Of a DNA stretch of 64,000 nucleotides, positions 1 through 64,000 are shown in pieces; the stretch's first letter is position 1, and every line of letters starts with the position of its first letter. The notes beneath the pieces were generated by a model that made no database searches, was not told the DNA's origin, and saw nothing but the letters and a program-made list of their open reading frames with translations. Source of the stretch: Eubacteriales bacterium (GTDB lineage: Bacteria > Bacillota > Clostridia > Oscillospirales > CAG-272); contig JBJDZG010000012.1 in the NCBI GenBank assembly GCA_051867875.1, positions 98 to 64,097 of the forward strand, read 5' to 3'. The translations under genes and the position numbers were made by a program.

Positions 1-1
1 C

Positions 2-361
2 AGAAAGGCTTACGAAGCAATTATCAAGGGTCAGAACATTCCCACTCCCGGAGTTCCCGAGTCCTTCAAGGTACTTGTTAAGGAGCTTCAGTCCCTTGCA
101 CTTGACATTCGTGTGCTTGACGAGGACGGCAACGAGATTGAACTCAACACACTCTGCGCTGAGGAAGAAACTCCCGTTTACTCCACAAGAGCGTTCAATC
201 TTTCCGCTGAGGACGACGATTTCGAGGAATATATTGAAACGGACGACGTTTCCGATAATTTCATTATCAGGGACGAGGACGATACAACAGGCAGCGGTGA
301 TTTGTTCGGTGACGTTTATACAGACGACTATTCCGACGATTACGGCGATGATGATAACTAA
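2..361 (+). CDS. rpoB: DNA-directed RNA polymerase subunit beta, C-terminal fragment (5' end lies outside the window)
   Basis: Frame-2 translation [47 protein letters not shown] matches the conserved RpoB C-terminus. It ends in a long D/E-rich tail, and rpoC starts 22 nt downstream. Confidence 0.9.
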
Positions 362-382
362 TTTGGGAAAGGAGATATTACT

Positions 383-3300
383 TTGGAACACAATGAATTT
401 AATTCCATAAAAATAGGTCTTGCATCTCCCGAAATGATAAGAGAATGGTCCTACGGCGAGGTTACGAAGCCCGAGACCATTAACTACAGAACACTTAAAG
501 CAGAAGTTGGCGGCCTTTTCTGCGAGCGTATCTTTGGTCCTACCAAGGACGGCGCTTGTATGTGCGGTAAGTACAAGAATATGCACAACAAGGGCGTTCA
601 CAAATGCGAAAAGTGTGGTGTAGATGTTACAACCAAAAAGGTAAGACGTGAAAGAATGGGACATATCGAGCTTGCAACTCCCATCTCTCACATTTGGTAT
701 TTTAAGGCTATCCCTGCGAGAATGCCCCTCGTTCTCGATATTTCTCCCAAGCATCTTGAACAGGTGCTCTACTTTGCGGAGAACGTAGTGCTTGACGGCG
801 GCGATACCCCTCTTCAGAAGGGTATGGTACTCGGCGAGAAGCAGTACGCCGAGTATCGTGAAATGTACGGTAATGCGTTCAGAACGGGCATGGGAGCAGA
901 GGCTATTAAGGAGCTGCTTGCGGGCGTTGATATCAACGAACTTTCCGCAGAACTCAAAAGAGAGCTCCTTACAGCCAAGGGACAGAAGAAAACGAGAATC
1001 ATCAAGCGTCTTGAGGTAGTTGAGGCGTTCCGTAAGTCCGGCAACAAGCTTGAATGGATGATTCTTGACGTTATTCCCGTCCTTCCTCCCGATATTCGTC
1101 CCATGGTACAGCTCGACGGCGGAAGATTTGCTTCCTCCGACCTCAACGAGCTCTACCGCAGAGTCATCAGCCGCAACAACAGACTTAAAAAGCTCCTTGA
1201 AATCCGCACGCCCGAAATCGTTATCAGAAACGAAAAGCGTATGCTTCAGGAAGCAGTTGACGCACTTATCGACAACGGCCGCCGCGGCAAGCCCGTAACG
1301 GGTCCCTCCAACCGTCCTCTCAAATCTCTTTCCGAGATGTTAAGAGGTAAGCAGGGACGTTTCCGTCAGAACCTTCTCGGTAAGCGTGTTGACTATTCGG
1401 GCCGTTCCGTTATCGTCGTAGGTCCCAACCTCAAGATTTATCAGTGCGGTCTTCCCAAGGAAATGGCTCTTGAACTCTTCAAGCCCTTCATCGTTAAACG
1501 CCTCACGGAAATGCAGAAGGCTACAAACGTAAAGGACGCACAGAAGAAGATTGACAAGGCATATATGTATCCCGAAGTCTGGGACGCTCTTGAAAACGTT
1601 ATCAAGGAGCACCCCGTAATGCTCAACCGTGCACCCACGCTTCACCGTCTGTCCATTCAGGCGTTCGAGCCCGTGCTCGTTGAGGGACGCGCAATCAAGC
1701 TTCACCCCCTCGTATGTCCTGCATTCAACGCGGACTTCGACGGCGACCAGATGCCCGTTCACGTACCGCTTTCAGCAGAGGCTCAGGCTGAGGCAAGGTT
1801 CCTTATGCTCTCTGCAAATAACCTTCTTAAACCCGTTGACGGACGTGCAGTTACGGTTCCGTCACAGGATATGATTCTCGGTTCTTACTATCTTACTATG
1901 GATAAGCCCGGCGAGCCCGGAGAGGGAATGGTATTCCGCAACTTTGACGAGGCTGTTATGGCTTACGAAAACAAGGTTCTCGGACTTCACGCTCCCATAA
2001 AAGTAAGAGTTGAAAAGGAAATAGACGGCGAAATCCGCTCCAAAGTCATTGACGCAACGCTCGGACGTCTTATCTTCAACCGAGCTATTCCTCAGAATCT
2101 CGGCTTCGTTGACAGAACCGACCCCGAAAAGGCGTTTGACCTTGAAATTATGTTCGTCATCAAGAAGAAAGAGCTCGGTCAGCTTATCGACAGATGTATC
2201 AAGTACAACGGTACTCCCGTCTGCGCTGATATGCTTGACAGCATCAAGGAAATGGGTTACAAGTATTCAACTCGCGCTTCCTTCTCAATCTCCGTTTACG
2301 ACATGACGATTCCCCAGGAAAAGAAGCCCATGATTGCAGAGGCTGAAAAGAAGGTTGAAACCATTCGCAAGCACTACAACCGCGGTATGCTTTCCGAGGA
2401 AGAACGCTACAACAGCGTAGTCAAGATTTGGGAACAGACGACCAAAGACGTTACGGATGCTCTCCAAAAGAGCTTTGACACATACAATCCCATTAAGATA
2501 ATGTCCGACTCCGGTGCCCGCGGTTCTATACAGCAGATGCGTCAGCTCGCAGGTATGCGCGGACTTATGTTTGCGGCAAACGGTAAGACTATTGAGCTTC
2601 CCATCAAATCCAACTTCCGTGAAGGTCTTAACATTACCGAATACTTTATGGGTGCGCGCGGTTCGCGTAAGTCACTTTCCGATACGGCTCTCCGTACGGC
2701 TGACTCCGGTTATCTTACACGCCGTCTTGTTGACGTATCTCAGGACGTTATCGTTACCGAAGAGAAATGCGATACGACGAAGGGTGCTTGGGTAAGTGAA
2801 AACGTTGACACGAAAGAGGGCAACATTCTTGAAACGCTCAGCGACAGAATCGTAGGCAGATACACCATAGGCGAAATCCGCAACCCCGAAACGAACGAAA
2901 TTATCGTCGGCGACGACGAGATGATTTCCGACGAGCAGGCAAAGGCTATCGAAAAAGCAGGCATCAAGAGAGTATATATACGTTCTCTTATCCAGTGCCA
3001 TGCTAAACACGGCGTTTGCGCTCACTGCTACGGCGCAGACCTTGCTTCCGGCAAGAAAGTAAGCGTCGGCGAGGCGGTCGGTATCATTGCCGCACAGTCC
3101 ATCGGTGAACCCGGTACACAGCTTACGATGCGTACGTTCCACTCCGGCGGTGTCGCAGGAAGCGATATCACGCAAGGTCTTCCCAGAGTAGAGGAGCTCT
3201 TTGAGGCTCGCCAGCCCAAGAAGGCTGCTATTATGACTGAACACAGCGGTATTGCTCATGTTCAGCTCGGCGAAAACGCTAATGTTCACGACGTCTTTAT

Positions 3301-3967
3301 TACAAGTGAAGAAACGGGTGAGCAGGTTAAATATGCTATTCCTTACGGTATCAAGCTCGCTATCGTTGACGGTCAGCACGTAACTCGCGGTCAGGCGCTT
3401 ACAGAAGGAAGCAAGGCCCCCGCGGATATCCTTCGTATTCTCGGACTTGATGAGGTTTACTCCTACATCATCACCGAAACACAGAAGGTTTACAGAGGTC
3501 AGTCCGTTTCCGTTAACGACAAGCACATTGAGATAATCGCCCGTCAGATGACGAGAAAGGTAAGAGTTGAAGACGCAGGCAACACGGAGCTTCTCTCCGG
3601 CTCGGTCGTTGATATCTCCGAGTTTGAAGCCGAAAACAACAAGGTTCAGGCTCGCATTGACGCGGGCGAAATCGACCTCGTTCTTGCAACTTCAAGCCCC
3701 GTGCTTCTCGGTATCACGAAGGCGGCTCTTGCAACAGAGTCCTTCCTCTCTGCCGCTTCCTTCCAGGAAACGACGAGAGTTCTTACGGATGCTGCTACAA
3801 ACGGCAAGATTGACCACCTTCGCGGCCTTAAGGAGAACGTTATTATCGGTAAGCTCATTCCCGCAGGTACGGGCATGAAGTGCTACCACAACATTAACGT
3901 AAGAGCGGTTGAAGCTCCCACTCCCAAAGCAGCGGAAGAATTTGAAGCGGTTGAAACTGCCGATTAA
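383..3967 (+). CDS. rpoC: DNA-directed RNA polymerase subunit beta'
   Basis: 1194 aa. It carries the NADFDGDQM catalytic motif, a zinc-finger cysteine cluster near the N-terminus and a [11 protein letters not shown] motif. It sits directly after rpoB. Confidence 0.98.
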
Positions 3968-3981
3968 TCAATCAAAAAATC

Positions 3982-4019
3982 CCCAACACTCCGAAAAAGC
4001 GGAGTGTTGGGCTATTTTT
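3982..4019 (+). terminator. Rho-independent terminator after rpoC
   Basis: Stem cccaacactccg / cggagtgttggg with an aaaaag loop, followed by a T-rich tract. Confidence 0.8.
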
Positions 4020-4121
4020 AGGTGAAAAGTTATAAAACTTTGTCTAAACACTACAAAAAATGAGAATAATTTTTGTATATATTATGCAAAGTGCTAAAAA
4101 ATGCGAAAAAAATAATTTTTC

Positions 4122-4150
4122 TTGACAAAGCGATTGAAAAATGCTATAAT
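4122..4150 (+). promoter_or_regulatory. sigma-A type promoter of the str operon
   Basis: TTGACA (4122-4127), 17-nt spacer, TATAAT (4145-4150). It lies about 110 nt upstream of rpsL. Confidence 0.7.
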
Positions 4151-4263
4151 AAACTGTAATTGTTTGCGAATTTATAAGCTTTTGCAGACGGTTTTATTAT
4201 GACAGTATCACGCCTTACGGTGTGTCTGTATAAACATTAAATTTTTGAAGAAGGAGGAAGAAA

Positions 4264-4680
4264 ATGCCAACCTTTAACCAGCTTGTAAGACAGGGACGCA
4301 GTGAGAAGGTTTACAAGTCCAAAGCACCCGTGCTTCAGAAGGGCTTTAACACACTTCACAACGAGCCTACCGACCAGCACGCACCTCAGAAAAGAGGAGT
4401 TTGCACGAAGGTATCTACGACAACACCCAAGAAGCCTAACTCTGCTCTTCGTAAGATAGCGAGAGTAAGACTTACAAACGGTCTTGAAGTTACTACCTAC
4501 ATTCCCGGTATCGGACACAACTTGCAGGAACACTCCGTTGTCCTCATCAGAGGCGGAAGAGTAAGAGACCTGCCCGGTGTACGTTATCACATTATCCGCG
4601 GTACACTCGACGCACAGGGCGTTGCGAACCGTAACCAGAGCCGTTCCAAATACGGTGCAAAGAGACCGAAGAAGAAATAA
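4264..4680 (+). CDS. rpsL: 30S ribosomal protein S12
   Basis: 138 aa starting [12 protein letters not shown], with [20 protein letters not shown] lies upstream. Confidence 0.98.
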
Positions 4681-4810
4681 TCGGTCAGACAACAAGGTAT
4701 AAAGCAAAATATTCGCTCGTCCGAAGAGCTGCATAAATTTAATGTTTAAGGCAGACCACGCCGACGCGCATTGACAGAAGAAATGCTTTTGAGTACCAAT
4801 GATTTCATAA

Positions 4811-5305
<495 letters not shown>

Positions 5306-5323
5306 TTTTGAAGGAGACTTACA

Positions 5324-7444
5324 ATGCCAAGAGAATACTCGCTTGAAAAGACAAGAAATATCGGTATTATGGCCCATATCGACGCAGGTAAGACCACAAC
5401 CACTGAGCGTATCTTGTTCTACACAGGTAAGACTCATAAAATCGGTGAGACACACGAAGGTTCTGCTACAATGGACTGGATGGTACAGGAGCAGGAGCGC
5501 GGTATCACAATCACCTCCGCTGCTACTACCTGCTATTGGGCAAAATCCGAATTTCATAACGATGCAGCCGCAACGAAGGCTAATACGCATCGTATAAACA
5601 TTATCGACACTCCCGGACACGTTGACTTCACAGTTGAAGTTGAGCGTTCACTCCGTGTACTTGACGGTGCAGTAACCGTTCTCTGTGCAAAGGGCGGTGT
5701 TGAACCCCAGTCTGAAACCGTTTGGCGTCAGGCTGACAAATACCATGTTCCCCGTATGTGCTACGTAAACAAGATGGACATTAACGGTGCGAACTTCTAC
5801 CGCGTCGTTCAGATGCTTAAGGACAGGCTTCATGCCAATGCGGTTCCGATTCAGCTCCCCATCGGTGCTGAGATGGAATTCAGAGGCATTATCGACCTTA
5901 TGGACATGAAGGCTGACGTTTACTACGACGAACTCGGTAAGGATATGAGAATTGAAGAAATCCCCGCTGATATGCTTGAACAAGCCGAAAAGTATCACGA
6001 AGCAATGGTTGAGTCCATTTGCGAAACAGACGAGGACCTCTTCATGAAGTACTGCGAGGGTGAGGAGGTTACCGTCGCAGAGCTTAAAGCAGCGCTCAGA
6101 AAAGCTACAATCGAAAATAAGATTGTTCCCGTTATCTGCGGAACGTCTTACAGAAACAAGGGTGTTCAGAAGCTCCTTGACGCTATCGTTGAGTACATGC
6201 CTTCTCCTCTTGACATTCCCGCTATCAAGGGTGTAAACCCCGATACGGAAGAGGAAACGGACAGACCCGCAAGCGATGAAGCTCCTTTCTCAGCTCTCGC
6301 ATTCAAGATTATGACAGACCCCTACGTTGGTAAGCTCTGCTTCTTCCGCGTTTACTCCGGTAGCGTAAATGCAGGTACTAACGTATACAACTCCTCAAAG
6401 AATAAGTACGAGAGATTCGGACGTATTCTTCAGATGCACGCCAATGACCGTAAGGATATTGACGTTTGCTACTCCGGTGACATTGCGGCTGTCGTATCTA
6501 CAAAGTATACAACAACGGGTGATACGTTCTGCGACCCCAAGAATCCCGTAATTCTTGAGTCCATGGAATTCCCCGAGCCCGTTATCAGTGTTGCTATTGA
6601 ACCCAAGACTCGCGCAGGTCAGGAAAAGATGGGCATCGCTCTTGCAAAGCTTGCTGAAGAGGACCCCACATTCCGTACCTACACGGACGAGGAGACCGGT
6701 CAGACAATTATTGCCGGTATGGGTGAGCTTCACCTTGAAATCATCGTTGACCGTTTGCTTCGTGAGTTTAAGGTAGAAGCCAACATCGGTAAGCCTCAGG
6801 TTGCATACAAGGAGACCGTTCGCAAGAAGGTTGACCACGAATGCAAGTACAAGAAGCAGTCCGGTGGTTCCGGTCAGTACGGACACGTTAAGATTACTCT
6901 TGAACCCAACGAACCCGGCAAGGGTTACGAATTTGTTAACGCAGTTACAGGCGGTGCTATTCCGAAGGAATACATCGAGCCCGTTAACCAGGGTATTCAG
7001 GGTGCTATGCAGAACGGTGTTCTTGCGGGCTACAACGTTGTTGACGTTAAGGTTACTCTTTACGACGGTTCTTACCACGAGGTTGACTCCTCTGAAATGG
7101 CATTCAAGATTACAGGTTCTATGGCATTCAAGGAAGCAATGCGTAAGGCAGACCCCGTTCTTACAGAGCCCATCGTTAAGGTTGTTACTATTACCCCCGA
7201 GGATTACCTTGGCGACGTAATCGGTGACATCAACTCCCGCCGCGGACAGATTCAGTCCATGGAGCCCGGAAACGGTGCTACGGAGATAACGTCTTTCGTT
7301 CCCCTTTCCGAAATGTTCGGATACGCAACAGACCTTCGTTCCAAGAGCCAAGGTCGTGCTCAGTACTCTATGGAGCCCAGCCACTTCGCAGAAGTGCCTA
7401 AGTCCATTCAGGAAGGTATTATTACTTCTCGTGCTAAGAAGTAA
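5324..7444 (+). CDS. fusA: translation elongation factor G
   Basis: 706 aa with [16 protein letters not shown] and [13 protein letters not shown] GTPase motifs. It occupies the str-operon position. Confidence 0.97.
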
Positions 7445-7499
7445 AATATAAAAATAAAAAAACAAAAAAATTATTTCATTATAATGGAGGATTTTTACA

Positions 7500-8702
7500 A
7501 TGGCAAAAGCTACATTTGAACGCACAAAGCCCCACGTAAACATTGGTACCATCGGTCACGTTGACCACGGTAAAACAACTCTTACTGCTGCTATCACAAA
7601 GACACTCTCCCTCCTTAACGGATCCGAGTTCCTTGATTACAGCCAGATCGACAACTGCCCCGAGGAAAGAGCTCGTGGTATCACAATCAACTCTCGTCAC
7701 GTTGAGTACGAGACAAACAACAGACACTATGCACACGTTGACTGCCCCGGACACGCAGACTACGTTAAGAACATGATTACAGGTGCTGCTCAGATGGACG
7801 GCGCTATCCTCGTTGTTGCAGGTACAGACGGACCTCTTGCACAGACAAGAGAGCACGTTCTTCTTGCTCGTCAGGTAGGCGTTCCCGCACTTGTAGTATT
7901 CATGAACAAGACAGACCTCGTTGATGATGATGAGCTTCTCGACCTCGTAGAGATGGAGATCCGTGATCTTCTTTCTTCCTACGACTTCCCCGGCGACGAT
8001 ATCCCCGTAATCCGCGGTTCTGCTCGTAACGCTCTTGAAACATCAAGCACAGACCTTTCTTCTCCCGAGTTCGCTTGCATTCTTGAACTCATGGATGCAG
8101 TTGATAACTACATTCCCACTCCCGAGCGTCAGGCTGACCTTCCTTTCCTTATGCCCGTTGAGGACGTATTCTCCATCTCCGGCCGTGGTACAGTTGCTAC
8201 AGGTAGAGTTGAGCGTGGTACAGTTAAGGTTGGCGACGTTGTTGAGATCGTTGGTCTTACAGAAGAGAAGAGAAACACAACAGTAACAGGTGTTGAGATG
8301 TTCCACAAGCTCCTTCCTCAGGCTGAGGCAGGCGACAACATCGGTGCACTTCTTCGTGGTGTTGCTAAGGACGAAATCGAAAGAGGACAGGTTCTTGCTA
8401 AGCCCGGCTCCGTTCACCCCCACACAAAGTTCGTAGGTCACGTTTACGTACTTACTGAAAAAGAGGGTGGCCGTTCCAAGCCCTTCTTCGCAGGTTACAG
8501 ACCTCAGTTCTATTTCAGAACAACAGACGTTACAGGTACAATCCAGCTCCCCGCAGGCGTTGAGATGTGCCGCCCCGGCGATAACGTTGATATGACAGTT
8601 GAGCTTATCACACCTATCGCTTGTGAGAACGGTCTTCGTTTTGCTATCCGTGAGGGTGGTAGAACAGTTGGTTCCGGCGTCGTTTCCGAAATCATCGAAT
8701 AA
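7500..8702 (+). CDS. tuf: translation elongation factor Tu
   Basis: 400 aa with [21 protein letters not shown] and NKTD motifs. It follows fusA. Confidence 0.97.
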
Positions 8703-8735
8703 TTTAGGACTTATTAATTCTAAATAAACGAAAAA

Positions 8736-8768
8736 GGGGCTGCTGTGAATGCAGCAGCCCCTTAAAAA
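8736..8768 (+). terminator. Rho-independent terminator after tuf
   Basis: ggggctgctg / cagcagcccc stem with a short loop, then an A/T-rich tail. Confidence 0.85.
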
Positions 8769-8796
8769 ATGAATATTTTTTCATTATTTTAATAAT

Positions 8797-8908
8797 ATAT
8801 CTTTGGGGTTTGGTGAAATTCCATACCGACAGTATAGTCTGTGAACGCCTGCGGGCGCCGAGCGGGTGAAATTCCCGCACCGACGGTAAAGTCCGGATGA
8901 GAAAAGAT
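8797..8908 (+). promoter_or_regulatory. FMN (RFN) riboswitch aptamer
   Basis: Two hallmark arms are present: ggtgaaattccataccgacagtatagtctg and gggtgaaattcccgcaccgacggtaaagtccggatgagaaaagat. They are closed by a P1 pairing of tatcttt with aaagata. Confidence 0.85.
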
Positions 8909-8934
8909 AAAATTATAGGATAATTATATCTTAC

Positions 8935-8963
8935 CCGACCTGTTTTTACGGTCGGATTTTTTT
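8935..8963 (+). terminator. Riboswitch expression-platform terminator
   Basis: ccgacc / ggtcgg stem followed by a run of 7 T. It lies between the aptamer and the ribU-like start. Confidence 0.75.
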
Positions 8964-8992
8964 ATCTTACCTCACAATTTTGGAGGAAGAAA

Positions 8993-9700
8993 ATGAAATC
9001 AGCAAAAAATTATGCACAAAGCACTAAAAAACTTACTATCATAGCGATATTTTGCGCTATGGCGTTCGTCGTTTCCGTCATTTTACCGATAAAAGTGATG
9101 TTTTTAACTCTCGATTTTAAGGACAGCATTTCCACTATTTGCGGACTGTTTTTCGGCCCTTCCGCGGGACTTTTCTGCGCGGCGGTCGTTCCGTTTATTG
9201 AATTTACCGTTTCAGATACGGGCGTTTACGGACTTATTATGAATTTTTTGAGCTCTGTTACCTTTGTCGGTATCTCGACGCTCATTTACAAATACAAAAA
9301 GACAATTTCTGGCGCTGTGATAGGACTTGTCAGCGGATCGTTTGCTATGGTTGCGGTTATGCTCGTGGCAAATCTGTTTATCACCCCTCATTTTATGAAT
9401 GCGACCACCGATGCCGTAATAGAGCTTATTCCAAAGCTGATTTTACCCTTTAACCTCGTTAAAACCGTGCTCAACGCAAGTGTTGCGATGCTCATTTACA
9501 AGCCCGTTTCAAAGGTGCTCAAAAGAATGGGCGTTTCAAAGAGTTTTGGCGGAAAAGCGGCGGAGGACGGCGAAAAACAGGCAACCGAAGCGGTTGCAAA
9601 CAGCAAAAACAGAAGCCTTCTCGTAACTATTATCAGCGTTGCCGTAATAACGGTTGCTCTCATCATTCTCTTCGTAGTACTCGGCGGAAAGATTGGATAA
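8993..9700 (+). CDS. ribU: ECF-type S-component, probable riboflavin transporter (RibU-like) with a C-terminal extension
   Basis: 235 aa polytopic membrane protein directly downstream of the FMN riboswitch. The substrate assignment rests on the riboswitch context. Confidence 0.6.
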   Translation: MKSAKNYAQSTKKLTIIAIFCAMAFVVSVILPIKVMFLTLDFKDSISTICGLFFGPSAGLFCAAVVPFIEFTVSDTGVYGLIMNFLSSVTFVGISTLIYKYKKTISGAVIGLVSGSFAMVAVMLVANLFITPHFMNATTDAVIELIPKLILPFNLVKTVLNASVAMLIYKPVSKVLKRMGVSKSFGGKAAEDGEKQATEAVANSKNRSLLVTIISVAVITVALIILFVVLGGKIG

Positions 9701-9721
9701 TATACATAAAAATGAATAAAA

Positions 9722-9761
9722 ATACACATTTCGAATATTATGCGAAATGTGTATTTTTTTA
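9722..9761 (+). terminator. Rho-independent terminator
   Basis: atacacatttcg / cgaaatgtgtat stem followed by a run of 7 T. Confidence 0.8.
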
Positions 9762-9771
9762 TAAAAACCTA

Positions 9772-9800
9772 TTGCAAAATGTAATATAGTGTGATATAAT
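9772..9800 (+). promoter_or_regulatory. sigma-A promoter for the metK leader
   Basis: TTGCAA, 17-nt spacer, TATAAT, with an extended -10 TG (tgtgatataat). Confidence 0.7.
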
Positions 9801-9842
9801 AAGACGGTTAAAATAATATGTGTTGTCGAAAAATCATATATA

Positions 9843-9926
9843 ACTTATCCAGAGTGGCGGAGGGACGTGCCCTGAGAAACCACAGCAACCTACTTTTTGC
9901 AAGGTGCTAATTCCCGAGAGATGAGA
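9843..9926 (+). promoter_or_regulatory. SAM-I (S-box) riboswitch aptamer
   Basis: cttatccagagtggcggagggacgtgccctgagaaaccacagcaacc...ggtgctaattcccgagagatgag matches the S-box core (GAGGGA, GCAACC, GGTGCTAATTCC). P1 pairs cttatc with gatgag. It lies upstream of metK. Confidence 0.85.
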
Positions 9927-9943
9927 TGGAATTTTCTTTTTGC

Positions 9944-9969
9944 TCCCTCGGTATGCCGAGGGCTTTTTT
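9944..9969 (+). terminator. S-box attenuator terminator
   Basis: ccctcgg / ccgaggg stem followed by cTTTTTT. Confidence 0.75.
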
Positions 9970-10026
9970 AGTTGTGATGATATTCGTCAACAGAGATTTA
10001 ATTTGAATTTGAAAGGAATTTGAAAA

Positions 10027-11211
10027 ATGAAGAAGGTACTTTTTACTTCCGAATCCGTAACCGAAGGACATCCCGACAAAATATGCGACAAAATTTCGGA
10101 CGCGGTGCTTGACGCGCTTCTTGCGCAGGACCCCGAAAGCCGCGTTGCTTGCGAAACCTGCTGTACCACGGGACTTGTAATGATTATGGGCGAGATTACC
10201 ACGAAGGCGACTGTTGACTATCAGAAGATAGTCCGCGAAACAGTAAGAGAAATCGGCTACGACCGTGCGAAATACGGCTTTGACTGCGACAGCTGTGCGG
10301 TGCTCAGCTCCGTTCACGAGCAGTCCCCCGACATAGCTCTCGGCGTTGACCGCTCGCTTGAAGCCAAGAACGGCGAGATAGTTGACAAATACGACACGGG
10401 CGCGGGCGACCAGGGACTTATGTTCGGCTTTGCCTGCGACGAAACCCCCGAGCTTATGCCTCTCCCCATCTCTCTTGCTCACAAGCTCGCAAGACAGCTC
10501 ACCGACGTGAGAAAGAATCACACTCTTGAATATCTCCGTCCCGACGGAAAAACTCAGGTAACGGTTGAATATCACGACGACGTGCCCGTTCGCGTTGATA
10601 CCGTCGTTATCTCCACACAGCACTCTGACACCGTTTCGCTTGAAACGATACGGGAGGACCTTATAAAGAACGTTATAGAGCCCATCATTCCCGCAAACCT
10701 CATCGACGGTGATACCAAGATTTACGTCAATCCCACGGGACGTTTCGTTGTGGGCGGACCTGCGGGCGACAGCGGACTTACGGGAAGAAAGATAATCGTT
10801 GATACTTACGGCGGATATTCCCGTCACGGCGGCGGCGCTTTCTCTGGTAAGGACCCGACGAAGGTAGACCGTTCCGCTTGCTATGCGACGAGATATATCG
10901 CTAAAAATATTGTAGCGGCAGGTCTTGCCAAGAAGTGCGAGGTTCAGCTCGCTTATGCTATCGGCGTTGCGAAGCCCGTTTCCGTTATGATTGACACGTT
11001 TGGCACGTCAACAGTTGACGAAAAAGCTATTGCAGAGGCGGTGCAGAAGCACGTTGACCTTCGTCCTGCGGCGATAATCGACCGTTTCGGACTCCGCCGT
11101 CCCATTTACTCCGCGCTTGCGGCTTACGGACACATGGGCCGTGAGGACCTCGGTGTTTCCTGGGAAGCAACCGACCTCGCACCGGTACTTAAAGCAGAGC
11201 TTTTGAAATAA
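10027..11211 (+). CDS. metK: S-adenosylmethionine synthase
   Basis: 394 aa with [16 protein letters not shown] and GAGDQG motifs. Confidence 0.97.
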
Positions 11212-11233
11212 GATAATAAATATATAAGTATAG

Positions 11234-11266
11234 GAATGACCTCAAATTTTTATTTGAGGTCATTCT
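11234..11266 (+). terminator. Hairpin after metK (probable terminator)
   Basis: gaatgacctcaaat / atttgaggtcattc perfect 14-bp stem. The T tail is weak. Confidence 0.6.
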
Positions 11267-11291
11267 GTAAAGAACGAAAGGGGGCGGCGCC

Positions 11292-13514
11292 GTGAAGACT
11301 TACGAGAATATGGATGAACAGGGTGTATCAATGCTTGAAGGCTCGGTTGAGCGTGTTATTTACGCGAATGAAGAAAACGGATACAGCATTATCGAAATGG
11401 CACTTGAAGACGACGAGCTCGTAACGGCTCTCGGCATAATGCCCTATATCGGTGAGGGCGAAACCCTCAAAGTCTACGGAAAATGGGTGCACAACCCCAA
11501 GTACGGCAGGCAGTTTTCCGTTTCAACCTACGAAAAGGTTATGCCTGCGGACGTCGTGTCGATTGAGAGATATCTCGCGTCGGGTGCGATAAAGGGAATA
11601 GGTCCCAAAACTGCGCACAAGATTGTTGAGGTCTACGGCAAGGACACATTTGACGTTATGGAAAATCACTGCGAGTGGCTTGCCGAGATTTCGGGTATAA
11701 CACTCAAAAAAGCAGTTGAAATAGGCGAAAATTTTCAGAAAAGCGCAGGAATGAGGAGCACGATGATGTTCTTCCGCGAGCATTTCGGTGCGGCTCTGAC
11801 CATGAAAATATTTAAGAAATGGGGCTCGGGCTCGGTTGAGAGGGCAAAGGAAAATCCCTATATTCTCTGCGAGGAGATAGACGGAATAGGCTTTGAGAGG
11901 GCTGACAATATGGCTAAGAAGCTTGGATTTTCCGCCGACGGAATAGAGAGAGTATCAAGTGGTATCATCTATATGATGAAGTACCGAATTACCCAAAACG
12001 GCCACGTTTGTCTTACCGAGGACAAGCTCATCGGTGCTGCGTCGAAACTTCTTGATGTTGACACGTCGACAGTGGAAAAGGCGCTTTCGGAGCTTTACAA
12101 GCAGGAAAAGCTCCGCGCCGTTATCTATGACGGCATTAAATTCGTTTATGAAAAAGAGAGCTACGACGCGGAAAAATACATCGCGCGCAAGCTCGATATG
12201 CTTGACAGGGTCTGCGCGTCGGTAGATGCGTCGGACATGGAAGCGTTTATAAAGAAAGAGGAGAGAAGAAGCGGAATTTCGTATGCTCCCTTGCAGAAGC
12301 GTGCGATAAAATCTGCGCTTGAAAACGGTGTTATGGTGCTCACGGGCGGTCCCGGAACGGGAAAAACCACCGTTGTGCGTGCGCTTATTGAGATTTTTGA
12401 CAGCATGGGCTTTGACGTCGCGCTCTGCGCGCCCACGGGCAGAGCCTCGAACCGAATGAGCGAGGCGACCTCGCGCGAGGCAAAGACCGTTCACCGTCTG
12501 CTTGAAATGGATTTTTCCGACAGCATTTACGGAAAATTCAACCGCGATGAAAACAACCTTCTTGAAGAAGAGGTCATTATTGTTGACGAGGCGTCGATGA
12601 TAGACCAGAATCTTATGTGCGCGCTTCTCAAGGCGATAAAGCCGGGCGCAAGGCTTATTATTATCGGCGACTCCGACCAGTTGCCCTCTGTGGGCGCGGG
12701 AAATGTGCTCCGCGATATTATCGACGGCGGCCGCTTTGCGACTATTCGCTTAAACGAGATATTCCGTCAGGCGAGCGAGAGTCTTATCGTTACCAATGCT
12801 CACGCGATAAACAACGGGCTGATGCCGGATTTATCGGTCAAGGACAAGGATTTCTTCTTCCTTGAGAGAAAGAGCAACGCCGAAATTGCAAAAACCGTAG
12901 CTGACCTGTGCAAAAACAGGCTTCCGAAGGCTTACGGCGTCAAGGCGACGGGCAATATTCAGGTCATCTCCCCCTCGCGGAAGGGCGAGGCGGGCACGGA
13001 AAACCTCAACGTTTTGCTTCAAGCGACCTTGAACCCTAAACAGTTCGGCAAAAAAGAATACAAATACCGTCAGCTCATCTTCCGTCAGGGCGACAGAGTA
13101 ATGCAGACGAAGAACAATTACGACCTTGAATGGACGCGCGACGACGGCAAGACGGGGAACGGCGTTTTCAACGGCGATATCGGCTTTATTTACGATATTG
13201 ATTTTACGGAGCAGTCGATGGAGATAATCTTCGACGACAAGAGCGTCAGATACGATTTCACCTACCTTGAAGAACTCGATTTGGCGTATGCGATAACCGT
13301 TCACAAAAGTCAGGGCAGTGAATATCCGATAGTAATCATTCCCGCATACCGTGCGCCCGAGATGCTTTTGACGCGAAATATGCTCTACACCGCGGTTACG
13401 AGGGCGCAGAGCATAGTTATAATCGTCGGAGAGAGGGAAATAATATCCACGATGGTGCAGAACAACCGTCAATCCCTGCGCTACACGGGGCTTTCAAAGC
13501 TATTTGAGAAATAA
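11292..13514 (+). CDS. recD2: SF1B ATP-dependent RecD-like DNA helicase (RecD2 type)
   Basis: 740 aa with Walker A GGPGTGKTT, DEASM, and C-terminal TVHKSQGSEY / AVTRA motifs. The GTG start sits 8 nt after AAAGGGGG. Confidence 0.85.
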   Translation: MKTYENMDEQGVSMLEGSVERVIYANEENGYSIIEMALEDDELVTALGIMPYIGEGETLKVYGKWVHNPKYGRQFSVSTYEKVMPADVVSIERYLASGAIKGIGPKTAHKIVEVYGKDTFDVMENHCEWLAEISGITLKKAVEIGENFQKSAGMRSTMMFFREHFGAALTMKIFKKWGSGSVERAKENPYILCEEIDGIGFERADNMAKKLGFSADGIERVSSGIIYMMKYRITQNGHVCLTEDKLIGAASKLLDVDTSTVEKALSELYKQEKLRAVIYDGIKFVYEKESYDAEKYIARKLDMLDRVCASVDASDMEAFIKKEERRSGISYAPLQKRAIKSALENGVMVLTGGPGTGKTTVVRALIEIFDSMGFDVALCAPTGRASNRMSEATSREAKTVHRLLEMDFSDSIYGKFNRDENNLLEEEVIIVDEASMIDQNLMCALLKAIKPGARLIIIGDSDQLPSVGAGNVLRDIIDGGRFATIRLNEIFRQASESLIVTNAHAINNGLMPDLSVKDKDFFFLERKSNAEIAKTVADLCKNRLPKAYGVKATGNIQVISPSRKGEAGTENLNVLLQATLNPKQFGKKEYKYRQLIFRQGDRVMQTKNNYDLEWTRDDGKTGNGVFNGDIGFIYDIDFTEQSMEIIFDDKSVRYDFTYLEELDLAYAITVHKSQGSEYPIVIIPAYRAPEMLLTRNMLYTAVTRAQSIVIIVGEREIISTMVQNNRQSLRYTGLSKLFEK

Positions 13515-13520
13515 AGCGTT

Positions 13521-14321
13521 ATGGAAATAAGAAATGTAGTAAAAAAGGGCAAAAATTTGCTTTCAAATCTGCTTTTTCCGCCGAAATGCGCCAACTGCGG
13601 AAGGCTTCTTGACATAGAGCTTACCGAGAAACAAATTTCTCCGCTTTGCCCCGATTGCCGAGCGCATTTTGAGAGTGAAAAGGCTTTTGAGTGCGATAGG
13701 TGCGGTCTTGCAATGCCGTTTTGCCGCTGTATGCCGAAAAATATGGAGAGGGCGCAGTGCACGGCGCTTCTTAAACTGACGGCGTACAGACCGAAGGACA
13801 GTACGATGCAGGTTCGGAATTTTCTCTATTCCGTCAAGCACTCTAACGAGAGCGTGAGCTTTGAATTCTTTGCGGAGCAGATGCGACCTCTTATCATAAC
13901 GGAAATGCGTGCGAGCGGTCTTTCGGTTTCGGATTGCGTTATCACGTATTTGCCCCGCTCGCGCAAAAACAAGGCGGAGGCGGGCTTTGACCAGAGCTTT
14001 ATGCTTGCCCGCGCGCTTGCCGAGAATATGGGAATAGCGTTTGTGCCCTGTTTTAAGAGAAGAATTGCGAGCCCCGAGCAAAAGAAGCTCAACAGAGTTG
14101 AAAGAAGGCTCAATATGAACTCCGCCTATGCTCCTCTTGACGTTTCGGAGCTTATTGCGGACAAGACGGTTATTCTCGTTGACGACATCGTAACGACGGG
14201 CACGGGAATGGCGTCGTGCGCTCGCCTTGCGTACGCCATGGGAGCTTACGCCGTGCTCGGCGTGTGCATTGGAAGAACGGTAAATACTAAAAGAAAAAAT
14301 AAAAATAAATCAATAAAGTAA
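13521..14321 (+). CDS. comF: ComF family protein (phosphoribosyltransferase-like, ComFC type)
   Basis: N-terminal Cys pairs (CANC, CPDC, CDRC) and a C-terminal PRTase motif ILVDDIVTTGTG. It is adjacent to recD2. Confidence 0.8.
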   Translation: MEIRNVVKKGKNLLSNLLFPPKCANCGRLLDIELTEKQISPLCPDCRAHFESEKAFECDRCGLAMPFCRCMPKNMERAQCTALLKLTAYRPKDSTMQVRNFLYSVKHSNESVSFEFFAEQMRPLIITEMRASGLSVSDCVITYLPRSRKNKAEAGFDQSFMLARALAENMGIAFVPCFKRRIASPEQKKLNRVERRLNMNSAYAPLDVSELIADKTVILVDDIVTTGTGMASCARLAYAMGAYAVLGVCIGRTVNTKRKNKNKSIK

Positions 14322-14379
14322 TTGATTATTTATCGCAGTTGTGATACAATGACTATATACTTACAAAGGGGGGAACGGA

Positions 14380-15411
14380 ATGGCAAAAAACAACTTTTTT
14401 ACAACCGATATAGGCATTGACCTCGGAACGTCAACCGTTCTCGTCTACGTTAAAGAAAAGGGAGTCGTGCTTTGCGAGCCGAGCGTCGTTGCCATTGACA
14501 AGACAACGGACAAAATAGTTCGCATAGGCAGGGAAGCGGAGCAGATGCTCGGCAGAGCTCCCGAGAATATTTCGATAGTAAGACCTCTTAAAGACGGAGT
14601 TATCAGCCAGTACAACGTAACTCTTAAAATGCTTCAGTACTTCATTCACCGCGCCTGCGGTACGACGCTCGTCCGTCCGCGTGTTATGATTTGCGTGCCC
14701 TCGGGCATAAACGAAGCAGAGGAGATGACCGTTATCAACGCCACAAACCAAGCGGGTGCGCGTCAGACTCTTCTCATTGACGAGCCCATTGCGGCGGCGC
14801 TCGGTGCGGGCATTGATATAAATGCACCAAAGGGATATCTCGTCGTCGATATCGGCGGCGGAACTACCGATATTGCGGTGATATCATACGGGGGAGCAGT
14901 CGTTTCGCAGTCGATAAAGATTGCGGGAAACGATTTTGACGAAGCGTTAAGAGCTTATATGAAGGACCGCTACAAGGTGCTCATCGGCGAGAGAACCGCC
15001 GAGATGATAAAAATAAAGGTCGGCGCGGTACACGGCAACAATTCCGACAAGCCGACTCAAATGAGCGTCAAGGGCAGGTGCCTTGTCAAGGGATTGCCGA
15101 AGGTAGTTACCTTCAACGCAAACGAAACCCTCGGTGCACTCTCCGTTCAGCTCGATATGATAATCGACGCCATTTCGCTCGTCATTCAGAAAACTCCCGT
15201 GGAGCTTCTCGGCGACATTTACAAAAACGGCATCGTGCTCACGGGCGGCGGCTCAAAGCTGACGGGACTTGATAGGCTTATCGAGGATACTATCGGCATT
15301 CGCACCTATCTTGCGAAGGACCCCGTTGCCTGCGTGGTAAATGGCACGGGAAAAGCACTTGAGGAGCTTGAGAGCGGTGCTCTCGGATTTCTCGGAAGCT
15401 TCGGAAATTAA
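14380..15411 (+). CDS. mreB: rod shape-determining actin homolog MreB/Mbl
   Basis: 343 aa with DIGIDLGTSTVLVY, DEPIAAALGAG and VVDIGGGTTD motifs. Confidence 0.9.
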   Translation: MAKNNFFTTDIGIDLGTSTVLVYVKEKGVVLCEPSVVAIDKTTDKIVRIGREAEQMLGRAPENISIVRPLKDGVISQYNVTLKMLQYFIHRACGTTLVRPRVMICVPSGINEAEEMTVINATNQAGARQTLLIDEPIAAALGAGIDINAPKGYLVVDIGGGTTDIAVISYGGAVVSQSIKIAGNDFDEALRAYMKDRYKVLIGERTAEMIKIKVGAVHGNNSDKPTQMSVKGRCLVKGLPKVVTFNANETLGALSVQLDMIIDAISLVIQKTPVELLGDIYKNGIVLTGGGSKLTGLDRLIEDTIGIRTYLAKDPVACVVNGTGKALEELESGALGFLGSFGN

Positions 15412-15474
15412 GAGGCGGGCTGCTTGACTTATAAAGGCTCGCCTCATAACTATATAGATTTGAGGTATAACGGT

Positions 15475-16911
15475 ATGCAAAATATAACTAAGGGCTTTGA
15501 GCCTTCCCGCGTGCTCGGATATTTTGAAGAAATTTGCAAAATCCCCCACGGCTCGGGAAATGAGGAGCAAATTGCAAAATACATTGAGAATTTTGCCAAG
15601 GAAAGGGGACTTTTCTGCGTAAGAGATGAGAGCAACAACGTTTTCATAAGAAAGGAAGCCACGGAAAAATACAAAGACGGGGGCGCGTATCTTCTCCAAG
15701 GACATACGGATATGGTCTGTGCAAAAATAAGCTCATCACAGCACGATTTTGAGCGCGACGGGCTCGACCTCTATATTGAGGACGGTTTTTTGCGCGCGCG
15801 CGGAACTACGCTGGGCGGCGACGACGGAATTGCGGTTGCGATGATGCTCGCTCTGCTTGACGGCGAGCCCCAAGAGCACCCGACGCTCGAATGTCTTTTC
15901 ACGGTTGAGGAAGAAACGGGGCTCGGCGGAGCGAAGTCGTTTGACTACTCGCTCGTAACGGCAAAAAGAATGATAAATCTCGACTCAGAGAGCGAGGCAG
16001 AGGTATGCGCGGGCTGTGCGGGCGGTGTCAGAAGCAAGATTAGCTTCACTCCCGCGACGGAGCTTTCAAGCGGGGACGTGATAACGCTTTCCGTTGACGG
16101 ACTTTTCGGCGGTCATTCGGGTGTTGAGATAAACTGCGGAAGAACCAATGCAATAGTTCTTACAAGCGAGGTTTTGCGTGAGATTGCAAAGAAACAGAGC
16201 GTGGCGCTCGTCTCCCTTGTCGGTGGCGAGAAGGACAACGCCATACCGAGAATGTGCAAGGCTTGCTTTGCGGTTGAGGACGCAGATTCTGCCATAAAGG
16301 TTGTCGAGGAGCTTGACGCAGGTATCCGCGAAAGACTTTGCGAGGCGGACAGAAACCTCACGATTTCGCTGTCTGTTAAGCGCGACGTTCAGAGTATAAA
16401 GACTCTTTGCAACAGCGAAAAAATACTCGATTTCCTTGGAAATATCAAGGTCGGCGTTCTATCCATGAGCGCGCATCTTGAGGGACTCGTTGAGTTTTCG
16501 CGCAACCTCGGAGTTATTGAAATTGATGAGGACAAAGGCTATATTACCTATTCCTCGCGTTCTTCGAAAGAGGAGCAAATAGAGCTTTCCATTACGGAAG
16601 TTGATGCAGAGGTGCAAAAGCTCGGCGCGACGGTACAGCATACGGGCAGATATCCCGGTTGGGATTTTCTTCCCGACAGTGCATTGCGCGATAAATACTG
16701 CGAAAAATACGAGAGTCTCATGGGCTCACCTGTCAACACCGTCGTCATTCACGCAGGACTTGAATGCGGTATTATCAAATCAAATATTCCCGATATGGAT
16801 ATTATCTCGATAGGTCCGAATATGAGAAATATCCACACGCCCGACGAAGCGCTTGAGATTGCTTCGTGCGAAAGACTTTTTAAGGTGCTGTGCGCGGTAA
16901 TAGTAGACTGA
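15475..16911 (+). CDS. pepD: aminoacyl-histidine dipeptidase (M20 family, PepD-like)
   Basis: IPHGSGNEE, GHTDMV and TTLGGDDGIAVA motifs. I preferred the ATG at 15475 (GAGGT RBS) to the TTG at 15424. Confidence 0.85.
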   Translation: MQNITKGFEPSRVLGYFEEICKIPHGSGNEEQIAKYIENFAKERGLFCVRDESNNVFIRKEATEKYKDGGAYLLQGHTDMVCAKISSSQHDFERDGLDLYIEDGFLRARGTTLGGDDGIAVAMMLALLDGEPQEHPTLECLFTVEEETGLGGAKSFDYSLVTAKRMINLDSESEAEVCAGCAGGVRSKISFTPATELSSGDVITLSVDGLFGGHSGVEINCGRTNAIVLTSEVLREIAKKQSVALVSLVGGEKDNAIPRMCKACFAVEDADSAIKVVEELDAGIRERLCEADRNLTISLSVKRDVQSIKTLCNSEKILDFLGNIKVGVLSMSAHLEGLVEFSRNLGVIEIDEDKGYITYSSRSSKEEQIELSITEVDAEVQKLGATVQHTGRYPGWDFLPDSALRDKYCEKYESLMGSPVNTVVIHAGLECGIIKSNIPDMDIISIGPNMRNIHTPDEALEIASCERLFKVLCAVIVD

Positions 16912-16933
16912 CGCCCGATTTTCATAAATTTAT

Positions 16934-16976
16934 CTTTGGAGCAGATTGCTTTTGCAACCTGCTCCAAAGCATTTTG
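16934..16976 (+). terminator. Hairpin after pepD (probable terminator)
   Basis: ctttggagcag / ctgctccaaag stem with a 14-nt loop, then cattttgg. Confidence 0.6.
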
Positions 16977-17118
16977 GCAAATATCCTTGCACCTTTGGAA
17001 ATTTTGGCGAAAAAAGTCAACAAAAAATTGCTGTAAAGATAAAAAAAGGGCTACACAAAAGGGATAATATATGCTATAATATAATATAATTATAAGTTTA
17101 AGCTTTTTCGAGGACTTT

Positions 17119-17994
17119 ATGAAAGATAATAATTTCAGAAACAGCAATAAAAATAAAGGCTTTAAGGGCGAACGCAGGGAAGAGGGCTCCTACAAGGACA
17201 GAACGCCCGCAAAGAAGCAGTATTATAAAGAGCCCGTCGAAACCGACGAGGACGAACTCGGCGGTCTTGTTATAGGAAGAAACGCCGTCCGCGAATTGCT
17301 CAAAAGCGGACGTGCGGTGGACAAGCTCCTTGTCAGCAAGGGCGATCGCGAGGGCTCAATAGTCGTGCTCGTCGCAGAGGCTATCGAGCGCGGAATACCC
17401 GTAGTTGAGGTTGACCGCGCAAAACTTGACGGTATGAGCGGTATCTCCCAGCATCAGGGCGTTATAGCTATGGCGGCGGAGAAGGAATACTGCTCCGTCG
17501 AGGATATTATAGCCATCGCGCGAGAGAGGGGCGAAGCACCGCTTATAGTCATTTCCGACGGTATTACGGACCCTTATAATCTCGGTTCGCTCATCCGTTG
17601 CGCCGAGGGCGTGGGCGCGCACGGACTTATCATTCCCAAACGCCGCGCATCGGGACTTACTCCCCTTGTCAGCAAGGCAAGCGCGGGGGCTATTGAGCAC
17701 CTTGCGGTAGCGAAGGTGTCAAATATTGCACAGACCATTGAGCAACTAAAAGAGCATAACATCTGGGTATATTCCGCAGAGGCGGGCGGCGTCGCTTACT
17801 ACGACACCGATTTTTCAGGCGGCTGTGCCATCGTTTTCGGAAGTGAGGGCGATGGTATCTCAAAGCTCGTTAAGGAGAGAAGCGATTTCATCGTTTCAAT
17901 TCCCATGTACGGACACGTTAATTCCTTTAACGTCTCCACCGCCGCATCGGTTATTCTGGCGGAAGCGTCAAGACAGCACAGACAGAAAAAATAA
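17119..17994 (+). CDS. rlmB: 23S rRNA 2'-O-methyltransferase, SpoU/TrmH family (RlmB-like)
   Basis: 291 aa with a basic N-terminal tail, DGITDPYNLGSLIRCAEG and FGSEGDGIS SpoU motifs. Confidence 0.85.
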   Translation: MKDNNFRNSNKNKGFKGERREEGSYKDRTPAKKQYYKEPVETDEDELGGLVIGRNAVRELLKSGRAVDKLLVSKGDREGSIVVLVAEAIERGIPVVEVDRAKLDGMSGISQHQGVIAMAAEKEYCSVEDIIAIARERGEAPLIVISDGITDPYNLGSLIRCAEGVGAHGLIIPKRRASGLTPLVSKASAGAIEHLAVAKVSNIAQTIEQLKEHNIWVYSAEAGGVAYYDTDFSGGCAIVFGSEGDGISKLVKERSDFIVSIPMYGHVNSFNVSTAASVILAEASRQHRQKK

Positions 17995-18031
17995 TTTTTG
18001 GGGAGAATTTTCAGAAAAGGAGGTAATTTGA

Positions 18032-21000
18032 GTGCAGGATTACAAAAATGACGAAGCGCAGAGCATACTTGAAGGCTTAAAAGAGCAGGCGAAGAAGAGC
18101 GTACCCGAAGAATACGGAAAAACTCAAACTACCGAAAGTTCTGTTTCTTCCGACGAAGATATAAAGAGTATGCTGAAAAAGCATTTTTCCGCGGGCAGGC
18201 AGAACAGCGCTTTTGAAATGAGCGAGGACTATTCCTTTGATACCGTCGATTTCGGTACGGTTGACGACGAGATAATCACGGGTGAGCTGCCCGTCGAGGG
18301 TACAGAGCCCGAGGATACCGAAAAGCAAGTGCCCGAGGAAATTGCCGAAGAAACCGGCGAAGAATTTGCCGAAGAAATAATCGAAAATATTACAGAAGAA
18401 AATACGGAAGAGCCCGCCGAAGAGGAAGCTTCGGACGTCAGTCCCGACGCGGAAAATCCCGCCGGGGAAGAATTTGAGGAAGAGTTTGTTGAGCAGATTT
18501 CGGCAGGCATTTACCCTGATGAAAATTTTGTCAGCGAGTCCGAGGGAAATGACTCTATTGAGCCCATCGTCGCGCAGGCGGTGCTTGAAAACGAAGAGGA
18601 GCTTGACGAAATTGCACAGCAGATAATTTCCGAGCGCGAAGAGCGGTTCGACCCCGAGCGGGAAGAGCCCGAAGAACCCGTTTTTTCAGAGGAAACGGAA
18701 GAGGAAACCGCCGAAGAACCGGATTTTGCAGAGGAAATCGCCGAGCAGCCCGTCGAGGTTGCAGACGCCGACGAGGAGCCCGTTTTTGAAGAAATATCCG
18801 AAGAAAAGGCGGAAGAAAACGCGGGCGAGCAGACCGAGTATGAGCTGACGAGGGTTATGGGGGCGCTCGATTACGAGCCCGAACAGGAGCCTTATGAGCC
18901 GACGAGGGTAATTGACGCAAAATCGCTATCCGAGCCCGAGAAAGAAGAATACGGCACGGGTGCACCTACATATTTCTATTCGCAGAAAGAGGACGGCGCC
19001 GAGTCCGTAAAAGATATGCCCGAAGCATCCGTAGCGCCCGAGGTTTCCGATGAGGACCCCATTTCCGAGGAGTCCATAAACTACGACGAGGTGCTTGAAG
19101 GTCAGCAGGGCACGGTCTTTAACAATTTCGTTGAGGACTTTACGGGCGATCTTGACGACGTCGTTTTTGAAGCTGAAATAACCGAGAGCCACGCTCCCGA
19201 CAAGCAATACACCATTTTTGAGGACTGGGAACAGCTCATGAAGGACAAGGATTACGCCACCGCCGAGGACGGCATAATCCCGCCCACCAAGGAAGAGCTT
19301 GCACGCAGTGCGGAGATAAGAAAGGCAAGCGGCAATACCGACTACTTTAACACGGTAGGCACGGCAGAGCTTGACGCCGTTGACATAGCGCTCATGGTAG
19401 CACTCGGCGGTGAGGACGAGCTAAACCAGACCGTCGGATTTGAAAAAATACGCCAAGCGGTGCACGACGCAGACGAAAAAGAAGAAAAAGCCCTTAAAGG
19501 CAAGGAAATATACGGCTGTTCGGGAGATGAATACACGTCTGTATCCCAGAACGGCAAAATCAGGCAAAAATACAAGAAAGACAGAACGAGGCTCATTATA
19601 CAGACATCTCTTACGGCCATTTTGACGCTCGTTCTCATCTTGTACGAGGTTACGGGTTGGATTGGACTCCGTCTTGACGGTATTTTCAATTCCGACGCAA
19701 ACCCCGAAATATACGTGCTCGCGGCACTTCAGCTCCTCTTTATCTGCGGAGCGGTGTCCTACAACAAATTTATAAAGCTGTTCAGAAATCCGTTTGATTT
19801 TTCATCGACGGCGTTTATAGGCGCGATGATTATTTTGCTCGTCAACATACCGCACGACGTGCTTATTCTCGCCATTGGCTATGCGGACCCGGGGATTACG
19901 TTCCATTCTCTCTCCGCATTCCTTATGCTTATTGCTCTGATTTACGATTTGTTTGAAATTTCGGAGCAGGAGGGCGTGTTCAATATTATCTCGACGGGCG
20001 AAAAAAAGCTCGTTCTCGAGCCTTACGGAAAGCTCCGTGTCAGCGAGGAAAGCGCAGGCGGAGAAATAATCGACAAGGACAGCTACTGCATCTCGCGCGT
20101 ACCGTCGCTGAACAAATTCTTTGCGAGAATATCCAAGACCTCGCCCGCAAATTCGGCAAGGCTTATTTCGCTAATACTTTCGCTATCCGTTTCCATTTGC
20201 GTTATGCTCATGCTTTTGCTTATGGGAGAAACTCTTGCGACGATAGTATTGAGCTTCGTTATCACACTGTCGTTTACCCTCGTGTGCTGTGCCGTATTTG
20301 AGACGGAATTTGCATTCTTTGTCGTACACAAATCGCTTAAAAAGTACAAGACGGGTATCGTCGGCAAGGCGAGTGTGTCCGAGTACAGCAAGTGCAATAT
20401 CGTTTATTTCGACGATTTCAACGTATTTAATAAAAAGAGTGTAAGGACAAAAGGTCTTAAACTCTATGACAACAACGAGATTTACCGCGTGCTTTATCAC
20501 ACGCAGGCAGTATTCTCCAAGGTCGGCGGACCGCTTAAAGGCGTATTTGAATTTGCGACGACTGAAATGAAACATTCAAAGGACGTCGAGATTAAAGAAA
20601 TCAGCAAAGAGGGAATAGGTGCCGTCGTTGACGGAAGAACGTCCGTGCTTATCGGTACGGGTGCCTATATGAAGAGCCACGGCATTCACCCGAGCTACAC
20701 CCCCGCCGATGTCAAGGCGGAGGAGAGCGGAGAGGAGAGCATTATGTTCATCGCTCTTGCGGGCTCTCTCTGCGCCAAGCTCTACGTAACGTATCAATTC
20801 TCGTCCGAATTTGAACGCCTTGCAAAGAAGCTCACCGCTCGCGGAGTCGGCATAGGAATCCGCTCCTGCGACCCGAATATCAACGACCGCTGGGCAAAGA
20901 GATACGGAAACTTAAAGAAAATGGATATAAGCATGGTTCGTCCTACTCTCAAAGAGATAAAGCCGAGCGAAAAATCCATTGACGGCGGCGTCGTATCAAC

Positions 21001-21232
21001 GAAAAATGTCCGTGCGCTGACGGAAGCACTTATGATGTGCATTCGTCTTGACGGATTTGAAAGCCTTATCTCAAAGATGCGCACGGTATTCGTGATTCTC
21101 ACGGGAATACTCGCTTTTGCGCTCGTTCTCCTTTCGGGCATTAACACGGTAAGCATGCTTGCCCTGACGCTTGAGGTGGCATTCTGCGCGTCGCTGATGA
21201 TGCTTCTTACACATTTCTATATTAAACGTTAA
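18032..21232 (+). CDS. large membrane protein: polyacidic N-terminal region plus degenerate P-type-ATPase-like body
   Basis: 1066 aa. Residues about 60-330 are extremely E/P/A-rich. Multiple TM helices follow. The C-terminal half aligns by eye to P1B-ATPase P/N domains but lacks DKTGT, TGDN and GDGxND. The GTG start follows AAGGAGG. Confidence 0.7.
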   Translation: MQDYKNDEAQSILEGLKEQAKKSVPEEYGKTQTTESSVSSDEDIKSMLKKHFSAGRQNSAFEMSEDYSFDTVDFGTVDDEIITGELPVEGTEPEDTEKQVPEEIAEETGEEFAEEIIENITEENTEEPAEEEASDVSPDAENPAGEEFEEEFVEQISAGIYPDENFVSESEGNDSIEPIVAQAVLENEEELDEIAQQIISEREERFDPEREEPEEPVFSEETEEETAEEPDFAEEIAEQPVEVADADEEPVFEEISEEKAEENAGEQTEYELTRVMGALDYEPEQEPYEPTRVIDAKSLSEPEKEEYGTGAPTYFYSQKEDGAESVKDMPEASVAPEVSDEDPISEESINYDEVLEGQQGTVFNNFVEDFTGDLDDVVFEAEITESHAPDKQYTIFEDWEQLMKDKDYATAEDGIIPPTKEELARSAEIRKASGNTDYFNTVGTAELDAVDIALMVALGGEDELNQTVGFEKIRQAVHDADEKEEKALKGKEIYGCSGDEYTSVSQNGKIRQKYKKDRTRLIIQTSLTAILTLVLILYEVTGWIGLRLDGIFNSDANPEIYVLAALQLLFICGAVSYNKFIKLFRNPFDFSSTAFIGAMIILLVNIPHDVLILAIGYADPGITFHSLSAFLMLIALIYDLFEISEQEGVFNIISTGEKKLVLEPYGKLRVSEESAGGEIIDKDSYCISRVPSLNKFFARISKTSPANSARLISLILSLSVSICVMLMLLLMGETLATIVLSFVITLSFTLVCCAVFETEFAFFVVHKSLKKYKTGIVGKASVSEYSKCNIVYFDDFNVFNKKSVRTKGLKLYDNNEIYRVLYHTQAVFSKVGGPLKGVFEFATTEMKHSKDVEIKEISKEGIGAVVDGRTSVLIGTGAYMKSHGIHPSYTPADVKAEESGEESIMFIALAGSLCAKLYVTYQFSSEFERLAKKLTARGVGIGIRSCDPNINDRWAKRYGNLKKMDISMVRPTLKEIKPSEKSIDGGVVSTKNVRALTEALMMCIRLDGFESLISKMRTVFVILTGILAFALVLLSGINTVSMLALTLEVAFCASLMMLLTHFYIKR

Positions 21233-21234
21233 CG

Positions 21235-23100
21235 GTGAAATTAATGAATACAAAAAACAGTTCCGTTCTTAAATCTGTAGAAAAGCCCGGCAGATACTGC
21301 GGGGGCGAATACGGACAGGTAATTAAGGGCAAAAAAGATATTAAGGCGAGATGGGCGTTCTGCTTCCCCGACACCTATGAGATAGGAATGTCAAATCTCG
21401 GCGTAAGAATACTTTACGGTGCTCTCAACCGTGAGGACGATATCTGGTGCGAGCGCGTTTACGCGCCCTGGACCGATATGCAACAGAAGATGAGAGAAAA
21501 CGGTATTCCCCTTACCGCTCACGAGAGCGGGGACAAGCTCACGGAATTTGATATCGTCGGTTTCACGCTTCAGTACGAGATGTGTTATACGACGGTGCTT
21601 CAGATGCTCTCTCTTGCGGGTATTCCCCTATACGCAAAGGACAGGGGGGACGAGTTCCCCATAGTCATAGGCGGCGGACCTTGCGCGTACAACGCAGAGC
21701 CCGTGGTGGATTTCTTCGATTGCTTCTCAATAGGTGAGGGCGAGGATATGCTCGTCGAGTTTACAAAGCTCTACATTGAAATGAAGGAGAGTGGCACTTA
21801 TACAAAGCGCGAATTTCTCCACAGAGCGGCGCGCGAGGTCGGCGGTCTTTACGTTCCGTCGTTCTACGACGTTTCCTACAACGATGACGGCACTGTCAAA
21901 GAATACAAGCCGATTTTCGACGACATTCCCACGAAGATTACGAAAAGAATTATGACCGATATGGACAAGTCGTACTTCCCCGACAAGGTCGTAATGCCCT
22001 ATATTGAAACGGTGCACGACAGAATAATGCTTGAGGTTTACCGTGGCTGTATACGCGGCTGCCGTTTCTGTCAGGCGGGAATGGTTTATCGCCCCGTCCG
22101 CGAAAAGACTCCCGGCGTGCTCAACGACCAGGCAAAATGCCTCTTTGAAGCGACGGGCTACGACGAGATTTCGCTTTCGTCGCTCTCTATAAGCGACTAT
22201 TCAAGGCTCGACGAGCTGACGGACAGTTTGCTCGAATGGACGGACGACAATATGGTTAACCTTTCGCTTCCGTCCTTGCGCGTTGACAGCTTTACCAAGG
22301 AGCTTATGGACAAGATAGTTACCGTCAGAACGGGCTCTCTTACGTTTGCTCCCGAGGCGGGAAGTCAGAGACTGCGCGACGTTATTAACAAAAACGTCTG
22401 CCGTGAGGACCTTTTGCGCGCGGTGAATGTTGCCTTTGATGCGGGCAAGACGAGCGTTAAGCTCTACTTTATGATGGGACTTCCAACGGAAACTTACGAG
22501 GACCTTGAAGGCATCGCAACTCTTGCAAAGGACGTTGTCGAGGCTTACTATGCCAACCCCAACAGAATGAAGGGCAAGGCACCGAGCGTTACGGTCAGCG
22601 TTTCCTGCTTTATTCCGAAGCCCTTCACACCCTTCCAGTGGGAAGCTCAGGACTCTATGGAAGCCTTCGTCGAAAAGCAAAAGTTTCTTGAAAGTAAGAT
22701 AACGGACCGCAAGATAAGATTCGTTCATCACGACGCAAGAGTTTCGCATATCGAAGCGGTACTTGCGCGCGGCGACCGCCGTCTTGCTCCCGCTATGGCG
22801 CTTGCGTGCGAGCGCGGATTCTGCTTTGACGCGTGGGACGAATTTTTCCGATACGACGAGTGGATAAAGGTGTTCAACGACTGCGGTATCGACTACAATT
22901 TCTATTCAAACAGAGAATGGGGCGAGGACGAGGTGCTTCCTTGGGACATTATCGACTGCGGTGTTACAAAGTCGTTCCTTATGCGTGAGCGCCACAACGC
23001 CTACATGGAAAAGACCACGCCTTCCTGCCGTGAAAAGTGCAGCGGCTGCGGTGTAAATAAACTCGGAGGTGAGAGAACATGGTGTCCGAAAAAGGATTAA
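21235..23100 (+). CDS. B12-binding-domain radical SAM protein (TIGR03960-like)
   Basis: 621 aa with a CxxxCxxC cluster (YRGCIRGCRFCQAG). It is followed by its usual DUF2344-like partner. Confidence 0.85.
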   Translation: MKLMNTKNSSVLKSVEKPGRYCGGEYGQVIKGKKDIKARWAFCFPDTYEIGMSNLGVRILYGALNREDDIWCERVYAPWTDMQQKMRENGIPLTAHESGDKLTEFDIVGFTLQYEMCYTTVLQMLSLAGIPLYAKDRGDEFPIVIGGGPCAYNAEPVVDFFDCFSIGEGEDMLVEFTKLYIEMKESGTYTKREFLHRAAREVGGLYVPSFYDVSYNDDGTVKEYKPIFDDIPTKITKRIMTDMDKSYFPDKVVMPYIETVHDRIMLEVYRGCIRGCRFCQAGMVYRPVREKTPGVLNDQAKCLFEATGYDEISLSSLSISDYSRLDELTDSLLEWTDDNMVNLSLPSLRVDSFTKELMDKIVTVRTGSLTFAPEAGSQRLRDVINKNVCREDLLRAVNVAFDAGKTSVKLYFMMGLPTETYEDLEGIATLAKDVVEAYYANPNRMKGKAPSVTVSVSCFIPKPFTPFQWEAQDSMEAFVEKQKFLESKITDRKIRFVHHDARVSHIEAVLARGDRRLAPAMALACERGFCFDAWDEFFRYDEWIKVFNDCGIDYNFYSNREWGEDEVLPWDIIDCGVTKSFLMRERHNAYMEKTTPSCREKCSGCGVNKLGGERTWCPKKD

Positions 23101-23837
23101 AGCCTTATTCAAAAAACGACTATCCGATGCTCGATACTCCGAAATTCATAAGATTCAAGTTCAGAAAGGTCGGCGATTTGCAGTACATATCCCATCTTGA
23201 CCTGCAAAAGACGATGGGCAGAGTCCTTATCCGTGCCAAAGCTCCGCTTTGGTACAGCAAGGGCTTTAACCCCCACCCGAAGCTCATTTTTGCGCTTCCG
23301 CTCTCCGTCGGTACGCAGAGCGAGTGCGAGTATCTCGATATAAGAGTCGAGCGCGACGTACCGCCCGAGGTGATGCTCGCGCATATAAACGCCGAGGTAA
23401 CGGACGAGCTTTGCTTCCTTGAAGCGTACTATCCCGAAGCTCCCTTGGAGGACATTTATTTTGCGGAGTACGATTTTGAGATAATCAGCAAGAGCGCGTG
23501 CCCTGATTTGGCGGAGAAAATAGACGAATATCTGAACGCCGACGAGGTGCTTATTTCAAAGAAAGTCAAGAGTAAGGACAAAAAGATAAGTTACAAGGAC
23601 GTTGATATTGCGCCCTACGTAAAGCGTGCAGAGGTGCGCTTTGACGGCGGAAAAATCAAAATCAACGCCGTTCTTTCCGCATCCATAAACCAAACGCACC
23701 CGCATATAAATCCAGAATCTCTGATGAAAAGTATTCGTGAGCGTTTTTCCATCGTTCCCGACGGCGTTGCGGGCGAGGAATACAGCATAATGCGCCGACG
23801 CGTCTTTTTTGAAGACGGAGAGACGGAATTCAGATAG
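23079..23837 (+). CDS. radical-SAM-associated protein (TIGR03936 / DUF2344-like)
   Basis: FRKVGDLQYISHLDL...GFNPHPK signature. It overlaps the upstream radical SAM gene by 22 nt. The true start may be the internal Met near 23127. Confidence 0.8.
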   Translation: MVSEKGLKPYSKNDYPMLDTPKFIRFKFRKVGDLQYISHLDLQKTMGRVLIRAKAPLWYSKGFNPHPKLIFALPLSVGTQSECEYLDIRVERDVPPEVMLAHINAEVTDELCFLEAYYPEAPLEDIYFAEYDFEIISKSACPDLAEKIDEYLNADEVLISKKVKSKDKKISYKDVDIAPYVKRAEVRFDGGKIKINAVLSASINQTHPHINPESLMKSIRERFSIVPDGVAGEEYSIMRRRVFFEDGETEFR

Positions 23838-23846
23838 GAGCTCGGT

Positions 23847-24380
23847 ATGTATATCTGGGTTGGAATTGACGTTGAAAGAGAGCTCATAGAAGTAAGGCGG
23901 GCGCTGGACGCGACCTTTGAGAGCATGGAAATCTCAAACGCGAACTGCAAACTGCCGCTGCATATCTCTCTTAAAATCTCGTTTGAGATACCGAACGATA
24001 TTCTTGATTCGGTGATTTCGGATATTGAAGAAATTTATAACCGCACCGAGCCTTTCGATATTGAAATTTCGGGTATCGAAAAATACGAAAATATCGTGTG
24101 GATAAGAATGAGGGAAAACCGTGCTCTCAAGAGCCTTTCCTACAAGCTCAATATGATGCTTAAGGACAGGTACGGCATAGGGCTGCACGAGTACGACCTC
24201 GATTATAAATTTCACACTACGCTCTTTATGGACGGCGATGGCGAAAAGATTGACAAAGCGTTCTCGCACGTGTCAAATCTTACCCTGCCCAAAGCTCTGC
24301 GCGCCGATAAATTTATCATTGGAAAGAGCGAGAGCGGACGCGACGGAACGTATTTTGTTTATAAAGAGATACAAAAATAA
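23847..24380 (+). CDS. 2H phosphoesterase superfamily protein (LigT-like)
   Basis: 177 aa with two H-x-[ST] motifs (LHISLK and FHTTLF) at the spacing typical of 2H enzymes. Confidence 0.65.
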   Translation: MYIWVGIDVERELIEVRRALDATFESMEISNANCKLPLHISLKISFEIPNDILDSVISDIEEIYNRTEPFDIEISGIEKYENIVWIRMRENRALKSLSYKLNMMLKDRYGIGLHEYDLDYKFHTTLFMDGDGEKIDKAFSHVSNLTLPKALRADKFIIGKSESGRDGTYFVYKEIQK

Positions 24381-24383
24381 AAA

Positions 24384-24409
24384 ATCGAAGCCAAGGCTTC
24401 GATTTTTTG
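24384..24409. terminator. Bidirectional terminator between convergent genes
   Basis: atcgaagcc / ggcttcgat stem flanked by an A-run and a T-run. Confidence 0.8.
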
Positions 24410-25762
24410 TTATATACTTGCTTCTGCCTCTCTGCGCTTCAGCTCCTTTGAGAAAAGGAGCATAATTACGACGGAGAGCAGCGTTGTAAGAACCATTGTG
24501 ATGGGCGAGTTGAGCCAAAGCCCGAAAAGACCGAGTGAGCGGAGCGCGAAGATGAGCGCCATGGGGAACACAAACGCGCTTCCGACGGATATGAACGTTG
24601 CGTAAAGCGGTTTTTCGACGGCGGTCATATAGCTTTGAGTCGCAAACGAGAACCAGAATATAAGCCGCGAGAAGGCGTAGATTTTGAGTGCTTCAACCGC
24701 CTCCGAAAGGAAGGCTGTGTCGGTGCTTTTCGTAAAGAGGGACACGAGAAGCTCGGGGATAGTCCACATCATCACAAAGGACACGACGGACACGACGGCG
24801 CCGGCAGCGAAGGTGCATTTTGAGAGAGATTTGACTCTGTCGTAGCGTTTAGCACCCCAGTTATAGCCAATCGCGGGCTGGAGCGAGTCGCAGATTCCGT
24901 AGATGAGGGGCTGAATTATCTCTCCGACGTACATCAAAATGCCGTAAATGGCAACCGCGGGGTCCCCTCCCATTGATATGAGTGCCTTATTCATAGCGAT
25001 TGAGGTAACTCTGCCCGAAATATTGTTAAGAAATATGGGCATACCGCATTTTATAATTTGTTTCGCCGTTTTCGCCGAGAAATGCGGCCTTGTGAGCTTT
25101 AATTGAAATTTGCCGATGGCAAACGGAACGAATGCAGTAAGCGCACCGCCCGTAAGGCACAGACAGCTTGCAAGTGCCGCTCCCCAGATATCAAATCGGA
25201 ACGCGAAAAGAAAGATAAATTCCGTTACGGCAGTCGCTATCGACATCACGACGTTAATCCACATACTGAATTTGACCTTGCCCGAAATTCTCAGGTAGTT
25301 GTCAAAAGCGAAAACCGAAGTAATCACGGGCGAGAACACCGCGTAGACGCGAATGTACTGCACCGCGAGGCGCGACGCCTCCTCACTCGCTCCCATAAAT
25401 CCGATGATATATGGCGAGCCGAAGAAGAGAAGAAGCCCCATAAACGAGCCCGCGCCCACTATCATCAGAAGAGCGCAGGTGAAAATATTGTTTGCTTCCT
25501 TTTCCTCACGGCGACCGAGGCTTATCGAAATGGGCACGGCGGAGCCGACTGCCACGAGGTCCGAGAGAGCGAAATTTATGATTACGAAAGGAAACGCAAG
25601 ATTTATTGCGGCAAACGCGGTATCGCCGAGTATCTGCCCGACGAAAATACCGTCGAAAAGTCCGTACAGAGCCGACGCGAGCATACTTATCGCGCCCGGA
25701 ATGGCGGCGATGAAAAACAGCTTCAGCGGTCGGGTTTTAAGAAACAGTTCTTTAGAGTCCAT
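24410..25762 (-). CDS. MATE family efflux transporter
   Basis: 450 aa with about 12 predicted TM helices and a typical MATE N-terminus (PLKLFFIAAIPGAISMLASALYGLFDGIFVGQ). Confidence 0.85.
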   Translation of the reverse strand: MDSKELFLKTRPLKLFFIAAIPGAISMLASALYGLFDGIFVGQILGDTAFAAINLAFPFVIINFALSDLVAVGSAVPISISLGRREEKEANNIFTCALLMIVGAGSFMGLLLFFGSPYIIGFMGASEEASRLAVQYIRVYAVFSPVITSVFAFDNYLRISGKVKFSMWINVVMSIATAVTEFIFLFAFRFDIWGAALASCLCLTGGALTAFVPFAIGKFQLKLTRPHFSAKTAKQIIKCGMPIFLNNISGRVTSIAMNKALISMGGDPAVAIYGILMYVGEIIQPLIYGICDSLQPAIGYNWGAKRYDRVKSLSKCTFAAGAVVSVVSFVMMWTIPELLVSLFTKSTDTAFLSEAVEALKIYAFSRLIFWFSFATQSYMTAVEKPLYATFISVGSAFVFPMALIFALRSLGLFGLWLNSPITMVLTTLLSVVIMLLFSKELKRREAEASI

Positions 25763-25831
25763 ATACCTTCCTTGAAAAATTAGTTCCTATTGATTATACA
25801 ATAATTTTTCGCAAAAGTCAATGGAATATAA

Positions 25832-26788
25832 TCAAAAGACACTTTCTATTATTTTCTTGCATCCTCTCGGCGAATAGCGCCAGATTTCTATCCTGTTTTG
25901 CGTTTCGGGGTTAATATAGTATTTTAACGGCGTTATCGGCGCGGGCGAGAGATTTGAGTCTATCAGCACGAGCTTGATTTTCATTCTGTCGGGCAGAATG
26001 CTTTTGATATATACGGAAATGGTGTCGCCGGTGCGGAGATTCTGCAAGGTAGGATTGTCGTCGCGGAGCTCCGCAAGCCCCGCAAGATTTGGGGCAAGCT
26101 CGACGAAAACTCCGTAGCTCTCAACGCTTCTTACTATTCCGTTGACCGTCTGACCGACGGAAAACTCGCGCGCGTTTTCTTCCCACGTGCCGAGAAGCTC
26201 TTTCAAGGTTATGTATATGCGTCCGGTTTGCACGTCATTGGATTTTACCACGACGGAGAGGTTTTGTCTGTTTGCAAGTCTGTCCGACGGGTGAGATATG
26301 CGCGAGACAGAAATGCAGTCAATGGACAAGAGGGAAACGATACCGCAGCCTATGTCGGCGAACGCGCCGAAGGTGTCAAGATGAGTGACAGTTGCGGGAA
26401 TGATATCGCCCGGCAAAAGCGACGAGAGATAGTAATTTTTGCACTCTATCTGCGCGCTCTTGCGCGAGAGAACAGCTCTGTATGTATCTCCCACCGCCTC
26501 AAGCCCTATGACCTTGAAGCACACGGGCTTGCCTACACGCGTGATTATGGCTATATCCTTGACGGGCTCGCCGGACGCAGAGAGAACGCACTCCTCTTTC
26601 GGAATGATTCCCTTTATGCCGAAGAGGTCAACGTGCAAATTCAGCTCCTCGTCGCATTTGGTTGCCATAGCTTCGAGTATTTTTCCCTCGTTCATGGCGC
26701 GTCCAAGTCCTGAAATACTTGATATATATGAAGTGTTTTCCTGTGTGTAGATATGTGAGCCCTCGGGCAAATACTCTGTTTCAAACAT
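25832..26788 (-). CDS. S1 RNA-binding domain protein (multi-S1)
   Basis: 318 aa with repeated S1-like segments (GDIIPATVTHLDTFGAFADIG; GQTVNGIVRSVESYGVFVELA). Confidence 0.75.
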   Translation of the reverse strand: MFETEYLPEGSHIYTQENTSYISSISGLGRAMNEGKILEAMATKCDEELNLHVDLFGIKGIIPKEECVLSASGEPVKDIAIITRVGKPVCFKVIGLEAVGDTYRAVLSRKSAQIECKNYYLSSLLPGDIIPATVTHLDTFGAFADIGCGIVSLLSIDCISVSRISHPSDRLANRQNLSVVVKSNDVQTGRIYITLKELLGTWEENAREFSVGQTVNGIVRSVESYGVFVELAPNLAGLAELRDDNPTLQNLRTGDTISVYIKSILPDRMKIKLVLIDSNLSPAPITPLKYYINPETQNRIEIWRYSPRGCKKIIESVF

Positions 26789-26962
26789 TTTTCATTCTCC
26801 TTTTAATCCTTTACGCCTAATTTATTTGAGCGCTCAAAAAAATATTCCGAAAAATTTTGAATTGTAAAACGAGAAAAAACGAGCAAATTGGGTAAAAATG
26901 CGAGAAAACGAGAGCTTGCGCCAAGATAAATTGAAATTGCAAAAAAAGTTTTCAAAAAAGTA

Positions 26963-26991
26963 TTGACAATGAGCGAAAATGATGATATAAT
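26963..26991 (+). promoter_or_regulatory. sigma-A promoter of rplM-rpsI
   Basis: TTGACA, 17-nt spacer, TATAAT. Confidence 0.7.
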
Positions 26992-27057
26992 GTGCAAGGT
27001 CAAAAAAGAAAAAGCTTGTAAATCAAGCTAATTACAAAAATTTTGGAGGAATTATTA

Positions 27058-27486
27058 ATGTCTACTTTTTTTGCAAAAGCAGAAACCATTGAAAGAAAAT
27101 GGTATGTTATAGACGCTGCTAATAAGCCCCTCGGAAGAACTGCAGTTGCTGCAGCCAACATTCTTCGCGGCAAGCACCGTCCCGAATTTACACCCAACGC
27201 CGACTGCGGTGAATTCGTAATTATCATCAACGCTGACAAGGCTGTTCTTACAGGCAAAAAGCTTGAACAGAAACACTACTATCATCACTCCGGTTACATC
27301 GGCGGTATGAAGTCGGTTCAGTACAAAACACTTATGGCTACAAAGCCCGAACTTGCTATGACTCTCGCAGTTAAGGGTATGCTTCCTCACAACTCCCTCG
27401 GAGCAAAGGCAGCTACACGCCTTAAAGTCTACGCAGGTGCAAACCACAAGCACGAGGCTCAGCAGCCCGTGGCTTACGAAGTTTAA
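27058..27486 (+). CDS. rplM: 50S ribosomal protein L13
   Basis: [20 protein letters not shown]...GKHRPEFTP. The ATG at 27058 sits 7 nt after GGAGGA. Confidence 0.95.
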
Positions 27487-27506
27487 TGAAAGGTAGGACG
27501 ACAGAT

Positions 27507-27908
27507 ATGTATACAAGCTCAAAGCCCTATTTTTACGGAACAGGTAGAAGAAAGAAATCCGTTGCACGCGTTCGCATAGTTCCCGGAACAGGCGTTATCA
27601 CAATCAACGGCAAGGACATCGACCAGTACTTCGGTCTTGAAACACTTAAGCTCATCGTTAACCAGCCTTTCGGCGTTACAGGTACTGAAGGCAAGTTTGA
27701 TATCATCGCACTTGTAAACGGCGGCGGTATCTCCGGTCAGGCAGGTGCTATCCGTCACGGTCTTGCAAGAGCTCTCGTTGCAGCTGACGAGGCTAATAAG
27801 CCCGCTCTTAAGGCAGCAGGTCTTCTCACTCGTGACCCTCGTATGAAGGAAAGAAAGAAATACGGACTCAAGGGCGCTCGCCGTGCTCCTCAGTTCTCAA
27901 AGAGATAA
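27507..27908 (+). CDS. rpsI: 30S ribosomal protein S9
   Basis: [15 protein letters not shown] near the N-terminus and a C-terminal [10 protein letters not shown]. Confidence 0.95.
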
Positions 27909-27936
27909 TTATTTCTTATTGGATATTATCAACAAA

Positions 27937-27971
27937 CCCCGAAACTTCAAGGTTTTCGGGGTTTTCTTTTT
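27937..27971 (+). terminator. Rho-independent terminator after rpsI
   Basis: ccccgaaac / gttttcgggg stem followed by ttttcttttt. Confidence 0.8.
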
Positions 27972-27984
27972 GCCAATTTTTCGA

Positions 27985-28028
27985 TTTTGGTGCAAATGTG
28001 GTGCAAATCGACTTCAAAACCTACTTTT
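27985..28028 (+). repeat. Junction repeat copy A (doubled GGTGCAAAT unit plus TCGACTTCAAAAC)
   Basis: ttttggtgcaaatgtggtgcaaatcgacttcaaaacctactttt. It is near-identical to copy B at 41604 and shares the doubled unit with copy C at 42858. Confidence 0.8.
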
Positions 28029-28055
28029 TAGACGCAAAAATCATATAAAAACTGT

Positions 28056-28088
28056 CAAGCGAGTTCAGTGAACTCGCTTGATTTTTTG
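28056..28088 (+). terminator. Orphan terminator-like hairpin
   Basis: caagcgagttc / gaactcgcttg stem followed by aTTTTTTg. No intact upstream gene is present. Confidence 0.6.
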
Positions 28089-29626
28089 TTGAACTCTTTT
28101 ATCCTTCGTGGGTGTTTGTGCCGTGATGCGTTTCGCTATTAAGAATGACGCAAGCGGTTGTTTTGAACGTTCTCATCAAACTTTCTTTGAGGAGTTGATT
28201 TTGACTTTCTTGATAGCTGATGTAAAAGACTCCCGTTTCGTCTGACTTTTGCTCGCAGACGGCGCAGCTTATGATATGGGAAGAAGCGGAGTAGCATTTT
28301 CCTATGTTATGAATAGCGATTCCACTTCTTATCTTACCGAAAATCAGAGGGAGCTTGCATACGAGGCGGTAAAGGCGGCGTCTGATACTTCTGCAAAAGA
28401 GCAGGATTCTAAGATTAAGAAATCAGCTAACGGAAAGACCGGGCGTAAGATAGGAACAGTTAAGGGCGAGGGAGTAACTATCTCGGACCTTAAAAAAACC
28501 TTTAATGATACGCAGAATAAAGCTTATAAAACACTCACTACTATTGCAGAAGTTACAGGCATTGACATTGTACTGTATAAATCTGAGGCAAACGCTGACG
28601 GTGTATTTCAAGGTGCTCAGGGTAAATTTGATTGGTCTGACGATAAACTATATATAGACATTAACGCAGGTCTTAAAGATATAAACAGCGTTGATGACCT
28701 TGCAAAATACGCTATGCTTCGCACTTTTTCCCACGAATTTACACATTTTATTGAAAAATACAATTCAATATGGTATAATGAGTTTAGAAAAGTGGTGTTT
28801 GAAGAACTCACAACACGAGGAGAAAACGTTCACGATTTGATTGAGGAAAAGCAGGCAATGACAGAGGGAATGACCTATGAGCAGGCAAGCCGTGAAGTAG
28901 TTGCAGAAGCTATGACCGATATTCTTCCCGACTCACATTTTGTCGAAACTCTTGCAAATGAGCATAAGAATGTATTTGATAAGCTTCTTGAAAAGCTCAA
29001 GGAATTCCTTGCTGACATAAAGGCTTACTTCAATTCTATCGGGCACAACCGTTCAAAAGAGGCAAATGCACTCAAGGAGCAGGTTGGAGAAGCTGCGCAT
29101 TATGTGGATAACATTGTGAAGCTCTTTGACAAGGTCGCAGTAGAGGCTGTGGAAAACTATCAAAAGACAGTTGCTATTGATGAAACTAAAAATAATCCTG
29201 CAAAGATTACAAGTACAGAGTCAATAAATGCTGACAAAGATTCACAAAATGACATTAAAACTTCAAAAACCGAAAAATCACTCTATGATAAATACAGTGA
29301 TATTAAGAAAGAATACCCGAATAATATCGTGCTTTATCGTGTTGGAGATTTCTTTGAGGTCCTTGGTGATGATGCGAAAGCTGTTTCTAAATGGGCAGAC
29401 TTGACATTGACAAGCAGAAACGACCCCAACGCAGGTCGTGTTGATATGGTCGGCTTCCCATACCATAAACTTGAAAGCTTTATGGACAAAATCAGAAAGC
29501 ATCAGGACGTTACTCTTGTTCAAGAGGAAAATGGAGAAACAAAGGTTTACCCTATGGCTTCATTGGAAACTAAGAACACCGCAAAGACAGCGGAAATAAC
29601 AAATAATACTAACGGAGGTATTACAA

Positions 29627-29812
29627 ATGCAGAACGAGAAGAACAGCAAGCACATTCCACGAGCGTTGACACAGGAAGAAATTCAGGCGTTGAAAGTTCA
29701 TCGGGAAGAACACAAAAAGAAAATGGAAACCGACCCCGAGTACAAAAAACAATGGGAGAAGAAAACGGAGATTTTCAGGAAAACGACTCTGTACAACGAC
29801 TGCATAGACTAA
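29627..29812 (+). CDS. Nested out-of-frame small ORF (61 aa) within the first low-complexity linker of the polyvalent frame
   Basis: GGAGG (29614-29618) lies 8 nt before the ATG. The helical K/E-rich sequence is MQNEKNSKHIPRALTQEEIQALKVHREEHKKKMETDPEYKKQWEKK. Coding status is unproven. Confidence 0.3.
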   Translation: MQNEKNSKHIPRALTQEEIQALKVHREEHKKKMETDPEYKKQWEKKTEIFRKTTLYNDCID

Positions 29813-30412
29813 AAAATGACTATGCTCGGGTTTTAGATACCAATAATTATATAACTCCTGAACAAAACTCTGACTTGCATAAGGCTCAAAGCGAGTTAAC
29901 AAACGAATATGGTATTGAAACTCATATTGTTAAGAAGTCAGCTTGGAAGTTTGAAAAATCTAAAGCTGTAACATCGTCCGAGGGAAAGGTTTATATCGCC
30001 GAAGATATAGGGTATTATGACCTTAGAACTACGCCAACTCACGAGGGAACACACGCTATGAAGCGACTCGGCTTCAGTCCTTATTTAGAGTTTATCGGAC
30101 GTACGCCTGATGCGTTGAATGTAGCGTCAAAAGAATATCTTGACCTTATGGAAGCTATTGAAGAACATACAGGTATTGATGCTTTGGATATGAACGAAAA
30201 AGAGCGTGTTGATGTCTATGATGAATTGAACGCTACTATTTACGGATTCCACAAGGGCGGAATTTTTGACGACACCAAGTTTGAATGGAGTTGGATGAAG
30301 GAGGCTTTTTCCAGCTTTGATACCTATATTAATGAGCTTTCAGCAATACACGAGCAGTTTAAGGCAGAGCGAACAGGTAAAAAGGAAACAACCACAGAGG
30401 AGGTAAAACAAA

Positions 30413-30670
30413 ATGGCAAAAATGCTGATAACCGAGGCACAGTACAACAGTCTGACACCGATAGGCAGGGAGATCCACAAGTATTGGAAGGACTTCAAGC
30501 CGAAAATGTACAAGGAGATGTACAAAGAGGGGACGCTGTGGGAGACTCTGTCGAGCGAGGACAAGAGGTTGGACGAGATGATGTGTCAGATGGTAGCAGA
30601 ACAGGGACTCGCAGAAGATCAGGCGAGGGAGATAATCAAAGCGGAGATTTACGACGAGATGATGTATTAA
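30413..30670 (+). CDS. Nested out-of-frame small ORF (85 aa), TnpV-like pattern
   Basis: GAGGAGGT (30397-30404) lies 8 nt before the ATG. LTPIGREIHKYWKDFKPKMYKEMYKEGTLWETL...QGLAEDQAREIIKAEIY resembles, from memory, small TnpV-type proteins of clostridial mobile elements. Coding status is unproven. Confidence 0.4.
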   Translation: MAKMLITEAQYNSLTPIGREIHKYWKDFKPKMYKEMYKEGTLWETLSSEDKRLDEMMCQMVAEQGLAEDQAREIIKAEIYDEMMY

Positions 30671-30987
30671 CTCCCGAAGCTGCCGAAAAACTTCACGAGG
30701 AAGTAACAGAGCAGATTGAACAGCAATCTACTGAACTTCCCAAAGGCAAAAACTTTGTAATTGGCGACTCTCTTGACCTTCCCAACGGAGAAAAGTCAAG
30801 ATATAAGGCTAACGTTGAAGCAATAAGACTTGTAAAGAAACTTGAAGCTGAGGGCAGATATGGAACATTAGAATACTATTATCATCGAATACTTCATAAG
30901 AAAAGGCAACTACAACATTTTTGAAATAAACGAAGCTCTGTTTGCTTTTGATCAGAGCTTGTTAGGAGCATAAAGGAGTTTAGATAA

Positions 30988-31485
30988 ATGAAAGCGATTG
31001 TTTATACCTCTAAATGCGGACACACCGCAGAATATGCCGGGATCCTCGGTAACCTGACGGGACTGCCGGTGTATTCGCTGAAAGACGCCGGGAAACAACT
31101 CGAAAACGGCGTATCGGTAATATACCTCGGCTGGTTAATGGCAAACAGGGTTCAAGGGCTAAAAAAGGCGTCAAAGAAGTTTAAGGTTTCCGCCGTTTGT
31201 GCGGTAGGTCTTTGTGATACGGGCGCACTGCTATCCGAAGTGCAAAAAACCAATGCATTACCCGAGAGTTTTCCTCTTTTCACTATGCAGGGCGGTATGG
31301 ACAAAACGAAGCTTCACGGCCCGTATAAGCTGATGATCAATATGCTCACAAAAGGTCTTGCGTCACAAAAGGAACGCACCGAAACCGATGAGCGAATGCT
31401 GTATTTATTAACGCACAGTGAAAATTATGTAAGTGAGAAAAATACAGCTGCTTTTATGGAGTGGTATAATCTAAATAAAAACTGA
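30988..31485 (+). CDS. flavodoxin-like domain protein
   Basis: 165 aa. The N-terminal MKAIVYTSKCGHTAEYA is typical of short flavodoxin-fold proteins. An AAAGGAG RBS is present. Confidence 0.65.
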   Translation: MKAIVYTSKCGHTAEYAGILGNLTGLPVYSLKDAGKQLENGVSVIYLGWLMANRVQGLKKASKKFKVSAVCAVGLCDTGALLSEVQKTNALPESFPLFTMQGGMDKTKLHGPYKLMINMLTKGLASQKERTETDERMLYLLTHSENYVSEKNTAAFMEWYNLNKN

Positions 31486-31499
31486 TCAGGAGAAATGAT

Positions 31500-31850
31500 A
31501 TGTTAAGATTTATATGCTACCCCAAATGCACCACTTGTCAAAAGGCAAAGAAGTGGCTCGACGATAGTGGAGTCGAATACGAGCTTAGAGATATTAAGCT
31601 TGACAATCCTACGCCGGATGAGTTGACGGAATGGCACAAGAAAAGCAGCTTGCCACTCAAAAAGTTTTTCAACACAAGCGGTCTGCTTTATAAATCTCTC
31701 GACCTTAAAAATAAGTTGCCCTCAATGAGTGAGGATGAAATGCTGAAGCTTCTTGCAAGTGACGGTATGCTCGTAAAGCGTCCGCTGCTCGTTGGAGATG
31801 ACTTTGTTCTTGTTGGGTTTAAGGAAACAGAATGGAGAGAAAAAATATAG
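31500..31850 (+). CDS. ArsC/Spx/MgsR family protein (YffB-like)
   Basis: 116 aa with CTTCQKAKKWL near the N-terminus and a LVKRPLL motif. Confidence 0.8.
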   Translation: MLRFICYPKCTTCQKAKKWLDDSGVEYELRDIKLDNPTPDELTEWHKKSSLPLKKFFNTSGLLYKSLDLKNKLPSMSEDEMLKLLASDGMLVKRPLLVGDDFVLVGFKETEWREKI

Positions 31851-32323
31851 GAGAAACAAAAAGATACATGGAAGATTTGATATCAAAATTGACGGTAAAG
31901 GATAACAAATACGCCTGCGCCTTGGCTGACAAAATCATTTCGGAAAGTAAAGAGTCGGATAAATGGTATGAGTATTTGGATGACTTTGCGGCTTTGCTTA
32001 ATCACCCGAACTCTTTGGTGAGAAATAGGGCGGTCTATATTCTTGCGGCAAACGTGCAGTGGGACTGTGATAACAAATTTGACCTTATTTTGCCTGAATT
32101 TTTAACGCATATAACAGACGAAAAACCGATCACCGCAAGGCAATGTATTAAAGCCCTTGCACAAGTCGGCACGGCAAAACCGCAGTATGTTCCGAAAATA
32201 CTTTCCTGTCTTGAAGGTGCCGATTTATTCAAATATAACGACACGATGCGCCCGTTGATCGAAAAGGATATTGAGGAAACGAAACAGATATTAACAAATA
32301 AGTCCCGTATCGATTGCTTATAA
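31832..32323 (+). CDS. hypothetical alpha-helical (HEAT-like repeat) protein
   Basis: 163 aa with a helical-repeat character (LVRNRAVYILA, ITARQCIKALAQVG). The start is uncertain; the alternative is the ATG at 31868. Confidence 0.45.
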   Translation: MERKNIGETKRYMEDLISKLTVKDNKYACALADKIISESKESDKWYEYLDDFAALLNHPNSLVRNRAVYILAANVQWDCDNKFDLILPEFLTHITDEKPITARQCIKALAQVGTAKPQYVPKILSCLEGADLFKYNDTMRPLIEKDIEETKQILTNKSRIDCL

Positions 32324-32410
32324 ACTGATTTTTTGTCGCCTGCCATGCGACCAAACCTCTCTTTTATTGATGTACAATACAGACATCAAATGAAAGAGAG
32401 GTTTTCTATT

Positions 32411-32509
32411 ATGAAAAACAACACGACGGAACTCGTATTTATTTTGGACAGAAGGGGATCGATGGCAGGGTTTGAGAACGATACCATCGGCGGCTTTAAC
32501 GCAATGATG
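32411..32509 (+). pseudogene. 5' fragment (33 codons) of a vWA-domain protein gene
   Basis: MKNNTTELVFILDRRGSMAGFENDTIGGFNAMM contains the vWA MIDAS start (DxSxS-like DRRGS). Sense is lost at 32,509, where the antisense GH20 homology begins. Confidence 0.6.
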
Positions 32510-33024
32510 CCGAGCATGTGCGCCTCGTCCATACCGATATGGAGCGTTCTCGTTCTGAAATTTTTTCGGAGCGATTTGAATATATTTTCAATGAGCTCGT
32601 ATGTGCGCTCGTCGTCCGCCAAAAGGATATCGTCGCAGTCCCCTTTGACCTTTCCCCAGCGCAAATAGGTGTCGAGGTGCGCCAGCGTCTGAATACAGGG
32701 TATAATTTCGATGCCGACATCAGCACCGAAGCGGCCAATTTCCTGCATTTCTTGTTAACTGTATCTTCCGCGGAGATAGCCGAAGTAAGGCTCTCTCTCA
32801 ATATAATAGGTGTCTTCCATATAAAGAAATGCGCAGTTGTATCCCACTTTATTTATGACGGTGAGATGCTTTTTTATTGTGGGAACGTTCATCACGGCGT
32901 TGCGCGACATATCTATCATAATTCCAAACTTCTCAAATTTTTTCATATAAAACTCCCTTCTCAATTTTGCCCGAGAGCGTATTGAAGCATAAAAACGGAA
33001 TACTCCGTGAATTTCCCCTATCAC
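32510..33024 (-). pseudogene. GH20 beta-N-acetylhexosaminidase remnant (N-terminal about 170 codons, frameshifted and 3'-truncated)
   Basis: Two frames. 33024..32755 gives MKKFEKFGIMIDMSRNAVMNV...YFGYLRGRYS. 32748..32510 gives QEIGRFGADVGIEIIPCIQTLAHL...LHIGMDEAHMLG. Homology stops at the vWA junction. Confidence 0.7.
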
Positions 33025-33103
33025 ATATATTTTAATCTGTCAAGCGAAAAGCGACGGTTTTTTGCCCCGTAAAAACATTATTAATAATGTTTTTGTTTAA
33101 CGA

Positions 33104-33132
33104 TTGACAACCTCATTTTAATTGGTTATAAT
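33104..33132 (+). promoter_or_regulatory. sigma-A promoter of the GH31 gene
   Basis: TTGACA, 17-nt spacer, TATAAT. Confidence 0.65.
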
Positions 33133-33190
33133 AGCCTTACATAGCGAAGAAAATCGTTGTTCAGAATCAAAAAGGAAAGGACAAAACGGT

Positions 33191-35713
33191 ATGAAACAAT
33201 TTGTTTTGGAAAATGTTCGCATTCAGCTTTTCGGCGGCGGAATAATCCGCCTTGAAAAAGCCGAGGATGGCAATTTTTGCGACGGGGACACCTTTTTTGT
33301 TCCCGAGAGAAAGAATTTGGAGAAAAAGAGTGATATCGATTCTTCGCTTGACGGAAACGATATCATTTTCGGAGATTATATACTGAATGTCCCTGATTCT
33401 GCTAAGGGGCTTTCGGGCGTTACTCTTTCATATAAAGGACAAGAGGTATACCGCTATGAAAGAATAAAAAACAGCGGTGAGCTTCCTTTGCCCATTGACA
33501 CGCCCGAGGTGTTTGCGCTTGCAGATTCGCCCCGCATTATTGCACCCGAAAAGGGGTATACGGTTCATCAGGACGACTGTACATATACGGTGGATGAAGA
33601 TGCACAGGACGTATATCTGCTTTTGTGCCTTGGCGACCACAAAAAGCTCCGTGAGCTTTACGTCGAGCTTACGGGCAGACCTGAGCTTGTGCGCCTTTCC
33701 GCCCTCGGAAGCTGGAACAGCAAGTATTTCCCCTACACCGAGGAAGAGGCGAAAGAGGTTATTGAGGAATACGAAAATCACGACGTACCTCTTGACGTAA
33801 TGGTAATCGACACAGACTGGCGTACCTCGGAAAACGGCTGGGGCTACGATATCAACGAAAAGCTTTTTCCCGATATGGAGAGATTTTTCCGCTTTGCTCA
33901 CGAGCACGGTGTGGAGATAATGTTCAACGACCACCCAGAACCCCAAAACGGTGCCCACGTCTTCGAAAAAGAGGAAATTTCGTACAGAGAAGAAAATCTC
34001 ACAAGGCTTCTTTCAATGGGACTTGATATCTGGTGGTACGACCGAAACTGGAAAACCCACCTAATCACTCCAAGCGACAATATTCGCTGGGAAACTCTCG
34101 GTCTTTATCTCTTTTGGGAAGTAACCGAAAACCATTACAAAAAACTCTCGGGCGACGATAAAAAATACCGCCGTCCCGTAATAATGGGAAATGTCAATAA
34201 TATCATTAACGGTACGTACCAAGGAATTTCCGACAGCGCTTCGCACCGCTATTCTGTTCAGTGGACGGGCGACATTCTGAGCGATATCGCTTCGCTCGGT
34301 CAAGAGGTTGCGAATATTGTCAGAACGGGCGACAATTGTCTCGCGTATGCCCACCCCGACTGCGGCGGACACGTCGGAAATCCCGACAGAGAACTCTTCG
34401 TCCGCTGGATGCAGATGGGCGCGCTCTGTCCCGTATTAAGACCTCACTGCTCCTGCTCTGTCGAGCGCTTCCGCGAGCCGTGGCTATATGACAGTGAAGT
34501 TTTGAATATCGTCAGAGAATATATTAAAATGAGATACAGACTGCTCCCTGCAATATATGCAAGAGCTTTTGAAAACCACCGCACGGGCGCTCCGATTTTT
34601 GCTTCGCTCGGATATAACTATCCAAAGGATGAGCGCGCGTCAAGGTGCAATAATCAGTATATGCTCGGCAGAGATGTACTTATAGCGCCTATTACAGGGG
34701 AGTTTGAAGTGGAATTTCCGAAGGAAGGCTATGCTTCTCCCGTCGAGGTCGATTTTTACGGCGGACACGAATGCAAGGGCGAAAAGCTGGCAAGCGCAAC
34801 CTGGCAGAGCCTTAATATGAGACTTAATTACGTTTCTCCCGCCGAGGGCGTGCCCATGTTCGACTTTTCCGCAAGAATACGCACAACGCTGAAGGTTGAA
34901 AAAGAAATCGAACTCATTCTTTCCTGCGATGACGGCTCAACGGTTTGGCTTGACGGCAAAAGGGTGCTTGAGGACAAGACCTTCCACGGAGCGCAGAGTT
35001 TTACCCTCGGTATACTTGGACCTGATGCTCCTCACACACTTGAAATTGAGTATTTCCAGGGGAGCGGCGAAGCGGCTTGTATTCTTATGAGCAAAGAAAT
35101 CGGGCAAAATGAGCAGAAAAACGTATATTTCCCCGATGGACAGTGGCTTGACCTCTTTGACGGAAGCATTTACTCCGCCGACATCAGCAGGACGACCGAT
35201 TGTGCATTAAGAGAGATGCCGTTGTTCGTCCGTTTGGGCTCACTCATACCCGTCGCCGAGAATGCAAATAACACGAAGAAACAGTCTTGGCAGAGCCTTA
35301 CCTATCACTATTATCCCGATAAGAAAGCGGGCGACGAGGGCTTCGTTTACGAGGACGACAGAGAAACCACGGCATATAAATACGGTGAGCACCGTATATC
35401 AAGGTACAGTGCGTTCTTTGACGGAGAAAGGGGCGCTTATACCGTTCATTTCAGTAAATCCGAGGGTGCCTTTGACGGATCCGACGCATTTGAAAGCCGA
35501 AATATCGCCCTTGCAATTCACAAACACGCAGGTATGGCAGATATCCGCCGTATCACGCTTAACGGCGAGGATATTTCTTTTGAAATCAGAAATAAAAACG
35601 GCGAAGCGATGCCCTTTGAGCTTGAGGGCATATCTCCCGATTCCGACGTAGCGCTCGTACGATTCTGCGCGGGGCTTGACAGGGAATACACGGTTTGTAT
35701 TTTCGCCGAGTAA
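33191..35713 (+). CDS. glycoside hydrolase family 31-like enzyme with an inserted PA14-like domain
   Basis: Start MKQFVLENV after AAGGAAAGGA. GH31-like segments are DVMVIDTDWR and YSVQWTGDI. The PA14-like segment is LSCDDGSTVWLDGKRVLEDK...LEIEYFQGSGEA. Confidence 0.68.
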   Translation: MKQFVLENVRIQLFGGGIIRLEKAEDGNFCDGDTFFVPERKNLEKKSDIDSSLDGNDIIFGDYILNVPDSAKGLSGVTLSYKGQEVYRYERIKNSGELPLPIDTPEVFALADSPRIIAPEKGYTVHQDDCTYTVDEDAQDVYLLLCLGDHKKLRELYVELTGRPELVRLSALGSWNSKYFPYTEEEAKEVIEEYENHDVPLDVMVIDTDWRTSENGWGYDINEKLFPDMERFFRFAHEHGVEIMFNDHPEPQNGAHVFEKEEISYREENLTRLLSMGLDIWWYDRNWKTHLITPSDNIRWETLGLYLFWEVTENHYKKLSGDDKKYRRPVIMGNVNNIINGTYQGISDSASHRYSVQWTGDILSDIASLGQEVANIVRTGDNCLAYAHPDCGGHVGNPDRELFVRWMQMGALCPVLRPHCSCSVERFREPWLYDSEVLNIVREYIKMRYRLLPAIYARAFENHRTGAPIFASLGYNYPKDERASRCNNQYMLGRDVLIAPITGEFEVEFPKEGYASPVEVDFYGGHECKGEKLASATWQSLNMRLNYVSPAEGVPMFDFSARIRTTLKVEKEIELILSCDDGSTVWLDGKRVLEDKTFHGAQSFTLGILGPDAPHTLEIEYFQGSGEAACILMSKEIGQNEQKNVYFPDGQWLDLFDGSIYSADISRTTDCALREMPLFVRLGSLIPVAENANNTKKQSWQSLTYHYYPDKKAGDEGFVYEDDRETTAYKYGEHRISRYSAFFDGERGAYTVHFSKSEGAFDGSDAFESRNIALAIHKHAGMADIRRITLNGEDISFEIRNKNGEAMPFELEGISPDSDVALVRFCAGLDREYTVCIFAE

Positions 35714-35741
35714 TTACATATTGCTTAATTAAACATAATAT

Positions 35742-35785
35742 AGCGGTTGCTTGTGCCGATGGCACTTGGCAACCGCTTGTTTTTA
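35742..35785 (+). terminator. Rho-independent terminator after the GH31 gene
   Basis: gcggttgc...gcaaccgc outer stem with an inner gtgcc/ggcac stem, followed by ttgtttttattt. Confidence 0.75.
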
Positions 35786-35879
35786 TTTCAAAAAATGTAT
35801 TTTTCTGTCGACAAATATAGGCTATTATACAAGGAAATAATTACATTAAAGTTAATGCTGGTTTTTTTGAAATTAATGC

Positions 35880-35908
35880 TTGACACGGCAAATTACCATT
35901 GGTAAAAT
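35880..35908 (+). promoter_or_regulatory. sigma-A promoter of the lipoprotein gene
   Basis: TTGACA, 17-nt spacer, TAAAAT with an extended -10 TG. Confidence 0.6.
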
Positions 35909-35973
35909 TAATATAGAATAGGCGATAAAGCAGGCACCTATTTGGTAAAAATGAACAAAAAGGAGAGCGTATT

Positions 35974-37002
35974 ATGAGCAAAACAACCAAATTAGTTTTG
36001 ACGTTGGTTACCGTCGCGTTGCTTTTGACAACCGTTTGCGGTCTAAGCTCCTGTATTTTTGACAGAGCTCCGCAGGCTTGTTCGCTTGTGATTGACGATG
36101 CCATCGAAAACGGAAAAGTAACGGCTGACAAGGAAGCCTATGTTGAAGGCGAGACTGTCATCCTGACAATCATTCGTAATGCCGGTTATGAACTTGTTTC
36201 AATCAAGATAAACGGCGAAGAAAAAATCTCCGAGGTGTCTTCCGACGGAAGAAAGCTTGAATTTGTGATTACAGAGGATACAAGCGTTTCCGCGGAATTC
36301 AGAAAGATAGCGACTTACAAGTTAGACATATCAGTAATCGGCGGAGGTAACGTTGTATCCGACAAGTCGGTATATCTTACGGGCAATACGGCAGTCCTTA
36401 CCATCGCGCCCAGCACGTACTACCGTCTTAAATCCATCAAGGTTGACGGAGTAGAGAAGATAGACGACGTTGTCGAAAGGGACGGAAGATTGACTCTTTC
36501 ATTTGTAGTTGAATCCAACGCAGTTATCGTTGCCGAGTTTGAGGAGCTTCCCCCCGAGGACCTTTTGGTAACGGTTAATCCGAGAGTTAACCTTAATAAT
36601 ATGGTACTTACATTGACCGATGAAGAGGGCAATAAGCAATATGTAACTGTTGTTGACGGTAAGTTTACCGTCCCTGCGGCTGACAAGGGAACTACTTACA
36701 CGGTAACGGGCGAGAGCAGAGGCTTTGAGATTACTCTCGGCACCTTATTGGCAGACGGAACAGAAGTTGAATTCGACCCTGCTTCCTTCTTAACCAATAA
36801 CTCCGGTACACTTGATATAGCAAATGGCTCTTACGTTGTAAATCCCGAATATCACAAGGGTGTAAATCTTACTCCCATAGCTCCCATTGAGGGTGATTCC
36901 TGGTTTGTAGCAAGGATTCAGATTTCTCCCGAGGATATGGAAGCATTGCTTAAATCTTCCGACGAGATAGTTGCGGGTATCTCCCTTAAATCCGACGGAT
37001 AG
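35974..37002 (+). CDS. surface lipoprotein with Ig-like B-repeat domains, ending at an in-frame TAG
   Basis: Signal peptide plus lipobox (LLLTTVCGLSSC). Repeated modules of about 70 aa (GKVTADKEAYVEGETVILT...YELVSIKINGEEK). A GGAGAG RBS is present. Confidence 0.75.
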   Translation: MSKTTKLVLTLVTVALLLTTVCGLSSCIFDRAPQACSLVIDDAIENGKVTADKEAYVEGETVILTIIRNAGYELVSIKINGEEKISEVSSDGRKLEFVITEDTSVSAEFRKIATYKLDISVIGGGNVVSDKSVYLTGNTAVLTIAPSTYYRLKSIKVDGVEKIDDVVERDGRLTLSFVVESNAVIVAEFEELPPEDLLVTVNPRVNLNNMVLTLTDEEGNKQYVTVVDGKFTVPAADKGTTYTVTGESRGFEITLGTLLADGTEVEFDPASFLTNNSGTLDIANGSYVVNPEYHKGVNLTPIAPIEGDSWFVARIQISPEDMEALLKSSDEIVAGISLKSDG

Positions 37003-44263: not shown

Positions 44264-44388
44264 GGAGCATAACCACCGGTTTTACCGGTGGCTATGCTTT
44301 TTATAAAAAAATAGTTTGCGTAGCGCGATATGACAAATTTTGTGCGTTAGTGATGATAAAATATACAAAAAGGAAGTGAGGAGAAGAA

Positions 44389-44742
44389 ATGAAAACTGAA
44401 AACTCATTATTTTCATATAAAAAAAGCGAGGACAGGCTTGAGGTTGGACTTATCGGGGAGATAGACCATCACAGCGCGGTGAGAGTACGGCGTGAGATAG
44501 ACGAGCTGATATTCAGCGAGAGACCGAAAACGCTCGTGCTTGACCTGTCGCGCGTAGGATTTATGGATAGCTCGGGGCTCGGTCTTATTATGGGGCGTTA
44601 TTCGCTTATAAAAGAACTCGGCGGGGTACTTCTTTTGCGCTCGCCGACGCAGGCGGTGATGAAAATTCTCACTCTTGCGGGCATGGAACGAATGATAAAA
44701 ATTGAAAAGGACAGGGAAGGTGTAACAAATGAAGAAAACTGA
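44389..44742 (+). CDS. spoIIAA: anti-sigma F factor antagonist
   Basis: 117 aa STAS domain with FMDSSGLG. It is the first gene of the spoIIA operon. Confidence 0.9.
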   Translation: MKTENSLFSYKKSEDRLEVGLIGEIDHHSAVRVRREIDELIFSERPKTLVLDLSRVGFMDSSGLGLIMGRYSLIKELGGVLLLRSPTQAVMKILTLAGMERMIKIEKDREGVTNEEN

Positions 44743-45184
44743 AATGCGTGGCAAGGTAATAAACAGCATGAAGCTTACGCTCCCGTCGTATTCCGTCAAC
44801 GAGGGTGTTGCGAGGGGCGCGGTTTCCGCCTTTTGCGCCCAGCTCAATCCGACGGCGAGCGAGCTCGGGGACATAAAATGTGCGCTCTCCGAGGCGGTTA
44901 CGAACTGCATAGTTCACGCGTACCGCGATAGGGGCGGGGAAATTTACATAACGGTTGACATACTTGAAAATTCTGTTATAAGAATAAAGATTAAGGACAG
45001 GGGCTGCGGAATCCCCGACGTCAAGTGCGCCCGCGCGCCTCTTTACACTACGGACAGAGAGGGAGAGCGGAGCGGAATGGGCTTTACGGTCATGGAGAGC
45101 TTTACTGACGGAATCCGCGTTACGTCTCGCGTGGGAGTCGGAACGAGCGTCATCCTTTACAAGAAAATTCAAGGTCTGCCGTAA
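44729..45184 (+). CDS. spoIIAB: anti-sigma F factor (serine kinase)
   Basis: 151 aa with HATPase-type motifs (EAVTNCIVHAY, DRGCGI, GMGF). It overlaps spoIIAA. Confidence 0.9.
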   Translation: MKKTEMRGKVINSMKLTLPSYSVNEGVARGAVSAFCAQLNPTASELGDIKCALSEAVTNCIVHAYRDRGGEIYITVDILENSVIRIKIKDRGCGIPDVKCARAPLYTTDREGERSGMGFTVMESFTDGIRVTSRVGVGTSVILYKKIQGLP

Positions 45185-45206
45185 TCTCAAAGGAGATTTT
45201 CAGTAA

Positions 45207-45953
45207 ATGAGTATTTTACAGGCGGAACGCAGGGAAAGAAATATTGAGCTTATAATCAGGGCGCAAAGCGGTGATGAAGCGGATTCAATGGACGCACTGA
45301 GCCTTTTGATAGAGGAGAACATGGGGCTGGTGCGCTCCATAGCGCTCCGTTTCCGAGACCGCGGAACAGAATACGACGACCTTGTGCAGATAGGTACGAT
45401 AGGAATGATAAAGGCGGTGCGCTCGTTTTCGCTTGAAAGGGAAACGGCGTTCTCAACCTACGCCGTCCCGCTGATTATGGGCGAGATTAAGCGTCATTTG
45501 CGCGACGACGGGCCCATAAAAATCAGCCGAATATACAAAAAGCTGTCGGTGGAGCTTATGCACGCACGCAACAGGATTTTAAGCGACGAGGGCAGGGAGC
45601 CGAGCATTTCGGAGCTCGCCGCGCTCTGCGGAGTGAGTATTGAGGACGCTTCGGTGGCGCTTGAAACGGTTAATCTCATCTCGTCGCTCTCCGAAACCTA
45701 CGGCGACGACGAAAAGCTGACACTTGAGAGTCAGCTATCGAGCGATGACTGCGAAATTGAGCGTCTGAATGACAAAATTGCGCTCTCCCAAGCGATAGAC
45801 AAGCTCCCTAAGGACCAAAAGAAGATAATTACTCTGCGGTACTTCAGAAATATGACTCAACAGCAGGTTGCCGATGCACTGGGACTATCACAGGTCAAGG
45901 TGTCGAGGGAAGAAAAGAAAATTCTCGCATTTCTGCGGGAAGAATTAATATAA
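45207..45953 (+). CDS. sigF: RNA polymerase sporulation sigma factor F
   Basis: 248 aa with sigma-70 regions 2-4 (YDDLVQIGTIGMIKAV; TQQQVADALGLSQVKVSR). It is the third gene of the spoIIA operon. Confidence 0.92.
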   Translation: MSILQAERRERNIELIIRAQSGDEADSMDALSLLIEENMGLVRSIALRFRDRGTEYDDLVQIGTIGMIKAVRSFSLERETAFSTYAVPLIMGEIKRHLRDDGPIKISRIYKKLSVELMHARNRILSDEGREPSISELAALCGVSIEDASVALETVNLISSLSETYGDDEKLTLESQLSSDDCEIERLNDKIALSQAIDKLPKDQKKIITLRYFRNMTQQQVADALGLSQVKVSREEKKILAFLREELI

Positions 45954-45982
45954 AAAGGGGAAACCGTAAGGTTTCCCCTTTT
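45952..45982. terminator. Bidirectional terminator between sigF and the GH2 gene
   Basis: ggggaaacc / ggtttcccc stem with a gtaa loop, flanked by an A-run and a T-run. Confidence 0.85.
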
Positions 45983-45990
45983 AAGCTATA

Positions 45991-48249
45991 TTATTTCTTC
46001 TTGGGCTTTTTGATTTTATTAAGCTCTTTGTTAGCTTGAAGAAGCTCTTCCTTGGTAAAGGAAATGTTCATCATGCTCGACATCGAGGTGAGACGGAGAA
46101 CGGTAAATCCGCCCATCATCTTCATCATATCGTCCGTGAGTTCAAAGCCTGCTGCCTTGGTCTTTTCTCCCTTGGGCGTATTTGCGCTCATCTTCTTTTT
46201 AAGTCCGAGACCGAACTTAGCAAACCAGAGCTTGCCGAGGAAGGAATCCATAATATCACCGACCTTATCGTTGAGAGAGAAGTATCCCTCGGGAGCGGTG
46301 ATATCAAACCAGTTGAGAATCGCGCCCTTTTCGACGAGCACGTAATCCATATTCATCTCGTCAACCTTGCGAATACGGCTCGTATCTCTGCACTCGCCTG
46401 CAACCGCAACGAGCTCGCTCTCGCCAACGTTCGGTACTTCAAAGCGGAAGAAGTGGTCCTCGGCGGTCTTTTTGCCGAGAGAATTTCCGTTTACGAAGAG
46501 CTCAACCTCGGGAAGATTTGAGTAAACGGTAACCTTCGTTACGTCCTCAACTCTGTCAACGTAGCGCTTTGAGCAAATGTGAACGAACGGGTCGTCGGAG
46601 AGCCACGCCTTATAAGCGTAGAAGGAGTCTTTCTTGTACTTGCGGTCCATGGTCATAAGTCCCTTGTGGTTCTGACCGTTCTCACCGCCCTCGGCTCTTG
46701 CGTCTGCGCCGAAGTCAAACATATTCCAAACGTGAGTAGCCCAGATATATTTGCGAGTGAAGAGCTGTTTGATGAGCTCCTCGTGGTAGTAAGCCTGATA
46801 TTCTTCGGTGTAGTCGCCCTGACGGGGGTCTGAGGTGTGCCAGTTAAGAGCCTCACAGCCGTACTCGCTTATACCTACGGGAATGTCAGGATATTTTTCG
46901 TGGAACTTGTCGAACCAGGGTCCGTTCATGCTCGTATCACCGCCGTACCAGCCGAAATAGTGGTTATAGGAAACCACGTCGGGAATGTGAACGTACTCGG
47001 CCTCGGGCTTGCACATTGAAACTACCGCGATAGTAGTGAGGCGAGTCTTGTCCATCTCGTGAACGAGGTCGTTGAGAATGCGGTGATTTTCGAGAAGGTC
47101 GGGGTCGTTCGCACCGCCCATGGTGATTTCGTTTGAAAGTCCCCAAACGACGATTGAGGGATGGTTATAGTTCTGCGAAACGAGCTCCTTCATCTGTGTG
47201 ATTGTATTCTCACGGCCGCCGGGCATGTGTCTTGAAATATAGGGAATTTCAGCCCATACTACCATACCGTACTCATCGCAGAGGTCGTAGAAATACTGGT
47301 CATGCTGATAGTGAGCAAGACGAATGGTATTAGCACCCATCTCGTAGATATATTCCATATCCTCTTTGTGATGCTCGGGAAGAAGGGCGTTGCCTATGCC
47401 GAGCCTGTCCTGATGGCGGGACACACCGTGGAGAGGATATTCTTCGCCGTTGAGGATAAATCCGTTTTCGGGGTCAATCTTAAAGGTTCTGCAACCGAAG
47501 CGCGCGGACACCGTGTCAACGTCTACCTCACCGTTTACGATAGAAGCCTTTGCCGTGTAAAGATAGGGGTCCTTTCTTCCGTGCCAGAGGTGGACGTTTG
47601 CAATGGGAAACATAACCTTTTTATCGGTGGAGCGTGCTTCTGCAACGGGATTGCCATCTTTGTCGAAGATTGAGTAAACGTACTCGTAATTCTCGGGCAG
47701 AGCTGTGCCGAAAACCTCAATTTCAACATTTGCGTCAGTGCCGTTTATTTCGGGTGTAACCATAATTCCGGGAGCGCCGAAATATTCGAGGTCGAAATGA
47801 ACGTTCGGAACGGAAATGATATTGACGTCTCTGTAAATACCGCCGTAGAAGGTGAAGTCTGCCATCTGGGGATAAACCGTTTCGTTTGCCGAATTGTCAA
47901 CTACGATAGCGAGAGTATTGCTTTCCTCAATATAATCCGTGAGATTGACTCTCCATGTGGAGTAACCGCCGTCGTGATGCGCGAGTTGCTTGCCGTTGAG
48001 GTAAACGTCAGCGGAAGAGTTCGCACCGCGGATTTCGAGATAGTGAAGGTCTGCTTTGGGAAGCTCGCTTTTTTCAAAAGTCTTTTTGTAAACACAGGAG
48101 TCGCGGAAATAATCGTTACCGCCGTCCTGACCGTCCTCTGCATTCCATGAATGAGGGAGATTGACAAGCTCTGCTCCGTCATTTACGTTTATGTCTGACG
48201 TAGCTTTGAAAAAACTCCAAGAGCTGTTGAAGTTAAGAATAGATCTCAT
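45991..48249 (-). CDS. glycoside hydrolase family 2 (beta-galactosidase/glucuronidase-like)
   Basis: 752 aa with NLPHSWN, NTIRLAHYQ, WGLSNEI (acid/base) and ISEYG (nucleophile) segments. Confidence 0.85.
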   Translation of the reverse strand: MRSILNFNSSWSFFKATSDINVNDGAELVNLPHSWNAEDGQDGGNDYFRDSCVYKKTFEKSELPKADLHYLEIRGANSSADVYLNGKQLAHHDGGYSTWRVNLTDYIEESNTLAIVVDNSANETVYPQMADFTFYGGIYRDVNIISVPNVHFDLEYFGAPGIMVTPEINGTDANVEIEVFGTALPENYEYVYSIFDKDGNPVAEARSTDKKVMFPIANVHLWHGRKDPYLYTAKASIVNGEVDVDTVSARFGCRTFKIDPENGFILNGEEYPLHGVSRHQDRLGIGNALLPEHHKEDMEYIYEMGANTIRLAHYQHDQYFYDLCDEYGMVVWAEIPYISRHMPGGRENTITQMKELVSQNYNHPSIVVWGLSNEITMGGANDPDLLENHRILNDLVHEMDKTRLTTIAVVSMCKPEAEYVHIPDVVSYNHYFGWYGGDTSMNGPWFDKFHEKYPDIPVGISEYGCEALNWHTSDPRQGDYTEEYQAYYHEELIKQLFTRKYIWATHVWNMFDFGADARAEGGENGQNHKGLMTMDRKYKKDSFYAYKAWLSDDPFVHICSKRYVDRVEDVTKVTVYSNLPEVELFVNGNSLGKKTAEDHFFRFEVPNVGESELVAVAGECRDTSRIRKVDEMNMDYVLVEKGAILNWFDITAPEGYFSLNDKVGDIMDSFLGKLWFAKFGLGLKKKMSANTPKGEKTKAAGFELTDDMMKMMGGFTVLRLTSMSSMMNISFTKEELLQANKELNKIKKPKKK

Positions 48250-48432
48250 GAATTTCCTCCTTGAAAAATATACATAATTATATTATAGACATCATAACGC
48301 ATTTTATATTATAACTTATTTTAGGTTTTCTGTCAAGAAACCTGAAATATAATTTGTAAACAATTATAAACACGAAAATATATACACAATAAACAAAATT
48401 CAACTTTAATTGATACTAATTTGTGAAAAGTG

Positions 48433-48461
48433 TTGACAAATTACTATGTATACTATATAAT
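48433..48461 (+). promoter_or_regulatory. sigma-A promoter of the GPH transporter gene
   Basis: TTGACA, 17-nt spacer, TATAAT. Confidence 0.65.
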
Positions 48462-48497
48462 AAAATGTGCTAAATTCATAAAAATTTGGAGGATATT

Positions 48498-50078
48498 ATG
48501 TCTAAAAAGCAAAAAACAGTAGAACTTGACTCCAAGGGCTACCCTAAGTTTGGCATTAAGGACAAGCTCGCTTATGCGGCAGGCGACTTCGGCTGTAATA
48601 TGAGCTTTGCACTTAAAGGAACCGTTCAGACTTTCTGGCTGGTTTACATGATGCTTGAAACCGGTCTGCTTTCCATTCTGTTGCTGTTGGTGCAGATTTG
48701 GGACGCAGTCAACGACCCGATGATTGGCTCTATTATCGACCGCGACCATCACAAGTATAAGCGCGGTAAGTTCAAGCAGTATATCTTTGTGGGCTCCTGC
48801 GGTTTGCTCTTTGCCGGTGCCGCAGTGTTCCTTCCGTTTCCCAATGCATCCGTAGTGTTGAAGGCTGCTCTGTTCATCGTCGGATATGTCATCTGGGACG
48901 CTGCCTACACCGTTGCTAACGTTCCCTACGGTTCAATGCTGACACTTGTTACCGAGAACAACGAAGAGCGTGCACAGCTTTCCACTTGGCGTTCCATTGG
49001 CTCTATGCTCGGCAATATATTTCCCAACATTATCCTTCCCATGCTTATTTGGCAGAAGGTATTCTATGACGGAACCGACAGTTTCCTTAACAAAATCGTT
49101 ATTCCCGAAGGCTTTACCAAAGAGCAGTTCCTGATCAATCCCATTACCGGTGAGCCCTACCAAATCGGTGATGCTATTCTCAGTCCCGAAACCGGTAAGC
49201 AGGTTGAAATTTTGCTTGGTGAGCGTGTATTCTGGGTTGCTCTTATCATGGGCGTTTTGGGCTTCATTGCTTTCCAGTTCATGCTTAAGAATATCACCGT
49301 TCGTGTCGATGAAAACACCGTTAAGGCAAGTGAAGGCGGCGAAAAGTTCAATATCATAAAATCTTTTGCTAACTTTATGAAGAACCGTCCCGCAGTAGGC
49401 GCTACCGTGGCTGCTATGGGTATGTTCCTCGGTATGCAGTCCGCAACTACCGCAAATACCATTATGTTCGCTACCTACTTCAATATGGCATCTATGTCCG
49501 GTGTGGTTATGATGATCGGTTTCTTGCCCATGTTCTTCTTTATGCCCTTTATTAAGAAGATAGTCGGAAAATACGGTAAAAAAGAAGCTTCTGTTGTCGG
49601 CACTATCGTTTCCATGTGCGGAGGCGCGATTATGCTTATATTCCCCACTATTGCCTCTGTAAATATTGCATTGGTTGTATACTTGATAGGTTTGGTACTG
49701 TTTGGCTTTGGTATGGGCGTATATACATGCGTTTCCTGGGCTATGATGGGCGATGCTATCGATTACAACGAGTGGAAGTTCGGAACCCGTGAGGAAGGCA
49801 CCGTTTACGCGCTTCATTCTTTCTTCCGTAAGCTGGCGCAGGGTATAGGTCCCTCCATGGTTTTGGTACTTATGGGCGTTTTGGGTTATGAATCCAGATT
49901 GGGTACCATCGCTCAAAGCCCTGAAACCTCCCATAATATGTGCTGGCTGGTTGCCGGTCTGTATATGTTCAGCGCAGTTATGCAGTTTATCGGCGTTGCG
50001 CTTATCTATAATATTGATAAGAAAACACTTGCTAAAATGCACGATGACCTTGAAGCTCGTCATGCACAGCAGAAATAA
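48498..50078 (+). CDS. glycoside-pentoside-hexuronide (GPH):cation symporter family transporter
   Basis: MSKKQK start after GGAGGA. GPH signature DAVNDPMIGSIIDR. About 12 TM helices with a long extracytoplasmic insert. Confidence 0.85.
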   Translation: MSKKQKTVELDSKGYPKFGIKDKLAYAAGDFGCNMSFALKGTVQTFWLVYMMLETGLLSILLLLVQIWDAVNDPMIGSIIDRDHHKYKRGKFKQYIFVGSCGLLFAGAAVFLPFPNASVVLKAALFIVGYVIWDAAYTVANVPYGSMLTLVTENNEERAQLSTWRSIGSMLGNIFPNIILPMLIWQKVFYDGTDSFLNKIVIPEGFTKEQFLINPITGEPYQIGDAILSPETGKQVEILLGERVFWVALIMGVLGFIAFQFMLKNITVRVDENTVKASEGGEKFNIIKSFANFMKNRPAVGATVAAMGMFLGMQSATTANTIMFATYFNMASMSGVVMMIGFLPMFFFMPFIKKIVGKYGKKEASVVGTIVSMCGGAIMLIFPTIASVNIALVVYLIGLVLFGFGMGVYTCVSWAMMGDAIDYNEWKFGTREEGTVYALHSFFRKLAQGIGPSMVLVLMGVLGYESRLGTIAQSPETSHNMCWLVAGLYMFSAVMQFIGVALIYNIDKKTLAKMHDDLEARHAQQK

Positions 50079-50199
50079 TCAGCTGAATAAAAAATAACGC
50101 CGACGGAATTTTCCGTCGGGGTTCAGACCGCCGATAAAGCCGTGCTACCGCAAGTAAATATTTATAGAATAAGTATGGCATTATCCTTATAATTCAGTT

Positions 50200-50241
50200 A
50201 AGAAAACGGCACGGAGATATCATCGAGATATCCCCGTGCCG
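50200..50241 (-). terminator. Rho-independent terminator of the hpt / rluA-family operon
   Basis: On the minus strand: cggcacggggatatc / gatatctccgtgccg stem, then TTTTCT. Confidence 0.7.
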
Positions 50242-50291
50242 ACTTGCTTTTTCCGTTATCGTTCTCTGCCTTTCTCGGAGGTTTTTTATCA

Positions 50292-50963
50292 TTATTGTTC
50301 AAACATATTCCACGGTGTATTGCTCATATCGGGTAATTTTTCAAATTCATACTTTTTACCACGATATTCAAAGGCGATACGGCTTGCAATAAGTGCAAAA
50401 TGTTCGGCTTTTTCACGGCTTCCGTACTTTCCGTCGCCCCAGATGGGCATTTTGCGTGAAGCAAGCTGAACGCGTATCTGATGAAATCTTCCCGTGTGAA
50501 GCCTGATGTTGAGCAGGGAAAATGTTTTTTCACCGACGCAGACGCTCTTTTGCACCTCATAATCAAGGGTTGCTTCCTTTGCGCCCTTGCGTTTTCCGTC
50601 AACTATGAACGCCTTATTCTGCGAGCCGTCCTTAAAGATGCAGTCGGTATAAGTGCCACTCTCATTTTCGGGCGCGCCAGAGACGACTGCGAGATATTCT
50701 TTGACAAAAGCGTCCTTGTTTGCTACGAGGGCGGAAAACTCACCCGCCGACTTCGCATTTCTCGCAAAGAGCATAAGCCCGCCTGTTGCGCGGTCGAGCC
50801 TGTGAACGAGGTATAGCCCGTCTTGCTCTCCTGCTTCTCTCAATGACTCTTTTGCAAGCGTCATTAAATCGGCGTCGCCCGTTCTGTCGGGCTGCGAGGG
50901 TACTCCTTGGGGCTTGACGCAGACGGCGAAATTGCGGTCAATATGCAGAAATTCTACGCTCAT
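50292..50963 (-). CDS. RluA family pseudouridine synthase
   Basis: 223 aa with the catalytic motif HRLDRATGGLMLFAR. Confidence 0.85.
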   Translation of the reverse strand: MSVEFLHIDRNFAVCVKPQGVPSQPDRTGDADLMTLAKESLREAGEQDGLYLVHRLDRATGGLMLFARNAKSAGEFSALVANKDAFVKEYLAVVSGAPENESGTYTDCIFKDGSQNKAFIVDGKRKGAKEATLDYEVQKSVCVGEKTFSLLNIRLHTGRFHQIRVQLASRKMPIWGDGKYGSREKAEHFALIASRIAFEYRGKKYEFEKLPDMSNTPWNMFEQ

Positions 50964-51502
50964 TTATCGCTGTATACGGAGGGGTCGAGGACGTAAATGT
51001 CTTTTTCGCCTCTGTAAAGCTCGTCGTAATCAAGACCGTATCCGACGACGAACTCGTCGGGGATAGTGAAGCAACAGTAGTCGGGTGTAAGGTCCACCTT
51101 TCTTCTTGAAGGTTTGTCGAGCAGAGTGCAGATTTTTATGGATTTGGGGCGGCGCGAGGAGAGCAATCTCATAAGATAGGAAAGCGTATTTCCCGAGTCG
51201 ATGATATCCTCAACGATGATGACGTTTTTTCCGCTTATTGTTTTGTCAAGGTCCTTAATCATTTTGACCTCGCCCGACGAGGTTGTGCCTGCGCCGTAGC
51301 TTGAAATTGCCATAAAGTCCATCGAAAGCGGCAGGTCTATCTCACGCGTAAGGTCGGAATAAAAGTGAATTGAGCCTTTGAGTATGCAGACGAAGAGCAC
51401 GGGCTCGCCGTCATAGTCCTCCGTTATTTTTTTCGCTACTTCTTTTATCTTTGCACTTATCTCATCTCTTGAAATAAGAACTCTTGCAAAATCTTTTTTC
51501 AT
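50960..51502 (-). CDS. hpt: hypoxanthine phosphoribosyltransferase
   Basis: 180 aa with the PRPP motif VIIVEDIIDSGNTL. It overlaps the downstream gene by 4 nt. Confidence 0.92.
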   Translation of the reverse strand: MKKDFARVLISRDEISAKIKEVAKKITEDYDGEPVLFVCILKGSIHFYSDLTREIDLPLSMDFMAISSYGAGTTSSGEVKMIKDLDKTISGKNVIIVEDIIDSGNTLSYLMRLLSSRRPKSIKICTLLDKPSRRKVDLTPDYCCFTIPDEFVVGYGLDYDELYRGEKDIYVLDPSVYSDK

Positions 51503-51695
51503 TTCAAATCAAACCTCCGAAAATGATTTTTTGGGAAAGATACAATCAGTATATCATAAAAATCCCGCTCTTTCAACCGAAAACAGAAAAATATTTATTT
51601 TTATTTATCCGTGTGCGGAATTTTTGCAGGCACCCCCCGATTCGCTTTGTAATACAATGTTAACTATTATTAATAATTCATCTTGACTTTTCTAC

Positions 51696-51724
51696 TTGAC
51701 ATAATAGACTGTATGTGTTAAAAT
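51696..51724 (+). promoter_or_regulatory. sigma-A promoter of rimO-pgsA
   Basis: TTGACA, 17-nt spacer, TAAAAT with an extended -10 TG. Confidence 0.6.
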
Positions 51725-51752
51725 AGTATAAAATACTGTCGAAAGGATTGTT

Positions 51753-53081
51753 ATGAAAATAGGATTTGTTTCCCTCGGCTGTCCGAAAAATCAGCTTGAC
51801 ACAGAGGTAATGCTTCACGAGCTTGTTACGGCGGGCTATGAGATTACTGCTGACGAAACCGAGGCGGATGTAGTTATTATAAATACCTGCGGATTTATTG
51901 AATCTGCAAAGAAAGAAGCCATCGACAACATTCTTGACATAGCTTGGCTCAAAGAGAACCGCTCTCTGCGCGGTCTTATCGTAACGGGCTGCCTTGCAGA
52001 GAGATACCGAAACGACATCCTCACTGAATTTCCCGAGGTTGACGCCGTGCTCGGCGTGGGAAGTATACACAATATCGCAGAAGCGGTGGAAAGAGTGCTC
52101 GGCGGTGAAAAATATACCTCGTTTGAGGACAAAAACTGCGTGCGCTTAGGAGGAGACAGAGTGCTCACGACTCCCGAGTACAGCGCGTACCTCAAAATCG
52201 CAGAGGGCTGCGACAACAGGTGCACGTATTGCGCCATTCCCTCGATAAGAGGAAAATTCCGCTCCCGCGAGATGGACGACATTATCGCGGAAGCCAAGGA
52301 CCTTGAAAGCCTCGGCGTAAAGGAGCTTACTCTCGTCGCTCAGGATACCACCAAATACGGCGTGGATATCTACGGCGAATACAAGCTCGCCCATCTTTTG
52401 CACAGGCTCAGCGAGGAAACAGACATTCCTTGGCTCAGGATTCTTTACTGCTATCCCGACAAGATAACGGACGAGCTTATCGCCGAGATGCGCGATAACG
52501 AGCGCGTACTTAAATATATCGACCTTCCGATGCAGCATATCTCGGACGGAGTGCTTAAAAAGATGAACCGTCACGGCGGCTCGGCACTTATCCGTGAGGT
52601 CGTTGCAAAGCTCAGACGTGAAATCCCCGATGTCGTTATCAGAACTACCTTTATCGTCGGATTCCCCGGTGAAACGGAAGAAGATTTCGCCGAGCTTTGC
52701 GAATTTGTTAATGAGCAGAAATTTGAGCACGTCGGTGTGTTCACCTATTCCAGAGAAGAGGGTACGCCCGCTTATAAAATGGAACAGATTGACGAGCAGG
52801 TAAAGCTCGACAGATACGATATAATTATGCGCGACCAGCTTCTTATCAACGAGGAATACAATAAAAAGAAATTAGGTCAGACGCTTAAAGTTCTTACCGA
52901 GGGCTACGATGTCGTCAGCGAAAGCTACTACGGCAGAAGCTACGCAGATGCTCCCGATATTGACGGAAAGATATACTTCAGAGGCAGAAAAGGTATCGTT
53001 CCCGGAACGTTCGTTGATGTAAAGATAGAAGAAGTGCTTGAATACGACCTTTACGGCACGGCACTTGACAGAAAGGAGTAA
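51753..53081 (+). CDS. rimO: ribosomal protein S12 methylthiotransferase
   Basis: 442 aa with N-terminal GCPKN, a radical SAM CxxxCxxC cluster (CDNRCTYCAIP) and a C-terminal TRAM-like region. Confidence 0.9.
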   Translation: MKIGFVSLGCPKNQLDTEVMLHELVTAGYEITADETEADVVIINTCGFIESAKKEAIDNILDIAWLKENRSLRGLIVTGCLAERYRNDILTEFPEVDAVLGVGSIHNIAEAVERVLGGEKYTSFEDKNCVRLGGDRVLTTPEYSAYLKIAEGCDNRCTYCAIPSIRGKFRSREMDDIIAEAKDLESLGVKELTLVAQDTTKYGVDIYGEYKLAHLLHRLSEETDIPWLRILYCYPDKITDELIAEMRDNERVLKYIDLPMQHISDGVLKKMNRHGGSALIREVVAKLRREIPDVVIRTTFIVGFPGETEEDFAELCEFVNEQKFEHVGVFTYSREEGTPAYKMEQIDEQVKLDRYDIIMRDQLLINEEYNKKKLGQTLKVLTEGYDVVSESYYGRSYADAPDIDGKIYFRGRKGIVPGTFVDVKIEEVLEYDLYGTALDRKE

Positions 53082-53084
53082 GAA

Positions 53085-53675
53085 ATGAATTTACCGAATA
53101 AACTTACAGTTGCGCGACTTATAATGGTCCCCGTAATCATCATAGTTTTGCTTCTTCCGGTTAATTCGTGGACAAATCTCGCAGGAGCACTTATTTTTCT
53201 TGCGACCTCGCTTACCGATATGCTTGACGGAAAAATCGCCAGAAAGCAGGGACTCGTTACTGATTTCGGCAAGTTCCTTGACCCCTTGGCGGATAAATTT
53301 ATGGTAATTGCCGCGATGATGTGCATAATGGTGCGTCAGCATCACGAAATACTTATTTTCAGCATTTTTACTACGCTCGTAATGATAACGGTGTTCCGTG
53401 AGCTTGCTGTAACCTCAATCCGTCTTATAGCCGCGAAAAATGCGAATATAGTAGTGGCGGCGAATATGCTCGGAAAAATCAAGACGGTTTCACAGATAGT
53501 CTGCGTTATGTCCGTGCTTCTTGAACCCGTACTCAATGCGCTTTTCGGGGGCAATTCGATATTCTCCTATTATCCCATAACCTGCCTGTCTGCGCTCGTA
53601 ACCGCCGTATTCACGGTTTGGTCGGGAATAGTGTATCTCAAAACGTACTGGAAGTATCTCGATACTAAAATGTAA
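53085..53675 (+). CDS. pgsA: CDP-diacylglycerol--glycerol-3-phosphate 3-phosphatidyltransferase
   Basis: CDP-alcohol phosphatidyltransferase motif DMLDGKIARKQGLVTDFGKFLDPLADK. Confidence 0.9.
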   Translation: MNLPNKLTVARLIMVPVIIIVLLLPVNSWTNLAGALIFLATSLTDMLDGKIARKQGLVTDFGKFLDPLADKFMVIAAMMCIMVRQHHEILIFSIFTTLVMITVFRELAVTSIRLIAAKNANIVVAANMLGKIKTVSQIVCVMSVLLEPVLNALFGGNSIFSYYPITCLSALVTAVFTVWSGIVYLKTYWKYLDTKM

Positions 53676-53685
53676 AATCAATGAT

Positions 53686-53713
53686 AAAACCGCCTGCGCG
53701 CAGGCGGTTTTTG
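53686..53713. terminator. Bidirectional terminator
   Basis: accgcctgcg / cgcaggcggt perfect palindrome flanked by an A-run and a T-run. Confidence 0.85.
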
Positions 53714-53716
53714 CTT

Positions 53717-54661
53717 TTATATACATATCAAAATTGCCCCGAGGGAAAAAACGAGCGAGAGAGTTATCAGCAAAAGAGTGGCACATTCTGCGGTAAATCC
53801 GCGTGCGAGCAGGCGGTGATGAAAATGCCCTTTGTCCGCTTTGAAAGGATTTTTGCCCTTTATAAGTCTGCGTACAAAGCTCTGCACGGTGTCCGCGCTC
53901 GGTATGCGAAAGGTCAGTGCTATCGCGCAAAAGAGTTTTAGTCTGTCGCTCTCGAAAAACAGCTTAGAGGCGAGCGCACCGAGGATAAAACCGAGGAAAA
54001 GAGCTCCGCCGTCGCCCATAAATATTTTTGCGGGGTGGACGTTTCTCGGCAAAAAGCCGAGCAGAACGCAAAGCAGAAGCAAAGCTACCCAAAAAATATC
54101 GTGATTTTCCAAAATCAGAGCGATGAGCGCGAGTGTCAGTGCACTGACCGATGAAAGACCGCCCGCGAGTCCGTCGAGTCCGTCGGAGAGATTTATCGCG
54201 TTGCAGATAAAGACTATCCAGAACACAGTCAAAAGCCCGAATATAGCGCCCGCTACGCTCGTGTTGCTTGCATTTATGCGCCCGATGAAAAAATATACTG
54301 CCACCGCCGCAAACTGTCCTGTGAGCTTTGCAAAGGGCGGCAGCGAGAGAACATCGTCAAGAAATCCTATCGAAAATATCGTGCAAACACCCGCAAAAAG
54401 TGCTATTTTGAAATTTAAGTCAATGTGCAGCAGGGGTAAAAAAGCCGTAAATGCCGCGAAAAAGGCAAATCCGCCCGTGCGCGCGGTGGCTTTCGTGTGT
54501 ACCTTCCTATCGCTCGGCAAATCTATCGCTCCCACCGCTTTCGCAATTTTAAGGGAAGGCAAAAAGAGTGAATAGGAGAGCAAAAATGCTCCTGCAAACA
54601 GAGCGATATTCAAAAACAAAGCAAAATAAAGCATAAAAACTCCTTTGACAATATGTATCAA
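53717..54661 (-). CDS. glycosyltransferase family 4 / MraY-like polyprenyl-phosphate sugar-1-phosphate transferase (TagO/WecA-like)
   Basis: 314 aa polytopic protein with NLSDGLDGLAGG and MGDGGALFLGF motifs. Confidence 0.8.
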   Translation of the reverse strand: MIHIVKGVFMLYFALFLNIALFAGAFLLSYSLFLPSLKIAKAVGAIDLPSDRKVHTKATARTGGFAFFAAFTAFLPLLHIDLNFKIALFAGVCTIFSIGFLDDVLSLPPFAKLTGQFAAVAVYFFIGRINASNTSVAGAIFGLLTVFWIVFICNAINLSDGLDGLAGGLSSVSALTLALIALILENHDIFWVALLLLCVLLGFLPRNVHPAKIFMGDGGALFLGFILGALASKLFFESDRLKLFCAIALTFRIPSADTVQSFVRRLIKGKNPFKADKGHFHHRLLARGFTAECATLLLITLSLVFSLGAILICI

Positions 54662-54692
54662 AGGAGTTTTATTGAATTAAAAATATGTTTAC

Positions 54693-55691
54693 TTATATCT
54701 GTACGAAACCGAGTTTTCTTCTCACCTTGGAAAGTGTCTTGCGAGCGTAGTAGGAAGCCTCGTCCGCGCCCTTCTTCATCTGCGCTTCAAGGAATGCCTT
54801 GTCGGAGATGAGCTCGTTATAGCGCGCCTGAATGGGAGCGAGCGCGTCCGCGCAGGATTCACCGACAGCGAGCTTGAATTCACCGTATCCGCGTCCGTCA
54901 AACTCTCTTTCAATCTCGTCGAGAGTTTTTCCGGTAAAGCACGAATAAATATTCATAAGGTTGTTGATACCGTCCTTGCCCTCGGCAAAGCGAACGCAGG
55001 TGTCGGAGTCGGTAACGGCTCTCTTGAACTTCTTAATTATTGTGTCCCTGTCATCGAGAATATATACCACGGCGTTTGCATTTTCGTCGGATTTGCTCAT
55101 TTTCTTCGTGGGGTCAACAAGAGAATTTATCTTTGTGCCCGCCTTTGTGAGCATGGGCTCGGGGATTGTAAACGTATCGGGATACAGCTGATTAAATCTC
55201 TCGGCGATATCTCTTGCAAGCTCAAGATGCTGTTTCTGGTCGATTCCCACGGGAACGACGTCGGTCTGGTAGAGCAAAATATCCGCCGCCATAAGAGAGG
55301 GATACGTGAAAAGTCCCGCGTTGATATTGTCGGCATGGCGTGCGCTCTTGTCCTTGAACTGAGTCATTCTGGAAAGCTCGCCGAACATAGTAAAGCAGTT
55401 GAGAATCCAAGCAAGGTCGGTGTGCGCGGGCACGTGGCTCTGCACGTAGAGGGTATTCTTTTCGGGGTCAAGTCCACAAGCTATATAGAGAGCGAGAGTT
55501 TCGTAGGTTCTTCTTCTGAGCTCTGCGGGCACCTGACGGACGGTTATCGCGTGGTTGTCAACGACGCAGTAAAAGCACTTATATTCCTCGGAGTATTTTG
55601 CAAAATTTCCTATCGCGCCGAGGTAGTTGCCGATAGTGAGATTTCCGCTGGGCTGAACACCCGAGAAGCAAATTTTTTCGTTATTTATCAT
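54693..55691 (-). CDS. trpS: tryptophan--tRNA ligase
   Basis: 332 aa with class I HIGN-like (GNLTIGNYLG) and KMSKS motifs. Confidence 0.95.
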   Translation of the reverse strand: MINNEKICFSGVQPSGNLTIGNYLGAIGNFAKYSEEYKCFYCVVDNHAITVRQVPAELRRRTYETLALYIACGLDPEKNTLYVQSHVPAHTDLAWILNCFTMFGELSRMTQFKDKSARHADNINAGLFTYPSLMAADILLYQTDVVPVGIDQKQHLELARDIAERFNQLYPDTFTIPEPMLTKAGTKINSLVDPTKKMSKSDENANAVVYILDDRDTIIKKFKRAVTDSDTCVRFAEGKDGINNLMNIYSCFTGKTLDEIEREFDGRGYGEFKLAVGESCADALAPIQARYNELISDKAFLEAQMKKGADEASYYARKTLSKVRRKLGFVQI

Positions 55692-55831
55692 AAAATCACC
55701 TTCTTACAAATATACGAAGATATTTTATCATATATTTTACTGTTTTTCAAGTCCAAATGTCAAATATCTGTTGAAAAATTGCATTATTTGTGGTAAAATA
55801 AATCAAATAATCAAACAAGGAGAACTATATT

Positions 55832-56470
55832 ATGATAAAAATTGAGCGCGTGAGCGTGATGAATATAGAAAACGCGATAAGGGGTGCGAGAAATCCCCTT
55901 AACAGCTGGGGCAGAAGCGACAGCTATTACGGCGAGAACGGCGAATTTGTCCTCGGTCCAAACGACCTTGATTTGGCGATGCGACTTGCGAAAGCGGGCA
56001 ACGACCACAGAAAATTTCTTCGTCAGATATTCGTGTCCGTGGATATTACCGCACCTCTTTACTGGTGGAAGGAGTTTGATACTTACAAGGTCGGAACGGT
56101 TGCAAATTCTTGCTCGACTATGCACAAAATACACCACAAGCCCTTTGAAAGAGCGGATTTTTCCTGCGAGGAGATGGACGGAGGAGCGCTCGCGGTTCTC
56201 GACTCCGTAATTGAATTTATGGAAGGCGAAAGAGTTAAATTCTGCGAGGACAAAAAGAACAGACAGGCTTGGATAAATATGATACAGATACTTCCGACGT
56301 CCTACAACCAGATGAGAACGGTTACTCTCAACTACGAAAATCTAATTAATATGTATTATGCAAGAAGGACGCACAAGCTCCACGAGTGGCACGACCTCTG
56401 CGACTGGATAATGACGCTTCCTTACGCTGAACAGCTTATCGCGGTAAAGAGCGAGCCCGATGTTCACTGA
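55832..56470 (+). CDS. ThyX(Thy1)-like protein lacking the canonical RHRxxSxxxxSxRY motif
   Basis: 212 aa. DHRKFLRQIFVSVDITAPLYWWKEFDTYKVGTVANSCSTMH aligns by eye with the ThyX core, but the catalytic/dUMP-binding residues are replaced. Confidence 0.5.
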   Translation: MIKIERVSVMNIENAIRGARNPLNSWGRSDSYYGENGEFVLGPNDLDLAMRLAKAGNDHRKFLRQIFVSVDITAPLYWWKEFDTYKVGTVANSCSTMHKIHHKPFERADFSCEEMDGGALAVLDSVIEFMEGERVKFCEDKKNRQAWINMIQILPTSYNQMRTVTLNYENLINMYYARRTHKLHEWHDLCDWIMTLPYAEQLIAVKSEPDVH

Positions 56471-57269
56471 GATAAAAAAGGGCGGTGTGCTCTACCTTGT
56501 CAGCGATAAACTGAAATCAAAGCACGCTTTTTCCACGAGAGTGGGCGGAGTGAGCGACGAAGAGCACACGTGTTCTCTCAACTTTGCCTTTGGCAAGGGC
56601 GACGGCGAAGAAACGGTGCTTGAAAATTATCGGATTTTCGCAAACGCTCTCGGTATTGACGCGAAGAAAATTATAAGCGTTCCGCAGATACACTCAAACG
56701 ACGTAAGACTCGTGAGGGAAACCGAGGCGGGCTTTGGCGTTGTAAAAGAATCGCCGTTTTTATGCGACGGATACGTAAGTACGGCTGACGGCTTACCGAT
56801 AGCGGTAAAGACCGCTGACTGCGTACCAATCTTGCTTGAAGCGAGGGACGGCGACGGAAAAGTAATTGCAGTTTGTGCTACTCACGCAGGTTGGCGGGGC
56901 ACGGCTGACAAAATTGCCGAGGTAGCTGTCGAAAAGCTCCTTTCGCTCGGTGCTGAAAGAGAAAATATTTTTGCGGCAATAGGACCGTCAATACATAGAT
57001 TTTGCTATGAAGTCGGAGAGAATTTTGCCAAGGAAATATCGAAAAAACTTGGACAAAGCTACGAAAACAAATTTATTACAAGACGCGCCGACGGTAAGAT
57101 TTTTGCCGATGTTGCGGGCATGGACAAAGAAATTTTGCTCTCGTGCGGAATTCCGAGAAAGAATATTGACGCCTGCGAGATGTGCACTTTTTGCAACGGA
57201 GAATACTTTTATTCCCACCGCCGACAGAGGGAAAAAAGAGGCGCACTTTTGAATTTAATATGCAAATAA
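56460..57269 (+). CDS. pgeF: peptidoglycan editing factor PgeF (YfiH/laccase-domain family)
   Basis: 269 aa with the HSNDV, TADCVPILL and HAGWRGT signature. Confidence 0.85.
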   Translation: MFTEIKKGGVLYLVSDKLKSKHAFSTRVGGVSDEEHTCSLNFAFGKGDGEETVLENYRIFANALGIDAKKIISVPQIHSNDVRLVRETEAGFGVVKESPFLCDGYVSTADGLPIAVKTADCVPILLEARDGDGKVIAVCATHAGWRGTADKIAEVAVEKLLSLGAERENIFAAIGPSIHRFCYEVGENFAKEISKKLGQSYENKFITRRADGKIFADVAGMDKEILLSCGIPRKNIDACEMCTFCNGEYFYSHRRQREKRGALLNLICK

Positions 57270-57273
57270 AAGG

Positions 57274-57304
57274 AAAACTGCAAGTATAAACTTGCAGTTT
57301 TCTA
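57274..57304 (+). terminator. Rho-independent terminator after pgeF
   Basis: aaaactgcaag / cttgcagtttt stem. Confidence 0.8.
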
Positions 57305-57416
57305 TTATATTATTTGTTAAAAATCCGATAATTATTCAAAAACTGTTGTACAAAACAGCTATAAAAATTCTCTTAAAAATACTTAAAAAGAAAAAACAAA
57401 AATTTCAAAAAAGGTA

Positions 57417-57445
57417 TTGATTTTTATTTTTTATTGTGATATAAT
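57417..57445 (+). promoter_or_regulatory. sigma-A promoter of tRNA-Thr
   Basis: TTGATT, 17-nt spacer, TATAAT with an extended -10 TG. Confidence 0.65.
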
Positions 57446-57463
57446 AACGGAGTCGCAGATAAT

Positions 57464-57539
57464 GCTGCTATGGCTCAGTCGGTAGAGCACGTCATTGGTA
57501 ATGACGAGGTCATCAGTTCGATTCTGATTAGCAGCTCCA
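57464..57539 (+). tRNA. tRNA-Thr (anticodon GGU), CCA encoded
   Basis: A manual cloverleaf fold works: acceptor GCTGCTA/TAGCAGC, D-arm GCTC/GAGC, anticodon stem CGTCA/TGACG with loop TTGGTAA, T-arm ATCAG-TTCGATT-CTGAT, discriminator T, then CCA. Confidence 0.93.
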
Positions 57540-57540
57540 G

Positions 57541-57568
57541 AAAAAGCACTCTTCGGAGTGCTTTTTTT
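57541..57568. terminator. Bidirectional terminator (tRNA-Thr and convergent mecA)
   Basis: aaaaagcactc / gagtgcttttt stem with a ttcg loop. Confidence 0.85.
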
Positions 57569-57629
57569 CGGTTTTTCGGCAAATGCATGTCTGCGTAAGC
57601 GGAGTATTTGGCAAGAGCGCCGTAATATT

Positions 57630-58265
57630 TTATTCGCAGACACGGCTGACGGCGTTCTCCGTGTAAATGCAGGAGCCGTATTCTCCGACGTACATCGAGG
57701 AGATTTCCGAATTTTCAAGCTCACCGAATTCCGAAAGATAGGAAGACGGTGAGCTTTTTTCCTTGCTTCCGCTCTCAAAGCTGACAAATAGGTAGTATTT
57801 TCCCTCGTCGGAGAGGTGGAGCTCACTCTCGCCGACGAAACCGCGCGAGCGCAGAGAGAGGCAAGCCTCCCTGACGTTCTCCAAATTTTCAAATCGGTAC
57901 GCGAGCGTTATTTTTCTGCTTTCGCTTTTCTTTTGCTTGGCAGTGGGGAGCAACCGCTCGCCGTCGCTGAATACGGGCATAGAGTTATCCTCCTTGGATA
58001 TGTAATCTTCCCCGATGGGGAGCTTGGTTACGAACAGCTCACACCCGCCGTCCCTCTGTGCGTAAAGCTGGAGCAATATTCTCTCTCCGTCTTTGTGCAC
58101 TTCAAAGCCCGTATGAACGTGACTTGACGATAGAATGTTGTCAAGAATTTTCCGCGTATTCGTCATCGAGCAGTAAAACTCGTTTTCATCAAGTCCGTAT
58201 TGCTTCATCTCATCGTCGTTCATCATTATTTTAAGTTTGTTTTCGCTGATTATTATTAATTTCAT
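57630..58265 (-). CDS. mecA: adaptor protein MecA
   Basis: 211 aa. The N-terminus MKLIIISENKLKIMMNDDEMKQYGL is typical of MecA. Confidence 0.85.
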   Translation of the reverse strand: MKLIIISENKLKIMMNDDEMKQYGLDENEFYCSMTNTRKILDNILSSSHVHTGFEVHKDGERILLQLYAQRDGGCELFVTKLPIGEDYISKEDNSMPVFSDGERLLPTAKQKKSESRKITLAYRFENLENVREACLSLRSRGFVGESELHLSDEGKYYLFVSFESGSKEKSSPSSYLSEFGELENSEISSMYVGEYGSCIYTENAVSRVCE

Positions 58266-58357
58266 CTATAATTCCTCCGACTATATTATAACGCAAAACG
58301 CGCTAAAATGATAGTGCAAAAATATTGGAAATTTCGGCGTTTGTGCGTCGTTTTGTC

Positions 58358-58386
58358 TTGACGGGCGGTGTTATATATGATAAAAT
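58358..58386 (+). promoter_or_regulatory. sigma-A promoter of the helicase gene
   Basis: TTGACG, 17-nt spacer, TAAAAT with an extended -10 TG. Confidence 0.6.
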
Positions 58387-58417
58387 ATATAGTAAATTAC
58401 CGAAAGGGGGCGAGCGT

Positions 58418-60844
58418 ATGCGATACAACGAGAATGAATACTGTATAGAAATGAGCGCAGAGGAGCTCTGCGCGCTTGTCGCGCGCCCGTCCGACCTTGA
58501 CAGCCGTGCTATTTCCTCAATGAATATAAAAAGCAAGAGCTTTGACGTCTATCTTTCGCAGATGCCCGATTACGAGCGCTCGCTTGAGAGCGTGAGGGTG
58601 GCGTGCGAGCTTCACAATACGGCGGGAATTCACGGAAATTATTACACCGTTACCGCGTGCGCTCACAGAGCGCACCGCCGGGGAGAGCTGGGCACGGTGG
58701 ACAGATTCGTTGAGAGAAGATATATAAGTGACGGTGCTTTTCCCGACAATTTTGACATAGCACTGCTCAAAACGGACGCGTATTTCTACGCGTGCAAATA
58801 TTCGCTCTCCCGAGTAAATACCAGAATGGTATTTTGCTTCCGCGAGAGCAAGCAGATAAAGATTATCGAGGACAGTTTTGCCGTTGACGCCCTGAGAAAA
58901 AGCTATTACGAGCTCCTTGAACGTGCGGACTTTTTCGGTAGGCTTATGATAAAACGAAAGAATGAGGTATTACCACATCTGCGCCGAGTGCCGTTTCCGT
59001 ATCCCGAAATAAGAGAGGGGCAGGAAACGATGATTAAGGCGGTTTATAGGGGAATTGTTAAAAAGAAAAACGTTTTCGTTCAGGCCCCCACGGGAATTGG
59101 CAAAACGATTTCTTCGCTCTATCCCGCTGTGCGCGCGATGAGTGAGGGCAGAGTGGACAAGATTTTCTATCTTACCGCCAAATCAAGCACGCGCAGAGAG
59201 GCGTTTTCGGCGATGAAAAAGCTACACTCGGCGGGCGCAGACCTCAAAACCGTTATAATCGGCTCAAAGGACAGTATGTGCCTGTGCCCGAAAAAGGCGG
59301 CGACGGGACTTTCCGCGGGCAATTTCTGCAATTCCTTTGACTGCGAATACGCAAAAGGTTATTATGACAGAGTGAATGACGCCATAAAGGAGTTTATTGA
59401 AAACTACAACGGCTACACGCAGAGCCTTATCTTGAGCGTGGCAAAAAAATATGCGGTGTGTCCTTACGAGCTCTCGCTCGACCTCTCACTGCTTTGCGAC
59501 GTCATCGTTTGCGACTACAATTACATTTTTGACCCGATAATATATTTTCAGCGCTATTTCGGCGAGGGTGCAGAGGAGAAAAACTACGTCTTTTTGGTTG
59601 ACGAGGCGCACAATCTTCCCGACAGAGCGGTGGATATGTACTCCGCCTCTCTCTCAAAAAACGCGCTTGAAGCTTTAATAAACGATATTCCGTCCCACGA
59701 CAGCGAGTTAATTAATGAACTTGACGGCTTTATACGCGAGCTTGAAAATTCCAAAAAGCTCTGTTATGATAATATGACGAAAAGCGAAAACGGTGAGGAG
59801 CAGGGCTACTATATAAGTAAGAACGCCTACTCTGAGATTTCGGACAGAGTTGAAAAGCTCTGTCTTGCTCTTGGCACTTGGCTGAGGAAAAACAGGCTCT
59901 CACCTTCGTATATTGCGGTAAAGACCGCTTTTTCGGACGTTTCAAAATTCAAGAAGATTTCCGAGCTTTACGACGAGCACTATATGTTTTTTATCGAGGT
60001 GTCGGGCGGCGACGTCAAGGTGCGCCTTTCCTGCCTTGACCCCTCGCATCAGCTATCTCTGTGTCAGAGCCGAGCGGTGTCGAGCGTTATGTTTTCGGCG
60101 ACTCTTGAGCCTATTGACTATTTTTCGGACATTCTCGGTGGGGACAAAAACAGCATAAAAATTCAGCTCCCGTCACCTTTCGAGCAGAAAAATCTCGGTC
60201 TGTACTGCGTTGACAGCATCAGCACGAGGTTTGAGGAGAGGGAAGCGTCCTACAAAAAAATCGCATCGTGCATAGCGGGCACGGTGTCGGGCAGAGCGGG
60301 AAATTATATCGTCTTTTTCCCATCGTACAGCTATATGAACAAGGTCAGAGAGGAATTTGAGGAAAAGTATCCGAAGGTCAAAATTTTTGCTCAGAGCGGA
60401 AATATGAGCTACTCGGAAAAAGAGGAATTTCTTTCGAATTTCAAAGAGGACACGGGTGTCTTACGCGTGGGCTTTTGCGTACTCGGCGGAAGCTTTTCCG
60501 AGGGCATTGACCTGCCCGGAACAAGACTTATCGGCACGGTAATAGTCGGCGTCGGACTTCCGGGACTTTCAAACGAACGGAACATTATGAAGGAATATTT
60601 TGAAAACACCCGCGAAAACGGCTACGATTACGCCTACACCTATCCCGGAATGAACCGCGTGCTTCAGGCGGCGGGGCGCGTAATAAGAACAGAAAATGAC
60701 AGGGGCGTCGTGGTGCTCATCGACGACAGATACGCGTCGGAGCAGTATAAAAATATGTTCCCCTTGCATTGGAGTCACGCAAAATACGCTCACAGCGCCG
60801 CAGAACTCGCCTCTTTTGTCAAAAAATTCTGGTCCGAGGGCTAA
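58418..60844 (+). CDS. XPD/Rad3/DinG-family Fe-S DNA helicase with an uncharacterised N-terminal domain of about 200 aa
   Basis: Start MRYNENEY after AAAGGGGG. Walker A is QAPTGIGKT and the DEAH box is VDEAHNL. A Cys cluster (CLCP...CNSFDC...CPYE) fits an XPD-type 4Fe-4S domain. The C-terminal motif is AAGRVIR. Confidence 0.85.
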   Translation: MRYNENEYCIEMSAEELCALVARPSDLDSRAISSMNIKSKSFDVYLSQMPDYERSLESVRVACELHNTAGIHGNYYTVTACAHRAHRRGELGTVDRFVERRYISDGAFPDNFDIALLKTDAYFYACKYSLSRVNTRMVFCFRESKQIKIIEDSFAVDALRKSYYELLERADFFGRLMIKRKNEVLPHLRRVPFPYPEIREGQETMIKAVYRGIVKKKNVFVQAPTGIGKTISSLYPAVRAMSEGRVDKIFYLTAKSSTRREAFSAMKKLHSAGADLKTVIIGSKDSMCLCPKKAATGLSAGNFCNSFDCEYAKGYYDRVNDAIKEFIENYNGYTQSLILSVAKKYAVCPYELSLDLSLLCDVIVCDYNYIFDPIIYFQRYFGEGAEEKNYVFLVDEAHNLPDRAVDMYSASLSKNALEALINDIPSHDSELINELDGFIRELENSKKLCYDNMTKSENGEEQGYYISKNAYSEISDRVEKLCLALGTWLRKNRLSPSYIAVKTAFSDVSKFKKISELYDEHYMFFIEVSGGDVKVRLSCLDPSHQLSLCQSRAVSSVMFSATLEPIDYFSDILGGDKNSIKIQLPSPFEQKNLGLYCVDSISTRFEEREASYKKIASCIAGTVSGRAGNYIVFFPSYSYMNKVREEFEEKYPKVKIFAQSGNMSYSEKEEFLSNFKEDTGVLRVGFCVLGGSFSEGIDLPGTRLIGTVIVGVGLPGLSNERNIMKEYFENTRENGYDYAYTYPGMNRVLQAAGRVIRTENDRGVVVLIDDRYASEQYKNMFPLHWSHAKYAHSAAELASFVKKFWSEG

Positions 60845-60860
60845 AAAATCGCTCAAAGTC

Positions 60861-60889
60861 TTGAAATTCGGGAGTTTTTGTGGTAAAAT
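60861..60889 (+). promoter_or_regulatory. sigma-A promoter of asnS
   Basis: TTGAAA, 17-nt spacer, TAAAAT with an extended -10 TG. Confidence 0.55.
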
Positions 60890-60980
60890 AACTCAGATAT
60901 AACGTATTTTGCCGAATAAATGGTCAATTTGATACAAGAAAAGATAATTCAACACTAAAAATAAAGAAGAAGGTAGAAAA

Positions 60981-62375
60981 ATGAAACGCATTACTGTCAA
61001 AGAATTATTTGCATCTCCCGAGAGCTTTTCGGGACAGAAAATCACCGTTGCGGGCTGGGCGAGAACCATTCGCGCAAGCAACGTTTTCGGATTTATCGAG
61101 CTCAACGACGGAAGCTATTTCAAAAATCTTCAGGTCGTTTTTGAAGATGCAAAGCTTGAAAATTATAAAACGGTAGCAAAGCAGAACGTGGGCTGTTCCT
61201 TTATAATCGAGGGAACTCTCGTGCTCACACCCGACGCTCCCCAGCCCTTTGAGCTTAAAGCCGAAAAGATTGACATTGAGGGCGCGTCCACACCCGACTA
61301 TCCGCTTCAAAAGAAAAGGCATTCGCTCGAATATCTCCGCACGATAGCGCATCTCCGCCCCCGTTCAAATACTTTTAACGCGGTGTTCCGCGTCCGTTCC
61401 GTGGCAGCTTACGCTATTCATAAGTTCTTCCAGGAGAGAGGCTTCGTTTACGTTCATACACCTCTTATCACGGGCTCGGACTGCGAGGGCGCGGGCGAAA
61501 TGTTCCAGGTAACCACGCTTGACCTTGACAATCCTCCGAGAAACGAGCAGGGCGAGATTGACTACACGCAGGACTTCTTCGGAAAGAGAACGGGACTTAC
61601 CGTTTCTGGTCAGCTCAACGTTGAAACTTACGCCATGGCGTTTGCAAACGTATATACGTTCGGTCCCACATTCCGCGCAGAGCGCTCCAACACACAGCGC
61701 CACGCCGCCGAATTCTGGATGGTGGAGCCCGAGCTCGCATTTGCAGACCTCAACGACTATATGGACACGGCGGAAGCTATGATGAAATTCGTTCTCAGCT
61801 ACGTAATGGAAAATTGCCCTGCCGAGATGGAATTTTTCAATAAATTCTTCGATAATACGCTTATCGAAAGACTTACTTCGCTCGTAAACAGCGAGTTCGG
61901 CAGAATTTCCTACACGGAAGCAGTCGAAAAATTGCAGAACTGCGGACACGAGTTTGAATATCCTGTATATTGGGGTATGGATCTTCAGACAGAGCACGAG
62001 AGATATCTCACCGAGGAGATTTTCAAGAAGCCCGTATTCGTTACGGACTATCCGAAGGAAATCAAGGCGTTCTATATGCGTCAGAACGACGACGGCAAGA
62101 CCGTCGCGGCGGCGGATATGCTCGTCCCCGGCGTAGGAGAGCTCATCGGCGGCTCACAGCGTGAGGAGAGAATGGATAAACTCCTCTGTGCTATGGAGAA
62201 ATTCAACCTTAACCCCGAGGACTACTGGTGGTACCTTGAGCTTCGTAAGTACGGCGGCTGCCGTCATGCGGGCTTCGGTCTCGGATTTGAAAGACTTATT
62301 ATGTATATCACGTCCGTTTCCAACATAAGGGACGTTGAGGCATTCCCGAGAACGACGGGTAACGCAGAGTTCTGA
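60981..62375 (+). CDS. asnS: asparagine--tRNA ligase
   Basis: 464 aa class IIb synthetase with an N-terminal OB fold, and [17 protein letters not shown] and GFGLGFERL motifs. Confidence 0.95.
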
Positions 62376-62422
62376 TTATTCTGCCCAAGGGCAATAGCCC
62401 CAAGGCAAAAGGAGGTGTTCAT

Positions 62423-63709
62423 TTGAGATACTCGGATATGAATGAACAACAACTGAATAAACTTTATTTAGAGCTCAAACAGGACTATAAAGATATATGT
62501 AACCAAGGTCTGAAACTTGACCTCTCGAGGGGTAAGCCGGGCAGGGAACAGCTCGATATGATGACGGGTATGCTCGACTGTATATCAAAGAGCGAGGACT
62601 GCATAAACAAGGACGGCGTTGACTACCGAAATTACGGAATTTTGGAGGGCATTCCCGAGGCGAAAAAGCTCTTTTCGGATTTGCTCTCGATACCCGAGGA
62701 AAATATTTTCGTAGCGGGCAACTCGTCTTTGAATCTTATGTACGACACGGTCGCGCGTGCGATGCTCTACGGCGTGCTCGGAAGCGAATGCCCGTGGTGC
62801 AAGCTGCCCAAGGTGAAATTTATCTGCCCCGCACCGGGCTATGACCGACATTTTGCAATCTGTCAGTCGCTCGGCATCGAGATGATAACCGTCGATATGA
62901 CGCCCACCGGACCTGATATGGACGCGGTTGAGGCACTTGCCGCAAGCGACGCTGCTATCAAGGGAACCTGGTGCTGTCCGAAATATTCAAATCCCGACGG
63001 AATTACGTATTCAAGCGAAACCGTCGAGCGCCTTGCCAAAATGCAAACGGCGGCAAACGATTTCCGAATTTTTTGGGATAACGCCTACGCGGTGCACGAC
63101 CTCTACGACGACCGCGCAGATGAGCTCGACGACATTTTCGAGGCGTGCTTAAAGCACGGCCATATTGACAGAGTTTTCTATTTTGCGTCCACGTCAAAGA
63201 TTTCTTTTCCCGGCTCGGGCGTAGCTATCTTTGCGACGAGCACGAGAAATTTCAATCAGATAAGACCCATTCTTGCGGCGCAGACCATAGGTTACGACAA
63301 GATAAATCAAATCCGTCACGTCAAGTATTTCGGCACGGCGGACAATATAAGAGCTCACATGAAGGAGCTTGCAAAAATCATAAGACCTAAATTTGATATA
63401 GTAAAGACAACGCTCGAGCGGGAACTCGGCGAGCACGGTATAGCGTCATGGACAGACCCAAACGGCGGATATTTTATCAGCCTTAATACGATGGACGGCT
63501 GTGCGAAGCGTGTATACTCTCTCGCGAAGGGCGCGGGTATTGTGCTTACGACCGTCGGAGCGACCTTCCCATACGGAAACGACCTGCGGGACAGAAATAT
63601 CCGTATCGCGCCTACTTATCCCTCGAACGAGGATTTGCAGAAGGCGATGAACGTGCTTGCACTCTGCGTCAAAATCGCATCGGTTGAAAAATTGCTCGAA
63701 ATTATTTGA
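62423..63709 (+). CDS. PLP-dependent aminotransferase (class I/II fold)
   Basis: 428 aa. [13 protein letters not shown] contains the probable PLP lysine. The TTG start sits 6-7 nt after AAGGAGG; the alternative is the ATG at 62438. Confidence 0.8.
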
Positions 63710-63721
63710 ATAGTGTGAAAT

Positions 63722-63762
63722 AAAAACCGCGGCACTCCATAGGAGTGCCGCGGTTTTTATTT
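63722..63762 (+). terminator. Rho-independent terminator
   Basis: ccgcggcactcc / ggagtgccgcgg stem followed by TTTTTATTT. Confidence 0.85.
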
Positions 63763-63763
63763 C

Positions 63764-63840
63764 AAAAGGCGGGCGAAAACGCAGAACGGGCACGGTGCAA
63801 ACACAACACCCGTAGGGGGCGACGTCCTCGACGCCTCGTT
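63764..63840 (+). repeat. GC-rich intergenic repeat, copy 1
   Basis: aaaaggcgggcgaaaac...cacaacacccgtagggggcgacgtcctcgacgcctcgtt matches copy 2 closely. Confidence 0.7.
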
Positions 63841-63900
63841 ATGATTGTGCGATGTGCGCACACCTCAACCGTAGAGCGGGGGGCTTTCTCTCGCCGTCGC

Positions 63901-63978
63901 AAAAGCGGGCGAAAACAATCGCTTGGGTGCGGTGCGAACACAACAACCGTAGGGGGCGACGTCCTCGACGCCCCGTTT
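63901..63978 (+). repeat. GC-rich intergenic repeat, copy 2
   Basis: aaaagcgggcgaaaac...cacaacaaccgtagggggcgacgtcctcgacgccccgtttt. A partial third core (aaccgtagagcgggggg) lies between the copies. Confidence 0.7.

Positions 63979-64000: not shown

Follow-up and report, generated by a model that had tools for sequence, protein, structure and literature searches.

The window, a stretch of 64,000 nucleotides of genomic DNA, carries an island of about 16 kb downstream of rpsI, and at the left edge of this island lies a long ORF with a small ORF nested wholly inside it in a different frame. The features concerned, in order along the window, are these:

27911-43958, no strand: strain-specific island of about 16 kb downstream of rpsI, delimited by blastn of the window against L144 and by gene content
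28054-28082: rpsI terminator, a strong terminator ahead of the host fragment
28249-30924, + strand: long ORF of 891 codons, remnant of a giant polyvalent-protein gene by the ORF listing, blastn and tblastn
29287-29523, + strand: MutS-I DNA-binding domain, residues 347-425 of the remnant (Pfam PF01624, E 3.6e-16)
30397-30404, + strand: SD sequence GAGGAGGT, read directly from the sequence, with an 8-nt spacer to the ATG at 30413-30415
30412-30669, + strand: long-frame reading of the overlap, codons 722-807 of the long ORF, from translation, composition and substitution pattern
30413-30670, + strand: putative nested TnpV-like gene, 85 codons plus TAA, from the ORF listing, in the +1 frame relative to the long ORF
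30671-30866, + strand: start of the conserved N-terminal region of the methyltransferase-helicase module, from long-frame alignment with homologues (TPEAAEKLHEEV...NFVIGDSLDLPNGEK...EAEGRY)

A preliminary description of this locus had reported an SD sequence 8 nt upstream of an ATG that opens an 85-codon ORF out of frame with the long ORF, a G/R/D/E/V/S-rich linker read from the same nucleotides in the long frame, and about 260 nt over which both frames stay open. Re-examination bore out each of these points. The SD sequence and the ATG lie at the positions given above, both translations match the sequence, (30413 - 28249) mod 3 = 1 places the small ORF in the +1 frame, the long-frame translation is rich in G, D, R, E and S, and the long ORF is open across the whole overlap. 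The start region in the window folds worse than its own shuffles (z = +1.0), and the SD-ATG region is unstructured. Alternative-frame ORFs of 40-93 aa are frequent in this stretch according to the ORF listing, and a length of 85 codons is by itself not beyond chance; the case depends on comparison with relatives. That comparative evidence, namely homology of the product, conservation of SD, ATG and stop, and a stop-free long frame, is far past chance.

The host gene in the window is not intact. Homology to full-length genes is limited to 2.6 kb (28259-30866, blastn against L004, L005 and L001), the last 19 codons and the stop of the long ORF being unrelated sequence, and by tblastn the ORF matches only residues 805-1538 of the open frame of L004 and residues 886-1730 of that of L005. 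Other pieces of the giant gene were searched for in the window by tblastn and none was found. On these alignments, the 'polyvalent protein' of the window is an internal fragment and not a full gene, keeping only the middle part that contains MutS_I, and the N-terminal region of the methyltransferase-helicase module ends abruptly at 30866. MutS-I is a hallmark module of polyvalent proteins, in which its role has been described (PMC5512222). That the host gene is a remnant had been missed in the preliminary description. The island that carries it is missing from a related genome (L144) that is 95% identical in the flanks and syntenic with the window by blastn only over 21054-27910 and 43959-48823. 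Consensus promoter hits for the window copy were not above chance and, as its host is a fragment behind a strong terminator without such a signal, the window copy may be silent. A common recombination site at the truncation points was considered and rejected, the breaks in the window, in L007 and in the L031 clade being near each other and not identical; the 11-bp repeat reported for S. suis elements that target snf2 was not present near the break in the window.

We proceeded from the locus to the product of the small ORF. An HMM search with the 85-aa protein, proposed in the preliminary description, retrieved homologues: PF14198 (TnpV) matched the window protein with an E value of 7.4e-6, and a subfamily profile run against 1.84 billion representative proteins returned 198 relatives. 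Among the 150 of these that were listed, nearly all are small (about 50-180 aa); a giant protein carrying a TnpV-like domain in frame does not occur there. PF14198 is matched by 21 of 74 profile-found relatives, at best with 6.7e-23, without any second family turning up repeatedly. In the other direction, the window ORF is matched at 2.9e-4 by an HMM of canonical TnpV. The 35 close homologues are 83-85 aa long, with two exceptions of 120 and 123 aa, and conserve the hydrophobic core positions; a longer acidic or helical tail is retained in L015 and L036. The window protein aligns to positions 16-84 of the 111 of the PF14198 model, and the C-terminal part is absent. The match is marginal, since at 26.3 bits it falls just under the gathering threshold of 27 bits and so fails Pfam's own membership rule; elsewhere in the short subfamily scores are 17-23.5 bits or there is no match, although P0002, P0008 and P0018 carry a precomputed match to PF14198. 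The resemblance to TnpV-type proteins noted in the preliminary description is thus upheld at the level of the superfamily and not as formal family membership. Judged by these profile matches, the 85-aa protein is a short, divergent TnpV relative at the superfamily level. Homologues are located in genes of conjugative elements, the window copy in a chromosomal remnant.

The small protein is predicted to fold well, AlphaFold2 giving an all-helical model of five helices with a pLDDT of 90.3 and a pTM of 0.77. An all-helical fold does not resemble lambda Xis. Foldseek found nothing significant for this model either in the PDB (best 2apl, E 0.8) or among the viral structures of BFVD (best Q8W6J4_2, E 0.17). 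A tblastn search of plasmid and phage collections with the 85-aa protein gave no match, and the exact protein sequences of the window, L004, L005 and L010 are absent from a collection of 15 billion proteins.

Relatives of the locus, drawn from genomes, metagenomes and IMG/VR contigs, showed that the nesting is not peculiar to the window. In all full-length relatives retrieved, which comprise 38 distinct sequences diverging down to about 36-40% identity, the SD, the ATG, the stop and the +1 position within an open giant ORF are kept, and both frames are open as well in further distant and canonical types beyond these 38 sequences of the short type. In the DNA retrieved around these relatives, the giant host ORF exceeds 3,400 codons and in the longest case passes 3,700. 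Full-length host genes contain MutS_I, Eco57I/N6_Mtase, SNF2, ResIII and Helicase_C domains, satisfying the polyvalent criterion; the Eco57I/N6_Mtase, SNF2 and Helicase_C domains follow the N-terminal region of the last module. At least 6 nt matching AAGGAGGTGA stand at a spacing of 8-9 nt in 36 of the 38 distinct homologues, whereas random positions of these giant ORFs match as well in just 1.6% of cases. The ATG is invariant, and apart from SD and ATG the upstream flank is unalignable among homologues. No consensus RNA structure that would hide or expose the SD was found across homologues. The sequences are related to one another, so that these counts do not represent independent events.

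Frame-specific analysis of substitutions separated the two frames clearly. For the small frame pN was 0.277 and pS 0.524, with pN below pS in 702 of 703 pairs, whereas the same nucleotides read in the long frame gave a pN of 0.336 and a pS of 0.267 and the flanking 150 codons of the long frame a pN of 0.185 and a pS of 0.721. For distant pairs, the uncorrected p-distances at synonymous sites approach saturation. Synonymous change in the small frame is also depressed, at 0.46-0.52 versus 0.69-0.72 in the flank. Within the overlap, substitutions are distributed over the three codon positions of the long frame as 0.404/0.303/0.249, an inverted pattern. As pN exceeds pS in the long frame, the amino-acid sequence of the linker is not selected. 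Across homologues the linker is 12% hydrophobic and made up to 80% of G, D, E, R, S, T, Q, N, P and K, compared with 28-32% hydrophobic residues in the flanks, and it is probably disordered. The comparison shows that purifying selection for protein sequence is confined to the small frame, and that the long frame is selected only to remain open.

The means by which the long frame avoids stops can be seen at the codon level. T-ending codons precede codons that begin with AA, AG or GA in none of 787 cases in the overlap, as against 128 of 1367 elsewhere, and this bar accounts for the hydrophilic composition of the long frame. When synonymous codons were redrawn with the host gene's own codon usage, 4-11 stops were expected in the long frame, and the probability of none was below 0.006 in all 25 loci; the window copy gave a mean of 10.8 stops and a probability of none below 1/5000. 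The corresponding frame in four truly stand-alone annotated TnpV genes contains 3, 4, 4 and 14 stops. In chromosomal remnants that have lost the giant gene, a stop has appeared in the long frame, and per site synonymous changes of the small ORF still greatly outnumber non-synonymous ones. A set of such remnants, L027-L035, was entertained as the ancestral stand-alone state and rejected; these loci are what is left of the nested arrangement in the chromosome, where genes for DUF4153, an aspartate kinase and an aminotransferase flank them.

This forced openness bears on the possibility that only the small gene is real and that the 'giant ORF' is two or more genes that happen to be open across tnpV, with unrecognised signals near the overlap. 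Gene callers do split the region in this way in L002 and in the RefSeq record NZ_OY725736.1, and in L130, L133 and L083 the methyltransferase-helicase module can start near this point. No full-length locus, however, has a single stop in the long frame, and selection for openness, as seen in the codon pairs, in the resampling and in comparison with stand-alone TnpV genes, makes sense only if ribosomes read through. We regard separate genes as unlikely, although we cannot rule out that the downstream module has an extra internal start.

Considerably weaker is the case for a programmed +1 frameshift near 30413, the third option of the preliminary description, by which ribosomes would end at the stop at 30668-30670 and produce a polyvalent N-terminal fragment with a TnpV-like C-terminus, GGAGG serving as the stimulator. 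The two frames do overlap on one strand with an SD-like element inside a translated ORF, and in our reading the GGC AAA AAT G of the window might let tRNA-Lys re-pair in the +1 frame. Such a shift finds little room, though, because in 32 of the 38 sequences the small frame is closed by a stop 6-21 nt ahead of the ATG, which leaves only a few codons for it. The A-run is not kept as a slippery site, many homologues reading TCG AAA ATG, and neither a conserved slippery motif nor a conserved RNA structure was found. The SD stands at the 8-9 nt of initiation, the +1 stimulator of prfB being about 3 nt away, and it precedes an invariant ATG. Relatives of the small protein are, moreover, free-standing small proteins. 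Frameshifting thus remained without support and is very improbable.

No more persuasive is the opposite simplification, in which only the giant protein is real and the 85-codon ORF is an unexpressed by-product of the linker, or a dead relic, behind a fortuitous SD. Its attractions are that the 40-93 aa ORFs noted above are so common in the region, that purine-rich linkers tend to stay open in other frames and that there are no expression data. Set against these, the substitution pattern is gene-like in the small frame and not in the long one, the product belongs to a widespread family of small proteins and has a confidently predicted fold, SD and ATG are conserved amid unalignable flanks, and loci that lack the giant gene still have an intact small ORF under purifying selection, all of which makes a mere by-product hard to credit. 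An assembly or sequencing artefact, with the TnpV-like segment truly in frame and displaced by two compensating frameshift errors, is the least likely reading, for although most homologous loci come from metagenome assemblies, the same frame relation, ATG, SD and stop recur in >60 independent assemblies of different projects and in finished plasmid records, and no in-frame homologue was found at E < 1e-3.

The reading that we prefer, with a probability of roughly 0.8, is that the 85-codon ORF represents a real gene for a protein of the TnpV superfamily, lying wholly inside a giant polyvalent gene on the same strand and in the +1 frame, both frames being inferred to be translated. The preliminary description had offered this genuine overlapping gene beside a linker that is the out-of-frame shadow of a small gene. 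The first is favoured by the conserved ORF, SD and ATG together with the low pN relative to pS in the small frame. The second holds as well and does not exclude the first, the long frame having pN above pS and yet being kept open. Two outcomes had been named as refuting the proposal, a nested ORF not conserved among homologues, and a product without homologues over a linker under selection; when tested, the opposite was found in each case.

Under nested dual coding, the host is a giant 'polyvalent' gene of Clostridia conjugative elements, in which N-terminal DNA-binding or peptidase-type modules, MutS-I included, lead through the linker to an N6-adenine methyltransferase and an SNF2 helicase. 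Ribosomes of the giant frame would traverse the overlap and make a hydrophilic, probably disordered linker between modules, and others would initiate at the conserved, unstructured internal SD and ATG and make a free small helical protein. Translation of both products is inferred, without expression data. The arrangement may have originated by overprinting in an unusual direction, an older stand-alone gene of the tnpV type having been engulfed as the flanking reading frames fused across its -1 frame, which would be the sole frame that synonymous codon choice can hold free of stops. As a consequence, TnpV output would be tied to transcription of the giant gene and the pair would be inseparable. 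This history is inferred from the distribution of the family; no pre-fusion intermediate has been shown, and L103 is only suggestive.

Canonical TnpV genes proved to share the arrangement. In a survey anchored on the methyltransferase, a TnpV-like ORF (E < 1e-3) was present in 48 of 80 loci, in all 48 in the +1 frame and never in frame 0 or +2; among them are canonical 117-aa TnpV genes, nested about 290 codons after an ArdC-N-like N-terminus. Canonical nested TnpV proteins include WP_243104907.1 and WP_229105187.1, which are carried by strains of Clostridioides difficile, Streptococcus suis and Monoglobus pectinilyticus. This nesting of canonical TnpV elsewhere had been missed in the preliminary description. 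It is also obscured by annotation. RefSeq NZ_OY725736.1 contains an open frame of 2554 codons, for which the record gives TnpV and, from codon 1033 onward, a truncated 'SNF2-related protein'. To preserve the TnpV call, about 1,000 codons of the host are left out or cut off in at least one RefSeq record, and the short subfamily goes entirely unannotated. Element maps that draw 'tnpV' and 'snf2' as separate neighbours may be wrong. Annotation pipelines routinely exclude such overlaps (PMC5810103). We found no prior description in the literature of TnpV together with overlap or nesting, and TnpV, frameshifts and nested genes have no occurrence in Iyer et al. (2017; PMC5512222). The published picture of polyvalent genes includes no module encoded in a second reading frame.

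Several known systems share part of this organization. ComS has 46 aa, is confined to a narrow lineage and overlaps a constrained catalytic NRPS domain of srfAB; it has its own ribosome-binding site and is co-transcribed with srfAB, tying its expression to the host. Like comS, the TnpV-like gene is enclosed by a giant gene of many modules that runs on its strand in another frame, it has a ribosome-binding site of its own, and its expression would be tied to the host by co-transcription. Unlike comS, it belongs to an old and widespread family, its host frame is an unconstrained linker and the arrangement persists in many genera at identities as low as about 36-40%. The comS/srfAB locus of Bacillus subtilis is the subject of PMC12915044. 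As in Rz/Rz1 and phiX174 E and K, a +1-frame gene is embedded in a gene of a mobile element with both frames open, one of them rich in disorder-type residues. The lambda Rz/Rz1 spanins and phiX174 E and K are embedded or overprinted genes in which the embedded gene is the evolutionary novelty. Here, in contrast, the embedded gene is probably the older, the novelty is the host linker and the host runs to >3,000 codons. Rz/Rz1 and overprinted phage genes have been reviewed (PMC8227390).

The small protein is homologous to the TnpV (PF14198) of Tn4451/Tn4453, ICEs, IMEs and plasmids, and likewise belongs to mobile elements of Bacillota. Classical TnpV has about 110-125 aa, unlike the 85 aa of the window protein, which lacks the C-terminal segment, and the classical genes checked (L139, L140, L142 and L143) stand alone and have stops in the -1 frame. 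A role of TnpV in excision has only been postulated, from similarity to lambda Xis (PMC3158075). The host resembles the polyvalent proteins of Iyer et al. (2017; PMC5512222) in uniting MutS-I, an N6-methyltransferase and an SNF2 helicase in one polypeptide, and some of its relatives have an ArdC-N-like N-terminus, as in the typical polyvalent architecture. With +1 frameshifting of the prfB type it shares an SD-like element inside a translated ORF just before the change of frame, and it differs in its initiation spacing, invariant ATG and target-frame stop just upstream, and in having no conserved slippery codon or in-frame stop.

Long, fully nested same-strand overlaps with solid comparative support are rare in bacteria. 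The overlap described here is 258-438 nt long and occurs in many Clostridia genera and at least one member of Bacilli, and it offers a clean codon-level signature in which one frame is selected for protein sequence and the other only for openness. It would also provide a natural system for a giant ORF that tolerates an internal start, and for a disordered linker that arises when an existing gene is overprinted, opposite to the usual direction. As a tentative generalization, which we advance as a possibility and hold to be doubtful rather than probable, TnpV could be a regular hidden module of polyvalent genes that is needed in free form and so is encoded in the second frame, after an ArdC-N-type header or before the methyltransferase-helicase, where the host reads a disordered spacer and possibly a processing site. 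If this were true, a substantial share of the 'TnpV' genes of Bacillota elements would be nested and their host ORFs mis-annotated, and the overlap would be among the most deeply conserved long same-strand overlaps of bacteria, having arisen by fusion of the host frame across an older gene. TnpV would then be a partner of the polyvalent protein, helping for instance to establish or protect transferred DNA, and would not be a factor for transposition or excision. Its constant association with polyvalent proteins provides a new functional lead for a widespread protein of unknown function.

The long ORF that remains of a giant polyvalent-protein gene in this window carries a small ORF in a different frame, with the following features.

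30397-30404: Shine-Dalgarno sequence, read directly
30413-30670: nested small ORF, 85 codons plus TAA
28249-30924: long ORF, 891 codons

The preliminary description had proposed a strong ribosome-binding site in front of an 85-codon ORF lying out of frame within a linker of the long ORF, and each of these points held on inspection: GAGGAGGT at 30397-30404 is followed by an 8-nt spacer and the ATG at 30413, the ORF runs for 85 codons to the TAA at 30668-30670 in the +1 frame of the long ORF, and the long frame translates the overlap as the linker NGKNADNRGTVQQSDTDRQGD...SGDLRRDDVL. Because a listing of ORFs showed alternative-frame ORFs of 40-93 codons to be frequent in the same stretch, length is no proof of a gene and the case depends on comparison with relatives.

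Homologue DNA was sampled from one genome per species (13 loci), metagenomes (22 loci) and IMG/VR contigs (19 loci), to which we added the contigs encoding two database proteins. Wherever the host gene was full-length, the small ORF had kept its ATG and stop (38 distinct sequences, with identity as low as about 36-40%), and in all 38 the ORF was placed in the +1 frame of an open giant ORF, which extended up to >3,700 codons of fetched DNA. The giant ORFs of these relatives encode MutS_I, Eco57I/N6-methyltransferase, SNF2/ResIII and Helicase_C domains, a set that constitutes the polyvalent-protein architecture of conjugative elements (PMC5512222), and the nested gene lies precisely in the interval separating the N-terminal modules from the start of the conserved methyltransferase-helicase module. 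A match of at least 6 nt to AAGGAGGTGA, 8-9 nt from the ATG, was present in 36/38 sequences compared with only 1.6% of positions drawn at random from these giant ORFs, while the remaining upstream flank could not be aligned across homologues. As the sequences are related, these counts are not independent observations.

We then compared selection on the two frames. Mean pairwise differences at codon positions 1, 2 and 3 were 0.298, 0.236 and 0.404 in the small frame, a normal coding pattern, and 0.404, 0.303 and 0.249 in the long frame over the same nucleotides, where the pattern is reversed and the third position varies least.

Nei-Gojobori proportions in each frame (703 pairs; 666 pairs for the flank)
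Small frame: pN 0.277, pS 0.524; pN < pS in 702 pairs of 703
Long frame, same nucleotides: pN 0.336, pS 0.267; pN < pS in just 55 pairs of 703
Long frame, next 150 codons (flank): pN 0.185, pS 0.721; 666 pairs

Although p-distances approach saturation in distant pairs and the pairs are not independent, the long-frame values (pN 0.336, pS 0.267), together with the reversed codon-position pattern, show that the linker's amino-acid sequence is not under selection: the small gene casts it as a shadow. With 12% hydrophobic and 80% G/D/E/R/S/T/Q/N/P/K residues, the linker has a composition that fits a disordered spacer.

The long frame is nevertheless held free of stops. A long-frame stop requires a T-ending small-frame codon followed by a codon starting AA, AG or GA; T-ending codons occurred in 0/787 such risky contexts, against 128/1367 other contexts of the small ORFs, and they make up 26% of giant-ORF codons. 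When synonymous codons were re-drawn with each host gene's own usage in 25 loci, 4-11 stops were expected per ORF (10.8 on average for the window copy) and the probability of none was <0.006 in 25/25 loci. Four stand-alone annotated TnpV genes contained 3, 4, 4 and 14 stops in the same frame. A further stand-alone control with 0 stops, from the Cohnella herbarum plasmid NZ_CP051681.1, was rejected as itself nested in a >1,400-codon ORF (-1 frame open from 2112 past 6332); the arrangement is thus present in Bacilli (Paenibacillaceae) too. The other alternative frame carried 3-17 stops everywhere, and the same host frame is always used because ATG or NTR codons before a purine cannot be recoded in the other. 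Selection against stops implies that ribosomes would read through the overlap in the long frame, and the lower pS of the small frame relative to the flank in the same pairs (0.46-0.52 against 0.69-0.72) is consistent with the extra constraint of keeping the long frame open.

Programmed frameshifting at the overlap in place of an independent start, also raised in the preliminary description, found no support and is contradicted by the anatomy of the start site: the Shine-Dalgarno spacing, a small-frame stop 6-21 nt upstream of the ATG in 32/38 sequences and the absence of a consensus RNA structure around the start across homologues would all indicate an independent start. The initiation region in the window is also less structured than its own shuffles (z = +1.0), and the site as a whole is predicted to be one of independent, accessible initiation.

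A Pfam search with the small product returned a single match, TnpV (PF14198; E 7.4e-6), at 26.3 bits, just short of the 27-bit cut-off, so that family membership of the window protein is putative and marginal on this match. In a large protein collection we found 35 homologues (53-88% identity), 83-85 aa long except for two of 120 and 123 aa, with mainly hydrophobic or aromatic conserved positions (L5, I6, L14, G18, H22, Y24, W25, M32, Y33, G40, L42, L53 and E73). Searching 1.84 billion representative proteins with a profile gave 198 relatives. Among the 150 listed, nearly all were ~50-180 aa, the longer exceptions being a TnpV-containing protein of 248 aa, three proteins of 178-374 aa without a Pfam match and two repetitive proteins; 21 of the 74 tested matched PF14198 (best 6.7e-23), with no other recurring Pfam family among those 74. 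AlphaFold2, given the family alignment, produced a confident five-helix model (pLDDT 90.3, pTM 0.77). On the basis of the Pfam match, homologues, profile relatives and model, we place the small protein in the TnpV superfamily as a short, divergent branch of unknown function; a role of TnpV in excision has merely been postulated from weak similarity to lambda Xis (PMC3158075). The model had no significant fold match among solved or viral structures. Its top BFVD match (model of 30413-30667), piece 2 of the >1,000-aa viral protein Q8W6J4 (probability 0.99, TM 0.67, E 0.17), is a hint that some large phage proteins may contain a similar helical fold in frame. An additional acidic, helical tail extends the C-terminus of some short-type nested proteins (L015 6001-6363; L036 4941-5378; homologues P0014 and P0021); at 120-145 aa they are nearer canonical TnpV length, and their overlap with the giant frame, up to 360-438 nt, is still stop-free.

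A wider scan that took the conserved N-terminus of the methyltransferase as its anchor (alignment A3) added 80 loci, 39-98% identical. A TnpV-like ORF was detected at E < 1e-3 in 48 of them, always in frame +1 and never in frame 0 or +2. These included very distant short forms directly 5' of the methyltransferase module (L101, L117, L120, L123, L127, L129) and canonical 113-117-aa TnpV genes nested ~290 codons past an ArdC-N-like N-terminus (L087, L090, L095-L098, L105, L134, L135), which likewise overlie a G/D/R/E/S/T-rich long-frame stretch and widely bear the NCBI label 'TnpV protein' (such as WP_243104907.1, and proteins of C. difficile, S. suis and Dorea). We found no description of this nesting in the literature. 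In RefSeq NZ_OY725736.1 (429846-437510; L138), the annotation divides an open frame of 2554 codons into two genes.

7022-7354 (locus coordinates): TnpV
From codon 1033 of the open frame only: 'SNF2-related protein'

Neither the ArdC-N-like start nor the conserved N-terminal motif of the methyltransferase is annotated, leaving ~3.1 kb of conserved coding sequence uncalled in the gene table. In another contig (L001, 73.9 kb), the giant gene is split at 11900-12366 into overlapping ORFs (5923-12366 and 11900-19891), a split due to a genuine frameshift or else to an error in assembly. Gene calling skipped 10259-12349 and placed opposite-strand genes within the giant ORF.

The window copy itself is incomplete, and its surroundings are as follows.

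28054-28082: strong intrinsic terminator after rpsI, 13-bp stem, then T-run
27911-43958: strain-specific island, ~16 kb, directly after rpsI, remnant at left edge

Homology to the giant gene is limited to 28259-30866 (aa 805-1538 and 886-1730 of the open frames of L004 and L005), no further piece was found in the 64-kb window, rplM-rpsI and the terminator lie upstream, and 27911-43958 is missing from a related genome whose flanks are 95% identical and which has ~1.1 kb in its place. The window copy is therefore a relic of the arrangement, with small ORF and 891-codon frame intact and expression doubtful. A promoter-like site (11/12 matches, with TG) lies within the remnant ORF at 28751-28779. 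Besides the remnant, the island encodes ArsC/Spx-like, HEAT-repeat, GH31 (with PA14), InlB-B-repeat and SpaA-like (925 aa) proteins, DUF3990 with an HTH gene, Fic and radical-SAM; no integrase was seen in its 16 kb.

In an independent second group of remnants on chromosomes (L027-L035), the giant gene has been lost and several copies have gained a stop in the long frame. Synonymous change in their small ORF far exceeds non-synonymous change (13/53 against 6/181 for L027 and L033). In these metagenome contigs and L038, a ~0.5-kb piece comprising the nested gene and ~220 nt is kept between chromosomal DUF4153, aspartate kinase and aminotransferase genes; there purifying selection acts on an uninterrupted small ORF and the long frame has decayed. 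The small gene may be domesticated or useful on its own. The breaks in three independent truncated copies of the giant gene (window 30866, L007 ~2106-2113, L031 ~5459) cluster to within a few tens of nucleotides, 166-220 nt 3' of the nested-gene stop, in what may be a deletion or insertion hot spot. A study of S. suis (PMC9815147) reports IMEs that carry 'TnpV' and integrate site-specifically into the ICE gene snf2; the 11-bp repeat of those IMEs does not lie close to the break in the window. What is called 'TnpV' in these cargoes may actually be the resident nested gene.

Together, although expression data are lacking, our comparisons bear out both remaining proposals, a genuine overlapping gene (small-frame selection, conserved nesting and start signals) and a linker that is its out-of-frame shadow. 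The two are complementary views of one arrangement: a real nested gene that the host frame reads as an open yet unconstrained linker. Probably, the reading frames on either side of an older tnpV-type gene fused across it, a history inferred, not demonstrated, from the old, widespread, free-standing small family, the lineage-specific, disordered linker and the use of the sole recodable frame; the L103 locus, whose TnpV-like ORF overlaps a shorter methyltransferase ORF at its 5' end, is no more than suggestive. Among known systems comS inside srfAB comes closest, and the nested TnpV-like gene differs from it in its age and spread, in the depth of its conservation and in that the host frame over it is merely a passenger.
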